DNA from: Hydrogenobaculum sp.
GTDB lineage: Bacteria; Aquificota; Aquificia; Aquificales; Aquificaceae
Direction of reading: 5' to 3'
DNA length: 56,175 nt
Assembly (NCBI GenBank): GCA_002878215.1
Contig: PNJC01000044.1
Location: forward strand, 1 to 56,175
In this document: positions 1 through 56,175 of the stretch, in pieces
How the letters are laid out: each line of letters begins with the position of its first letter
Position numbering within the stretch: position 1 is the first letter of the stretch
Program-made: the position numbers and the translations under genes
Notes under the pieces: generated by a model
Told to the model about the DNA's origin: nothing
The model's input: only the letters and a program-made list of their open reading frames with translations
The model's database searches: none

Positions 1-282
1 CAAATGCCAGACGGTACAAAAAAAGTGGTAAGGTTTGACATGAACCTTTTAAACTGCCTATTCTGTGGATTATGCGTGGATGCTTGCCCAGTAGAATGTC
101 TTACTATGTCGGATATACATGAGATGGCCGTTTACAGAAGGGCTCAAGCTGTCATTCATATGGATGATATGGAAAAAATAGGAGCTACAAACGCCACCGT
201 AGTTAGAAACTTGCCAGATAGAATATGGCGAGACGATAAAGAGAGAGAAACTCTCTGGGGTAAGGTGAAATGGAACTTTTAG
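1..282 (+). CDS. nuoI: NADH-quinone oxidoreductase subunit I, copy 1 (5'-truncated by window edge)
   Basis: CLFCGLCVDACP ferredoxin motif; frame open from position 1; directly upstream of nuoJ; homologous to 9088..9714. Confidence 0.92.
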   Translation, partial: QMPDGTKKVVRFDMNLLNCLFCGLCVDACPVECLTMSDIHEMAVYRRAQAVIHMDDMEKIGATNATVVRNLPDRIWRDDKERETLWGKVKWNF

Positions 283-767
283 TGTTCGTGGTTATTTCCA
301 CTATAGCTATTGCAAGCGCTTTAGGGGCTATTCTTGTCAAAAGCCCAATACACGTCATGGTATGGTTTCTTGGATTTATTTTATCAGTAGCAGCGTCTTT
401 TTTTGCCCTCAAAGCAGACTTGCTCGCTGGTTTGCAACTTGTAATATACGCAGTGGCTATAGTGGTTTTTTATGTGTTAGTAATTACCACTATACCTTGG
501 GAAAAGGTTAAGATGTTTGAGGGATTTTATAAAAAAGAGTTTGTATTTGCATTGCCAGCTTTCTTATTTACAGTAGGAGCTTCCATTTATCTTGTCATAA
601 ACTCAAGACTTTCTAATTTGAGACAGCCTTTACCAAAAGACAACGTAAGCGCTCTTGGAACGGTACTTTTCACAAAGTATATAGCACCTTTTGAGTTGGC
701 ATCATTTATTTTGTTAATAGCTATGATAGGTGCTATAATATTTGGCAAGGAGAAAGCCAATGGATAA
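270..767 (+). CDS. nuoJ: NADH-quinone oxidoreductase subunit J, copy 1
   Basis: Hydrophobic; LQLVIYAVAIVVF and PFELASFILLIAMIGAI motifs; gene order I-J-K-L. Confidence 0.93.
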   Translation: MELLVFVVISTIAIASALGAILVKSPIHVMVWFLGFILSVAASFFALKADLLAGLQLVIYAVAIVVFYVLVITTIPWEKVKMFEGFYKKEFVFALPAFLFTVGASIYLVINSRLSNLRQPLPKDNVSALGTVLFTKYIAPFELASFILLIAMIGAIIFGKEKANG

Positions 768-1056
768 ATACTACTTGCTTCTTGGTATAGTGCTTGTGTT
801 CATTGGTATTTTTGGTATTATAATAAGGAAAAACTTAATCACTATGCTAGTAGCCACTGAAATTATGCTAAACGGCGTAAACATATCTTTAGTATCTGTA
901 TCCCATTTTTTGGGAAAGGTGGATGCTCAGGTAATGAGTATAATAGTTTTGACTGTAGCTGCCTCAGAGGTGGCGATAGGCCTTGGTTTGGTGGTATCTA
1001 TTTTTAGATTAAAAGGTTATGAAGCTTCTGAAGAAATAACGGAGTTGAGGGATTGA
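760..1056 (+). CDS. nuoK: NADH-quinone oxidoreductase subunit K, copy 1
   Basis: RKNLI...EIMLN...AASEVAIGLG motifs with both conserved Glu; ATG at 760 after AAGGAG preferred over TTG at 742. Confidence 0.94.
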   Translation: MDKYYLLLGIVLVFIGIFGIIIRKNLITMLVATEIMLNGVNISLVSVSHFLGKVDAQVMSIIVLTVAASEVAIGLGLVVSIFRLKGYEASEEITELRD

Positions 1057-2748
1057 TGCAATCTCTAATACTTCTTTTCCCACTGCTATCCTTTATAACG
1101 ATAGGGCTGTTTGGCAGACGTATAGGTGATCTTGCATCAGGCGTAATAAACGCCGGTGCTGGTATATTGAGCTTTATAGTGGCTCTTATCACCATGCTGT
1201 CTATGAAAGGACCAGAAGATATAGTATTTTACAAATTCTTACCTTTATCAAACACATCTTTAGACATAGGTATATATATAGATAAACTGTCTATCACCAC
1301 TACAGTTACCGTTACTTTTGTAGCCAGTGTTATATTTGTATACGCAATAGGCTATATGAGATATCTTTTTGGTAACTGGACATTTAAATTCTTTGCATAC
1401 TTTAGTTTGTTCTTGTTCTCAATGCTTCTTATACTGCTGGGAGATTCTCTTATACTTATGTTCTTTGGATGGGAAGGTGTTGGTCTTGCATCTTATCTTT
1501 TGATAGGGTACTTTCATGAAGAAAAGTTTGCTACAAAGGCAAGTTTAGAAGCCTTTGTGATGAATAGAATAGGAGACTGGTCTTTTATTTTAGGTATCAT
1601 ATATACTTTTTGGTTGTTTGGTACGTTATCCTTGCCAAAACTTTTTGAGAACGCCAACTATGTTCCCGGTATCACTTTAGCTACGCTTCTTCTTTTTGGC
1701 GGTGCTGTGGGCAAATCAGGACAAATTCCTCTACATACGTGGCTTCCAAATGCAATGGCTGGTCCAACTCCTGTATCAGCACTTCTACACGCTGCTACAA
1801 TGGTGGCTGCTGGTGTTTACATGGTGGCAAGACTTTATCCAATATTTTCTTTGTCCCAAACAACGCTAAGCTATATAGCAATAACAGGTGTTGTTACAAT
1901 GCTTTTTGCCGCTTTGGTGGCTACAGTGCATGACGATATAAAAAAGATAATAGCTTTTTCTACCATGAGTCAATTGGCAATCATGTTTACAGCCCTTGGT
2001 ATGGGATTTCCAACAGCAGCTATGTTTCATCTTACAACACACGCTTTCTTTAAGGCTCTCTTGTTCTTAGCTGCCGGTGCTGTAATAACAGGGCTTCATC
2101 ATCACACTCAAAACATATTTGAAATGGGTGGTCTCAAAAAATACATGCCTATTACCTTTTCAGCTTTTATGATAGGTGCGTTGGCACTTTCTGGCTTTCC
2201 TCCCTTTGCCGGTTATTTTTCAAAAGATGCTATAGTATCTTCGGTAATGGATAAAAATACGCTTGTAGCCACGTTAATACTTGTAGCTTCTATGCTTACA
2301 GCTTATTACATAACCAGAGAAGCTTTTGTGGTGTTCTTAGGACAAGGGCATTACCATGAAGAACCTCACGAAGTAGAACCTATAATGAGCTTTCCAATGC
2401 TTATACTAAGCTTTCTATCCCTTATGGGTGGATTTTTGCTTTGGAACTATTTCTCCTACATGAACAGCTCTATAGAACCACCTTCTTCTTTCATAGCACA
2501 TTCTATTTACGGTATCTTAGTTGCCATAGTAGGTATATCTCTTTCTTATCTTTTGTATGTCAAAAAAATTGTAGATCCAAATACGCTTTACGAACTATTT
2601 AAGCCTATACACACTCTTATGAAATCTCAGTTTTACACAGAATACATCTATCACAACATAATAGCAAAAGGTTATCTTGCCATATCAAGGCTTATATATA
2701 AAGCAGTAGATCGTATAATAATAGATGGATTTGTGAACGGGGTGGCAA
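1055..2748 (+). repeat. Direct repeat copy A (1694 bp), covering nuoL-1 up to the lateral helix
   Basis: Matches 10555..12248 at a constant 9500-bp offset; proteins identical up to ...IDGFVNGVA; alternate-frame ORFs at 1739 and 11239 also identical; sequences diverge at 1054/10554 and 2749/12249. Identity spot-checked by eye, not computed. Confidence 0.95.
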
Positions 2749-2957
2749 AAGTATTTATGATTTTAGTAAGATTTGTTTGGGAATTTATAGATATAAGGTT
2801 TATAGACATAATATTACATAAAATTGTCATATGGACCTTTTCTTTTGGAAGAAAATTGAAGATTATTCAAAGTGGATATTTAAATCAGTATATATTTGTC
2901 ATTCTCTTAGGAATTGTGATAATATTAGGACTTATCATAAAAGGCATGAGGTTGTAG
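1056..2957 (+). CDS. nuoL: NADH-quinone oxidoreductase subunit L, copy 1 (long lateral-helix form, 633 aa)
   Basis: GWEGVGLASYLLIG, NRIGD, KSGQIPLHTWLPNAMAGPTPVSALLHAATMV, HAFFKALLFL motifs; ATG overlaps nuoK stop (TGATG). Confidence 0.96.
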   Translation: MQSLILLFPLLSFITIGLFGRRIGDLASGVINAGAGILSFIVALITMLSMKGPEDIVFYKFLPLSNTSLDIGIYIDKLSITTTVTVTFVASVIFVYAIGYMRYLFGNWTFKFFAYFSLFLFSMLLILLGDSLILMFFGWEGVGLASYLLIGYFHEEKFATKASLEAFVMNRIGDWSFILGIIYTFWLFGTLSLPKLFENANYVPGITLATLLLFGGAVGKSGQIPLHTWLPNAMAGPTPVSALLHAATMVAAGVYMVARLYPIFSLSQTTLSYIAITGVVTMLFAALVATVHDDIKKIIAFSTMSQLAIMFTALGMGFPTAAMFHLTTHAFFKALLFLAAGAVITGLHHHTQNIFEMGGLKKYMPITFSAFMIGALALSGFPPFAGYFSKDAIVSSVMDKNTLVATLILVASMLTAYYITREAFVVFLGQGHYHEEPHEVEPIMSFPMLILSFLSLMGGFLLWNYFSYMNSSIEPPSSFIAHSIYGILVAIVGISLSYLLYVKKIVDPNTLYELFKPIHTLMKSQFYTEYIYHNIIAKGYLAISRLIYKAVDRIIIDGFVNGVAKVFMILVRFVWEFIDIRFIDIILHKIVIWTFSFGRKLKIIQSGYLNQYIFVILLGIVIILGLIIKGMRL

Positions 2958-4463
2958 ATGGAATATATTACCAACGGCTCTGGACTTATAAGTATTTCGA
3001 TGTTAATCCCTGTTGCAACAACTATTTTAATAGTATTTTTGCCTGAGAAGTTTACAAAACCGATAGCTTTTGTTGGTTCGTTAATTACGTTTCTCATCTC
3101 TTTATATACTCTCAAATTTCTCAATTTCTCTAATCTGTCAGACATATACCTTTACGAAAATTATCCCATCGTAAAAGAGCTTGGTATTTCTTATGCTGTT
3201 GGTGTAGACGGGCTATCAGAGGTATTTTATATATTATCTACGTTCATATCTTTTTTAGCAATAGCTTGGTCGGTAAAGGATATTCAAATTAAAAGCAGGT
3301 TAAAAGAATATTATTCTATGTTTTTACTGACCACCACTTTTCTAATAGGGGTTTTTACGGCTTGGGATTTGATATTATTTTATATATTTTATGAGCTTAC
3401 CTTAGTGCCCATGATATTTGTAATAGGGGTTTGGGGATATAAATTAAGACTCTATTCTGCTTACAAATTTTTTATATATATCTTTATTTCTAGCTTGTTT
3501 TTGTTGTTTGGTATAATGATTTTATCCGCTGATAGTTTTAAGCAAACCGGTCATTTCAACGCCTTTTATCCAACACTTTTACATTTGCATCTTCCACTCA
3601 ATGAACAAATCTTTTTATTTTTATTGTTCTTCATAGCTTTTGCGGTTAAAACACCGCTGGTACCATTTCACACATGGCTTCCGGATGCTCACGGCGAAGC
3701 TCCTACAGCTGGTTCTGTAGTGCTGGCAGCTATACTCTTAAAGATGGGTTCTTACGCCTTTTTGAGATTTAACATAGGCCTTTTCCCAGAAGCCGCTAAA
3801 CACCTGTGGCTTGTGATGGTTTTTATAGGTATCCTAACAATAATTTACGCCTCTTGGATGACCATAGCCCAAAACAACATAAAGCGCTTCGTGGCTTATT
3901 CTTCTGTTAGTCATATGGGTTTTATAGTGGCAGCTATGTTTATGCTAAACTTTCAGGGTTTTAGAGCCTCTGTATTAGAGATGGTGGCTCATGGATTTTC
4001 TAGCGCATCTTTGTTCATGATAGCTGGATTTATATACAACAGGTTACACTCTTTTAACACAAAAACTATAGCTGGTTCCGTAAAATATATGCCTATTTTT
4101 TCAATACTTGTAGCCCTTACCGGTTTTTCTGCGATGGGACTACCTGGTGGTTCTTCTTTCTGGGGTAAATTTTTAACCATAGTATCTGCAAAAGAGCACA
4201 GCTTGGATTTAGCTTTGATAGTTATAGTTAGTGCATTTTTTAGCGCCATATATATGCTTTACTTTCTTAGAAACTTGTTTTTGGAAGGCAAGACCGAAGG
4301 TTCTTTTCTCATATTTACAGATATAAGAGGCATAAAACTAACGGTTATGCTTAGCCTTGTTGTGTTGATGTTTACCATAGGGCTTTTCCCGTTTTTATTT
4401 TTTAACATCTTTGATGCTTCTATATTGAATATACTTCATATTGTTGGAATGGTTAAGAGGTAG
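2958..4463 (+). CDS. nuoM: NADH-quinone oxidoreductase subunit M, copy 1 (TM12 Lys variant)
   Basis: VGVDGLS, FYELTLVPM, KTPLVPFHTWLPDAHGEAPTAGSVVLAAILLKMG, YSSVSHMG motifs. Confidence 0.93.
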   Translation: MEYITNGSGLISISMLIPVATTILIVFLPEKFTKPIAFVGSLITFLISLYTLKFLNFSNLSDIYLYENYPIVKELGISYAVGVDGLSEVFYILSTFISFLAIAWSVKDIQIKSRLKEYYSMFLLTTTFLIGVFTAWDLILFYIFYELTLVPMIFVIGVWGYKLRLYSAYKFFIYIFISSLFLLFGIMILSADSFKQTGHFNAFYPTLLHLHLPLNEQIFLFLLFFIAFAVKTPLVPFHTWLPDAHGEAPTAGSVVLAAILLKMGSYAFLRFNIGLFPEAAKHLWLVMVFIGILTIIYASWMTIAQNNIKRFVAYSSVSHMGFIVAAMFMLNFQGFRASVLEMVAHGFSSASLFMIAGFIYNRLHSFNTKTIAGSVKYMPIFSILVALTGFSAMGLPGGSSFWGKFLTIVSAKEHSLDLALIVIVSAFFSAIYMLYFLRNLFLEGKTEGSFLIFTDIRGIKLTVMLSLVVLMFTIGLFPFLFFNIFDASILNILHIVGMVKR

Positions 4464-4466
4464 TCT

Positions 4467-5948
4467 ATGGATATAAGGCTTCTACTGGGTTCTACAAACT
4501 TATACGAGTTTAAATACTTACTTCCAGAAATAACGGTGTTTTTTGGTGCATTTGTCTTATTTTTGCTAGATATCGTTATGAAAAACTCGGAAACAAAGAA
4601 GAGGGTTTTTCTATGGATATCAATTTTGTTTTTGGCTTTATCGGTGCTTAGTTTTTCATTTAAAAGTGCATTTTTTAAAGATGTTTTCTCTGGTACCTAT
4701 ACTATAGACACGCTTGGTATGTTTTCTAAAATTTTTGAGATAGTTCTCACACTAATGGTATTGCCATTTTTACACACTTACATGAATAAAAAGAATACAT
4801 TTTATTACGAAGTTTATTATATAACCTTTCTAAGTTTGCTAGGTATGATGACGCTTTCTTCTTCTTACAATCTTGTTGTAATATATGTGTCGCTTGAGAT
4901 GGTGTCTATTAGTTTTTATATAATGACAGCTCTTTTTAGAGGGTCTTTTATATCAAAAGAAGGTGCTTACAAATACCTTATTATAGGTGGTATAAGTATA
5001 ATAATAGCTCTTTATGGTGCAGCCTTTATGTATGCAGCTTCTAAATCCTTGGATATAAGAGCCATTATGTCTTCTTACAACGATGCAAACGCAGCTTATC
5101 TTATAGTGGGTATGATATTGTTTTTATTAGCTTTTGCTATAAAAATTGGTATAATACCCTTTCATTTTTGGCTTCCGGATGCTTATACTGCAGCTCCTAC
5201 TCCTATAACCGGCTTTATGGCATCAGCTGGTAAGCTGGCGTTTTTTATACCTTTACTAAGGTTAGTGCCTTACGTAAACCAACATTTATATTCATCTTGG
5301 ATGATATCCGTAAGTATATTAGCTGCCGCCACCATGATAGTGGGTAATGCTTTGGCTTTGGTACAAAGCGATTTAAAAAGACTATTGGCTTACTCTTCAA
5401 TAGCCCATAGCGGATATATACTCTCTGTGTTGTCTTCTAACTCTAGTATGGGTTTAAAAGCTGCGATATATTTTGTGTTTGTTTATAGTGTAATGGGACT
5501 TGGTGCTTTCTTGGTATTAAGCGTGTTAGAACAAGCTGAGGAATGGGACAATCAACTTCCTAAAATAGGTGGACTATATAGAAACACTGGATTTTTGAGC
5601 ATAAGTTTTGCAGTATTCATATTTGCATTGTTAGGAATTCCGCCAACAGTAGGTTTTGTAGGTAAGGCTTTAGTATTTTTGGGGCTTGCTATAAAAAATA
5701 TATATTGGCTTGGATTTGTTCTAATATTGGCTACGGCTATATCTACCGGTTATTACGTAAGGATCGTGGTACTTATGTTTATGAAAGATGTGGAATTTCG
5801 CTTCAAACCACATTATGATATATTAGAAAATGTGTCTATAAGCCTTTTAGTTTTTCTTACTTTTGTGCTTGGGATGTTTCCGTTTGTACTTTGGAATGGT
5901 ATTAGCAATATTTCGGAATTTTTATTTAAAATAGCTAACTTGAGGTGA
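4467..5948 (+). CDS. nuoN: NADH-quinone oxidoreductase subunit N, copy 1
   Basis: [46 protein letters not shown] motifs. Confidence 0.94.
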
Positions 5949-5953
5949 TTTGT

Positions 5954-6325
5954 ATGGCTTATATAGGTCTTTTATCTTTGTTGGCTGTTATGCTTGGGTT
6001 GAGCGTTGTGCTTATATCGTTGAACTGGCTTTTAGGGCCTAAGAAAAAAGAGCCTTACAAAACCTATCCTTACGAATGTGGTGTTCCTCTTTACGATGAT
6101 ACCGCTCAGACTACGTTCCATCAAGGGTATTATATATTAGGTCTTCTTCTGCTGTTGTTTGATATAGAAGTAGCCTATTTATTTCCTTGGGCTGTTGTTT
6201 ATAACTATCTTGGTATATTTGGATTTATAGAAGTGTTTTTGTTTCTTTTGATTTTAACGTTTGGTTTGGTGTATGCCTGGAAAAAAGAAGCGCTTGATTG
6301 GCAGTTTGATTTGGAGAGTTTGTGA
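5954..6325 (+). CDS. nuoA: NADH-quinone oxidoreductase subunit A
   Basis: PYECG and LFDIEVAYLFPWA motifs, C-terminal AWKKEALDW; ATG at 5954 after GAGGTG. Confidence 0.95.
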   Translation: MAYIGLLSLLAVMLGLSVVLISLNWLLGPKKKEPYKTYPYECGVPLYDDTAQTTFHQGYYILGLLLLLFDIEVAYLFPWAVVYNYLGIFGFIEVFLFLLILTFGLVYAWKKEALDWQFDLESL

Positions 6326-8040
6326 TGCAAGCAAGTGAAAGGACTTTAAACGAAATAAAAGCTAAGCTACCTTATGTAGAAGTTAAAAAGGATAAATTAT
6401 TATCTGTAGTTTATGTACAAAAAGAATTGCTTATCAATACTTTAAAAGCTATAAAAGAAGACTTTGGCTTTAAGCTTTTCATAGACCATTCTGTAGTGGA
6501 TACTTTAGAGGCTCAAAATCGTTTTGAGGCTTTTTATATACTGTACAACGTTGATACAAAAGAACGTATAGTAGTAAAGACTAGAACTGAGCATTCGTTG
6601 CCAAGCGCAGAAAAGTTATGGTTTGCAGCTAAATGGGCCGAAAGAGAATGCTACGATATGTTTGGTATAAACTATGAGGGTCACGAACATCTAGTTAGGG
6701 CTTTCATGTGGGATACTTATAGCCATCATCCGTTGAGAAAAGATTTTCCGTTGCAAGGTTATGAAACAGTAGAACTACCTTCCTTAAATGAAACTGTTTT
6801 TGGAGACACCCTTTCTGGTACTATGAACTATAGACGCACGCACACATATGTGCCTACGCTGAAAGATTTGGAATATACAGAAAGAAATAGGATAAAAAAG
6901 AAAGCTCAGGTAGTGCTCAACTGGGGTCCGCTTCACCCTGGGACTCACGGCACTATGTGGTTTTTGTTTGACCTTGAAGGAGAGCGTATAGTACAAACCG
7001 ATGTCATACTTGGGCAACTTCATAGAGGCGTTGAAAAGTTAGCAGAACACGAACCCTATCAACAATTTTTGGTATATACAGACAGAATGGATTATATATC
7101 TGCTCTTTGTAGCAATCAGGCTTGGACTGTGGCTGTAGAAAGGCTTCTTGGCATAGAAGATATTGTACCGCTAAAAGCCAAATACATAAGAACCATGATG
7201 TCTGAATTACAACGTATAAACTCTCATCTTCTTTGGCTTGGAACTTACGCTCTTGATTTGGGTGCTTTAACTATATTTTTATACGCTTTTAAAGAAAGAG
7301 AAAAAATAATGGATATAATAGAAGGCATAACGGGCGCAAGACTCACTATATCTTATACAAGAATAGGTGGAGTGAGAATGGACCTACCGGAAGGGGCTTT
7401 AGAAGTTATTGAATCTTTTATAAAGTTTTTCCCTAAAGAGTTAAAAGACTGGGAGAAAATACTTAGTAGAAATAGAATATGGGTTAAAAGAAACAAAGAT
7501 GTAGGTGTTTTATCTAAAGAAGACATATATTTTTACGGGCTTACAGGTGCTGTTGCAAGAGGTTCTGGTGTATTTTACGATATAAGAAAATTAGAACCCT
7601 ACGATGCTTACAGCATGGTGGAATTTGATGTACCCTTGGGGGAAAACGGCGATTGTTACGATAGATACCTTGTCCGTATAGAAGAGATGAAACAAAGTAT
7701 AAGGATAATAGAGCAATGTGTTCAAAAGCTGAAAACTATGTCGCCAAACGAGCCTTTTATGGCAGAATCTCAAGACCCTAAAAAACTAAAACTTACATTG
7801 GATGGTATAGGCTTGAAAGTACCAGCTGGGGAGATTTATTCCTCAGGAGAAAACCCGCGAGGTGAGCTTGGGTTTTATATAAATTCAAAAGGCGGTTTAA
7901 AGCCTTACAGAGTAAAGATAAGACCGGGCTCTTTTTATAATCTTTGTGTATATCCTCATCTTATGGAAAATAGGTATGTGGCAGATGCTGTTACTATATT
8001 GGCAAGCCTTGACCCTGTTGTTGGGGAGGTAGATAGATGA
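6325..8040 (+). CDS. nuoCD: NADH-quinone oxidoreductase fused subunit C/D
   Basis: NuoC motifs WAERECYDMFGI and HPLRKDFPL, followed by NuoD motifs NWGPLHPGTHG, LHRGVEK, DRMDY, C-terminal GEVDR. Confidence 0.96.
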   Translation: MQASERTLNEIKAKLPYVEVKKDKLLSVVYVQKELLINTLKAIKEDFGFKLFIDHSVVDTLEAQNRFEAFYILYNVDTKERIVVKTRTEHSLPSAEKLWFAAKWAERECYDMFGINYEGHEHLVRAFMWDTYSHHPLRKDFPLQGYETVELPSLNETVFGDTLSGTMNYRRTHTYVPTLKDLEYTERNRIKKKAQVVLNWGPLHPGTHGTMWFLFDLEGERIVQTDVILGQLHRGVEKLAEHEPYQQFLVYTDRMDYISALCSNQAWTVAVERLLGIEDIVPLKAKYIRTMMSELQRINSHLLWLGTYALDLGALTIFLYAFKEREKIMDIIEGITGARLTISYTRIGGVRMDLPEGALEVIESFIKFFPKELKDWEKILSRNRIWVKRNKDVGVLSKEDIYFYGLTGAVARGSGVFYDIRKLEPYDAYSMVEFDVPLGENGDCYDRYLVRIEEMKQSIRIIEQCVQKLKTMSPNEPFMAESQDPKKLKLTLDGIGLKVPAGEIYSSGENPRGELGFYINSKGGLKPYRVKIRPGSFYNLCVYPHLMENRYVADAVTILASLDPVVGEVDR

Positions 8041-9083
8041 GTATAGTAGCTTTGGGTATCATAATAGCTATCAAAGTAGTAGTTATACTAGCCATAATAC
8101 TTGGTATAGGTGCTTACCTTACGCTAGTGGAAAGAAAGGTGGCAGCTCACATTCAAAGACGCCCAGGTCCAATGGTGGTGGGTTGGCACGGGCTTTTACA
8201 ACCTTTGGCAGACGGTATTAAGCTTTTAACAAAGGAAGATATATTGCCGTCTTCTGCAAATCAAGTACTTTACAATCTAGCTATCATTATGGCTTTGGTC
8301 CCAGCTTCTTTGGTGTTTGCTGTAGTACCTTTTGGACCAGAGATACATGTGTTTGGTTACGATGTAAAACCTATACTTACAGATGTAAACATTGGCATAA
8401 TAATGGCGTTTGCTTTTGGGTCTTTAGCGGTATATGGAGTAGCCCTTTCTGGATGGGCTTCAAATAGTAAATACGCTTTAATAGGTGCTCTTAGAAAAGC
8501 TGGTATTATCATATCCTACGAGGTGGTAATTACATTTGCAGCGTTAGGACCTATTATGTTGGCAAAGTCTCTTTCCACATACGATATAGTAATGGCTCAA
8601 ATCCATCAGAAGGTTTGGTATATTTTCTTACAACCTATATCTTTTGTAGTATTTGTTTTTGCGCTTTTGGCAGAAACCGGAAGAGTGCCTTTTGATATCC
8701 AAGAAGCAGAGGCTGAACTCGTAACAGGTTTTACAGTAGAATACGGCGGTATGAAATTTGGATTATTTCCTTTGGTGGAATGGTACGTAGAAGTGCTTTC
8801 TCTATCCTCTATATTGACTGTGCTCTACCTTGGTGGTTGGAGTCCTATAAATATACCTTTTGTAGGATTTGTAGACCCTCTTTTCTTTTTGGGACCATGG
8901 TCTGGCTTTATTTGGTTTATAATAAAAGTTACCATTTTGTTTTTGCTTGTGCTTTGGCTTCATTGGACGTTGCCAAGGTATAGAATAGACCAAATTACTA
9001 CGATAGCGTGGAAAGTGATGTTGCCTTTGGCACTTTTTAACATACTTATAACTGCCTTTATAGCACCTTTGTTGAGAGGTTAG
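8037..9083 (+). CDS. nuoH: NADH-quinone oxidoreductase subunit H
   Basis: ERKVAAHIQRRPGP, LADGIKLLTKE, AETGRVPFDIQEAEAELVTGF, PRYRIDQ motifs. Confidence 0.96.
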   Translation: MSIVALGIIIAIKVVVILAIILGIGAYLTLVERKVAAHIQRRPGPMVVGWHGLLQPLADGIKLLTKEDILPSSANQVLYNLAIIMALVPASLVFAVVPFGPEIHVFGYDVKPILTDVNIGIIMAFAFGSLAVYGVALSGWASNSKYALIGALRKAGIIISYEVVITFAALGPIMLAKSLSTYDIVMAQIHQKVWYIFLQPISFVVFVFALLAETGRVPFDIQEAEAELVTGFTVEYGGMKFGLFPLVEWYVEVLSLSSILTVLYLGGWSPINIPFVGFVDPLFFLGPWSGFIWFIIKVTILFLLVLWLHWTLPRYRIDQITTIAWKVMLPLALFNILITAFIAPLLRG

Positions 9084-9087
9084 GATT

Positions 9088-9714
9088 ATGATAAAGAAAG
9101 TTTTTGAAAAACCTTTAAACTTTTTGGAAACTATACTTTTCTTGGATTTTATAAAGGGTATGTCTATCACTATCAAGCAAGCCTTTACAAAGACTATAAC
9201 TACTCATTATCCTTATGAAAAATTAACACCTCCTAAAAGATTTAGGGGATTTTTTGGCCACAAAACGGTAAACGGCTTGGAACCGCAACCGGCTTTTGAC
9301 GAATGGGTAGAGAGAATGAAAATAGAGCCCCGTCCAGGTCAGTCAAGGTGTGTTGTATGCTATTTATGTAAAAAAGCTTGCCCAGTACCAGATTTATTTG
9401 AGATAGATGGTCAAAAACTTGAAAACGGTAAAAAGGTCGTATCTGTATTCAATATGAACCTTATGCTTTGCACATTTTGTGGTTTGTGTGTAGATGCTTG
9501 CCCAGTAGATTGTTTATTCCAAAGCGATATACACGAAACAGCTTCTTTTTCAAGAAAAGATTCTATTTTAAACTTAGAAAAGCTTGAAGCTATAGGTAAA
9601 TCTTGGCAAGACAGAAGAGAGCATGAGCCAGACCGTATATGGATAGACGATGATGCTAGACAAGCTCTTTGGAGAGAAAACAAATTAAATCTTAAAAAGG
9701 TGGACAATGCTTAA
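9088..9714 (+). CDS. nuoI: NADH-quinone oxidoreductase subunit I, copy 2
   Basis: THYPYEK...RFRG motif; two CxxCxxCxxxCP motifs (CVVCYLCKKACP, CTFCGLCVDACP). Confidence 0.95.
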   Translation: MIKKVFEKPLNFLETILFLDFIKGMSITIKQAFTKTITTHYPYEKLTPPKRFRGFFGHKTVNGLEPQPAFDEWVERMKIEPRPGQSRCVVCYLCKKACPVPDLFEIDGQKLENGKKVVSVFNMNLMLCTFCGLCVDACPVDCLFQSDIHETASFSRKDSILNLEKLEAIGKSWQDRREHEPDRIWIDDDARQALWRENKLNLKKVDNA

Positions 9715-10228
9715 CCAAATCGCTTTTTATCTATTTGGTAGTATAAGCATAATATGTGGTTTGGGTGTTGTTAGTGCCTCAAATCCAATATACGTAGTTT
9801 TATGGCTTTTAGGAGCTTTAATAGCGATAAGTGGAATATTTTTCAGCGCTGGTGCTGAGCTTTTGGGAGCTCTTCAGCTAATGGTTTACGTTGTGGCTAT
9901 AGCAGTTTTTTATATACTCATCATTACAGCGGTTCCTTGGAGAAAACTACATAAAAACGAACAGCACAATAGATTGATAGGCGTCACCGTACTTCCTTTT
10001 ATAGCCCTGTTGTATGTAGAAGCTTTCATAGTGGGAATATCTGGTGTTTCTATAACTAAAAATAAAATTATAGAAACTATAACAAAAAACTATGGAAATG
10101 CAGAGGTAATTGGTATTAAACTATTTAGCACATATTTTTGGGCTTTTGAGCTCATGTCTGTGCTTTTGCTTATTAGTATGATAGGGGCCATTTTGCTTGG
10201 TAGAAAAGAGGAGAAAACGTATGATTGA
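9707..10228 (+). CDS. nuoJ: NADH-quinone oxidoreductase subunit J, copy 2
   Basis: LQLMVYVVAIAVF and AFELMSVLLLISMIGAILL motifs; gene order. Confidence 0.93.
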   Translation: MLNQIAFYLFGSISIICGLGVVSASNPIYVVLWLLGALIAISGIFFSAGAELLGALQLMVYVVAIAVFYILIITAVPWRKLHKNEQHNRLIGVTVLPFIALLYVEAFIVGISGVSITKNKIIETITKNYGNAEVIGIKLFSTYFWAFELMSVLLLISMIGAILLGRKEEKTYD

Positions 10229-10553
10229 GACTATTGCTAGCAAATTGTTGGTTCAAAATGTGAGTCAGTATTTTATCTTGTCATTTATACTTCTTGGGAT
10301 AGGGCTTTTTGGCATGATGGTTAGAAAAAACCTTATTACCATTTTAATGTCTTTAGAGTTAGCGTTAAACTCTGTAAATATAGCCTTTGTTGGTATAGAT
10401 AGGCTAAACCATCTTATAGACGGTGAGATTTTTGCCCTTTTTACAATAGCTTTAGCGGCAGCTGAAGCAGCGGTTGGTCTTGGTATTATACTTTCTTTGT
10501 TTAGATTAAGAAAAGCAGAAAACGTAAACGAAATCATAGATTTGAAGGGGTAA
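10221..10553 (+). CDS. nuoK: NADH-quinone oxidoreductase subunit K, copy 2
   Basis: RKNLITILMSLELALN and AAAEAAVGLGI motifs; ATG at 10221 after GAGGAG. Confidence 0.94.
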   Translation: MIETIASKLLVQNVSQYFILSFILLGIGLFGMMVRKNLITILMSLELALNSVNIAFVGIDRLNHLIDGEIFALFTIALAAAEAAVGLGIILSLFRLRKAENVNEIIDLKG

Positions 10554-10554
10554 A

Positions 10555-12248
10555 GATGCAATCTCTAATACTTCTTTTCCCACTGCTATCCTTTATAACG
10601 ATAGGGCTGTTTGGCAGACGTATAGGTGATCTTGCATCAGGCGTAATAAACGCCGGTGCTGGTATATTGAGCTTTATAGTGGCTCTTATCACCATGCTGT
10701 CTATGAAAGGACCAGAAGATATAGTATTTTACAAATTCTTACCTTTATCAAACACATCTTTAGACATAGGTATATATATAGATAAACTGTCTATCACCAC
10801 TACAGTTACCGTTACTTTTGTAGCCAGTGTTATATTTGTATACGCAATAGGCTATATGAGATATCTTTTTGGTAACTGGACATTTAAATTCTTTGCATAC
10901 TTTAGTTTGTTCTTGTTCTCAATGCTTCTTATACTGCTGGGAGATTCTCTTATACTTATGTTCTTTGGATGGGAAGGTGTTGGTCTTGCATCTTATCTTT
11001 TGATAGGGTACTTTCATGAAGAAAAGTTTGCTACAAAGGCAAGTTTAGAAGCCTTTGTGATGAATAGAATAGGAGACTGGTCTTTTATTTTAGGTATCAT
11101 ATATACTTTTTGGTTGTTTGGTACGTTATCCTTGCCAAAACTTTTTGAGAACGCCAACTATGTTCCCGGTATCACTTTAGCTACGCTTCTTCTTTTTGGC
11201 GGTGCTGTGGGCAAATCAGGACAAATTCCTCTACATACGTGGCTTCCAAATGCAATGGCTGGTCCAACTCCTGTATCAGCACTTCTACACGCTGCTACAA
11301 TGGTGGCTGCTGGTGTTTACATGGTGGCAAGACTTTATCCAATATTTTCTTTGTCCCAAACAACGCTAAGCTATATAGCAATAACAGGTGTTGTTACAAT
11401 GCTTTTTGCCGCTTTGGTGGCTACAGTGCATGACGATATAAAAAAGATAATAGCTTTTTCTACCATGAGTCAATTGGCAATCATGTTTACAGCCCTTGGT
11501 ATGGGATTTCCAACAGCAGCTATGTTTCATCTTACAACACACGCTTTCTTTAAGGCTCTCTTGTTCTTAGCTGCCGGTGCTGTAATAACAGGGCTTCATC
11601 ATCACACTCAAAACATATTTGAAATGGGTGGTCTCAAAAAATACATGCCTATTACCTTTTCAGCTTTTATGATAGGTGCGTTGGCACTTTCTGGCTTTCC
11701 TCCCTTTGCCGGTTATTTTTCAAAAGATGCTATAGTATCTTCGGTAATGGATAAAAATACGCTTGTAGCCACGTTAATACTTGTAGCTTCTATGCTTACA
11801 GCTTATTACATAACCAGAGAAGCTTTTGTGGTGTTCTTAGGACAAGGGCATTACCATGAAGAACCTCACGAAGTAGAACCTATAATGAGCTTTCCAATGC
11901 TTATACTAAGCTTTCTATCCCTTATGGGTGGATTTTTGCTTTGGAACTATTTCTCCTACATGAACAGCTCTATAGAACCACCTTCTTCTTTCATAGCACA
12001 TTCTATTTACGGTATCTTAGTTGCCATAGTAGGTATATCTCTTTCTTATCTTTTGTATGTCAAAAAAATTGTAGATCCAAATACGCTTTACGAACTATTT
12101 AAGCCTATACACACTCTTATGAAATCTCAGTTTTACACAGAATACATCTATCACAACATAATAGCAAAAGGTTATCTTGCCATATCAAGGCTTATATATA
12201 AAGCAGTAGATCGTATAATAATAGATGGATTTGTGAACGGGGTGGCAA
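10555..12248 (+). repeat. Direct repeat copy B (1694 bp)
   Basis: Matches 1055..2748 at a 9500-bp offset. Confidence 0.95.
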
Positions 12249-12394
12249 GTACTACGTCAAATTACGGTAAACCTATTAGCAGACTTCAAAATGGCAAGCT
12301 AAATTACTACGCTCTTTATATGCTTTACGGTGTTGTTTGTGTATTTTTGCTTTTAATCTTAGTAATCTTTAAAGGGGGTATCCTAAATGGCTAG
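10556..12394 (+). CDS. nuoL: NADH-quinone oxidoreductase subunit L, copy 2 (standard lateral-helix length, 612 aa)
   Basis: Same motifs as nuoL-1; distinct C-terminus ...SRLQNGKLNYYAL. Confidence 0.96.
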   Translation: MQSLILLFPLLSFITIGLFGRRIGDLASGVINAGAGILSFIVALITMLSMKGPEDIVFYKFLPLSNTSLDIGIYIDKLSITTTVTVTFVASVIFVYAIGYMRYLFGNWTFKFFAYFSLFLFSMLLILLGDSLILMFFGWEGVGLASYLLIGYFHEEKFATKASLEAFVMNRIGDWSFILGIIYTFWLFGTLSLPKLFENANYVPGITLATLLLFGGAVGKSGQIPLHTWLPNAMAGPTPVSALLHAATMVAAGVYMVARLYPIFSLSQTTLSYIAITGVVTMLFAALVATVHDDIKKIIAFSTMSQLAIMFTALGMGFPTAAMFHLTTHAFFKALLFLAAGAVITGLHHHTQNIFEMGGLKKYMPITFSAFMIGALALSGFPPFAGYFSKDAIVSSVMDKNTLVATLILVASMLTAYYITREAFVVFLGQGHYHEEPHEVEPIMSFPMLILSFLSLMGGFLLWNYFSYMNSSIEPPSSFIAHSIYGILVAIVGISLSYLLYVKKIVDPNTLYELFKPIHTLMKSQFYTEYIYHNIIAKGYLAISRLIYKAVDRIIIDGFVNGVASTTSNYGKPISRLQNGKLNYYALYMLYGVVCVFLLLILVIFKGGILNG

Positions 12395-13865
12395 TATTCT
12401 CAATATAGCTATATTTTTACCTTTGGTGGGCGCTTTTATAGTGTCTCTTTTTAGAAATGAGTGGCTTACTAAGGTAGTATCTATAGCGATATCAGGGGTC
12501 GTTTTCGCTTTAAGCGTTATACTACTTGTTAACTTTAATCCAAACACTCATCATTTTCTTTATAGGACTACCGTACCATGGATATCATCTCTTGGCATAA
12601 ATTACGATGTTGGTTTAGATGGGCTTGGTGTATCTTTGTTTACCCTTACTGCTCTTATATTTTTTACAGTTTTTATATGGGCTATAAAAGTAAAGGAAAA
12701 ACCAAATCTTTTTTACGCATTGTTTCTAATACTTGAAACCACTTGCCTTGGTACCTTCTCTGCTCTTGATCTATTCTTGTTTTACCTTTTCTGGGAAGGA
12801 ATGCTAGTTCCTATGTACTTCATAATAGGTTTCTGGGGACACGATAGAAAAATATATGCTGCAAATAAATTCTTTATATACACATTTTTTGGTAGTTTAT
12901 TTTTACTGCTTGGTTTAGCCACAATGATAGTTTATGGTTATTTTATAAGTGGTCATATATCTTTTGAATACGACTTCCATAGGCATATAGCTTATCCTCT
13001 TTGGCTTCAAATAATACTTTTTGTGCTTTTCGGTATAGGCTTTGCCGTAAAGGTACCCATGTGGCCTGTACACACGTGGCTTCCAGATGCTCACGTAGAA
13101 GCTCCTACTGCTGGTTCAGTGGTTTTGGCGGGAGTTTTGCTAAAAATGGGCACTTTTGGCTTTGTAAGGTACTCTCTTCCTCTTTTCCCACAAGCTTCCA
13201 AGATATTTATCCCTATCATGTTTATGCTTAGTGTAATAGCTATTATTTACGCTGCTATGATGGCTATATCTCAAACAAACATAAAGAAGTTGATAGCATA
13301 TTCTTCAATCAGCCACATGGGAATGGTAACCCTTGGAACATTTGCCCTTTCTGTGAGTGCTATAAATGGGGCTTCTTATATGATGATAGCTCACGGTCTT
13401 AGTTCTGCAGCTTTATTTTATGCAGCTGGTTTTATATATGATAGATTCCATTCCTATGAGATGTCGGATTTAGGCGGTATAGCCAAATATCTTCCAAACT
13501 TTGCTATTTTATTTATGATAAGCGGTTTGGCATCTATAGGGCTTCCTGGTTTCTCTGGTTTTGTCTCTGAGTTTTTAATACTGCTCGGCACTTTCAAATA
13601 TTTCCCAATGTGGGCTATTGTTGCTGGTGTAGGAATGGTGCTCGGCGCAGCATACTTCTTGTATATGTATAAGAATGTAATGCTTGAATCTGCCTCTTTA
13701 CCAGAATCTAAAATCCAAAAACTTCAACATACTATGGATTTGGAGCTTCACCACATTATACCTTTTGTGTTAATACTTTTTGGTGCTTTTATAATGGGAA
13801 TTATGCCATATAACTTTGTTAACATAGTCTCTCAAACATCAAAGCTTATTTTAGGGAGATTTTGA
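12387..13865 (+). CDS. nuoM: NADH-quinone oxidoreductase subunit M, copy 2 (canonical)
   Basis: FWEGMLVPM, KVPMWPVHTWLPDAHVEAPTAGS, GLPGFSGFVSEF motifs. Confidence 0.95.
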   Translation: MASILNIAIFLPLVGAFIVSLFRNEWLTKVVSIAISGVVFALSVILLVNFNPNTHHFLYRTTVPWISSLGINYDVGLDGLGVSLFTLTALIFFTVFIWAIKVKEKPNLFYALFLILETTCLGTFSALDLFLFYLFWEGMLVPMYFIIGFWGHDRKIYAANKFFIYTFFGSLFLLLGLATMIVYGYFISGHISFEYDFHRHIAYPLWLQIILFVLFGIGFAVKVPMWPVHTWLPDAHVEAPTAGSVVLAGVLLKMGTFGFVRYSLPLFPQASKIFIPIMFMLSVIAIIYAAMMAISQTNIKKLIAYSSISHMGMVTLGTFALSVSAINGASYMMIAHGLSSAALFYAAGFIYDRFHSYEMSDLGGIAKYLPNFAILFMISGLASIGLPGFSGFVSEFLILLGTFKYFPMWAIVAGVGMVLGAAYFLYMYKNVMLESASLPESKIQKLQHTMDLELHHIIPFVLILFGAFIMGIMPYNFVNIVSQTSKLILGRF

Positions 13866-15259
13866 TGAAAGCGTTGTATCCTGATATCATCACAACTGTA
13901 GGCATAATATTTCTGATAATTTTAGAGTTGTTTTTGCCAAGCTTTGACCTTATAGGTTTTCTTGGGTTTTTAATAAGCTTTATAAGTGGCGTGCTAGCTA
14001 TAAAATACTCGTTGGCAGGATATCGTTTCAACGAGTGGTTGCTTGATATAAATGCTTTTTCTTTGTTTTTAAAAGGTGTAATATACATACTAACATCTTT
14101 TGTGATATTTAGTTCTGTAAGCTTTTTTAAAAGCAAAAAGACCTTCTTAGAAAATGTATATACGTTTCTTCTTATCTCTTTAGGCCTTTCAATAATGGTA
14201 TCTTCTAAAAATCTTGCAGTTATATTGTCTGGCTTGGAACTTGCCTCTATATCCATGTACATATCCGTTGGTATGTTAAGGGACGACTACGTGTCAAAAG
14301 AAGCATCTTTTAAATACCTTGTGCTTGGAAGCATGGCTACTGCATTTTTTGGTATTGGGAGCGCATTCTATATAGGGGCTACTTCCCATCTTGGTATCAT
14401 AAGCGTATCCGTTAACCATAACACCGCTTTTGCCTTAGCATCTTTGTTTTTGTTTATAGCTTTTGCTCTAAAAGTATCAGCGGCACCTTTTCATTTTTGG
14501 ACACCAGACGCTTACGAAGGGGCTCCCACTTCTACCACAGCCTTCATATCTACGGTTCCAAAAATAGGGTTTTATGCGGTTATATTTTTGTTGGCAAGTT
14601 ATATATTTCCTATAACCAACAATTTTAGCTATATAGTTGGTATTGTAGGTGTTATATCAATGTTTTGGGGAAACTTGGTAGCTTACGCTCAGAATTCTGC
14701 CAAAAGGATGCTGGCTTATTCTTCAATAGGGCATGCTGGTTATTTCCTAATAGGTTTTTCAAGATACAATCCGTTATCGGTAAGCTCCACAATATTTTAT
14801 GTGATAGTTTACGCTTTTGCTACAGCGGGTGCTTTCTTGGTGCTTTCAATACTAGAAAAAAATCAATCTTGGACCCACGACATGAACAACTATAAAGCAC
14901 TTTACAAAAAAAGCCCCTTTTTGGCAGCTGCTTTAGCTTTATTTTTGTTTGCTTTAATAGGCATACCGCCTTTTGCTACTTTCGTAGGTAAGTTAGGCAT
15001 ATTTTTGGGTCTTGTAAACTCCAACGCTTGGTTTTTCGCTATTTTGTTTGTTATAGGTAGTGTCATAGCCGCTGGTTATTATTTAAAATTAATTGTTTAT
15101 ATGTTTTTTAAAGAACCTGTTGCGGAGGACAATATGTCGTTGTCACTTAACTTATTCGATACAATAGGGATTAGTGCTTTTCTTGTGGCTGTTTTTTTCT
15201 TCGGAATTTTTCCAAACGTATTGTTTGATATAATATTAAAAGATATGTTTCATGGGTAA
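13865..15259 (+). CDS. nuoN: NADH-quinone oxidoreductase subunit N, copy 2
   Basis: EASFKY, KVSAAPFHFWTPDAYEGAP, KRMLAYSSIGHAGY, GIPPFATFVGK motifs. Confidence 0.94.
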   Translation: MKALYPDIITTVGIIFLIILELFLPSFDLIGFLGFLISFISGVLAIKYSLAGYRFNEWLLDINAFSLFLKGVIYILTSFVIFSSVSFFKSKKTFLENVYTFLLISLGLSIMVSSKNLAVILSGLELASISMYISVGMLRDDYVSKEASFKYLVLGSMATAFFGIGSAFYIGATSHLGIISVSVNHNTAFALASLFLFIAFALKVSAAPFHFWTPDAYEGAPTSTTAFISTVPKIGFYAVIFLLASYIFPITNNFSYIVGIVGVISMFWGNLVAYAQNSAKRMLAYSSIGHAGYFLIGFSRYNPLSVSSTIFYVIVYAFATAGAFLVLSILEKNQSWTHDMNNYKALYKKSPFLAAALALFLFALIGIPPFATFVGKLGIFLGLVNSNAWFFAILFVIGSVIAAGYYLKLIVYMFFKEPVAEDNMSLSLNLFDTIGISAFLVAVFFFGIFPNVLFDIILKDMFHG

Positions 15260-15902
15260 CATTGTAGTATTGTCTGCACCATCTGGAGCTGGTAAAACCA
15301 CTATAGCTTACAAGCTTTTAGAAGAGCTTAAAACGCTTAAAAGAGTAGTTACCGCAACCACAAGGCCAAAAAGGGCCAACGAAAAAGATGGCCTAGATTA
15401 TATCTTTTTATCTGAGCAAGAGTTTAAAAGCATGATAGAAAACAACGAATTTGTTGAATATGCAAACGTTTATGGTTATTACTACGGGACTCCTATAAAA
15501 AGCGTTAAAACTCTTATAGAGGAAGGTTATGATGCATTACTAGTTATAGATGTGCAAGGTGCTAAAAATATAAAAAAACTGTTTCCCTCTTCTCTTTTGA
15601 TATTCTTAATGCCGCCTTCTTTGGAAGAGCTTTATGCAAGATTTAAAAATAGAGGCTTTGAAGACCAAAACGCCTTAAATAGAATTGAAGCTGCAAAAAA
15701 AGAGATATCCTGTGCAAAGTATTTTGATTTTATTGTAGTAAATAGATATGTGGATGAAACAGTGAATATGATTAAATCTATTATTTATTGTAATAAATCA
15801 AGAAGAGAATACTTTTTAGAGCACAAAGACCACGTAGGAAGTGATATAATAAATATTTTAGAAGGAGGTAAGTGTGATGTCTTCGAGACCGAAGATTTAT
15901 GA
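15252..15902 (+). CDS. gmk: Guanylate kinase
   Basis: SAPSGAGKTT P-loop, TTRPKR, YYGTP, IDVQGA; adjacent to rpoZ. Confidence 0.96.
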   Translation: MGNIVVLSAPSGAGKTTIAYKLLEELKTLKRVVTATTRPKRANEKDGLDYIFLSEQEFKSMIENNEFVEYANVYGYYYGTPIKSVKTLIEEGYDALLVIDVQGAKNIKKLFPSSLLIFLMPPSLEELYARFKNRGFEDQNALNRIEAAKKEISCAKYFDFIVVNRYVDETVNMIKSIIYCNKSRREYFLEHKDHVGSDIINILEGGKCDVFETEDL

Positions 15903-16122
15903 AGCTCTTAAGAAGGTTAACAACAAATACGAACTTGTACATGCGGCTGTTAAATATACAGAAAAACTAATGCAAGAGGACGATAGCTCTTTTATAAGAG
16001 GAAAAAGAGAGCTTATCAAAAAAACGTTCTTTGCTATAAACAGACTTGCAGATAGCGATATAGAAATAAAAATAACAGAAGAAAACGAAGAAATAAATAA
16101 AAATGAAGAAATACATAGCTGA
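15877..16122 (+). CDS. rpoZ: RNA polymerase omega subunit
   Basis: RPKIYEALKKVNNKYELVHAA matches the omega N-terminus; conserved gmk-rpoZ order; GGAGGT SD. Confidence 0.85.
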   Translation: MSSRPKIYEALKKVNNKYELVHAAVKYTEKLMQEDDSSFIRGKRELIKKTFFAINRLADSDIEIKITEENEEINKNEEIHS

Positions 16123-17350
16123 CATAATCTATGAGCAATTAGAAAACGGCGCAAAAGTATACATAAGAAAAAGGCCAGATGTAGAATCTGTATCCATACA
16201 GGTTTGGTTTAGCGTAGGCTCTAGCTATGAAGATTATAAGGAAAAAGGCATGGCTCACTTCCTTGAACACATGCTTTTTAATGGCTCTGAAAGATATGAA
16301 TACGGTGAATTGGACGTTTTGGTAGAAGGGTTGGGAGGTCAAATAAACGCTGCCACCTCAAAAGATTTTACATATTATTATATAAATATCTCTTCTAACT
16401 ACCTTAAACAAGCTGTAGATATATTAGAAAGTCTAACCTTAAGGGCTAAGTTAGAAGAAGATATGATTGAAAAGGAAAAACCTATAGTAATAGAAGAACT
16501 TAAAAGGGGTATGGATAGCCCAATAAATAGGTTTTTTGAACGTTTTGATAGGCTTTTTTACAAAGTATCAAATTACATGTACCCGATCATTGGCTACGAA
16601 GAAACCATATCAAAATTTAACAAAGAAATGCTTGAGAGCTTTTACAACTCTTACTATCAGCCATTAAACATGACTGTTAGCATCTCTGGAAACGTTTCCG
16701 AAGAGGATATAAGATTTATATACGATATGTTTTCTCAAAAACCTCAAAACAGCATTAGACCTTCTATATATGTACCTGAACCACCAAAAAAGTTTCCACG
16801 AAAAGAAGTTTTAGAAGACCCAATGATAGATAGAACCTACTATGCAATAGGCTGGGATGCTCCTGCTATAGGTGAAAAAATGTATTATCCTTTTGTGGTG
16901 TTTGATCAAATACTATCTGGCGGTAGGACTTCTCTTATGCACAACGAGATAAAAGAAAAAGGTATAGTTTATTCTTTTTCTTGTCAGGACGGTGCTCACA
17001 AGCAAGATAACAACTACACAGTTTTCGCAATAACTGATTACGATAAAGTAGATACTTTTAAAAATAAAGTTTTTGAGCTTTTAGAAAAAATATCTCATCT
17101 AAAAGATGAAGACATACAAAAAGCTAAAAATAAAATATTGAACCAGGAAGATTTTGTATTGGAAAATCCTGAGTCCGAAGCAGATTTAATGGGATTTTCT
17201 TCCGCAGTGGTAAAGGATATAAGCTATTTTAAATATTTTAAAAGCAACATAGACAACGTAGACAAGAACGATATATTGAGACTTTTAGATAATTATTTCA
17301 AAGATGATATTTACGTTGAGCTTGTTATGAGGCCTAAGGAGGATTTATGA
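16103..17350 (+). CDS. M16 family (pitrilysin-like) zinc peptidase
   Basis: GMAHFLEHMLFNGS inverted HxxEH motif; NAATSKDFTYY. Confidence 0.92.
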   Translation: MKKYIADIIYEQLENGAKVYIRKRPDVESVSIQVWFSVGSSYEDYKEKGMAHFLEHMLFNGSERYEYGELDVLVEGLGGQINAATSKDFTYYYINISSNYLKQAVDILESLTLRAKLEEDMIEKEKPIVIEELKRGMDSPINRFFERFDRLFYKVSNYMYPIIGYEETISKFNKEMLESFYNSYYQPLNMTVSISGNVSEEDIRFIYDMFSQKPQNSIRPSIYVPEPPKKFPRKEVLEDPMIDRTYYAIGWDAPAIGEKMYYPFVVFDQILSGGRTSLMHNEIKEKGIVYSFSCQDGAHKQDNNYTVFAITDYDKVDTFKNKVFELLEKISHLKDEDIQKAKNKILNQEDFVLENPESEADLMGFSSAVVKDISYFKYFKSNIDNVDKNDILRLLDNYFKDDIYVELVMRPKEDL

Positions 17351-18702
17351 AAGTCATATCTTACGGTGCTGCTAAAACCGTTACCGGTAGTGCTCACATG
17401 CTTCTTTTAGAAGATAGAAAAATACTTATAGATTGTGGGCTTTTTCAAGGTGTTGATGAAGAAAAATCAGAAGAACTTGGCTTTGATCCAAAAGAAGTTG
17501 ATGCGGTGCTCTTAACACATGCTCATATAGACCATTGTGGTCGCATACCTATGCTAGTAAAGAACGGCTTTAAAGGTAAAATTTACTGCACAAGACCTAC
17601 TTACGAACTTTCAAGGCTCATGCTGTTAGATACTGCTAAAGTAATGCTTGAGAATTATAAATCTCATATGAAGAGGTTTCAAAGGGGTACTATAAAAGAT
17701 ATGCCGTTAGAACCGTTGTACGATGAAGACGACGTGTTTGAGGCTATGGAGCATTTTGAACCAACGTTTTCCTACGACAATACATATCAAATATTTGACA
17801 TGAAGGTTACTCCAAAAGACGCTGGACATATATTAGGTTCATGCTTTTACGAAATAGAGTACAAAGGTAAAAAAATAGTATTTTCTGGAGATCTCGGCAA
17901 CAAGGGCAAGCCTATAGTTAGAGACTTTAGCCTACCTTCAAAAGCCAACGTCGTTTATGTGGAAAGTACATACGGCGATAGGCTTCACAAAAGTTTTGAA
18001 GAATCAAAGGAAGAGCTAAAAGAAATTATAAAAAATACTATAAAACACGGTAACGTCTTGATACCAAGCTACGCTTTAGAGAGGACTCAAGATATACTTT
18101 ACGTACTAAGAGAATTTTACGAAGAAGGCTCTTTACCAAAGTGCAAAATATTTTTAGATTCACCGTTAGCCATAGGTGTAACAAAAGTATTTTTAAGGAA
18201 TCCGGAGTATTTTAGAAAAGAAACTTACGATATAATGCAAAAGGAAGATCCTTTCAATATACCATACCTTACAATGATAAGGGATGTGGAAGAATCAAAA
18301 CAGATAAACGATATCCAAGAAGGAGCTATAATCATAGCCGGTAGCGGTATGCTTAGCGGTGGCAGGATACTCCATCACATAAGACATCATGCATACAAAG
18401 AGCAAAACGCTATAGTTTTTGTGGGTTATCAACCTCATGGCACATTGGGAAGAAAAATATTAGAAAAGCAAAACCCAGTTTTTGTTATGGGAGAACCCAT
18501 AAACGTTAGAGCCAAAATATACACCGTAAATGGATTTTCTTCTCACGCAGATCAGCAAGAGCTTATAGAGTGGATAGACGCTGCAAATCCAGAAAAAATA
18601 TGTTTGATACACGGTGAAGAAGATAAAATGCTTGTGTTAAAAAATAAGCTTGGCGACAAAAACGTTTATATTCCCTCTAGAAAGGAGGTAGTAGATGTTT
18701 GA
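17347..18702 (+). CDS. MBL-fold beta-CASP family hydrolase (RNA-processing nuclease-like)
   Basis: VTGS, DCGLFQG, THAHIDHCG, AGHILGS, ESTYG, FSSHAD motifs. Confidence 0.92.
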   Translation: MKVISYGAAKTVTGSAHMLLLEDRKILIDCGLFQGVDEEKSEELGFDPKEVDAVLLTHAHIDHCGRIPMLVKNGFKGKIYCTRPTYELSRLMLLDTAKVMLENYKSHMKRFQRGTIKDMPLEPLYDEDDVFEAMEHFEPTFSYDNTYQIFDMKVTPKDAGHILGSCFYEIEYKGKKIVFSGDLGNKGKPIVRDFSLPSKANVVYVESTYGDRLHKSFEESKEELKEIIKNTIKHGNVLIPSYALERTQDILYVLREFYEEGSLPKCKIFLDSPLAIGVTKVFLRNPEYFRKETYDIMQKEDPFNIPYLTMIRDVEESKQINDIQEGAIIIAGSGMLSGGRILHHIRHHAYKEQNAIVFVGYQPHGTLGRKILEKQNPVFVMGEPINVRAKIYTVNGFSSHADQQELIEWIDAANPEKICLIHGEEDKMLVLKNKLGDKNVYIPSRKEVVDV

Positions 18703-18772
18703 AGAGGATACCGATTGCGTACATTGGGAAGAACCTATAGTAGAGTGTTCTTGTGAAGACAAAGAAGACTAA
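18695..18772 (+). CDS. Putative 25-aa acidic Cys-rich peptide MFEEDTDCVHWEEPIVECSCEDKED (below ORF-track cutoff)
   Basis: AAAGGAGGT SD upstream; ATG overlaps the end of the upstream gene; open to TAA at 18770-18772. Confidence 0.5.
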   Translation: MFEEDTDCVHWEEPIVECSCEDKED

Positions 18773-18782
18773 GAAGAAGATC

Positions 18783-18806
18783 AAAATATAAACTAAAATA
18801 TAAACT
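18783..18806 (+). repeat. 12-bp tandem duplication (AAAATATAAACT x2) directly before the ATG at 18808
   Basis: Read directly at 18783-18794 and 18795-18806. Confidence 0.8.
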
Positions 18807-18807
18807 A

Positions 18808-19947
18808 ATGCAGATATTTTTGTTTTTTATATCATGGTTCTTCTGGACCTTGATGGTGGCTTGGTTTTCTTTTAACCTTTTAAAACCCCACTACGGAAGA
18901 CCTTATCCAGTGCATTTTAAGTATGAGCCTTCTTTTTTTAACCATTTTATGCATTGGGACGCTGTTTGGTATACACATATAGCAGTTTACGGTTATAGAA
19001 ATTCAACGGTACATATTCCCACTATAGCGTTTTTCCCTGGTTACCCTCTTATAATGAAATTTATACACATTGTTGTAGGAAAGGATATATCGTTCTTATA
19101 TATACTGCCTGCTATCATTTTCCAAGGGGCTTCCATATATATGCTTTATCTTCTTCTAAAAGCCCTAAACAAAAAAGAATCAACTATTTATATGACTATA
19201 CTTTTATTTGCTTTTTATCCATCTTCTTTTTTTGGTATGTCCGCGTATCCTGTTTCTGCCTTAAACTTTTTTGCTATAAGCGTATTCTATCTTCTTATAA
19301 AACGACAACAGTTGTTGGCTAGTGTTTTAGCTGGTCTCGGGACACTTTTTGGTCCTTTGGCAGTATTTTTATCTTTTGTTGTATTTTTTGATATCGTTAA
19401 AAGCAAAAAAACCACTGACTATCCAAAGGCTATTTTGTATGGCGCTTTATCTCTTTGGGGGTTCTTTGCTTTTGTTTTGTATAGCTTTTACAAATTTAAA
19501 GATCCAATAGCTTTTATTCATGCTCAAGACTGGTGGGGTAAGCCTACGTTGTTAAAACGTATATCAAATATACTCATGCTAATTCCGCACGATATACCTT
19601 CCCATCCTATATCAACGCCACTTGGGGTTTACGAATTTGATCATTTTATAAACTTGCTAATTATGATAGCCTACATACTTATAATTGTGTTTGCTATTGA
19701 TAAATTACCTTTGCACTATACGCTGTTCGCAATTCTTATATTGGCTGAGTACTTATGGGCTTTAGGGGGTATTTTTATCAACACAAGCGCTTTTGCAAGA
19801 CTATCTTATATAAGCGTGCCGCTTTTTATAGCACTTGCTAATTTCCTTGAAGATTATCCATGGTTGATAGGCATAATATCACCGCTTTTTTTCTTTGCAA
19901 ATTTTGTATTAGAGGCTTTGTTTGTAAAAAACTACTGGTCTATATAA
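18808..19947 (+). CDS. GT-C fold membrane mannosyltransferase family protein (PIG-V-like)
   Basis: HWDAVWYTHIAVYGY...AFFPGYP motif; multiple TM helices; FIHAQDWWG. Confidence 0.75.
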   Translation: MQIFLFFISWFFWTLMVAWFSFNLLKPHYGRPYPVHFKYEPSFFNHFMHWDAVWYTHIAVYGYRNSTVHIPTIAFFPGYPLIMKFIHIVVGKDISFLYILPAIIFQGASIYMLYLLLKALNKKESTIYMTILLFAFYPSSFFGMSAYPVSALNFFAISVFYLLIKRQQLLASVLAGLGTLFGPLAVFLSFVVFFDIVKSKKTTDYPKAILYGALSLWGFFAFVLYSFYKFKDPIAFIHAQDWWGKPTLLKRISNILMLIPHDIPSHPISTPLGVYEFDHFINLLIMIAYILIIVFAIDKLPLHYTLFAILILAEYLWALGGIFINTSAFARLSYISVPLFIALANFLEDYPWLIGIISPLFFFANFVLEALFVKNYWSI

Positions 19948-20207
19948 TTACTCTTTTTGGCTTTTAGAAAGTAAAAACTTACCGTAGATATTTGAGCCAA
20001 CAAAATACCAACCATAAAGTATGTAATATCAAAAGCCAAACGCTTGTTTATGTATAAAAACACCATAGAAAACACTATCAGCGATAAAATCCACCCTATA
20101 TAATATAGATATTTTTTGCCAAATATAAATTTAATTCTCATTTTTAATACAGCAAAATAAGCCAAACCCATTGTAAAACCAGCTATAAAACCTTCAAATA
20201 TTTTCAT
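19932..20207 (-). CDS. Small membrane protein (about 3 TM), weak AtpR/AtpI-like resemblance
   Basis: Coupled to the end of the antiporter gene; hydrophobic; GFxxGLAYFxxL N-terminus. Confidence 0.6.
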   Translation of the reverse strand: MKIFEGFIAGFTMGLAYFAVLKMRIKFIFGKKYLYYIGWILSLIVFSMVFLYINKRLAFDITYFMVGILLAQISTVSFYFLKAKKSNYIDQ

Positions 20208-21351
20208 CTTTTACATAAAACCTTGCAAAAATTTTAAACATTATAGGATAGACAAGTGAACTAAACACAGTGCCTATCAATATTGCTACGCCTTGATCCG
20301 GCGTTATATACTTAATATCTGAAAGTATCTTGATAGATGCTATTAAAAGCGTAAATGGAAAACTTATAAACAAACTAACAAATGGCAATTCCACCAATCT
20401 AAAACCAGCCAAAAGCAAAATAAAAGATATACCAAACCTTGCAAAAAATAAAACAGTGCCTATCGTTATACCGCTCATAAGAATATTCTTGCTGATATAA
20501 TCTATGTTTAAACTAAAACCCGTGTACACAAAAAACAAAGGCACAAAAAAACCAAAGGCCATATCGTAAAAGCTTTTGTTTATGACCTCTTTTTTTCTTA
20601 TCACATACCCTAATACCATACCGCTTAACATAGAGCCAAGTATTGGTTCCATACCTATAAGTTCAAACAAAGAAGCTGATATGAACGTTGTAAAAAGAGC
20701 CAGTCTTATAAAAATATGAGTGTTCTCCAAAGATATACTTTTCACAACTGTTCTATATTCTTTTAGTTTGTTTTTTAGAGCTTTTGCAAACACGATGGCC
20801 AATATAAGGACAACGTAAGTTATTATTGTTTTTACGATGGCTTGCACAACCCCAAACTTTAGCAATGCATTTACAAAACTTATATAGAATATACTGCTAA
20901 CTTCACCTACGCTACCCAATATTAAAAGCTTTTGCCCTAAATCAGTCTCTATTATATTCGATTCTTTTAATATCGGTAAACCAAGTCCTACGGATATTAG
21001 CGGCGCAACTACCATGTAAGAGTGCCCTAAGCCAATCGACAATGCACTTAAGAAGGAAAACGGTATTAGCATAAATACGTATAAAAATATAAATATTAGC
21101 TCCCTAGGCTTGAACTCTTCCATAAAATCAAAATCCACTTCAAAACCAGCCAAAAACATCAAAATAAGAAAACCTACGTAAGATATAAAAGCTACTTCGC
21201 TTTTGTTTGGTATGCCTTTCTCTAAAATTGTTCCAAACAATATACCTATTATAAATTCTACTAAAACAAGAGGAATTCTAACATAGTAAGATATAATAGG
21301 ACTTACGATAGCCACCAACATACCTATTATTATTGGTAAATGATGTATCAT
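20194..21351 (-). CDS. Cation:proton antiporter (CPA2/KefB-like membrane domain)
   Basis: GFLILMFLAGFEVD, ILGSMLSG, GFFVPLFFVYTG motifs; about 12 TM helices. Confidence 0.88.
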   Translation of the reverse strand: MIHHLPIIIGMLVAIVSPIISYYVRIPLVLVEFIIGILFGTILEKGIPNKSEVAFISYVGFLILMFLAGFEVDFDFMEEFKPRELIFIFLYVFMLIPFSFLSALSIGLGHSYMVVAPLISVGLGLPILKESNIIETDLGQKLLILGSVGEVSSIFYISFVNALLKFGVVQAIVKTIITYVVLILAIVFAKALKNKLKEYRTVVKSISLENTHIFIRLALFTTFISASLFELIGMEPILGSMLSGMVLGYVIRKKEVINKSFYDMAFGFFVPLFFVYTGFSLNIDYISKNILMSGITIGTVLFFARFGISFILLLAGFRLVELPFVSLFISFPFTLLIASIKILSDIKYITPDQGVAILIGTVFSSLVYPIMFKIFARFYVKDENI

Positions 21352-24233
21352 ACAACCTCTATTTTTGAGCTACCATCCTTTGTTTTTGTTACTATCAATC
21401 TGTTTGGAAATTTTTCAGCCAAGCTTTCGACGTGTGTTATAATACCTACCATTTTATTTATATTTTGACTTAAAAGCTCCAAAGCATTACCTACTTTTTC
21501 TAGGGTTTCTTTGTCCAATGTACCAAACCCCTCATCTATGAAAAGTGATTTAAGATGCTGAGAGCCAACAGCTTCGCTGAGTGCTAAAGCAAAGCACAAA
21601 GACGTTATGAAAGTCTCACCGCCGCTTAAAGATTTTATGGGTCTTGTATTTCCAAAAGCGTCTTCTACTACTATGCTATCCTTTTCACGGGACTTTTCTT
21701 CAACTTTAAAAGAGTATGGAAACTCCATTTTTGAAGCGTATACATTGGCATGTTTTACCAGTTCTTCTATTATTTTCTGAGATATGTAGGCTTGCAGCGC
21801 ATCGCTTTTTAAATCTTGTTCCAGTCTTTCGTATATATTATACTTCTTTTCAAGCTCTTTTATAGTTTCTTCAAGCTCTTTTATCTGTTTCTCGCTTTCT
21901 TTTATCTGTTTTATTTTGGAGCTTATAGAGCCTATTTCTTGATTTATAATCTTTATATGTTCTTCCAAAGCTTCTAGCATCATTTCCAACTCCTGTGGTG
22001 GCGCTTTTTCTGCTATGCCAGCTACTTCATTTTCTTTTATCTGTATCTGTTCTTTTAAATTGGCTAATTTGGTTGTGTATTCATTGTATTTTCTTTCGTA
22101 ATCTTCTAAACTGTTCAACTCCGTCAAAACTTTTTCTTTATCTTCGATAGAAGATAATTTTGCTTCAAGCTCATTTAGTTCTTCGCTTATTGCATTTTTT
22201 TTGGCACTCAGTGAAGATATTTGTTCTTTTAAAAGCACAATACTTTTTTCATAGGTATTTATCATTTCTTTGGTATCTTCGTATATCTTTCTTTTATTTT
22301 GTATATCGTTTTTTATCTCATCTAACTTCTTCTTATATTGGTCTATAGCATTTTTCTTATTTTGCAAGTGCTCTTCTTTAACACCGTAAGATAAAAGCTC
22401 TTGTTCTAAAGCTTTCAACGATTCTTTTTTATTGTACAAATCCGATTCTAAGTCATCTTTTTGTTTGTTCAAAATGAAAAGTTGATTTTCAAGTTTATCT
22501 TTATCGCTTTTTAATTTTTCCAAAGTTTTTTGTATGTTGTCGTGATGTTCTTTTCTTTGCTTTAAATCTTTTAATTTTGGCAGCAAAGTCTCTTTTTCTA
22601 ACAATTCCTTTGTAAGGTTTTCTAAATCTTCTGACATTTTTTCCAACATTTCTTTTTTTGATTTTAACCTATCCTCTAACAACGCAATCTGGTTTTTAAT
22701 ATACTCTATATCTTTTATGATGTTGTCTTTACTTTCTATGTTTTCTAACGAAATGTGTTCTTTTTCATGATAGATACCGCCACAAACAGGACAAGTGTCA
22801 TTTTCTTTTAAAAGGGTTTTTAATATGCTGCTATGATATAAAACAATATTATTTTTGTTGGCACTTAGCTCTTGTTCTAAACCTTTTAGTTTTTCGTTGT
22901 TTTCTGAAAGCTCTTTTTCTATTTTTTTTATTTCTTCAATTAGTTTTTCTTTTTCTAAAAGTTTTTTATCTTTTTCCTTTTCCTTTAGCTGCAACTGACT
23001 TATCTTCACTGTGAGGTTTTCAATATCTTTTTCAATGGCTTCTTTGTTTTCTTCCGTTAAAAGTTTTTCATATTGCTCTATACTGGCCGATAATTTTGAT
23101 ATTTCTTCTTTAGTTATCTTTATTTGCCGTTCAACATCTTTTAGCTTGCTTTCGTCTTTTATTGTAAAAGATTCTAAGGATAACGCATTCTCTAATATAG
23201 ATATTATCTTATGACCCTTTTCTATGCGTTCTTCTTGAACTTTTGTCTGTTCGTAATCAGCTTTTGCTGTTTCAAAATTTATCAAAAGTCTATTGTATTC
23301 TTGCTCTTTTAAAAAGTACTCTTTATTTTTTTTATCAAGCTCAAACGCTGTGTTGTCTAATTCTTTTTTTAACTTTATATATCTTTCTATGTCTGATTTT
23401 AGACTAAGTTTTGGTTTTAAAAACTCAATACGACTTTTAAGAAAGGCCATATGTTCTTTTTGATTTTCTAAATTTCTATATTCGGCTTCTAGTTTGTTTA
23501 GCTCAGTTTCTAACTCCTGTTTTTTCTTAGCATTGCCAAGCCTTTCTAACAACACTTTTTTCTCTGAAGTTTTTACGCTAAGCTCTTGCTCTAAAGAGGT
23601 GAGATTTTTCTGAAGTTCCTCTACGTTTTCTTGGGTAGATTTTAAGTTATCTATCTTGAAGGCTATAGAATCTATTTCGTTTTTTAAATCCTTTTTTTGA
23701 GAAGATGCAAGCTCCCTCATTTTCTCTATTTTATCTAAATTACTCAATCTCATTATTATTTCTCTTCTTTCTTGGGGGCTCTCTGGTTTAATAAATTTTG
23801 CAAATTCCCCTTGCGGTAAAACTATTACTTTGGTAAACGTATCATAATCCATATCTAAGATTTCTTTAATTCGTTCTTCCCTTAGCTTATTTCTTTCTTC
23901 TGTAATTATTTCTTTTCCGTTTTCTTTGAAAGAAAGTACAATATTTTTACCACTTTTTAAAGACCTTTCCACCGTATAGGTTTTACCGTTTAAAGAAAAT
24001 GTTAAGGATACTCTAAAAAAATTTTTCCCTTTTGATATATAGTCCTCTTTGGAAGCACCTTTTTCAAACCTTGGACATTTACCGTAAAGCGCAAATGTTA
24101 TAGCATCTATTATGGTTGTTTTGCCGGCTCCAGTCATCCCCGTGATGGCAAATAAAGAAAGCTCTGAGAAATCTATAACAGTTTTTTCTTTGTAAGATAA
24201 AAAACCTTCTAACTCTAATACCAAAGGCCTCAT
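21348..24233 (-). CDS. sbcC: SbcC/Rad50-type SMC ATPase
   Basis: Walker A GMTGAGKT, LPQGEF, long coiled coil with CPVCG zinc hook, LSGGE, FIDEGFGTLD. Confidence 0.93.
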   Translation of the reverse strand: MRPLVLELEGFLSYKEKTVIDFSELSLFAITGMTGAGKTTIIDAITFALYGKCPRFEKGASKEDYISKGKNFFRVSLTFSLNGKTYTVERSLKSGKNIVLSFKENGKEIITEERNKLREERIKEILDMDYDTFTKVIVLPQGEFAKFIKPESPQERREIIMRLSNLDKIEKMRELASSQKKDLKNEIDSIAFKIDNLKSTQENVEELQKNLTSLEQELSVKTSEKKVLLERLGNAKKKQELETELNKLEAEYRNLENQKEHMAFLKSRIEFLKPKLSLKSDIERYIKLKKELDNTAFELDKKNKEYFLKEQEYNRLLINFETAKADYEQTKVQEERIEKGHKIISILENALSLESFTIKDESKLKDVERQIKITKEEISKLSASIEQYEKLLTEENKEAIEKDIENLTVKISQLQLKEKEKDKKLLEKEKLIEEIKKIEKELSENNEKLKGLEQELSANKNNIVLYHSSILKTLLKENDTCPVCGGIYHEKEHISLENIESKDNIIKDIEYIKNQIALLEDRLKSKKEMLEKMSEDLENLTKELLEKETLLPKLKDLKQRKEHHDNIQKTLEKLKSDKDKLENQLFILNKQKDDLESDLYNKKESLKALEQELLSYGVKEEHLQNKKNAIDQYKKKLDEIKNDIQNKRKIYEDTKEMINTYEKSIVLLKEQISSLSAKKNAISEELNELEAKLSSIEDKEKVLTELNSLEDYERKYNEYTTKLANLKEQIQIKENEVAGIAEKAPPQELEMMLEALEEHIKIINQEIGSISSKIKQIKESEKQIKELEETIKELEKKYNIYERLEQDLKSDALQAYISQKIIEELVKHANVYASKMEFPYSFKVEEKSREKDSIVVEDAFGNTRPIKSLSGGETFITSLCFALALSEAVGSQHLKSLFIDEGFGTLDKETLEKVGNALELLSQNINKMVGIITHVESLAEKFPNRLIVTKTKDGSSKIEVV

Positions 24234-24583
24234 AAATCGTCAAAGCTACCTATAGTTTCATAAGGCCATTCTAGCATTCCACCTTTTATATTAAAAGCTT
24301 CAAAGCCAAGCTGCCTTAATGCATAGGTAGCGCAAGCACTTCTACCACCGCTTAAACATATAACAAGATACTTCTTTGACCTGTCAAGCTCTTTGTAAGT
24401 TTTCATCAAGGTATCAAGAGAATAAAGCTTAGCTTCTTCTATGCGCCATTTATCATATTCCATCTTTGTTCTCACGTCCAAAAGCACATAGTCTTTATCT
24501 TTGTCTAGAAGCATTTTTGCCTCTTGAGGCGAAACTGAAGGTACCTTATCAAAACATATGTTTTCTTCAATAGGTGAAGACAT
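24230..24583 (-). CDS. Single-domain rhodanese-like sulfurtransferase
   Basis: LLDVRT, active-site loop CLSGGRS, GGMLEW. Confidence 0.9.
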
Positions 24584-24944
24584 GGTACATATCTCTTTTC
24601 ACTTCCAATATGTTGTTTTTATCATCTACATATACAAGGTAAGGTTTAAAATAAGGCAGTTCCTCTTCTTCTACTTCTGCATAAGAAGCTATTATTATAA
24701 CATCACCTGGCATACATAACCTTGCGGCTGCACCGTTTAGCGATATTTCACCGGTTTTTCCCGGTATCACATAGGTAGAAAATCTATTTCCGTTGCTTAC
24801 GTTGTATATGTCCACTTTTTCAAATATCACAAATTTCCCAGCTTCTAAAAGCCTCTCGTCTATTGATATAGAACCTTCGTAGTTGAGATTGGCTCCTGTA
24901 ACAGTGGCTCTATGAATCTTTGCTCTTAAAATATGCCTTTTCAA
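24567..24944 (-). CDS. panD: Aspartate 1-decarboxylase
   Basis: [13 protein letters not shown] self-cleavage site, NGAAAR; TTG start with GGAGGT SD. Confidence 0.97.
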
Positions 24945-24965
24945 CGAATTACCTCCTTGGAAAAT

Positions 24966-24993
24966 ATTATATTAAAATCTTATAAAAATACAA
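24966..24993 (-). promoter_or_regulatory. Putative sigma70 promoter of the panD operon (TTGTAT-16-TATAAT)
   Basis: Minus-strand hexamers at 24988-24993 and 24966-24971, upstream of the SD. Confidence 0.5.
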
Positions 24994-25000
24994 TGAAATA

Positions 25001-27769
25001 TTATACCTTTATGTTTTCAGCACATCTTGGGCATACTCCATTTACCATTGTTTCTACATACAACCAACATCTTGGGCATTTTTCACCTTTGGCTTTTTCT
25101 ATCTTAATAGGAAGCTTTGTGTACTCGCCTTCCTCACCATCGTTTTCTGCTATTTCTACTTGGCTAACCGTAAAAAATGAGTGAAGGTAATCTTTGTACT
25201 TTTCTAAAAGCCCATAAAACTCTTCATTTGGTTTTATAACAACCCTTGCCTCGTAAGGATGCTTTATAACATCTTTTTTACGCTCCATTTCTATGGCTTT
25301 CAATACATCTTTTCTAAGAAGCAAAAGTTTTTGGTAGTCTTTTAAAAGCTCCTCATCGGTAAAATTAGAAGCTTTATATTCATTCATAAATATACTTTCT
25401 GGCAGATGGTTTTCTATGCTTTTCATATAATAGTAAGTTTCTTCAGCAGTAAAACTGAGTACGGGAGAAAGAAGAATTGCAAGATTTTTAAGCAAGAAAT
25501 AAAGCGCCGTTTGGGCTGATAACCTTTCGAAAGAACCGCTTTTATGCATATAGAGTCTATCTTTTATTACATCAAAATACAAAGCTGATAAATCTACGCT
25601 GATAAATTCCATCAACCTGTGATAAAATCTGTGGTATTGATGATTTTTATAAAAACCAAAAAGCTCTTCAAAAACCTTTGAGGCATAAGCATACATATAT
25701 CTATCAAAATGGTGTAGCTTTTCCGGTGCTATAGAAAGCTCATATTTAAAATCATACAAGTTTCCAAGGAAATATCTTAACGTGTTTCTTATTTTCTTAT
25801 AATCTTCAGCTAATCGTTTTAATATAGATTTTCCAAGCTTTATATCTTCGGTGTAGTCCTCTGATATTACCCAAAGTCTCAATATATCTGCCCCGTATTC
25901 TTTTATAATCTCAAGAGGCGATATAACATTTCCTTGGGATTTTGACATCTTATGGCCTTTTTCATCTACGGTAAATCCATGGGTAACCACAGATTTAAAT
26001 GGTGCCTCTCCGTAAGAAGCTATTGATTCCAACAAAGAAGCTTGGAACCATCCCCTGTGTTGATCTGAACCCTCTAAGTAAACGTCGGCTTTTTCTATGC
26101 CTCTTGGTCTTAACACCGAAGCATGAGAAGAACCAGAGTCAAACCACACATCCAAAATATCCGTTTCTTTTGTAAACTCTTTGGAACCACATTTTTTACA
26201 TACTGTGTCTGGTGGTAAAAGCTCTTTTTCGTCTTTTTTAAACCATTCGTCGGCTCCATGCGGTGAGTTTTCAAATATTTTTGCCACGTGCTCAAATATA
26301 TGAAATTCTAAAAGAGGCTCACCACAGTGCTTGCAATAAAATATTGTTATAGGTACTCCCCAAAATCTCTGTCTTGATATACACCAATCTGGTCTATTTT
26401 GAAGCATTGAAAGCATACGGTTTTGTCCAGTCTTTGGTACCCATTTTACGTTGTAAGCTTCTTCGATGGCTTTTTCTCTTATGCTTTTATTCTGAAGTTT
26501 TTGGCTTTTAATATCAACACCTATAAACCACTGAGGAGTAGCTCTATATATTACCGGGTTTTTACAGCGCCAGCAATGAGGATAAGAGTGTAAAATCTCT
26601 TCTTCCTTTAAAAGAAAGCCTGTTTGTTTTAGATGTTCTATAATAACTTTGTTTGCTTCAAATACGCTTAAACCTCTTATAAACTCCGGAGCTTCTTCTG
26701 TGAATCTACCAGATTCATTTACCGGTGAAAACGGCTCTAAGCCATATCTTAACCCTACTATATAGTCTTCCATACCATGTCCCGGTGCCATATGGACAAA
26801 ACCTGTCCCGGTGCCAACCTCTACGAACTCAGAAGGATATATCTTGCCTGTTCTTTCTATAAAAGGATGCTGATATTCTAAACCTATAAGTTCTTTGCCT
26901 TTTATAGAGGCTATAAAATCTTTTTCTTTTGCATATTGGCTTTGTTTTTCTAACAAGAGAAGATGGTTGTTATCTTCAATAACACCGTACTCTATATCTT
27001 CGGAAGCCATCACGCCTAAGTTTGCAGGAAGTGTCCAAGGAGTAGTGGTCCAAATTACTATTGAAATAGGTTTATCTGGTAAATTTAGCTTTTGCCTTAA
27101 AATATTTTCTGATTGTTTTAAAAGCTCAAACCTTACGTATATAGATATATCTTTTTTCTCTTTGTATTCAACCTCAGCTTCTGCTTCTGCGGTTTTATCG
27201 TATATACACCAATAAACTGGCTTGTTTCCTTTGTAAAGCACGCCGTTTTGAAGGCATCTTCCTATTTCTCTTACTTCTTGAGCTTCGTATTTTGGGTCCA
27301 TTGTTAGGTACGGTTCTTCCCAATCACCCAATACACCTAATCTAACAAACTCCTCTTTTTGAATGCTTACAAACTTAGAGGCGTATTCTCTACAGAGCCT
27401 TCTAAACTCGTCCTTTGGGATGTTTTCTTTATTTATTTTTTTTGCTTTTAGCTCTTTTTCTACTTGCTGTTCTATTGGAAGACCGTGACAATCCCACCCG
27501 GGTTTATAATCCACGTCAAAGCCTTCTATCAGAGCTACTTTGCATATAATATCTTTTAAAATTTTGTTTAAAGCGTGTCCTATGTGAATGTTGCCGTTGG
27601 CATAAGGTGGTCCATCGTGCAATACAAAAAGCTGTCTTCCTTTTCTTTGTTCCCTTAATTTTTTATACAACCCTTCCCATTTTTTAAGAATTTCCGGCTC
27701 TTTTTCCGATAAATTTGCTTTCATTGGAAAGTCTGTCTTTGGCAAGTTGATAGTGTCTTTGTAATCCAT
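25001..27769 (-). CDS. ileS: Isoleucine--tRNA ligase
   Basis: [26 protein letters not shown] motifs; C-terminal CPRCW...CPRC zinc finger. Confidence 0.98.
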
Positions 27770-27883
27770 AGATGTATATTTTACAATACTTTTTTATTAA
27801 AAGCTTCAGAAACTTAAAGCTATTATTTTAAGACTTTAACAAAGAAAACTCTATTTATGATTTTAGTTTATAATAGTTTTACT

Positions 27884-29107
27884 ATGAAAGGAATTTTTGT
27901 AAGAACACCCGGTCTTAGTTATAACGCTCATTATGTAGAGCGCATGGCTCAAAAGCTCAACCAATTTGGTATAGAGCTTATATTTTATGATATTGATTAT
28001 AACAATATAGATGCTTATGTAAACTTCTTGCAAGAGCAAAGGCCGTTTTTTGTGATGGATGTAAATGGTTCTGCTTTGGTTTACGGTGAATCCAACGGTA
28101 ATAGAGTTTCCTTATGCGATGCCTTCGGCTTTTTGCATATAAGCGTTTTTACTGAAGACCCTATGCTATATTATCCTGCTCTTTTCAACGGAAGAGAGTC
28201 TAGAAACTTTATACAAATGATAACAGACATGAAGCATGCTGATTTTTTAAGAAGCATAGGCTATCAAAATATATACTTCTTAGCTCCCTTTGTATCTGAA
28301 GATCTGTTGCAAAGACCGATATCTCAAGAGAAGGATATAAAAGTTCTTTTTCCAGGACCTATCGTAGATCCAAATATCATAATACAAGAAAGTGCAAAAA
28401 TCTTTCCGGAAGAGGTAATGCCAGTATTTGTAGAAGTTGGTGAATTCATGCGAAGAAATCCAGAAGTAGATGTTATATTTGCTGTAGAATACATGCTTCC
28501 ATTTTTTAACTATGAAATACAAGAAAAATTTTTAAAATGGAGAAATGAATCACCAGAAGCTTATATCAACTTTTTAGTAAATGTAGGGCTCTACAATACA
28601 GCAAGAAAAAGACTCTTTGTAATAAGCTTTTTGGAAGGCATAGAGATAAAGATTTTAGGAGATTCTCAGGTACCGTTAAAAGAAGGCCAAGAGGTAATCA
28701 CTGCCGAAACACAAGAAGATGTTTTAAACATATACGCCAACTCTATGATAACATTTCTCAGTTTTCCTTCAATAGTACCTTCCGGAATAGGGTTTACACC
28801 TATTGAAGTTATGTCTCAAGGTTCTTGTGCTTTTATAGATTATAGGGCGTCGCTGCCAGGATTTTTCATGCCAGACCAAGAGATAGTGGTTTATACTCCT
28901 CTTGATAGGCTTGAAATAGAAGAAAAGCTTTTGTTTTTCTTAGAAAACGAGGATCAAGCTATGGAGATTGCAAAAAATGGCCGCTCTAAAGTAGAGTCAA
29001 GTTTTACAGAAACTCAGAGAGCTCAGTTTGTAGCAGACATAATAAAGCAAATTTACGAACAATCAATTAGCAGCACAATGGATACCCAACAAGAGACTTC
29101 AAACTAA
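27884..29107 (+). CDS. Glycosyltransferase family protein (CgeB-like C-terminal domain)
   Basis: C-terminal EVMSQG...EIEEKLLFFLEN...IAKNGR GT-B-like segment; next to lpxK. Start at 27884 preferred because TATAAT lies between it and 27857. Confidence 0.6.
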   Translation: MKGIFVRTPGLSYNAHYVERMAQKLNQFGIELIFYDIDYNNIDAYVNFLQEQRPFFVMDVNGSALVYGESNGNRVSLCDAFGFLHISVFTEDPMLYYPALFNGRESRNFIQMITDMKHADFLRSIGYQNIYFLAPFVSEDLLQRPISQEKDIKVLFPGPIVDPNIIIQESAKIFPEEVMPVFVEVGEFMRRNPEVDVIFAVEYMLPFFNYEIQEKFLKWRNESPEAYINFLVNVGLYNTARKRLFVISFLEGIEIKILGDSQVPLKEGQEVITAETQEDVLNIYANSMITFLSFPSIVPSGIGFTPIEVMSQGSCAFIDYRASLPGFFMPDQEIVVYTPLDRLEIEEKLLFFLENEDQAMEIAKNGRSKVESSFTETQRAQFVADIIKQIYEQSISSTMDTQQETSN

Positions 29108-29126
29108 AACTTGATATACTTATTGA

Positions 29127-30074
29127 ATGAACTTCATAAGGAGGCTTTTGGCTCCGGCTTCTTTTCTTTACGGGGCTGGTATATGGGTTAGGAATAAGCT
29201 TTTTGATTTTAACATACTAAAAGCCAAACACCCGGGTGTTTTTGTAATATCTATAGGAAACCTAAGCGTAGGCGGAACTGGAAAAACCCAAGTTTCTATA
29301 TATCTTGCAAAAGCCTTAAAAGAGTTAAATCCTTGTATAGTGTTAAGAGGTTATAAAAGAGCGTCGAGGGAAAATCTTATAGTTAGCTCTTACGATGCAA
29401 AAACCTATGGAGATGAAGCTGTAGAGATATTTCTAAAAACCAAAGCTAACGTTGTGGTGGCTTTTAAAAGGATAGAAGGGGCTGAAATTTGTAAAAAATT
29501 AGGTTCAAAGATAATAATATTAGATGATGCTTTTTCTCATAGATATATAAAAAGGGATTTAGATATTTTGCTAATGCCAGCAAACCGTATGAAAGACCGT
29601 CTTCTTCCTTTGGGAAATCTAAGAGAGCCTTACAGTTCTATGAATAGAGCCGACGCGTTAATTATAACAAGGTTAGAATCCTTTGATATGCCCACTTTAA
29701 ACATAAACAAACCGATCTTTGGAGCAAAAGCTTTTTTTAGAGCTTTTGTTGATAAAAACTTTGAGGATGTTGATATATCTTATGTGAAAGGTAAAAGTTT
29801 TAGTATAGTTTGTGCTATAGGAGATGAAAAGCCCTTTATAAGGCTTGTTGAAAACCTATCAAAAGATATAGGTTTTAAAATAGAAGATGTTAAAATTTTT
29901 CCAGACCACTATTTTTATAAAAAAGAGGATTTAGAGTCCAATAAAAATTATATCTGCACTACAAAGGATCTTGTAAAACTTAGAGATTTTGATCAATTTA
30001 TCTTGGGAGTTGACACTACGTTAGATATTCCTGGTTTTATAGATTTTATAAAAAATAAATATGAGAAGACATAA
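29127..30074 (+). CDS. lpxK: Tetraacyldisaccharide 4'-kinase
   Basis: ISIGNLSVGGTGKT, RGYK, GDEA, ILDDAFSH, LPLGNLREP, FPDHY, TTKDLVKL motifs. Confidence 0.95.
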   Translation: MNFIRRLLAPASFLYGAGIWVRNKLFDFNILKAKHPGVFVISIGNLSVGGTGKTQVSIYLAKALKELNPCIVLRGYKRASRENLIVSSYDAKTYGDEAVEIFLKTKANVVVAFKRIEGAEICKKLGSKIIILDDAFSHRYIKRDLDILLMPANRMKDRLLPLGNLREPYSSMNRADALIITRLESFDMPTLNINKPIFGAKAFFRAFVDKNFEDVDISYVKGKSFSIVCAIGDEKPFIRLVENLSKDIGFKIEDVKIFPDHYFYKKEDLESNKNYICTTKDLVKLRDFDQFILGVDTTLDIPGFIDFIKNKYEKT

Positions 30075-30819
30075 ATTTTTTATATTTGGTTTTTTGTTGT
30101 CCATACTAATACACCTATCTTTTTTGCTTGCTCTGGTAAAAATAAATATACCCTTTAAAAAACCGAATAAACCGGTCTACATAAGCACAATAAAACAAGT
30201 AAGCAACAAAAGACCTTCTAAAAAGGTATCAAACATTTCCAAAAGAGAAAAAAGGTATATTAAAAAACAAAAAATCATGAAAAAATCTATGTCAAAAGCC
30301 AAAAACATCAAAAAAGACAACTATTATAAACCAAACTACAATCTTGCAATACCAACGCTCCAAGAAGCTACATTAACATCAAAACAAAAAACACATTCTA
30401 CGAAGATATCTTCTAAGGGAAGTATCAAAAGATCTTATAAAGAAAACTCTCCTGAAAAAGGCGAAAACCAAGAAAAAAACCAAACAAATAAATCAAAAAC
30501 AACGAAATCATCCAACACTGCTTCAAATATCAAACCATTAAAGGAAAAACCCAAAAGCGTTCCACAAATGAAGCCTAAAAATATAAGCACACTAGGTTCT
30601 TATTTTGACTTTCTTAGCTATCTAGAAAATGTGTTTCATTATATACATCAAAACTGCAAAGGAGAGGGAGTATTGATGTTTGATCTTTACAAAGACGGAA
30701 GTTTAAAGCTTTTAGAAACGCAAAAAGGATCAGTCACTTGTGAAAAGAATTTACAAGCTCCGCCTATGCCATCAAGCGTTATGGAAAACAAAATCCAATT
30801 TCTTATAAATATACCTTAA
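30061..30819 (+). CDS. TonB/TolA-like membrane-anchored protein
   Basis: N-terminal TM helix with SxxxH (LLSILIHLS); long Lys/Ser-rich linker; short C-terminal domain with two Cys. Confidence 0.55.
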   Translation: MRRHKFFIFGFLLSILIHLSFLLALVKINIPFKKPNKPVYISTIKQVSNKRPSKKVSNISKREKRYIKKQKIMKKSMSKAKNIKKDNYYKPNYNLAIPTLQEATLTSKQKTHSTKISSKGSIKRSYKENSPEKGENQEKNQTNKSKTTKSSNTASNIKPLKEKPKSVPQMKPKNISTLGSYFDFLSYLENVFHYIHQNCKGEGVLMFDLYKDGSLKLLETQKGSVTCEKNLQAPPMPSSVMENKIQFLINIP

Positions 30820-30839
30820 AAATTTTATATAATTAAAGT

Positions 30840-32267
30840 ATGATTAAAAAAGTATTGATAGCAAACAGAGGAGAAGTGGCTGTACGTATCATAAGAGCCT
30901 GCAAAGAGCTTGACATTAAAACGGTGGCTATATATTCTGAAGCTGATATAAATTCTTTACATATAAAAAAGGCTGATGAAGCGTATCTTATTCCCATGGA
31001 CCCCATAAAAGCTTACCTTGATTACAATAAAATAATAAACATAGCAAAACAAGCTGGTGCGGATGCTATACATCCTGGCTATGGATTTTTATCTGAAAAT
31101 CATGAATTTGCTCAAGCTTGCATCGATGCTGGCCTTATATTTATAGGTCCTACACCAGAACAAATAGAAACTTTTGGGGATAAGGTAAAAGCAAAAAAAG
31201 TTATGAGAAGTTTAGGTATACCGGTAGTTCCCGGAAGCGATGAGCCTATTACAAAATTAGAGGATGCTTACGATATAGCCGAGAGTATAGGATATCCTAT
31301 TATACTAAAAGCTGCATACGGTGGTGGTGGTAGAGGGATGAGGGTTGTTTATAAAAAAGAAGATCTAAAACAAAGCTTTGAGTCGGCCCAAAAGGAATCT
31401 TTGGCTTTTTTTGGAAAAGGAGACATATTTATAGAAAAATATATCCAAAGGCCAAAACACATAGAAGTACAGATTTTAGCAGACAAGTATGGAAACGTCG
31501 TGCATCTTGGCGAGAGAGATTGCTCTATACAAAGACGCCATCAAAAAATAATTGAGATAACGCCGTCTCCAAGGCTTGATAGGAACGTAAGAAACAAGAT
31601 GCTCGGTATGTCGGTAAGGGCTATGATGAAATATGGATATGAAAGCGCTGGTACTATAGAGTTTATACTAGATCAAACCACCAACGAATTTTATTTTATA
31701 GAGATGAATACAAGGCTTCAGGTAGAACACACTATAACAGAGATTATAACAGGCATAGATATTGTAGAGCAGATGATAAGAATTGCCAATGGAGAACCAC
31801 TTAGTTTTGTGCAAAATGACATCTCCTTTAGGGGCTGCGCTATACAGTTTAGAATAAACGCTGAAGACCCTACTAGAAACTTTGCGCCATCTCCAGGGCG
31901 TATTACCGCCTACCACTCACCTGGTGGTATAGGGGTAAGAATGGATTCTGCTATTTACAAAGATTATATAATACCGCCTTATTACGATTCTTTGGTTAGT
32001 AAGCTCTGCGTGTGGGCTCTTGATTGGGAAAGAGCTGTGGCAAGAGCTAAAAGAGCCTTAGACGAATTTATTATAAGAGGCATACCAACAAATTTACAGC
32101 TTCATAGAGAAATAATAAGAGATGATGATTTTATACGAGGTGATTTTGATACAAGTTTCCTTGATAACAGGTTGAGTCAATACGATTATAAAATAGAAGG
32201 TGAAAAGCCAAAAGATGTATTAGCTTTAGCTATATCAGCAGCGTTGGCGAGTTATTACGGCTTATGA
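30840..32267 (+). CDS. Biotin carboxylase, most likely pyruvate carboxylase subunit A (PycA-like)
   Basis: ANRGE, HPGYGFLSEN, GGGGRGMR, ERDCSIQRRHQK, EMNTRLQVEH motifs; C-terminal extension LAISAALASYYGL typical of two-subunit carboxylase alpha chains rather than AccC. Confidence 0.85.
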   Translation: MIKKVLIANRGEVAVRIIRACKELDIKTVAIYSEADINSLHIKKADEAYLIPMDPIKAYLDYNKIINIAKQAGADAIHPGYGFLSENHEFAQACIDAGLIFIGPTPEQIETFGDKVKAKKVMRSLGIPVVPGSDEPITKLEDAYDIAESIGYPIILKAAYGGGGRGMRVVYKKEDLKQSFESAQKESLAFFGKGDIFIEKYIQRPKHIEVQILADKYGNVVHLGERDCSIQRRHQKIIEITPSPRLDRNVRNKMLGMSVRAMMKYGYESAGTIEFILDQTTNEFYFIEMNTRLQVEHTITEIITGIDIVEQMIRIANGEPLSFVQNDISFRGCAIQFRINAEDPTRNFAPSPGRITAYHSPGGIGVRMDSAIYKDYIIPPYYDSLVSKLCVWALDWERAVARAKRALDEFIIRGIPTNLQLHREIIRDDDFIRGDFDTSFLDNRLSQYDYKIEGEKPKDVLALAISAALASYYGL

Positions 32268-33007
32268 GGATAGGTATAATAGGCTACGGCAACATGGGTA
32301 GAGCGTTTGCTCTTGGTCTAAAAGACAGTTACGATGTTATAGTCTTTGATAAAGACATTTCAAAAAAGGAAATCTCGGTAAAAGATGGGTTAGGTTTTGC
32401 AAGTTCTGTTGAGTTTTTGTTAGATAGTGTAGATTTGATTATTTTATCTATAAAACCTCAAGACTTAACATCTTTGAAGGGATTAAATTTTAACGGGAAA
32501 TCTTTGGTAAGTATGCTTGCTGGGACAAGCGTTTCGAAATTGAAAGAGTATGCGAAAGATGCTTATATTACAAGAATTATGCCAAATTTAGCCGTTGTTT
32601 ATAAAAAGGGTGTAATAGCTTTTTACAGCGAAGATATTAAGAAAGATACTATAAAAAGCATACTGGCACATCTTGGAAAAGTTTATGAGCTTGAAGAGAA
32701 ACACTTTGATGCCTTTACAGCCATTGGTGGGTCTGGTCCAGCTTTTGTTGCGAGTATCGTAGAAGCTATGAGGCTTTCTGGTGTCTATATGGGTTTAAAC
32801 AAAGACATGTCCTACGACTTAGCTATAGCTACCATAGAAGGGACTTTAGAGCTTTTAAAAGCTTACAACGAAGAAGATCTTGTTTTAAAGGTTAGCTCAC
32901 CGGCAGGTACTACGATAGAGGGTATATACAACATAGAAAAATCTGGACTTAAAGGTATATTGATGGAAACTTTCATAAAAGCTTATCAAAAGTCTAAAAA
33001 CCTATGA
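32264..33007 (+). CDS. proC: Pyrroline-5-carboxylate reductase
   Basis: GYGNMG, IKPQ, RIMPN, GSGPA, VSSPAGTT motifs. Confidence 0.95.
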   Translation: MRIGIIGYGNMGRAFALGLKDSYDVIVFDKDISKKEISVKDGLGFASSVEFLLDSVDLIILSIKPQDLTSLKGLNFNGKSLVSMLAGTSVSKLKEYAKDAYITRIMPNLAVVYKKGVIAFYSEDIKKDTIKSILAHLGKVYELEEKHFDAFTAIGGSGPAFVASIVEAMRLSGVYMGLNKDMSYDLAIATIEGTLELLKAYNEEDLVLKVSSPAGTTIEGIYNIEKSGLKGILMETFIKAYQKSKNL

Positions 33008-34548
33008 TTAAGAGCATCAAAATAGAGTCTTATCTTCTTTTAAAATCTCAATACGTAGAGTTTAAAGAAGGTCTAAACGTTATTACAGGGGAGTCTGGAG
33101 CTGGTAAATCAATGCTAATGGATGCTATTAAGTTTTGTCTTGGGCTTTTAGCATCATCCTCTGACAATGCCTCTGTAGAAATAGAAATAAACGAGGATAT
33201 AGTAAGAAGAGAAACAAAGGCAGGAAAATCTAAGTTTTACATAAACGGAATGACATCAAATCAAAGAACAGTCTTAGAGACATTTGGACAAAGCGTTATG
33301 TTCCAAGCTCAGTCTTCTCAATCAAAGATTTTTAAAAAGCATCATCAGTTGGAGATATTGGACAAGGATAAAGATATTCAAAGGAAAAAGAAAGAGTTTG
33401 TGGAATATTTTGATGCCTTAAAACAAAAAGAGGAGCTCTTAAAAGATTTGCTTTTCCAAAAAGAATCTTTAGAAAAAGAGATAGAAAAAAACAAAGAACT
33501 TATAGAGTCGTTAGAAGCGCTAAACTTAGAAAAGGATACTTACAACGATATAAAGTCAAAAGCAGAAGAGTTGCAGCACGCAGAAAAAATAAATACCTAT
33601 ATTCAAAATGTGTTGAACGCCTTAGAATACAGCGACCATAGTGCAATCTCTAAAATAAACTACTCCATATCCCAAATAAATCAAGCGCTTTCTTATAAAG
33701 AAGACTTACAAAAAGCCGTAGATAAATTAAATGCTTTGAAAGACCAGCTTTTAGAAACAGTATCTTTTATAGCGTCCTACAAAGCATACGTCGACATGGA
33801 GTTGATAGATAAGCTAAACGAAACCATATTTAACGTACAGTCTTTAGAAAGAAAATACAAGATGCCTTTTGAAAGGATGTTTGAGGTTAAGAAATCTTAC
33901 AAAGAAAATATATCATCTCTAAAAGCCTTAAAAGAAAACATAGAGCACATGTTTAGAGAAATAGAGTATCTTAAAAAAGACACGTTAGAAAAAGCCGATG
34001 AGCTATCTAGTTTAAGAAAAGCAAAGGCTAAAGAGATAAGCGCTCTAGTAAACAACGTTTTAAAGCTTTTAAACTTAAAAGAAGCTTATTTTGACATAGA
34101 TATAAAGCCAAAGGAGTTATCAAGAAACGGTATAGACGATATAACGTTTTTGTTTTCTTCTTATTCAAAAGAACATATGAAGGAATTGGCTGAAGTGGCC
34201 TCTTGGGGAGAAACATCGAGGATAGTTTTAGCTATATCTTCGGTGCTTGGAGATTATGAGACTTACGTATATGACGAAATAGACGCTGGGACTAGCGGAG
34301 AAGCTTCTATATCAATAGCCAAACTTTTAAAAGACATATCAAAAAACGCTCAAATAATTTGCATAAGCCATACTCCGGCAGTAGCCGCCGCTTCTTCTAA
34401 CCACATATTGGTAAAAAGACAATCAAACGATATACACATAAAAAGCCTAACCAAAGAAGAAAGGATAGAAGAACTTTCAAGACTTATGGGTATTGTAAAC
34501 GAAGATACAAAAAAGGGTGCAAAAAAGCTAATAGAACAGTTTTCTTAG
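33004..34548 (+). CDS. recN: DNA repair protein RecN
   Basis: TGESGAGKSM Walker A, coiled coil, DEIDAGTSG, ISHTPAVAA, ERIEELSRL; ABC signature reads ASWGE. Confidence 0.9.
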   Translation: MIKSIKIESYLLLKSQYVEFKEGLNVITGESGAGKSMLMDAIKFCLGLLASSSDNASVEIEINEDIVRRETKAGKSKFYINGMTSNQRTVLETFGQSVMFQAQSSQSKIFKKHHQLEILDKDKDIQRKKKEFVEYFDALKQKEELLKDLLFQKESLEKEIEKNKELIESLEALNLEKDTYNDIKSKAEELQHAEKINTYIQNVLNALEYSDHSAISKINYSISQINQALSYKEDLQKAVDKLNALKDQLLETVSFIASYKAYVDMELIDKLNETIFNVQSLERKYKMPFERMFEVKKSYKENISSLKALKENIEHMFREIEYLKKDTLEKADELSSLRKAKAKEISALVNNVLKLLNLKEAYFDIDIKPKELSRNGIDDITFLFSSYSKEHMKELAEVASWGETSRIVLAISSVLGDYETYVYDEIDAGTSGEASISIAKLLKDISKNAQIICISHTPAVAAASSNHILVKRQSNDIHIKSLTKEERIEELSRLMGIVNEDTKKGAKKLIEQFS

Positions 34549-34551
34549 TTT

Positions 34552-34583
34552 TTCACTAATATATCATGAACTTTTGATAGTAT
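34552..34583 (+). promoter_or_regulatory. Putative promoter: TTCAC-N6-ATCAT direct repeat, 10 nt, then extended -10 TGaTAGTAT
   Basis: Pentamers at 34552 and 34563; -10 at 34578-34583; ATG 7 nt downstream. Confidence 0.4.
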
Positions 34584-34590
34584 ATTTCCT

Positions 34591-35589
34591 ATGAAACTTT
34601 ACCATTTTGCAATAGTATTGTGTCTAACGGGTTTTCTTTTTTCTTGTGAAAAGCCAAAAACTAAACAAATAAGCAAGGGGATAAAATCACCAAACATAGC
34701 TTTATGCAAGGTAGTATACGGAGCTTACCAAGTAAAAACACCAATATACGGAGAGGTACAAAACCAAGCTGCCACTTATATAAGCTCACCAATCGGTGGT
34801 ATATTAAAATCAGTTTACGTCAAAAATGGAGATTTTGTAAAAAAAGGGCAAGTTATAGCGACCTTGGATACAAAAGTTTTTCAAGATAAAGCGATGGCAA
34901 TAGCCCAAGATATAGAGGCTTCTAAGAAAAAACTAAAATATTACATGTCTCGCTACGAGAGAGCAAAAAAACTATATAAGCTCGGTTCTATGTCATATCA
35001 AGAGTATTCTCAAATAAAAACGGATTTGGCTTTGGCTCAAGGAGATCTTAACAGAAACATATATTTGAAAAAATCTTTGGAAGATGAAGCTTCTTATGGT
35101 ATTGTAAAAGCACCTTTTGACGGAATTGTTTCTAACGTGCTTCCAAGCGGTAGCAATGTAAATCCCGGTTCCCCTATAGCGTTTATAAGCGCCAAGAAGC
35201 TTTATGGAGAGTTTTTCATACCTTTTAATATGAAAATCTCAAATACAGATAAAATTTTGTTTGATAATAAACTATATCCTATAAACGCTTTTCAGGACGA
35301 TAAATCAAGGTTAGCCGTAATATTACCTATATCTTCTTATGAAAATCCGGGAAACAGTTTAAAAGCTTTTATTGTAAAAACAATACAAGGACAAAGGATA
35401 CCTTCAAAAGCTTTGGTCCTTTACAACAATAGACCAAGTGTTTTTGTAGAGCAAGGTGATAAAGTAAAAAATATACCTGTGAAAATATTAGGTAATATGG
35501 GACAATACTATGTGGTGTCTGGAGTCATTGGCGATAGCGTAGTTTGTAAAGGCGCCAAACTTCTAAAAGATGGTGAAAAAGTTAAATGA
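34591..35589 (+). CDS. RND efflux periplasmic adaptor (MFP), probable lipoprotein
   Basis: LFSC lipobox; ISSPIGG...VKNGDFVKKGQ and VKAPFDGIV lipoyl motifs; coupled to an RND permease. Confidence 0.9.
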   Translation: MKLYHFAIVLCLTGFLFSCEKPKTKQISKGIKSPNIALCKVVYGAYQVKTPIYGEVQNQAATYISSPIGGILKSVYVKNGDFVKKGQVIATLDTKVFQDKAMAIAQDIEASKKKLKYYMSRYERAKKLYKLGSMSYQEYSQIKTDLALAQGDLNRNIYLKKSLEDEASYGIVKAPFDGIVSNVLPSGSNVNPGSPIAFISAKKLYGEFFIPFNMKISNTDKILFDNKLYPINAFQDDKSRLAVILPISSYENPGNSLKAFIVKTIQGQRIPSKALVLYNNRPSVFVEQGDKVKNIPVKILGNMGQYYVVSGVIGDSVVCKGAKLLKDGEKVK

Positions 35590-38500
35590 GAGCTTTTGTA
35601 AGCTTTGCTATAAAAAATAGATATGCATTTTTTATAATCTTTGGTGTATTGTCGGTACTTGGCTACATGCTATCTTTTAAACTACCGGAAGATATATTTC
35701 CAAATGTCGTATATCCAAGAGTCGTTATTACCGTAAACGCCAATTATGAGCCCATCCAAAAAACACTATCAGATATTACAATACCGATGGAACAAGGAAT
35801 AAAATCTGTAGAAGGAGTGACAGACGTAAGGTCAAGAACCGGGCCAGGTCTTGTTATGTTGAATGTATACTTTAGTCCACACACAAATCCGTATAGAGCT
35901 TATCAAATGATTATGTCAGAAATATCAGAACTTCAAATGGATATGGGGGTAAAGGCGAGTTTTGATGTAAGACTTATGGGGCCGAGTGCCTATTCTGTAG
36001 CAGGTTATGCTCTAGTATCTAGAGAACTGCCCATAAACAAGCTTAGCAATATAGTAAGATATACGATAAAACCAGCCCTTTTGTCTATACCAGGTGTTTA
36101 TGAAGTGGATATGGTAGGTGGTACTTATAGCACTATGGACGTGGTCCTAAATCCTTCTGTTATACAGAAATTAAATATACCTATAAGTGTAATCTTAAAC
36201 GATATAAAAAGTTACACACAAAACCACTTCATAGGCGAATACAATCAGAAAAACTTTTCTATCTTAGTGTTTGGCGTTCAAACTCCACAAGACGAACAAG
36301 ATATATTGAACATTCCAATATATTACAACAACCAAACTATAACTCTTGGTGACATTGCCTATGTGGTAAAAGGTCATTATCCTATGCTTTCTTACGTTAA
36401 CGTAGATGGGTATCCTTCCACAGTTATATTTAACATACATAGGACCAACGATGCCAACGCTATAAAAATTGTAAACGAAGTAGATAAAACTCTTAAAACC
36501 TTGAAACTACCACCTCATGCTCATATTGTAAAATGGTTTGACGTCACAGATTTTATAAGCTCTTCTATAAGAAGCGTTATAGATGCCATTGTAATAGGGT
36601 CATTAATCACGCTTGTGGTAATAGCTCTTTTTCTAAACAACGTCAGACTTTCCCTTCTAACGGCTATAGTTATACCAGTAAGCATTTTATGTGCACTGCT
36701 TTTTATGTATATACTACATGGAAGCTTAAATCTCATGAGTCTTGGTGGTTTAGCAGCATCCATAGGAGCACTCTTAGACCACGCTATTGTGGTAATGGAA
36801 AACATAGAAAAAAATATAAATAAACCACGACCAAAGCTTGAATCTGTTATAGATGCATCTTCTGAAATCCTAAAGCCGATGACACTTGCAACGCTAACAT
36901 CTGTAAGCGTATTTGCTCCTCTTTTTTTCTTATCAGGCATTATTGGTACATTTTTTAAAGAGTTAGCTTTAGCTGTTATTTTGGCACTCTTAATATCTCA
37001 GTTTGTTTCTATGACAATAACCCCTTCCATAGCTTACATGGCTATACCAAAAGTCGTAAAACCAGAACCAAACTGGCTTTTAAAACTCACAAACGTTTAT
37101 CAAAAAATTTTTTCTGGCTTTTACAAAAGAAAAAATTTAAGTATTTTAATAGTGGTTTTATTGCTTTTAACGTCGTTAGGTCTTTATAAAAGCATGAAAA
37201 CTGGCTTTTTGCCAGAATGGGATGAAGGTATGTTTGTGCTTGACTTCACAGGACCATCTGGTGCATCTTCCCAAAACACATATCAGATAGTAAAACACAT
37301 AGAAAAGATAGTAGCATCGATACCAGAGGTAAAACATTATTCGGTACGAATAGGTGCATCTTTAGGACAACCAAGAAACCCTACCAACAAGGGAGATGTG
37401 CTTATTACCTTAAAAGATCACAGGACAAAATCTATTTTTGCCGTGATGAGAGAAATAAGAGAGAGAGTAGATGCGAAAGTACATGTTTTGAAAGAGTTTG
37501 ATATGGCTCAGGTATTAAGAGACAGGCTTGGCGATATTACAGGGCAACATGCTCCTTTTTCGGTGGTAATACATGGCTCAGATCCAGAAACCCTTGTCAA
37601 GCTTGGTCAAGAAATAAGAGATAAGGTAGCTAAAGAACCTATTTTCAAAGAGGTAAATTTAAAAACGTTATTTTACGGACCTTATTATTATATTTCCTTG
37701 AAAAAAGATGCTTACTCCAATTACGGTATAACTTACGACGATGTGGTAAATACGTTAAAGCTCCATCTTTGGGGTATTACTCTTACAAATTATCTAAAGG
37801 GTCAAGAGCGAATATTTATAAGGGCTTACGAACCTTTCAATCCAAACGAAGAAACCATTAAAGATATAAACATATACTCTCCAAAAAAACATGTGTATAT
37901 ACCGCTTTCTTTGGTAGCAAATATAAGATTTGAAGAAAATGTGCCAGGTATTACAAGAAGAAATCTGCAAAATGTATCTGTTGTTAGGGTGAAGATGCAC
38001 CATGAAGATTTAGCTCTTGGAATAAATGTTTTAAAGAAGGTGTTGGATAAGATTGTTATGCCGCAAGGATATTACTACACTATAGAAGGTTTTTACAAAG
38101 AACAGCAACAATCTTTTAAAGAAATGTTTATAGTGATATCTTTCTCTGTGTTGATAGTTCTGGCGCTTTTAATATTTCAATTTGGATCCTTTTTGCAAGC
38201 TTTATCAGTTATATTTGTGCTATCGTTGTCTGTAGTGGGAGTTTTTTTAGCTCTAATGATAACCAATAAACCCTTAGACGTTACGTCGTTTATGGGTATG
38301 CTTTTGGTGCTTAGCGTGGTTGTGAACAACGGTATTCTAATATTTGATTATTATAACAAAGAGTTAGAAGAAAACATATCACATAAAGAAGCTATGCTAA
38401 ACGCTTGTAAAAAACGCTTTAGACCTATACTCATGACAATGGTTGCCGATGTGCTTGGGTTTTTGCCTATAGCTTTGGCTATCGGAAGAGGCACAGAAGT

Positions 38501-38633
38501 AATACAAAACATGGCAATATCCGTTATGGGGGGCCTTTTTATAGGTATGTTTCTTTCGCTTCTTGTCCTTCCAATCTTTTACACCACGCTAAGGGGTATA
38601 TTCCTCAAGTTTAGAATTTCAAAAGAGCTGTGA
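35586..38633 (+). CDS. RND efflux permease (CusA/CzcA-related heavy-metal family)
   Basis: 1015 aa; NLMSLGGLAASIGALLDHAIVVMEN, FLPEWDEG, RFRPILMT motifs. Confidence 0.92.
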   Translation: MRAFVSFAIKNRYAFFIIFGVLSVLGYMLSFKLPEDIFPNVVYPRVVITVNANYEPIQKTLSDITIPMEQGIKSVEGVTDVRSRTGPGLVMLNVYFSPHTNPYRAYQMIMSEISELQMDMGVKASFDVRLMGPSAYSVAGYALVSRELPINKLSNIVRYTIKPALLSIPGVYEVDMVGGTYSTMDVVLNPSVIQKLNIPISVILNDIKSYTQNHFIGEYNQKNFSILVFGVQTPQDEQDILNIPIYYNNQTITLGDIAYVVKGHYPMLSYVNVDGYPSTVIFNIHRTNDANAIKIVNEVDKTLKTLKLPPHAHIVKWFDVTDFISSSIRSVIDAIVIGSLITLVVIALFLNNVRLSLLTAIVIPVSILCALLFMYILHGSLNLMSLGGLAASIGALLDHAIVVMENIEKNINKPRPKLESVIDASSEILKPMTLATLTSVSVFAPLFFLSGIIGTFFKELALAVILALLISQFVSMTITPSIAYMAIPKVVKPEPNWLLKLTNVYQKIFSGFYKRKNLSILIVVLLLLTSLGLYKSMKTGFLPEWDEGMFVLDFTGPSGASSQNTYQIVKHIEKIVASIPEVKHYSVRIGASLGQPRNPTNKGDVLITLKDHRTKSIFAVMREIRERVDAKVHVLKEFDMAQVLRDRLGDITGQHAPFSVVIHGSDPETLVKLGQEIRDKVAKEPIFKEVNLKTLFYGPYYYISLKKDAYSNYGITYDDVVNTLKLHLWGITLTNYLKGQERIFIRAYEPFNPNEETIKDINIYSPKKHVYIPLSLVANIRFEENVPGITRRNLQNVSVVRVKMHHEDLALGINVLKKVLDKIVMPQGYYYTIEGFYKEQQQSFKEMFIVISFSVLIVLALLIFQFGSFLQALSVIFVLSLSVVGVFLALMITNKPLDVTSFMGMLLVLSVVVNNGILIFDYYNKELEENISHKEAMLNACKKRFRPILMTMVADVLGFLPIALAIGRGTEVIQNMAISVMGGLFIGMFLSLLVLPIFYTTLRGIFLKFRISKEL

Positions 38634-38718
38634 TGCTTCTACAAGTTTAAAGTTTGAACATACTTTTTAATCAAAAGCCTTATATCCATATTTCTCAATT
38701 TTTATTTATAATGTTTAT

Positions 38719-39528
38719 ATGGAATATCAAATTTTTATATACGAAATAGATAAGGATGTTTTAGAAGATTTACTTATAGAGGAAGCTTTTGGTTTTGAGA
38801 TTTTAGAAAAAAAAGAAAATGTATGGAAAATATCTACCGACAAAAAGATAGAAAACTTAGAGCCTTTAGAAATCAAGAAGATAAGCTATAGCGAGTTTGA
38901 ATTCGGTGAGATAGAGCCTATAAAAGAAGATATTTTTGTGATAATACCATCTTACGCTATACCAATAAGAATTAAAAAAGGCATGGCCTTTGGAACAGGG
39001 CTTCACGAGAGTACACAGATTATGCTAACTTTGATGAAAGACTTTATAAACAAATACGATAGCGTGTTGGATGTAGGATGTGGTAGTGGTATACTTACAA
39101 TTGCTAGCAAGCATCTTACAAACTCTTATGTAAAAGGAATAGATTTAGACCCCATAGCTATAAAAGAAGCTATAGAAAATGCAAAAAACAACAACATAAA
39201 AGACGTTTATTTTGAGGTATCAACACCTTTAGATATTCTAAAAAGAAACTCTTTAGATAAAAACACAAAGAAAGAATACATAAAAGACGAGTGTTTCTAC
39301 GATTATTTTATTGGAGCTTACGATGTAGTATTGGCAAATTTAGAAATGCATATTTTTGAAAAAGAGCTTCCAAACATCGTAAAGCTATTTAAAAAATATC
39401 TTATAATATCAGGCATATACAAAGATGAGGATAAACTTATTAAAGATATGCTTAATAATCTAAACCTTAAAATCTTGAAACAAACTACAAAAAACGATTG
39501 GCATGGTTTTGTAATAGGGAATTGTTAA
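38719..39528 (+). CDS. prmA: Ribosomal protein L11 methyltransferase
   Basis: GMAFGTGLHEST, VLDVGCGSGIL, GIDLDP, ISGI motifs. Confidence 0.9.
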   Translation: MEYQIFIYEIDKDVLEDLLIEEAFGFEILEKKENVWKISTDKKIENLEPLEIKKISYSEFEFGEIEPIKEDIFVIIPSYAIPIRIKKGMAFGTGLHESTQIMLTLMKDFINKYDSVLDVGCGSGILTIASKHLTNSYVKGIDLDPIAIKEAIENAKNNNIKDVYFEVSTPLDILKRNSLDKNTKKEYIKDECFYDYFIGAYDVVLANLEMHIFEKELPNIVKLFKKYLIISGIYKDEDKLIKDMLNNLNLKILKQTTKNDWHGFVIGNC

Positions 39529-42012
39529 ATGTTTTTGAGATTTTACAATAAAACAGCTTTTATATACAAAGGCAAAAGCATATCTTACAAAGAGCTAATT
39601 GAAAAAGCCGAATTTTACAGTGCAGCTATAGATATAATGCCCGGAGACAGAGTTGTCATATTCTCAGAAAATAAGCCAGAATGGGCTTATGCCCTTTTTG
39701 GTATATGGAGAAGAGGGGGTATAGCAGTACCCATAGACCATATGGCTTCTGAAGATGAAGTAGCGTTTATTATTCAAGATACAAGACCAACTTATGCTTT
39801 CGTATCCAACGAACTAAAAGATACTTTTGCAAAAGCTGTAAAAAGACATAGGTATAAGGTAGAGGTCATAGATATAGAAGATTTTATACCTTTCCAAGAT
39901 CCTAAAGAGCCCATCACAAACATTTCTGAAGATATAGCTCTTTTGCTTTATACCTCTGGTACCACTGGACAACCTAAAGGCGTTATGCTTACATTTGGAA
40001 ACCTTCAATCTAACGTAGAGGCTATAGCCAAAGAAAACATAGCTTCTTCAAAAGATGTTACAATAGCCCTTCTTCCGTTTCACCATGCTTACCCTCTTAT
40101 GGTATCTTTATTGGTGCCAATTTATCTTGGAGCTACAATTATATTTAGCGAAAGTCTTTCTTCTAGTTCTTTGATAAATTTAATAACTGCCAACAAAGTA
40201 ACTGCTCTCATTGGAGTACCAAAGCTTTACAAAATATTACACGACAAGATATTTGGAGAGATAAACAACATCCCTGTAGCAAAAAAACTGTTTTCCTTTG
40301 TGGATTTTGTTGGTAGTCCCAAGCTTGGTAAAATTATTTTTAAAAAAGTCCACAAAAGCTTTGGAGGTAGCCTCAGATATTTTATAAGCGGTGGTGCAAA
40401 GTTAGATCCAAATGTGGCCCACAACCTTTATATGCTTGGTTTTGATGTATTGGAAGGGTATGGTCTTACTGAGACATCTCCTATAGTAAGCTTTAATGTA
40501 CCCGGTAGTATAAAAATAGGTTCTGTTGGAAAGCCAATACCCGGTGTTGAGGTGAGAATAGCGGAAGATGGCGAGGTGTTGGTAAAAGGGAAAAATGTTA
40601 TGAAAGGTTATTGGCAAAGGCCAGACCTTACAAGTGAAGCTATAAAAGACGGCTGGTTTTATACTGGTGATATAGGTTATTTAGACGAAGATGGCTATCT
40701 TTATATAGTAGGTAGAAAAAAAGAACTTATAGTACTTGAAAACGGCAAAAAAGTAATTCCAGAAGAAATTGAAAACCTCATTCTTTCTAAAAGCGATATA
40801 GTAAAAGAAGTAGCTGTTATAGAACAGAATGGACATCTACATGCCATAATAGTACCAGATTTCGACTTAGCAAAAGAAAAAGGTATATTAAATCTAAGAG
40901 AATACATCACATGGGAAGTGATTGACAAAGTAAATAGAGAATTGCCTTCTTACAAAAACATCACAGATTTTACCATAAGAGAGGAAGAGCTTCCAAAAAC
41001 AAGGCTTGGAAAAATAAAGAGATTTTTACTAAAAGCTCAAGATAACGCACAACTAAAAGAACAAGTGCAAACTCAAGTGCAAACTCATAAAAAAGAAAAC
41101 AAGCCAATTGGTATCTTGACAGAACAAGAGGGAATATTGCTTGATTATTTAAGGAAATACAAAAGTGATATATCTCCTAAAGATCATATAGAAATAGACC
41201 TTGGCTTGGATTCTTTGGATAAGGTGGAGCTTTTAAGCTTTTTGGATAGAACGTTTGGTATACAAATACCCGAAAAGGAGCTTTCTAAATATTTATCTGT
41301 AGAGCAATTAATGAACTTAGTATCAGACAAAGAAGCCAAACAAACAAAAGAAGTAAACTGGCACGATATACTAAGCGAAACCGCTCCCGCTGAAACTTTA
41401 GAATACAAAGACGAGGTTTTAGTATACGGTTCTTATTTGTTAAAACAAATTTTTAGGATTTACTTTAGGTTCCAAGTGGAAGGCTTACCAAATCTACCAA
41501 AAGAAAATCCATTTATCATAGCACCAAATCATGCCAGTTATTTAGACGGGTTTTTAATAGCAGCTTCGTTGCCAAAAGAGTTAATAAAAGATACATATTT
41601 TGTAGGAGCAAAAGAATACTTTGAAGGCAAGTTTGGGGCTATTGTTGCCAAATATTTTCATGTTATAACAGTGGACACTCAATCAAGCGTTAAAGAAACG
41701 CTTGTAAAATCTGCAGCTGTTTTAAAAAGCAAGAAAAATTTAGTTATATTTCCAGAGGGAGCTAGGACTAGAAATGGTAAACTACTTCCCTTTAAAAAAG
41801 GTGTGGCTATATTGAGCAAAGAACTCAAGGTGCCTATTGTACCAACAGCTATAAAAGGGTCTTACGAGGCTATGAAAATAGGTGATTTATTCCCAAAACC
41901 AAAAAAAATAATTTTAAGATATGGATGGCCTATCGTAGATTACGAGTTTTCTTACGATGAAATCATAGGAAGACTGGAAGAAGCAGTGCAATCCCTTCTT
42001 GATTTACCTTAA
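39529..42012 (+). CDS. Fused fatty acyl-AMP/CoA ligase, acyl carrier domain and PlsC-type acyltransferase
   Basis: YTSGTTGQPKG, EGYGLTE, FYTGD (adenylation); DLGLDSL (phosphopantetheine site); NHASYLD and FPEGART (acyltransferase). Confidence 0.9.
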   Translation: MFLRFYNKTAFIYKGKSISYKELIEKAEFYSAAIDIMPGDRVVIFSENKPEWAYALFGIWRRGGIAVPIDHMASEDEVAFIIQDTRPTYAFVSNELKDTFAKAVKRHRYKVEVIDIEDFIPFQDPKEPITNISEDIALLLYTSGTTGQPKGVMLTFGNLQSNVEAIAKENIASSKDVTIALLPFHHAYPLMVSLLVPIYLGATIIFSESLSSSSLINLITANKVTALIGVPKLYKILHDKIFGEINNIPVAKKLFSFVDFVGSPKLGKIIFKKVHKSFGGSLRYFISGGAKLDPNVAHNLYMLGFDVLEGYGLTETSPIVSFNVPGSIKIGSVGKPIPGVEVRIAEDGEVLVKGKNVMKGYWQRPDLTSEAIKDGWFYTGDIGYLDEDGYLYIVGRKKELIVLENGKKVIPEEIENLILSKSDIVKEVAVIEQNGHLHAIIVPDFDLAKEKGILNLREYITWEVIDKVNRELPSYKNITDFTIREEELPKTRLGKIKRFLLKAQDNAQLKEQVQTQVQTHKKENKPIGILTEQEGILLDYLRKYKSDISPKDHIEIDLGLDSLDKVELLSFLDRTFGIQIPEKELSKYLSVEQLMNLVSDKEAKQTKEVNWHDILSETAPAETLEYKDEVLVYGSYLLKQIFRIYFRFQVEGLPNLPKENPFIIAPNHASYLDGFLIAASLPKELIKDTYFVGAKEYFEGKFGAIVAKYFHVITVDTQSSVKETLVKSAAVLKSKKNLVIFPEGARTRNGKLLPFKKGVAILSKELKVPIVPTAIKGSYEAMKIGDLFPKPKKIILRYGWPIVDYEFSYDEIIGRLEEAVQSLLDLP

Positions 42013-42053
42013 TAGATAGTTTTGGCTTTTAGTAAAGGCTTATCTTATTTATG

Positions 42054-42062
42054 TGCTATAAT
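42054..42062 (+). promoter_or_regulatory. Extended -10 (TGcTATAAT) of the serA-lysC-heptokinase operon
   Basis: Consensus TGn-TATAAT 31 nt upstream of the ATG; GGAGG SD present. Confidence 0.55.
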
Positions 42063-42093
42063 ATATATTCTAACTAATGTTGCGGAGGTTTTT

Positions 42094-43677
42094 ATGAAAG
42101 TTTTAATCACCGACCCAATATCTCCAAAAGGCGTAGAGATTCTTAAGAAAGAATTTGAGGTGGATTATTATCCTGAAATCAAGTTTGAAGAGCTCTTAGA
42201 AATAGTTGGAAATTATGATGCAATAGTAACAAGAAGTAGAACACCAATTACTACCGAGCTTTTAGAAAGGGCAAAAAATTTAAAAGTAATAGGAAGGGCA
42301 GGGGTAGGTGTAGACAACGTAGATATAGAAACCGCTTCTAAAAAAGGTATTTTGGTGTGTAATACACCAGGGGCAAACACTATAGGTGCTACCGAACTCA
42401 CCATAGGACACATGATAAATGTTATAAGAACTATACACAAAACCCACAATACAATAATGGACTATAGATGGGAAAGACATAGTTTTATGGGTATTGAGCT
42501 TTTTGGAAAAACATTAGGAATAATAGGTTTAGGAAACATAGGCTCTCAAGTGGCAATAAGAGCAAAAGCTTTTGGAATGAAAGTGGTTGCCTATGATCCT
42601 TATATACCAAGAGAAAAAGGTGATAGGTTGGGAGTAAAGCTATACGACGATTTGGATGAAATGCTTGCAATATCTGATGTTGTAACCATACACACCCCGC
42701 TAACCCATGAAACAAAAGGAATGATAAACAAAGAGCGCATTGCAAAGATGAAAGACGGTGCTATAGTGATAAACTGCGCAAGGGGTGGCATCATAGTAGA
42801 GTGGGATTTGATAGAAGCTCTTAAAAGCGGAAAACTATACGGAGCTGGTATAGACGTTTTTAGCAAAGAACCGCCACCAAAAGAACTTGTCGATGCTTTT
42901 AAAGAATGTAAAAACGTATCGTTGAGCGCTCACATAGGGGCAAATACCTATGAATCCCAAGAAAACGTAGGCATCATAATAGCCCAGCAAGTAACAAAAG
43001 CTTTAAAAGGACAACCTGTAGATTACGTGGTAAACGCACCTTTCCCAGATATATCCGTTATAACTCTTATAAAACCGCACTTAGATTTGGCTGAAAATAT
43101 GGGAAGTTTTGTAGCTCAGCTAAGCACCGACGGTATAAAGAAGATAAAAGTAGAGGTTATAGGAGACTTGGCCCAAAACTCAAAACCTGTAGTAGCAGCC
43201 GTACTAAAAGGTGTTTTAAAGAGTATAACGGATTATCCAGTAAATATCATAAATGCTACATATCTTGCAAAAGATTACGGCATAGAGGTAGAGGAAATAG
43301 CAAGCGAGGAGTCTCAAGATTTTAAACATTATATAAAAATAACCGCTTACGGAGATGTGCAAGAGAAGGTTGTAGGTGGTAGTCTAATAGAAAATCAAAT
43401 ACCTCGTATCTTGCAAATAGATAGATTCTACGTGGATGTGGAGCCAGAAGGTGTTATGCTTGTGTTTGAAAATAAAGACGCGCCTGGGGTAATAGGCACT
43501 ATAGGGTCTATCTTAGGTCAAGCCAATGTTAATATAGCTGGTTTTAGATTAGGTAGAGAGAAAAAAGGCGGGTTGGCATTAGGAGTACTAAACCTAGATT
43601 CTAAAGTAAGCGATGAGGTGTTAGAAAAGCTTAAAAGAATACCTCAAATTATCTCTATGAAGCAGGTAATCTTATGA
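42094..43677 (+). CDS. serA: D-3-phosphoglycerate dehydrogenase
   Basis: [27 protein letters not shown] motifs; ASB and ACT domains; ATG at 42094 with GGAGG SD. Confidence 0.96.
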
Positions 43678-44888
43678 TACTGGTACAAAAGTTCGGTGGT
43701 ACATCCGTTGGATCTATAGAGCGCATAGAAAATGCCGCCAACAAAGTTATAAATGCTATAAAAAAAGGCTACAAGCCTGTGGTAGTGTCTTCAGCCATGT
43801 CTGGTGAGACAGAGAGGCTTATAAAATTAGCAAAAGCCATAGAAGAGCATCCAAGCTATAGAGAGTTAGACCAACTTATATCTACTGGTGAGCAGCAAGC
43901 CATAGCCCTTTTTGCTCTTATGCTTATAAAAAAAGGGTATGATGCTATGAGTTTGTGCGGTTGGCAAATACCTATAGAAACAGACGATGTGCATTTTAAA
44001 GCCAACATTAAAAATATAAACACAAAAAAGATTTTTGAGCTTTTAGAAAAAAATATAATACCGGTAGTGGCTGGTTTTCAAGGTATAGACGAGCATGGAG
44101 ATATAACCACCTTAGGAAGAGGTGGATCTGACACTACTGCGGTGGCTTTAGCTGGATATCTAAGAGCAGATTGTGAGATATACACAGACGTAAATGGGGT
44201 TTATACCACAGATCCTCGTATTGTAAAGCATGCTAAAAAGATAGATTACATATCCTATGAAGAAATGCTTGAGATGGCATCGTTGGGTGCTAAGGTTATG
44301 CAGATAAAGAGTGTTGAGTTTGCAGCAAAATTTGGATCTCGTATACATGTTAGATCTTCATTTGAAGAAGCTGAAGGCACTTGGATAGTACCGGAGGAAG
44401 AAATTATGGAGAAAAAAGCCGTAAGAGCTATAACCGCCGATGTCAACGAGTCTAGAATTACTATAACCCACATACCAGATAAACCTGGTATAGCTGCTGA
44501 GATTTTTAAGAGCTTAGGAGAGTCTCACATAGTGGTAGATATGATTGTCCAAAACGTCTCTGTGGATGGGTACACCGATATGTCTTTTACTGTAAACAAA
44601 AACGACGCTCACAAAGCAGAAGAAATTACAAAAAAAGTGGCTAAACAACTAAACGCCAGAGATGTGTTAAGAGATGACGATGTAGCCAAGATATCCGTGG
44701 TAGGTATAGGTATGAAAAGCGCTTACGGCATAGCTGGACGTATGTTTGAAGTACTTGCCTCAAACAACATAAATATAAAAGCTATTTCTACTTCAGAGAT
44801 AAAAATATCTTGCCTTATAGACGAAAAGTATACAGAGCTTGCTGTTAGAGCTCTTCATGAGGAGTTTATAGAAAAAGATGAGCCTTGA
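43674..44888 (+). CDS. lysC: Aspartate kinase
   Basis: [32 protein letters not shown] motifs; two ACT domains. Confidence 0.96.
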
Positions 44889-45804
44889 TAAAAAAAGAGC
44901 TAAAGAGATTTTAGACGCTTTTAAAAGCCTAAAAATTGTCGTAGTGGGCGATGTGATGCTCGATCATTATCTTTTTGGCAACGTTGAAAGAATATCTCCA
45001 GAAGCTCCAGTACCGGTGGTAGAAGTACTATCAGAAGAGTATAGACTTGGTGGAGCTGCAAACGTTGCCAGCAACTTAGCCTCTTTGGATGTGCAGACTT
45101 CTTTGTGTGGTATAGTAGGCGACGACAATGCAAATATTATAATGTCTAAAAGATTAAAAGAACTAAACATAGAGAATTTAAATATTATCTCAGACAAACC
45201 CACTACTCAAAAGACACGCATAATAGCATCTCATCAGCAACTTATAAGGATAGATTGGGAAGATAAGACTCCGTTTTTAGATTTTAAAATTATATTGGAT
45301 AGGCTTCCAAAGGATGTGGACGGTATTATTGTATCAGATTATGCAAAAGGTACAATCACGGAAAACCTTTGTCAGGCTTTGACAAAACATTATCCTTTCG
45401 TTTCAGCAGACCCAAAGCCCCATCACAAAAATTTTTACCGTAATCTATCTGTGATAACTCCAAACGAAAAAGAAGCCAAGGCTATGTTAAACGAAGAGGA
45501 TATATTTACTCTTGGCAAAAGCCTAAAAGCTGAATTAAATCTTAAATATCTAGCCATAACGCTTGGGCCAAAGGGTGTTGCTTTTTTTGAAGACGATGCT
45601 ATTCATACTTACAGCGCAAAGGCAAAAGAGGTTTACGATGTAACAGGTGCTGGTGATACGTTTTTAGCTGTTTTGACTGCAGCTTTGTTAGCTGGTGCTA
45701 AAACTAACGAAGCCTGTGAGCTTGCCAACACCGCCGCTGGTATAGTTGTATCAAAAATAGGTGCTGCTTCTACCACGAAAGAAGAAATATTGGAAAATCT
45801 TTAA
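44878..45804 (+). CDS. rfaE1: D-glycero-D-manno-heptose 7-phosphate kinase (stand-alone RfaE/HldE kinase domain)
   Basis: [38 protein letters not shown] motifs. Confidence 0.92.
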
Positions 45805-46106
45805 AATAGACCACCGAATCCCCAATAACTTGACATCTCTTGTAAAAATTCTAAAAGCTCAGATATATTTTTACACATACCTTGATAACAGCAAGTTTGG
45901 TCACCATCTTTGAAATTTATATCTATAATACCATCTTTTCTTACTATTAGCTCAGCATCGATGCCTTTGGACTCGTATATACCAAGAAATCCGTAATCCA
46001 TAGGAAACCATACAAACATATCCAACCTGAGTATGTTTTCCAGATCTTTATAAAAGTAGGTAATAGCGTTTGTTTTAAATTCATACAAAACACTTTCGCA
46101 AGCCAT
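45801..46106 (-). CDS. Hypothetical protein (101 aa)
   Basis: Fills the gap convergent with rfaE1; protein-like composition; has its own promoter elements. Confidence 0.7.
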   Translation of the reverse strand: MACESVLYEFKTNAITYFYKDLENILRLDMFVWFPMDYGFLGIYESKGIDAELIVRKDGIIDINFKDGDQTCCYQGMCKNISELLEFLQEMSSYWGFGGLF

Positions 46107-46140
46107 TGTATAAATGTAATAAATAAAAACTTCAAAAGAC

Positions 46141-46154
46141 TTGATTTATATCAG
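46141..46154. promoter_or_regulatory. CRP/FNR(DNR)-type box TTGAT-TTAT-ATCAG
   Basis: 9/10 match to TTGAT-N4-ATCAA; centred 41.5 nt upstream of the ATG at 46106. Confidence 0.55.
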
Positions 46155-46211
46155 TATAAAAATATCTTTATTTCATAAAAAATTAGCATTCTTATGGCAA
46201 AATAGAATGTT

Positions 46212-47483
46212 ATGAAGCTAAAAAAAATAAAAGGTATTGTTTTTGGTTTTTTGGTATATGGGCTTTTAGCATCAAAACCTTCTTTTTCACAGGAAAAGCC
46301 GTTAGAGCTAACGCCTGCCCAAGCAGTTTCTATTTTTATACACAACAACTACAACGTTTTAATAGACAAATACAATATAGACAAAGCCTATGCAAACTAC
46401 CTTGAATCAAAAGCCCACACAAATCCTACTATATATATGTCTAGCACTCAGCACGAAATAAGAAATGGAGAGTTAAGAAGCAGAGATTCTACATCAAACA
46501 TAGGTATATCTAAGCTTTTCAGAATGGGTGGCAAAAGAAGTCTAAACATGAAACTAAACTACGCCCTTTACAAATCTTCTATTTTCGCTCACGACGACAA
46601 TGTAAGGAATCTCCTTATAGGGTTTATGAGCCTTTACTACCAAGTGATAATAGATAAGATAGCTTTAAGACAAGCTAAAGATGACCTTGATAACTATGAA
46701 AAGGTATTAAAGATAGCTAAATATCAAAGGGATTACGGGTTTATATCTAATTTAGATTATTTTAAACTATCTGTTTACAAAGTAAACCTTCAAAGCGCAG
46801 TATATCAAGCAAAAGCTCAATACGAAAACGATTTGAAAGAGTTGCAAACGCTGCTTAGACTAAAAACCCCAATACGTTTAAAAGCTGGTTATCCAGTAGC
46901 ATTTTTATTAAACCAAAAACTAAATTTAAAAAAATATGAAGAGCTTGCTTTGAATAGATTCGATGTAAAAGCGGCAAGATATCAACTTCAATCTGATCTT
47001 TACAACTTAAAATATCAAAAGGCTCAAAATATACCAGATTTAACGTTCAACTTTGAGATAGATACAGTGGGAATGGACTCAGAAGGAAGAAGATATCCTT
47101 TTATGATAGGTGCAGGACTTAGCTTTCCACTTCCTATATTTGATAGAAACGTAGGTGGTATTTTAAATGCGGCTTACAGTATAAAGCAAGATAGGCTTAT
47201 GCTTAAAAATTTAGAAGATACTGCAAAAACCCAAACTTACCAAGCTTACCAAAACTTTTTAAGCGCTCAAAAGACCTTTAGAGCCTACGTAGAAAAAAAG
47301 AAAGAAATTGAAAAAATTCTTGATATATCTCAAAAATCTTTTGCTTTAAGAGGTATATCTGTGCTTGATTTGCTCGACGCTGAAAGAACTTACAAAGATT
47401 TTATGGCAAGCTATAGAAATGCTTTATATCAGCTTATGCTAAGTAGAACGCTTTTAGATCTTTATAGCAGGGGTAACCTATGA
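46212..47483 (+). CDS. TolC/CzcC family outer-membrane efflux protein
   Basis: Signal peptide; LSFPLPIFDRNVG and GISVLDLLDAER OEP repeats; upstream of MFP and RND genes. Confidence 0.9.
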   Translation: MKLKKIKGIVFGFLVYGLLASKPSFSQEKPLELTPAQAVSIFIHNNYNVLIDKYNIDKAYANYLESKAHTNPTIYMSSTQHEIRNGELRSRDSTSNIGISKLFRMGGKRSLNMKLNYALYKSSIFAHDDNVRNLLIGFMSLYYQVIIDKIALRQAKDDLDNYEKVLKIAKYQRDYGFISNLDYFKLSVYKVNLQSAVYQAKAQYENDLKELQTLLRLKTPIRLKAGYPVAFLLNQKLNLKKYEELALNRFDVKAARYQLQSDLYNLKYQKAQNIPDLTFNFEIDTVGMDSEGRRYPFMIGAGLSFPLPIFDRNVGGILNAAYSIKQDRLMLKNLEDTAKTQTYQAYQNFLSAQKTFRAYVEKKKEIEKILDISQKSFALRGISVLDLLDAERTYKDFMASYRNALYQLMLSRTLLDLYSRGNL

Positions 47484-48573
47484 ATAAGAAAATTTTTAAA
47501 GGTGCTTTTTTATCGGGTTTAGTTTGCTTGGCTTTTACCAGCTGCAACAACTCCAAGGCATCAAGCAACGCTGTGAAGCAAAATGAAGCGAGATCATCAG
47601 AGACTAGCAACATAAAAATAGTAAAGGTAAGCGTTTCTACTTTTACTAAAAGCCTTAAACTTCCAGGTACTGTCAAATCTTCTCCAAATGGCATTGTAAA
47701 CGTTACTTCTTCTGTAAACGGGGTTATAGAAAGGGTGCTTGTAAATATAGGTCAAAATGTCCATACAGGACAGCCTCTTTTCTTGGTAAAATCTGCTGAT
47801 GTAGCAAACTTATATTCAAACTATCTTCAGGCAAAAGCCCAGTATGAGCTTGCCAAAAAAACTTACGAGCTTACCAAAAAGCTTTATGCAATAGGCTCAA
47901 TGTCTAAGTTCGATTTGGATAACGCTTTGGCAAATTTAAAATCTTCCAAAGCCCTTATGGATGGATACTATGCCTAAATGCGCATAATAGGCTTAAAAGG
48001 TGGTGGTTCTTACGTAATGACAAAATACATAACAAGCCCAGCAGATGGTGTTGTGGCAAAATTAATATACATCCTGGTGAAAAAATCATAGTAGATCCAT
48101 ACACACCGCTTGCTACTATAGTAGACACTTCTCATGTTATGGTAGAAGCGGATGCTTTTAGCAAAGATATAAGGTTTATAAAGCCAGGTCAAAATGCAGA
48201 TATAACGACTTCCTCTTATCCTGGAATTGACTTTAAAGGTAAAATATTCTACGTAGGAGACATAGTAGACCCTAATACAAGGACTTATAAAGTTTATATA
48301 AGAGTTAAAAATATACATAATCTCTTAAAACCAAATATGTTTGTAAATGTAAAGATATTGCCAAATACTATTCAAGCTTTATCCATTCCTCAGAGCGCTT
48401 TAGTATTTGACAACAACAAGTTTTACGTTTTTAAATATGAAAATGGTAAGTATGTAAAAACAGAGGTTCAAGTCTATCAAATAAAAGACGGTACCGCTTA
48501 TATAAAAAGCGGTCTTAACCAAGGAGATGAGATAGTAGGTTCTGGTAGCTTGTTGTTAAAAGATGCATCATAG
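47480..48573 (+). pseudogene. RND periplasmic adaptor (CzcB-like) disrupted by an in-frame TAA and a 1-nt deletion
   Basis: TAA at 47975-47977 is followed in frame by ...ITSPADGVVAK; frame shifts at the A-run 48058-48061 into INIHPGEK...VMVEAD...IVDPNTRT...LKPNMF. Confidence 0.88.
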
Positions 48574-48582
48574 GGTTGATTT

Positions 48583-51500
48583 ATGAGATCATTTATAAAC
48601 TTTGTACTTCAAAACAAAATAGTGTTTATATTCGTAGTGTTGCTACTTTTTATCTTTTCTATATTTGGTCTTAAAAAGCTCGATGTAGAACCATTTCCAG
48701 ACTACTCTCCCGTTGTGGTAGAAATCACCGCTATATACGCTGGTCATTCTGCAAAAGAGGTAGAAAAGCAAGTAACTATACCTCTTGAGAGTGCTCTCTC
48801 AGCAATCCCTTACGCCACTAGGATAAATACCCTATCTTTATATGGTCTTTCCGATGTAAAGGTTACGTTTAGCTACGATATAAGCTACGATGCTGCAAAG
48901 CAACATATTATAAATAGACTTACGCAAGCAAATCTTCCACCAGGTGTTCAGCCAGTTATTCAGTCAAATCCAGTGGGTGAGGTCATGAGGTTTCAAGTAA
49001 GAGGTCTCAAACATCAATCTCTTATGGATCTTAGAACGCTTGCCGATTGGCCCATATGTAGACAAATCAAGACCGTTCCAGGCATAGAAGACTGCAACCC
49101 TATTGGTGGTTTTGAAAAGCAATATCAAGTGATAGTTGACCCTCAAAAGCTTGTGAAATATGGTCTTACATTAACACAAGTGCAGAACGCTATAGCAAAC
49201 GCAAATATAAACGTTGGTGGCAACTACACAGAAATAGGTGAGCAAACATATACAATTCGTGGTATTGGGCTTATAAAAAATTTGAATGATATAAAAAATA
49301 TAGTTTTAACAAACTACAACGGTACTCCTATAACAGTGGCTGATGTTGGAAAAGTACGCATAGGACATGCGCCAGTACAAGGCTATATGGGGCTTAGCAT
49401 AAGAGAACCAAATGGCAAATGGTATTCAAGAAATCAGGTGGTGGTAGTAACAGCCGTCATGAGAAAAGATGCCCAATCTGTACCTACTTTAAGAGCCTTA
49501 AACAAAAAGATTAAGGAGTTAAATGAACAGTATAAATCTCAAGGTGTAGAGTTGGTGCCATATTATACAAGACAAACTCTCTTAAATGCCGTTATAAACA
49601 AAATAAAAGAAAATGCCACGATAGGTATTATTCTAATACTTGCTATGGTGATTTTCTTCTTAGGAGATGTTCCAATAGCCCTTATAGTTGCTTCCGTGGT
49701 CCCAATTGCCCTTATATCAACACTTGCTTTTATGGCTTTAAGAGGTGAGGAAGCTAACCTCATATCCCTCGGGGCTGTTGATTTTGGTATTATCATAGAT
49801 AGCGCTATCCTTCTAGCGGAAAACATTTTCAGAATATCTGGAGAAAAAGAGAATCACAGTGCAGACTATGTTATAGCCTACGCTACTATGGACATAGCAA
49901 AACCAGTGATGTTTTCAATTCTCATAATCATTGCCTCTTTCATACCACTTTTTATGATGAGCGGAGCTCAAGGAGTTTTGTTTAGTCCAATGGCAAGAAC
50001 TTACGTTTACGCTCTTGCTATAGCTATAGTACTCACTTTTACCTTTGTGCCATCAGCTATAGGACTTGTAAAGAAAGAGATAAACAAAAAGGAGCCTAAA
50101 ATACCTCTTATCCTTACAGATTTTTATATTAAAATCCTAAAACAAATACTAAAGATAGCAAAACCCTTCACCATAGCAAGCTTTATAGTAATAGCAATAA
50201 TGCTTATCTGTTTCAAGTTTTTAGGAACGGAATTTATACCAACCTTAGACGAAGGAAATATATACCTAAGGATTACGTTTCCATACAGTATAGCCCTTTC
50301 TACTTCTCATAAGTATGCCAACGAAGTAAGACAGTATATGATGACATTTCCAGAAGTAGTATCTGTAGATAGTAGAGCGGGAAGACCAGAAGACGGTACA
50401 GACGACGTTGGTCCTTATGATACAGAGTACTCAATTCAGCTTTTACCATATTCAAAGTGGCCAGATGGTATGACTAAGAAAAAGCTTGAAAATATAATGA
50501 GAAAACATCTCGAAAAAATGTTTCCAGGGGCAGATGTAAATTTCTCTCAATACATTCAAGACAACTTTGATGAAGTGCTTTCTGGTGTTAAGGGTGAAAA
50601 CTCGTTAAAAATATACGGACCAAAGTTAGAAGAATTAGATAAGTTGGGAAGAGAAATAACACCTGTCTTAGAACATATAAAAGGTATGGCAGATGTAGGC
50701 ATGTATAAAGAACTTGGTCAACCTGAAATAGATGTAAGAGTTGACAGAGAAAAAGCAGCAAGGTATGGCTTAAATACTGGAGATGTTTTAAATATAATAC
50801 AAGCTGCCATAGGAAGCTCACCAGTAACAGAGGTTTTAAAAGGAGATGAGCAGTTTGATTTAGTAATAAGATTTCCAAAGGATTATAGAAAAACTGCTAA
50901 AGAGATAGCTTCTATACCCATACTAACTCCAAACGGTCAGATTATAAAACTTGGTGACGTGGCAGATGTAAGATATCACATAGGTGCTTTCTTTATATAT
51001 CGGGAAAATTATCAAAGATTCTTACCTATAAAGTTTAGCATTACCACTTCAAACGTAGGCGGTGTTATAAAAAAAGCCAAAGAAGCTATAGCAAAAGCCG
51101 TAAAACTACCACCGGGCTACCACCTTGAATGGAGCGGTGAATACAAGCAAATGATACAAGCCCAGCGTCAAATGGCTATTATAATACCAGTAGCTGTATT
51201 TATAGCCTTAGCGATATTGTATTTATACTTTAAATCCTTAAGATATACGTTTGTGGCTTTCTCCAGTGCTGTAGTGGCTATAGGTACTGCGATTGTTACA
51301 CTTTTATTGCTTGGCATGGCATTTAGCGTCTCCTCTGCTATAGGATTTATATCTGTAATGGGTGTTTCTATAATGAACGGCTCTGTTATAGTCACTCAAT
51401 TTATAAGGCTTTACGAAAGTGGACTATCGGTTTACGATGCCGTAATAGAAACTATGAAAGACAAATTTAGACCCGTATTGATGACAGGTTTGGTGGCTGC

Positions 51501-51666
51501 TCTTGGACTTTTGCCAGCAGCTATAAGGACTGGTATAGGCACTCAAGTCCAAAAACCATTGGCTGTAGTAGTTGTAAGCGGAATGAGTATAGGTACTATT
51601 GCTACCCTTCTTTTGATACCGGTACTTCTTTATATTGTCCCACCCAAAGATTATCCTAAGTTTTAG
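48583..51666 (+). CDS. CusA/CzcA family heavy-metal RND permease
   Basis: NLISLGAVDFGIIIDSAILLAEN (CzcA-type proton-relay motif), EFIPTLDEG, FRPVLMT, QKPLA. Confidence 0.93.
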   Translation: MRSFINFVLQNKIVFIFVVLLLFIFSIFGLKKLDVEPFPDYSPVVVEITAIYAGHSAKEVEKQVTIPLESALSAIPYATRINTLSLYGLSDVKVTFSYDISYDAAKQHIINRLTQANLPPGVQPVIQSNPVGEVMRFQVRGLKHQSLMDLRTLADWPICRQIKTVPGIEDCNPIGGFEKQYQVIVDPQKLVKYGLTLTQVQNAIANANINVGGNYTEIGEQTYTIRGIGLIKNLNDIKNIVLTNYNGTPITVADVGKVRIGHAPVQGYMGLSIREPNGKWYSRNQVVVVTAVMRKDAQSVPTLRALNKKIKELNEQYKSQGVELVPYYTRQTLLNAVINKIKENATIGIILILAMVIFFLGDVPIALIVASVVPIALISTLAFMALRGEEANLISLGAVDFGIIIDSAILLAENIFRISGEKENHSADYVIAYATMDIAKPVMFSILIIIASFIPLFMMSGAQGVLFSPMARTYVYALAIAIVLTFTFVPSAIGLVKKEINKKEPKIPLILTDFYIKILKQILKIAKPFTIASFIVIAIMLICFKFLGTEFIPTLDEGNIYLRITFPYSIALSTSHKYANEVRQYMMTFPEVVSVDSRAGRPEDGTDDVGPYDTEYSIQLLPYSKWPDGMTKKKLENIMRKHLEKMFPGADVNFSQYIQDNFDEVLSGVKGENSLKIYGPKLEELDKLGREITPVLEHIKGMADVGMYKELGQPEIDVRVDREKAARYGLNTGDVLNIIQAAIGSSPVTEVLKGDEQFDLVIRFPKDYRKTAKEIASIPILTPNGQIIKLGDVADVRYHIGAFFIYRENYQRFLPIKFSITTSNVGGVIKKAKEAIAKAVKLPPGYHLEWSGEYKQMIQAQRQMAIIIPVAVFIALAILYLYFKSLRYTFVAFSSAVVAIGTAIVTLLLLGMAFSVSSAIGFISVMGVSIMNGSVIVTQFIRLYESGLSVYDAVIETMKDKFRPVLMTGLVAALGLLPAAIRTGIGTQVQKPLAVVVVSGMSIGTIATLLLIPVLLYIVPPKDYPKF

Positions 51667-51707
51667 ACTTTCTTCTTTGCCCTCACCATTCTCTGCTTTC
51701 TTTTTAT

Positions 51708-51818
51708 TTAATGATTTAATATCTGATATAACTTATAAAATAAAAGAGCCAACATAAAAAGCACGTATATCCTTAAAAATATCAAAGAAAACTTTACCCA
51801 AAAATTATATCTGCTCAT
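51708..51818 (-). CDS. Putative 36-aa single-TM peptide MSRYNFWVKFSLIFLRIYVLFMLALLFYKLYQILNH, downstream of the NRAMP gene
   Basis: GGAGGT SD (51827-51832) 8 nt before the ATG at 51818, which lies 5 nt after the NRAMP stop; one hydrophobic helix. Confidence 0.65.
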   Translation of the reverse strand: MSRYNFWVKFSLIFLRIYVLFMLALLFYKLYQILNH

Positions 51819-51823
51819 AATAC

Positions 51824-53089
51824 TTAACCTCCTGGAAACAGCGTTTGGAAAGCATACACCAAAGAAAGCACCATAACAAATACTATTATTAAAGCCACAA
51901 ATACATTTGACCATATGTTGTTTGTATAGCTTCCCATAAGCTCTTTATCGTTTAATAGCAAAAGCAAAAACAACAAAGCTGGTGGTAATAAAAACGTATT
52001 CATAACTTGCACAAGCAAGTTTATAATCACCAAAGGAGCATGTGGTATAAGGACTATGCTTCCAGCTACGCTTACACTTAAGATGTATATGGTGTAAAAC
52101 CACTTTGCTCTTTGAAAGGGTAGATTAAGGCTGTGCTCCCAACCAAACACCTCTCCAAAAGCCCAAGAGGTAGAAAGAGCCAATGTAACAGCAGCCACAG
52201 CACCAGCGGAAAAAAGCCCTATTGCAAATATAGTCCCAGCGTATTTGCCTAAGAATGGTACCAAAGCCCTTGCTGCTTCTGAAGCATCTTGTATGTTGTT
52301 GTAAGGTGGATGCCCATATAAAGTGGCACCGGTGGTTATTATGATTGAAGCGGCCACTATAGCAGTACCAAGACTACCTATAAAGGTATCTATTCTACCT
52401 ATTCTTATATCATCTATACCCATCTTCCTATCTACCACAGCACTTTGCTGGAAGAAAAGCATCCAAGGGGATATAGTGGTACCTATGTTTGCTATAAAAA
52501 GTGTCAGAAACGTTGGCGAAAATATATCTATACCCTGGAATGTAAAAGACTTGAGCACTTCATTTATATCAGGATGAGCTTTTATAGCCGCTGGTATGAA
52601 AACAAGCTGTAAGAGCGCAAAGGCTATAAGAGATTTTTCCACAAACATGTATCCACCACTTAAAACAAGCAGTATCATAGCTCCTACAGCTATTGGAATG
52701 GTTACTTCATATGGAAGTCCAAACACCATTTTTACAGCCGCTCCTATACCTATAAACTCCGTTACAAGGGTAAAAGTGTTTGCTATAAAAAGGTCTGCCA
52801 GAGAAAACCATCCCCAGAACTTACCAAACTTCTTGTATATAAGCTCTGCATGACCTTCTTTTGTAACAGCTCCAAGCCTTACAGTCATCTCTTGGACTAC
52901 AAAGGCAAGCAAAGACATTATAAATACAGCCCCTACCAACGTATACTTTGTCTGGGATCCTGTCACTGCATACGTGGTGATGCCACCAGCATCGTTGTCT
53001 GCCATCATCACTAGAAAACCTGGCCCAAGCACTAAAAGTGGTGCTATAAACCTTTTTGCAATTTGTGTGAATTTTGATTGTTCTACCAT
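51824..53089 (-). CDS. NRAMP-family divalent metal transporter (DNDAGG-type, NrmT/Mg-like subgroup)
   Basis: GPGFLVMMADNDAGGITTY, QEMTVRLGAVT, GTTISPWMLFFQQS motifs; about 11 TM helices. Confidence 0.88.
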   Translation of the reverse strand: MVEQSKFTQIAKRFIAPLLVLGPGFLVMMADNDAGGITTYAVTGSQTKYTLVGAVFIMSLLAFVVQEMTVRLGAVTKEGHAELIYKKFGKFWGWFSLADLFIANTFTLVTEFIGIGAAVKMVFGLPYEVTIPIAVGAMILLVLSGGYMFVEKSLIAFALLQLVFIPAAIKAHPDINEVLKSFTFQGIDIFSPTFLTLFIANIGTTISPWMLFFQQSAVVDRKMGIDDIRIGRIDTFIGSLGTAIVAASIIITTGATLYGHPPYNNIQDASEAARALVPFLGKYAGTIFAIGLFSAGAVAAVTLALSTSWAFGEVFGWEHSLNLPFQRAKWFYTIYILSVSVAGSIVLIPHAPLVIINLLVQVMNTFLLPPALLFLLLLLNDKELMGSYTNNIWSNVFVALIIVFVMVLSLVYAFQTLFPGG

Positions 53090-53095
53090 GCTAAT

Positions 53096-53127
53096 ATTAT
53101 ACTTTGCCTTTATTAAATTTTCATTAA
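53096..53127 (-). promoter_or_regulatory. NRAMP promoter: TTAAT-N6-TTAAT, 10 nt, TATAAT, 6 nt, ATG (leaderless)
   Basis: Plus-strand attaa at 53112 and 53123; attata at 53096-53101. Confidence 0.5.
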
Positions 53128-53241
53128 AACGTTAGAATGTGGTTATTTCATATGTTATAATTTTTTGATTTATCTTGTTTGGTTTTAAAAATCTATTTTT
53201 GGGATTTTAACTTGGGATTTTAAAAAGAAAATTTAAGACAA

Positions 53242-53260
53242 TGCCCCACAAGGTTGGGCA
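53242..53260 (-). terminator. Possible weak intrinsic terminator after the 91-aa gene
   Basis: Minus-strand TGCCCAAC-CTT-GTGGGGCA hairpin with one mismatch, followed by TTGTCTT. Confidence 0.35.
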
Positions 53261-53266
53261 CGTTGT

Positions 53267-53542
53267 TTAGGATTCTTCGTCTAAGACCAGTAAGACATTT
53301 ACTCTTGAGATATCAACACTAACGAACTTCGGCATATTTTGAGATTGGTTTGAAAAATTATACCAATCTTCAGAACCTTCATTTTTGACAATATTAAGCA
53401 ACTCGTTTTTATCGACGATTGCTACTCTTTTGTTCATTTTGATTAGCTTTTCTTCCATTCTCTCCAAAGATTTTTGGCTTTTACATCTTATAAGCCTAAC
53501 TCGGTTTAACATCTTGGTTCGCCACAAGCTTCTTAGCTTCAT
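53267..53542 (-). CDS. Hypothetical protein (91 aa)
   Basis: Strong AAGGAGGT SD; intergenic location; no recognisable family. Confidence 0.7.
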   Translation of the reverse strand: MKLRSLWRTKMLNRVRLIRCKSQKSLERMEEKLIKMNKRVAIVDKNELLNIVKNEGSEDWYNFSNQSQNMPKFVSVDISRVNVLLVLDEES

Positions 53543-53570
53543 AATTTTACCTCCTTTTAGGTATATCTTA

Positions 53571-53624
53571 AATATAACCTTTTAATGTTAATATTTTATT
53601 AATTTTTGATGAAAAATATATGAA
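53571..53624 (-). promoter_or_regulatory. Four 11-bp-period direct repeats (TTCAT, TTCAT, TTAAT, TTAAC), 10 nt, then -10 TATATT; OmpR/PhoB-like array
   Basis: Plus-strand pentamers start at 53587, 53598, 53609 and 53620; -10 at 53571-53576. Confidence 0.55.
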
Positions 53625-53630
53625 GATACT

Positions 53631-54749
53631 TTAGTTTTTCAAGCTTTTAAAAGCTTCATAAAGAATCTCTAAATCCTCGCTGGAATAAGATAGCGATGCA
53701 GTTAACCTTAGAATGGCTTTGTTTTTTGGCACTGTTGGGTATCTGATGGCTTGTATAAAGATGCCATTTTCTAACAATTTGTCTCTTAGCTTTAGAGCTT
53801 TATCTTCTTCGCCTACTTTTATAGGTATTATAGGCGTGGTAAAGTCTTCTTTTGTCTGGAAATTGAATTCTTTTATTATATCTAACATATATTTTGTTCG
53901 TTTTTTTAGCTCATCTTTGTATTTGTCTAAATTTTCTTCAATAAGTTCTAAGGCTTTTATAGAAGCAAAAACCATTGGAAGTCCTAAAGCTGTAGAAAAT
54001 ATGTAAGACCTTGCTTTGTTAACGATATACTCCACAATAGATCTTTTTGCACAAACAAATCCGCCTTGAGAGCCTATTGCTTTTGACAAAGTCCCCATTA
54101 TAATTATATTTTCTTCTGGTAAAAGCCCAAAATAATCGTATATACCTTTTCCTATAGTCCCAGTGGCATGCGCTTCGTCAATAACAATATAAGCTTCAAA
54201 TTCTTTTGAAATATCTATTAGCTCTTTTAACCTTGTTAAATCCCCCTCCATGCTAAATACAGAATCAGATACTATATAAGCTCTTCTGTGTTTTTGCCTT
54301 GATGATTTTAAAAGCTCAAAAAGATGATTAATATTGTTATGTTGGTAAATATATTTTGAAGCTTTTGATAACCTTATCCCGTCTATTATTGATGCGTGAT
54401 TTAATTCATCGCTGTAAAAAGCATCTTCTTCATTGCCTAACGCTTGGAAAAGTCCTATGTTTGTAGAGTATCCAGATGGGAAGACTATGCAATCTTCTTT
54501 GGACTTTAACTTGCTAAGCATAAACTCTAGCTCTTTATGGTATTTTGTATATCCATTCACAAGGCTTGAGGCAGTAGCACCTATTGTGTTTGTTTTTCTT
54601 AATTTCTCTATAACATACTCTATCACTTCCTTGTTTTTAGACATACCAAGATAATCGTTTGAACAAAATATTCTCTTGTTTTCTATGGTTTCTCTTTTTC
54701 TGTATAGTTTTTGGCTTTTAATATATTCCAACTCCTCTTCAAAGTCCAT
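53631..54749 (-). CDS. bioF: 8-amino-7-oxononanoate synthase
   Basis: CSNDYLG, DELNHASIIDG, VFSMEGD, DEAHATG, GTLSKAIG, AIRYPTVP motifs; ATG at 54749 preferred. Confidence 0.92.
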   Translation of the reverse strand: MDFEEELEYIKSQKLYRKRETIENKRIFCSNDYLGMSKNKEVIEYVIEKLRKTNTIGATASSLVNGYTKYHKELEFMLSKLKSKEDCIVFPSGYSTNIGLFQALGNEEDAFYSDELNHASIIDGIRLSKASKYIYQHNNINHLFELLKSSRQKHRRAYIVSDSVFSMEGDLTRLKELIDISKEFEAYIVIDEAHATGTIGKGIYDYFGLLPEENIIIMGTLSKAIGSQGGFVCAKRSIVEYIVNKARSYIFSTALGLPMVFASIKALELIEENLDKYKDELKKRTKYMLDIIKEFNFQTKEDFTTPIIPIKVGEEDKALKLRDKLLENGIFIQAIRYPTVPKNKAILRLTASLSYSSEDLEILYEAFKSLKN

Positions 54750-54795
54750 AAATGTATTATACAAACTTTTTCAAAAAGTGATAAAATTAGTTATT

Positions 54796-55584
54796 ATGAT
54801 TACTAAAAGCTTGTATACGGGGGCAGAAATAACTTGGTGTAGGAATTGTGGAAACTTTGGCATCATGGGTGCTTTGGGAGCAGCTCTAAATGAGCTTACA
54901 GACAGCATACCTCTTGAAAAGTTTGTTATGGTAACAGGTATAGGGTGTCACGGCAAGATATTTGATTATATTGATATAAACGGTTTCTATTCTTTACACG
55001 GAAGGGCTGTTGCCACTGCAAGCGGTATAAAACTAGCCAATGAAGATTTAAAAGTAATATGCTTTGTAGGGGACGGCGACGGATACGGCGAGGGCCTTGA
55101 GCACCTTATCTTTGCTGCTAAAAGAAACATAGATATTACAGTTATAGTACATGATAATAGATCTTATAGCCTTACTACTGGACAGTTTACGCCTACTAGC
55201 GCTTTAGATTTTAAAGGTAAGTCTACACCAAAAGGGCCACCAGAAGACCCTATAAATCCTATATCTCTTTTAATGGAAGCTGGAGCTACTTTTGTTGCAA
55301 GAGGGTATTCCGGCTATATAGACCATCTTAAGGATCTTATCAAAAAAGCGGTGCTCCATAAAGGTTTTTCTATTGTAGAGACTTTACAACCTTGTGTGAT
55401 ATTTTACAATACGTATGATTTTTACAACAGCCGTGTTTATAAGCTTGAAAACCATAATCCAAACGATTTTAATAAAGCTTATGCTGTGGCCAAAGAATGG
55501 GATTACATAAAAATTGATGCAAAAATTCCGATAGGAATAATATATGAGAATACGAATAAGAAAACTTATGAAGAGAGAGTGTAA
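54796..55584 (+). CDS. 2-oxoacid:ferredoxin oxidoreductase beta subunit (TPP-binding)
   Basis: TWCRNCG, GIGCHG, LHGRA, GDGD...HDN, TTGQFTPT, QPC motifs; ATG at 54796 avoids overlap with bioF. Confidence 0.9.
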   Translation: MITKSLYTGAEITWCRNCGNFGIMGALGAALNELTDSIPLEKFVMVTGIGCHGKIFDYIDINGFYSLHGRAVATASGIKLANEDLKVICFVGDGDGYGEGLEHLIFAAKRNIDITVIVHDNRSYSLTTGQFTPTSALDFKGKSTPKGPPEDPINPISLLMEAGATFVARGYSGYIDHLKDLIKKAVLHKGFSIVETLQPCVIFYNTYDFYNSRVYKLENHNPNDFNKAYAVAKEWDYIKIDAKIPIGIIYENTNKKTYEERV

Positions 55585-55642
55585 GATAATAAAATTATGC
55601 ATTTTTCCAAATTAGTAATTATTTTATGAGTGGGGGTAATAT

Positions 55643-56175
55643 ATGAAAACATTTAAGATGAACAATGTCGTTAGAAGTTTAAAATTTTGTATGTTGGCTT
55701 TGAGTCTATTGAGTCCTTTGATGTCTTTAGCGTATCCCTCTGATTTTAAAGATCAGGTTGACTTGGTTTTTAATGTTTTGACTGGTAAATCTTGTAAAAA
55801 TTTATACGATGCTGCAAACGCCATATATAGAGATCAAGCTAACAAGTATAATGCTGATATTACCCCTATGACATCCTATGAAAAAGTAGAGAAAATATGC
55901 AAAGAAAATAGATTTATATGCACCAAAGACAACAACAAGCTTTTGTTTAGCATAGGAAAAATTAGGAACGAAAACGATGGGTACAAGGTTGTTACAATGA
56001 ATTTTTATACTAAAAATAACAAAAATCTTATGACAAAGTGCAACATAGTTATAAATACTAAAAATACGAACAGAGGCTATCCTATATCTTTACCAGAGAT
56101 ATCAAGCAATTTAAGAGAATGTATAAAAACTATAGAAAATAAGTATTGTGTTGTAAAAGCCTTAAACAACATTTA
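55643..56175 (+). CDS. Hypothetical secreted protein (3'-truncated by window edge)
   Basis: GGGGGT SD; frame open to the window end; signal peptide MKTFKMNNVVRSLKFCMLALSLLSPLMSLA followed by YPSDFKDQ; several Cys. Confidence 0.75.
   Translation, partial: MKTFKMNNVVRSLKFCMLALSLLSPLMSLAYPSDFKDQVDLVFNVLTGKSCKNLYDAANAIYRDQANKYNADITPMTSYEKVEKICKENRFICTKDNNKLLFSIGKIRNENDGYKVVTMNFYTKNNKNLMTKCNIVINTKNTNRGYPISLPEISSNLRECIKTIENKYCVVKALNNI

Follow-up and report, generated by a model that had tools for sequence, protein, structure and literature searches.

The window analysed here, 56,175 nt of the forward strand of contig PNJC01000044.1 (assembly GCA_002878215.1) of Hydrogenobaculum sp., begins within a complex I cluster. 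From the window start, the gene order is nuoI1 (3' end)-J1-K1-L-long-M1-N1-A2-CD2-H2-I2-J2-K2-L-short-M2-N2 (Table 1). Another contig (C84) carries nuoA1, the single nuoB, nuoCD1, nuoH1 and the start of nuoI1, and overlaps the window start by 75 bases. Each set is ordered L-M-N, here and in 18 relatives, and the second nuoM lies 9.4 kb downstream. The long NuoL scores 612 bits with NF005141 (cut-off 556) and 591 bits with TIGR01974 (cut-off 407.5). NuoE, NuoF and NuoG are encoded elsewhere in the genome. The beta subunit of a 2-oxoacid:ferredoxin oxidoreductase is also encoded in the window (54676-55584). Scans of the stretch for promoters (52 vs 56.3) and terminators (11 vs 11.7) gave chance-level numbers.

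Table 1. Features of the complex I cluster in the window (positions in nucleotides of the window).
Feature	Position	Strand	Support
nuoI1 3' end, nuoJ1, nuoK1	1..1056	+	order continuous in G011 and G021, both single-contig
nuoL, long paralogue, 633 aa from ATG (TTG at 1053)	1056..2957	+	NCBIfam NF005141 and TIGR01974 above cut-off
gene-converted nuoL core, copy 1	1055..2748	+	blastn 100% to 10555-12248
HL unit 1, residues 537-563, Asp552/Asp557; unit common with canonical NuoL	2664..2744	+	
HL unit 2, the extra 27 residues, 564-590, invariant Asp579/Asp584	2745..2825	+	
distal HL, Q-x-G motif and last membrane helix; specific to long paralogue	2826..2957	+	24-39% identity to short-copy tail, 18 genomes
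nuoM1, divergent NuoM, Lys404 at TM12 site (codon 4167-4169)	2958..4463	+	TIGR01972 above cut-off
nuoN1	4467..5948	+	TIGR01770 above cut-off
nuoA2	5945..6325	+	NuoA families matched below cut-offs; 54% to nuoA of contig C84
nuoCD2, fused, lacking 14-15 residues of a NuoD helix (deletion site about 7765-7812)	6322..8040	+	
nuoH2, nuoI2, nuoJ2, nuoK2	8037..10553	+	
nuoL, short canonical paralogue, 612 aa; core 10555-12248 identical to copy 1	10556..12394	+	
nuoM2, canonical NuoM, Glu395 at TM12; proposed shared subunit	12387..13865	+	TIGR01972
nuoN2	13862..15259	+	TIGR01770 above cut-off

In 2M complex I, reportedly described by Chadwick et al. in 2018, the amphipathic helix HL of NuoL is lengthened to hold an extra antiporter subunit. 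The original prediction was that the long NuoL has two successive 27-residue units in HL, and both are found at the predicted places in the 633-residue reading frame; the downstream paralogue has one. In this protein the two units share only 6 of 27 residues. The comparison with relatives covered the clusters of 18 genomes, 10 of them single-contig, and 19 long copies including the one of this genome. Over these 19 copies, 27 is the sole offset among 18-36 with a positive mean BLOSUM score (+22.5, versus -0.1 to -38.7 for the others). Asp557, Asp579 and Asp584 are invariant in all of them, and position 552 is Asp in 18 and Glu in one. The anchor-to-anchor span is longer by exactly 27 residues in 19/19 long copies than in 18/18 short copies. 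With stricter anchors, which parsed 17 of the 19 long and 14 of the 18 short copies, the span is 80 in every parsed long copy and 53 in every parsed short one. The insertion length is constant across 11 genera, single-contig genomes included.

Of 58 family genomes that are at least 90% complete, 53 gave a match to the long tail, which in two of them is cut at a contig end; the five genomes without it are drafts of 60-160 contigs. A search with the tail alone gave four close protein matches and no more. NuoL of the two sister families sampled has a span of 53 and no insertion in 19/19 copies, and unit 1 is closer than unit 2 to the sister-family and short-copy units. Two NuoM matches are present in 51 of 57 family genomes, and a single one in all 35 genomes of the nearest sister family. 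Since the sister family has only a short NuoL and one NuoM, the phylum as a whole does not share the long form. The 27-residue repeat is genuine, family-wide and of fixed length; predicted for an Aquificota bacterium, it is a feature of Aquificaceae and was not found in the sister families examined. Our literature search, at the level of titles and abstract openings, returned no description of the insertion in Aquificaceae, although it could be mentioned in Chadwick 2018 (main text or supplements), in the Aquifex isoform study or in Fig. S2 of PMC9040806. It is not addressed in the accessible portions of PMC7419157, PMC3879981, PMC3144371, PMC3046159 and PMC10212512.

An AlphaFold2 model of the long NuoL, built on a 35-sequence alignment, has a mean pLDDT of 80.1 and contains helices at 528-577, 580-605 and 608-632. 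The modelled core superimposes on E. coli NuoL (3rko_B) with Z 50.8 and rmsd 1.9 over 538 aligned residues, and model residue 579 pairs with residue 584 of the 605-residue Thermus chain (Z 49.8, rmsd 4.6). The insertion is modelled as a helix and not as a loop or an additional membrane helix, and its mean hydrophobicity (up to 0.54) is below that of the last membrane helix (0.73-0.94). The confidence of the model is low here: the pLDDT of HL is 50-63 and the helix breaks for two residues at 578-579, so that its geometry is only tentative. A helix of 27 residues measures about 40 Å, roughly one antiporter subunit. PDB 7q5y gave no match to the NuoL query; among the 30 matches listed the best NuoL-like chain scored 370 bits, and none is close.

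The two nuoL genes share 1694 identical bases, a tract that begins at the start codon and stops with the first codon of unit 2, and 260 of 260 fourfold-degenerate sites of the two cores are identical. In the 18 genomes compared, the NuoL cores inside one genome are 89-100% identical as proteins, versus about 53% between genera. The tails of the long/short pairs have diverged widely (Table 1). Fourfold sites agree at 0.73-1.00 within a genome versus medians of 0.30-0.39 between genomes, and the within-genome value exceeds the best between-genome value in 18/18 genomes. This agreement reflects repeated homogenisation of the cores at the DNA level, not protein conservation. It is also seen in G015 and G033, whose nuoL copies sit far apart. 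The other paralogue pairs of this genome are only 47% (I), 36% (J), 40% (K), 39% (M), 35% (N), 54% (A), 56% (CD) and 58% (H) identical. In most genomes the tracts end 0 to 17 codons after Gln525, before most of unit 1, and in three genomes of this genus 40 codons after it; no tract enters unit 2 past its first codon. That the tracts stop short of the tail in 18/18 genomes implies selection to keep the long tail. A mis-assembled chimaera is excluded, since the same long/short pair occurs in single-contig genomes of the same and other genera and since the shared tract ends elsewhere in other genera. In Logan contigs of four runs, which cannot rank expression, the nuoL core has about double depth in two, as expected of a collapsed two-copy repeat, and none of the pieces listed bridges position 2748 with 31 bases on each side; these contigs were given no weight in the argument.

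The gene order is as here in 16 of the 18 relatives, with the long nuoL after J1/K1. G015 and G033 have the two exchanged, with I2-J2-K2 ahead of the long nuoL and I1-J1-K1 ahead of the short one, an arrangement that one crossover between the nuoL repeats and a later relocation could explain. The swapped order also appears in several drafts, where the repeat may have caused a false join. In all clusters fetched, the long tail is followed by M1 and N1. Since the nuoL tails are swapped in two genomes, the gene-order sets 1 and 2 are not safe functional units, and gene order cannot fix the peripheral arm of the long NuoL. No adjacent second nuoM was found in the family or sister loci fetched. The expectation that a gene-order screen would miss set 1 was thus borne out, as no second nuoM neighbours it here or in the 18 relatives. 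Among the six family genomes with one NuoM match, the five re-examined are all drafts: three have an antiporter gene cut off at a contig end, and one lacks M1 at a contig start. In the fifth, G106, the long set is present, and M2 and N2 were not found. A third NuoL-like gene lies on contig C6, placed before a large gene. It resembles DabB of the DabAB carbon pump and was dropped as a candidate.

The NuoM encoded after the long NuoL is unusual. M1 passes TIGR01972 (437 vs 263.8 bits), yet it is without the canonical TM12 Glu (E. coli E407). The site is Lys in 19/19 loci and in 115 of 119 database orthologues (three are truncated and one was missed by the pattern), named ones coming from Hydrogenobacter, Thermocrinis, Hydrogenivirga and Aquifex. 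It is Glu in M2 (18/18 loci) and in the sister-family neighbouring NuoM (19/19). In a tree from a quick search, the careful search being unfinished, M1 forms one clade with a long stem inside the Aquificales NuoM (SH-aLRT 99), which points to an origin independent of the known 2M enzymes. M2 is closer than M1 to the sister-family NuoM (52.7 vs 43.5%). The difference lies mainly in residues 281-440, where identity to the sister NuoM is 34-46% for M1 versus 47-61% for M2; in residues 1-240 it is hardly lower. Fixed changes number 16 in M1 versus 5 in M2. In the face-to-back order of the antiporters, the 281-440 half of NuoM faces the next distal subunit. M1 also carries an invariant Glu341. At the positions of E. 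coli K173 and H241, which presumably contact HL, Lys and His are retained in M1 as well as in M2.

On the NuoL side, Arg170 is invariant in 35/35 aligned NuoL; its E. coli equivalent, R175, interacts with E407 of NuoM according to the available part of PMC11938283. The sections of PMC9271201 at hand describe the TM12 Glu as conserved in NuoM and a Lys as conserved in NuoL and NuoN, the Lys of NuoN facing M and opening its ion pair. They also report that E. coli NuoM E407K gives a stable three-antiporter enzyme with lowered pumping, 1.5 H+/e- (PMC9271201), so a Lys facing NuoL is workable. This is the same substitution at the same distal TM12 site as in M1. E407K is engineered, stands beside NuoL and pumps less; the Lys of M1 is natural, fixed in the family, accompanied by the invariant Glu341 and predicted to face another NuoM. 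A natural TM12 Lys in NuoM bears on the debate about charge asymmetry in the membrane arm, as presented in those sections of PMC9271201. A pattern scan for Lys-type NuoM outside the family found none in the 120 loci listed of about 320: it returned 13 antiporter genes, all best classified as NuoN, and the pattern, narrow and designed to leave the family out, is not proof of absence.

For comparison we searched 51 Chloroflexota genomes and 61 genomes of a phylum centred on Geobacteraceae for adjacent nuoM genes. This gave 11 operons, 10 from Chloroflexota and one from the phylum of the Geobacteraceae genome. The NuoL span is 78-82 in the 10 of them that were parsed, with a similar doubled Asp pattern, and the Nitrospira 2M NuoL has an insertion of 26 residues in the accessible text of PMC9040806. 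The span of 80 in the long NuoL, against the canonical 53, agrees with the original prediction of an insertion of 2M-like length in HL. Likenesses to 2M complex I include an HL extended by 25-29 residues at the same place, a similar repeated Asp, the availability of a second NuoM and the same proposed quinol-to-ferredoxin role. In contrast to 2M complex I, the nuoM genes here are not adjacent and belong to two nearly complete duplicated sets, one NuoM has a TM12 Lys, and the long NuoL has a short twin sharing its converted core. We had predicted Lys in the N-adjacent NuoM of the 2M operons; this failed, as both NuoM copies have Glu at TM12 in 11/11. The insertion of about 26 residues in the NuoL amphipathic helix is present (+27 in 19/19) and the adjacent second nuoM (L-M-M-N) is absent. 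The Aquificaceae form would work like 2M complex I on present evidence, yet it falls outside the class by the adjacent-nuoM criterion.

A long NuoL also occurs in two of seven parsed single-nuoM operons of other phyla (G136 and L092; five more were unparsed). The accessible part of PMC9040806 likewise mentions HL insertions in clusters without a second nuoM, which may be in transition toward or away from extra pumps. Taken by itself, the insertion therefore suggests a fourth pump without proving it.

The peripheral arm differs between the two sets. A segment of NuoD is 62-63 residues long in 19/19 CD2 versus 77 in 7/7 CD1; it measures 73-76 in the 12 parsed of 16 sister copies. The helix shortened in CD2 presumably contacts NuoG. 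Four other operons that include nuoEFG have a segment of 73; in five that lack nuoEFG, four of which are Chloroflexota 2M operons, it is 51-52. Two genomes in which nuoF had no match have 49-54, a third whose match fell below the cut-off has 48-49, and of two nuoF-bearing genomes one has 89, the other being unparsed. The four Chloroflexota 2M operons are therefore like CD2 in combining the NuoD deletion with an operon devoid of nuoEFG. By its NuoD helix CD2 belongs with the 11-subunit complex I that lacks NuoEFG, in which the segment is shorter still (48-54). In cyanobacterial NdhH the segment has 72 residues, a normal length with a different sequence; since this protein works with ferredoxin although its segment is not shortened, the length is not a fully reliable marker.

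Further indications come from PDB 7q5y, which we take to be the peripheral arm of an Aquifex-type complex I and whose chains are the closest solved relatives of NuoG, CD1 and I1. They score 978 bits with CD1 vs 734 with CD2, and 335 with I1 vs 218 with I2. As NuoG is found there together with CD1- and I1-type chains, CD1/I1 can carry the NADH module. CD2/I2 probably lack this capacity. The genes nuoB and nuoG are single in this genome and nuoF is single in four of five closed relatives; this is a precedent for subunit sharing between the sets. Two nuoF matches proved to be one locus on duplicated contigs. A residual rate correlation over 13 subunits and 14 genomes gave no clear pairing between peripheral and membrane sets, and identity to the sister family was likewise mixed.

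We favour, with a probability of about 0.5, an assembly in which the long NuoL belongs to a four-antiporter arm, L-long/M2/M1/N1, with M2 borrowed from the other set. Four antiporters in whatever order appear likely. By analogy with the adjacent-2M operons, one extra HL unit would span one more antiporter subunit. Both NuoL cores would stay identical because they dock on the same partner, M2, and the distal half of M1, with its N-type Lys, would have been reshaped to meet M2 instead of L. On this view the NuoL core has no need to change, and M1 would turn an N-like face to M2. The original prediction had taken the extra subunit from the neighbouring set, as M2 or N2; the source is kept in our proposal, and M2 is more likely than N2. 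In the last step, the long arm would be matched to A2/CD2/H2/I2/J2/K2 plus the single NuoB and would carry no NuoEFG; ferredoxin would be its electron partner, in the service of the reductive TCA cycle, by which Aquificaceae fix carbon. This is the weakest step, with even odds once the preceding ones are granted, and the ferredoxin link as a whole is tentative. A fourth antiporter would raise the number of protons moved per electron pair, probably serving uphill transfer to ferredoxin. The ordinary NADH enzyme would be made up of short NuoL, M2 and N2 together with CD1/I1 and NuoEFG. The complete scheme is less likely than not: two complex I enzymes around one shared NuoM, one using NADH and the other, L-long/M2/M1/N1, linked to ferredoxin, with one NuoM acting as a NuoN-like spacer and gene conversion keeping the NuoL cores interchangeable. 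Against the arm with a borrowed M2, a single nuoM2 gene would have to supply both complexes, and the known adjacent-2M operons keep Glu in both M, so the Lys of M1 is no hallmark of 2M. For 2M complex I itself, the fourth subunit and the higher proton ratio are postulated, not measured, in the parts of PMC9040806 and PMC6606698 available, and the latter proposes that these enzymes reduce ferredoxin from quinol for the reductive TCA cycle.

The arm may instead be an ordinary three-antiporter L-long/M1/N1. The added 27 residues would then be folded back, packed against lipid or bound to some other protein, and the Lys of M1 would turn the enzyme into a lower-gear pump that moves about three protons for each electron pair. 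This is unlikely, although each set has exactly one L, M and N, long NuoL occurs with a single nuoM in other phyla, and the model confidence of HL is low. One NuoM per isoform, as reportedly seen in Aquifex proteomics, would also fit. That E. coli E407K assembles and still pumps 1.5 H+/e- (available part of PMC9271201) gives it a working precedent. It leaves unexplained why the added length is fixed at +27, as in 2M, and why the invariant Asp pair is repeated; the identical NuoL core would be odd too, as M1 and M2 differ most on the half that faces L. If it is nevertheless true, the family provides a natural low-gear complex I.

A four-antiporter arm could also use M1 twice (L-long/M1/M1/N1) or place M1 beside L and M2 beside N. 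The first needs no borrowing, and long NuoL in single-nuoM operons elsewhere suggests that one M may be usable twice; both M1 and M2 retain the K173/H241-equivalent residues. With M1 beside L, its Lys would face NuoL Arg170, the NuoL core would have to fit two different partners and yet stay identical, and the divergence of M1 would not be expected to be one-sided, which makes these orders rather improbable. Very improbable is a relic of an ancestral 2M operon, a neutral out-of-register nuoL recombination or an assembly chimaera: the identical tract ends exactly at the unit boundary in this genus, nuoL repeats do recombine (the swapped order of G015 and G033), and relic status is discussed for 'Ca. 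Manganitrophaceae' in the accessible part of PMC9040806, but the equal length over 11 genera including single-contig genomes, the invariant residues in unit 2, the arrest of conversion before the tail in 18/18 genomes, implying selection, and the lack of a neighbouring second nuoM in the family and sister loci fetched argue against it, and its artefact version is largely refuted.

In the accessible parts of PMC9040806 and PMC6606698, four-antiporter complex I is a genomic hypothesis. Aquificaceae include cultured thermophiles whose complex I has been purified and partly solved (7q5y). As each cell also holds a short NuoL with the same core, which serves as its own control, subunit count, proton ratio and ferredoxin link are directly testable. 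If the complete scheme is true, preparations of a model hyperthermophile studied for many years have contained a four-pump complex I without its being recognised, and this enzyme would supply reduced ferredoxin for carbon fixation by the reductive TCA cycle.

Two known systems come close. Complex_I_1/Complex_I_2 of 'Ca. Manganitrophaceae' also have an HL insertion without a second nuoM, in the presence of several complex I sets; in the available text of PMC9040806 the authors leave open whether it is used or a relic. In contrast to that case, the converted NuoL core and the one-sidedly remodelled NuoM here point to a specific partner. The second system is Aquifex aeolicus, for which a mass-spectrometry study of 2018 reportedly found two isoforms, each with one NuoM and NuoEFG, the second isoform being said to be oxygen-induced and NADH-active. 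We take these isoforms, NQOR1 and NQOR2, to have been described with three antiporter subunits each. They resemble the present case in that two isoforms arise from duplicated genes, with NuoB, NuoE, NuoF and NuoG shared.

The nuoL repeats, identical cores of the long and short nuoL paralogues, appear to be recombination sites, since the block lying between them is found as a permuted cluster at another genomic place in two of the genomes compared, G015 and G033 (loci L046-L049). The nuoH2 gene of G015 is split into two ORFs, of 259 and 100 aa. The NuoC part of CD2, the fused NuoCD of set 2, carries a 21-residue insertion in the genus of G044 and G006 (L042, L044). Copy numbers from the source draft assembly need care because it contains duplicated contigs, C112/C117 and C60/C94 (12 kb at 99.9%, 24 kb at 100%). 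On its contig C6, a NuoL-like gene (529 aa) is grouped with genes for two other proteins, one a membrane protein of 244 aa and the other 962 aa long; we take this group to be a candidate DabAB carbon pump.

Glu341 of M1, the divergent NuoM encoded after the long NuoL, is invariant in all 18 aligned sequences and located one turn before the TM11 His. The canonical M2 has no equivalent Glu. Glu341 may balance the charge of Lys404 in M1.

The Aquificaceae layout is resembled by that of an acidobacterial genome, G136 (L208, L227). There, one operon combines a long NuoL, a single NuoM (with Glu) and a shortened NuoD, and its nuoK is separated from nuoL by two small repeated ORFs; a canonical NuoL is encoded in a second operon elsewhere in the genome. 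A long NuoL (span 78) followed by one nuoM and nuoN is also present in a member of the Phycisphaeraceae (L092). Six Chloroflexota clusters with two adjacent nuoM genes (L192-L195, L219-L221, L224, L228) are limited to A, H, J, K, L, M, M and N, and lack B, C, D and I.

Coordinates of the features discussed
Location	Positions	Feature	Remark
Window	1055-2748	nuoL repeat	
Window	10555-12248	nuoL repeat	
Window	3978-3980	M1 Glu341 codon	
Window	18808-19947	ORF	No NCBIfam match
Window	27857-29107	ORF	No NCBIfam match
Window	30061-30819	ORF	No NCBIfam match
Window	47480-48573	RND periplasmic adaptor	Split into two ORFs, which match the profile at 2-119 and 180-315
L048	7205-8253	nuoH2 of G015	
C6	182-5397	Three-gene group	

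The first of the three unmatched ORFs encodes a polytopic membrane protein, glycosyltransferase-like by eye. The split in the RND adaptor, whose ORFs precede a CusA/CzcA-type transporter, is a frameshift or an assembly error.
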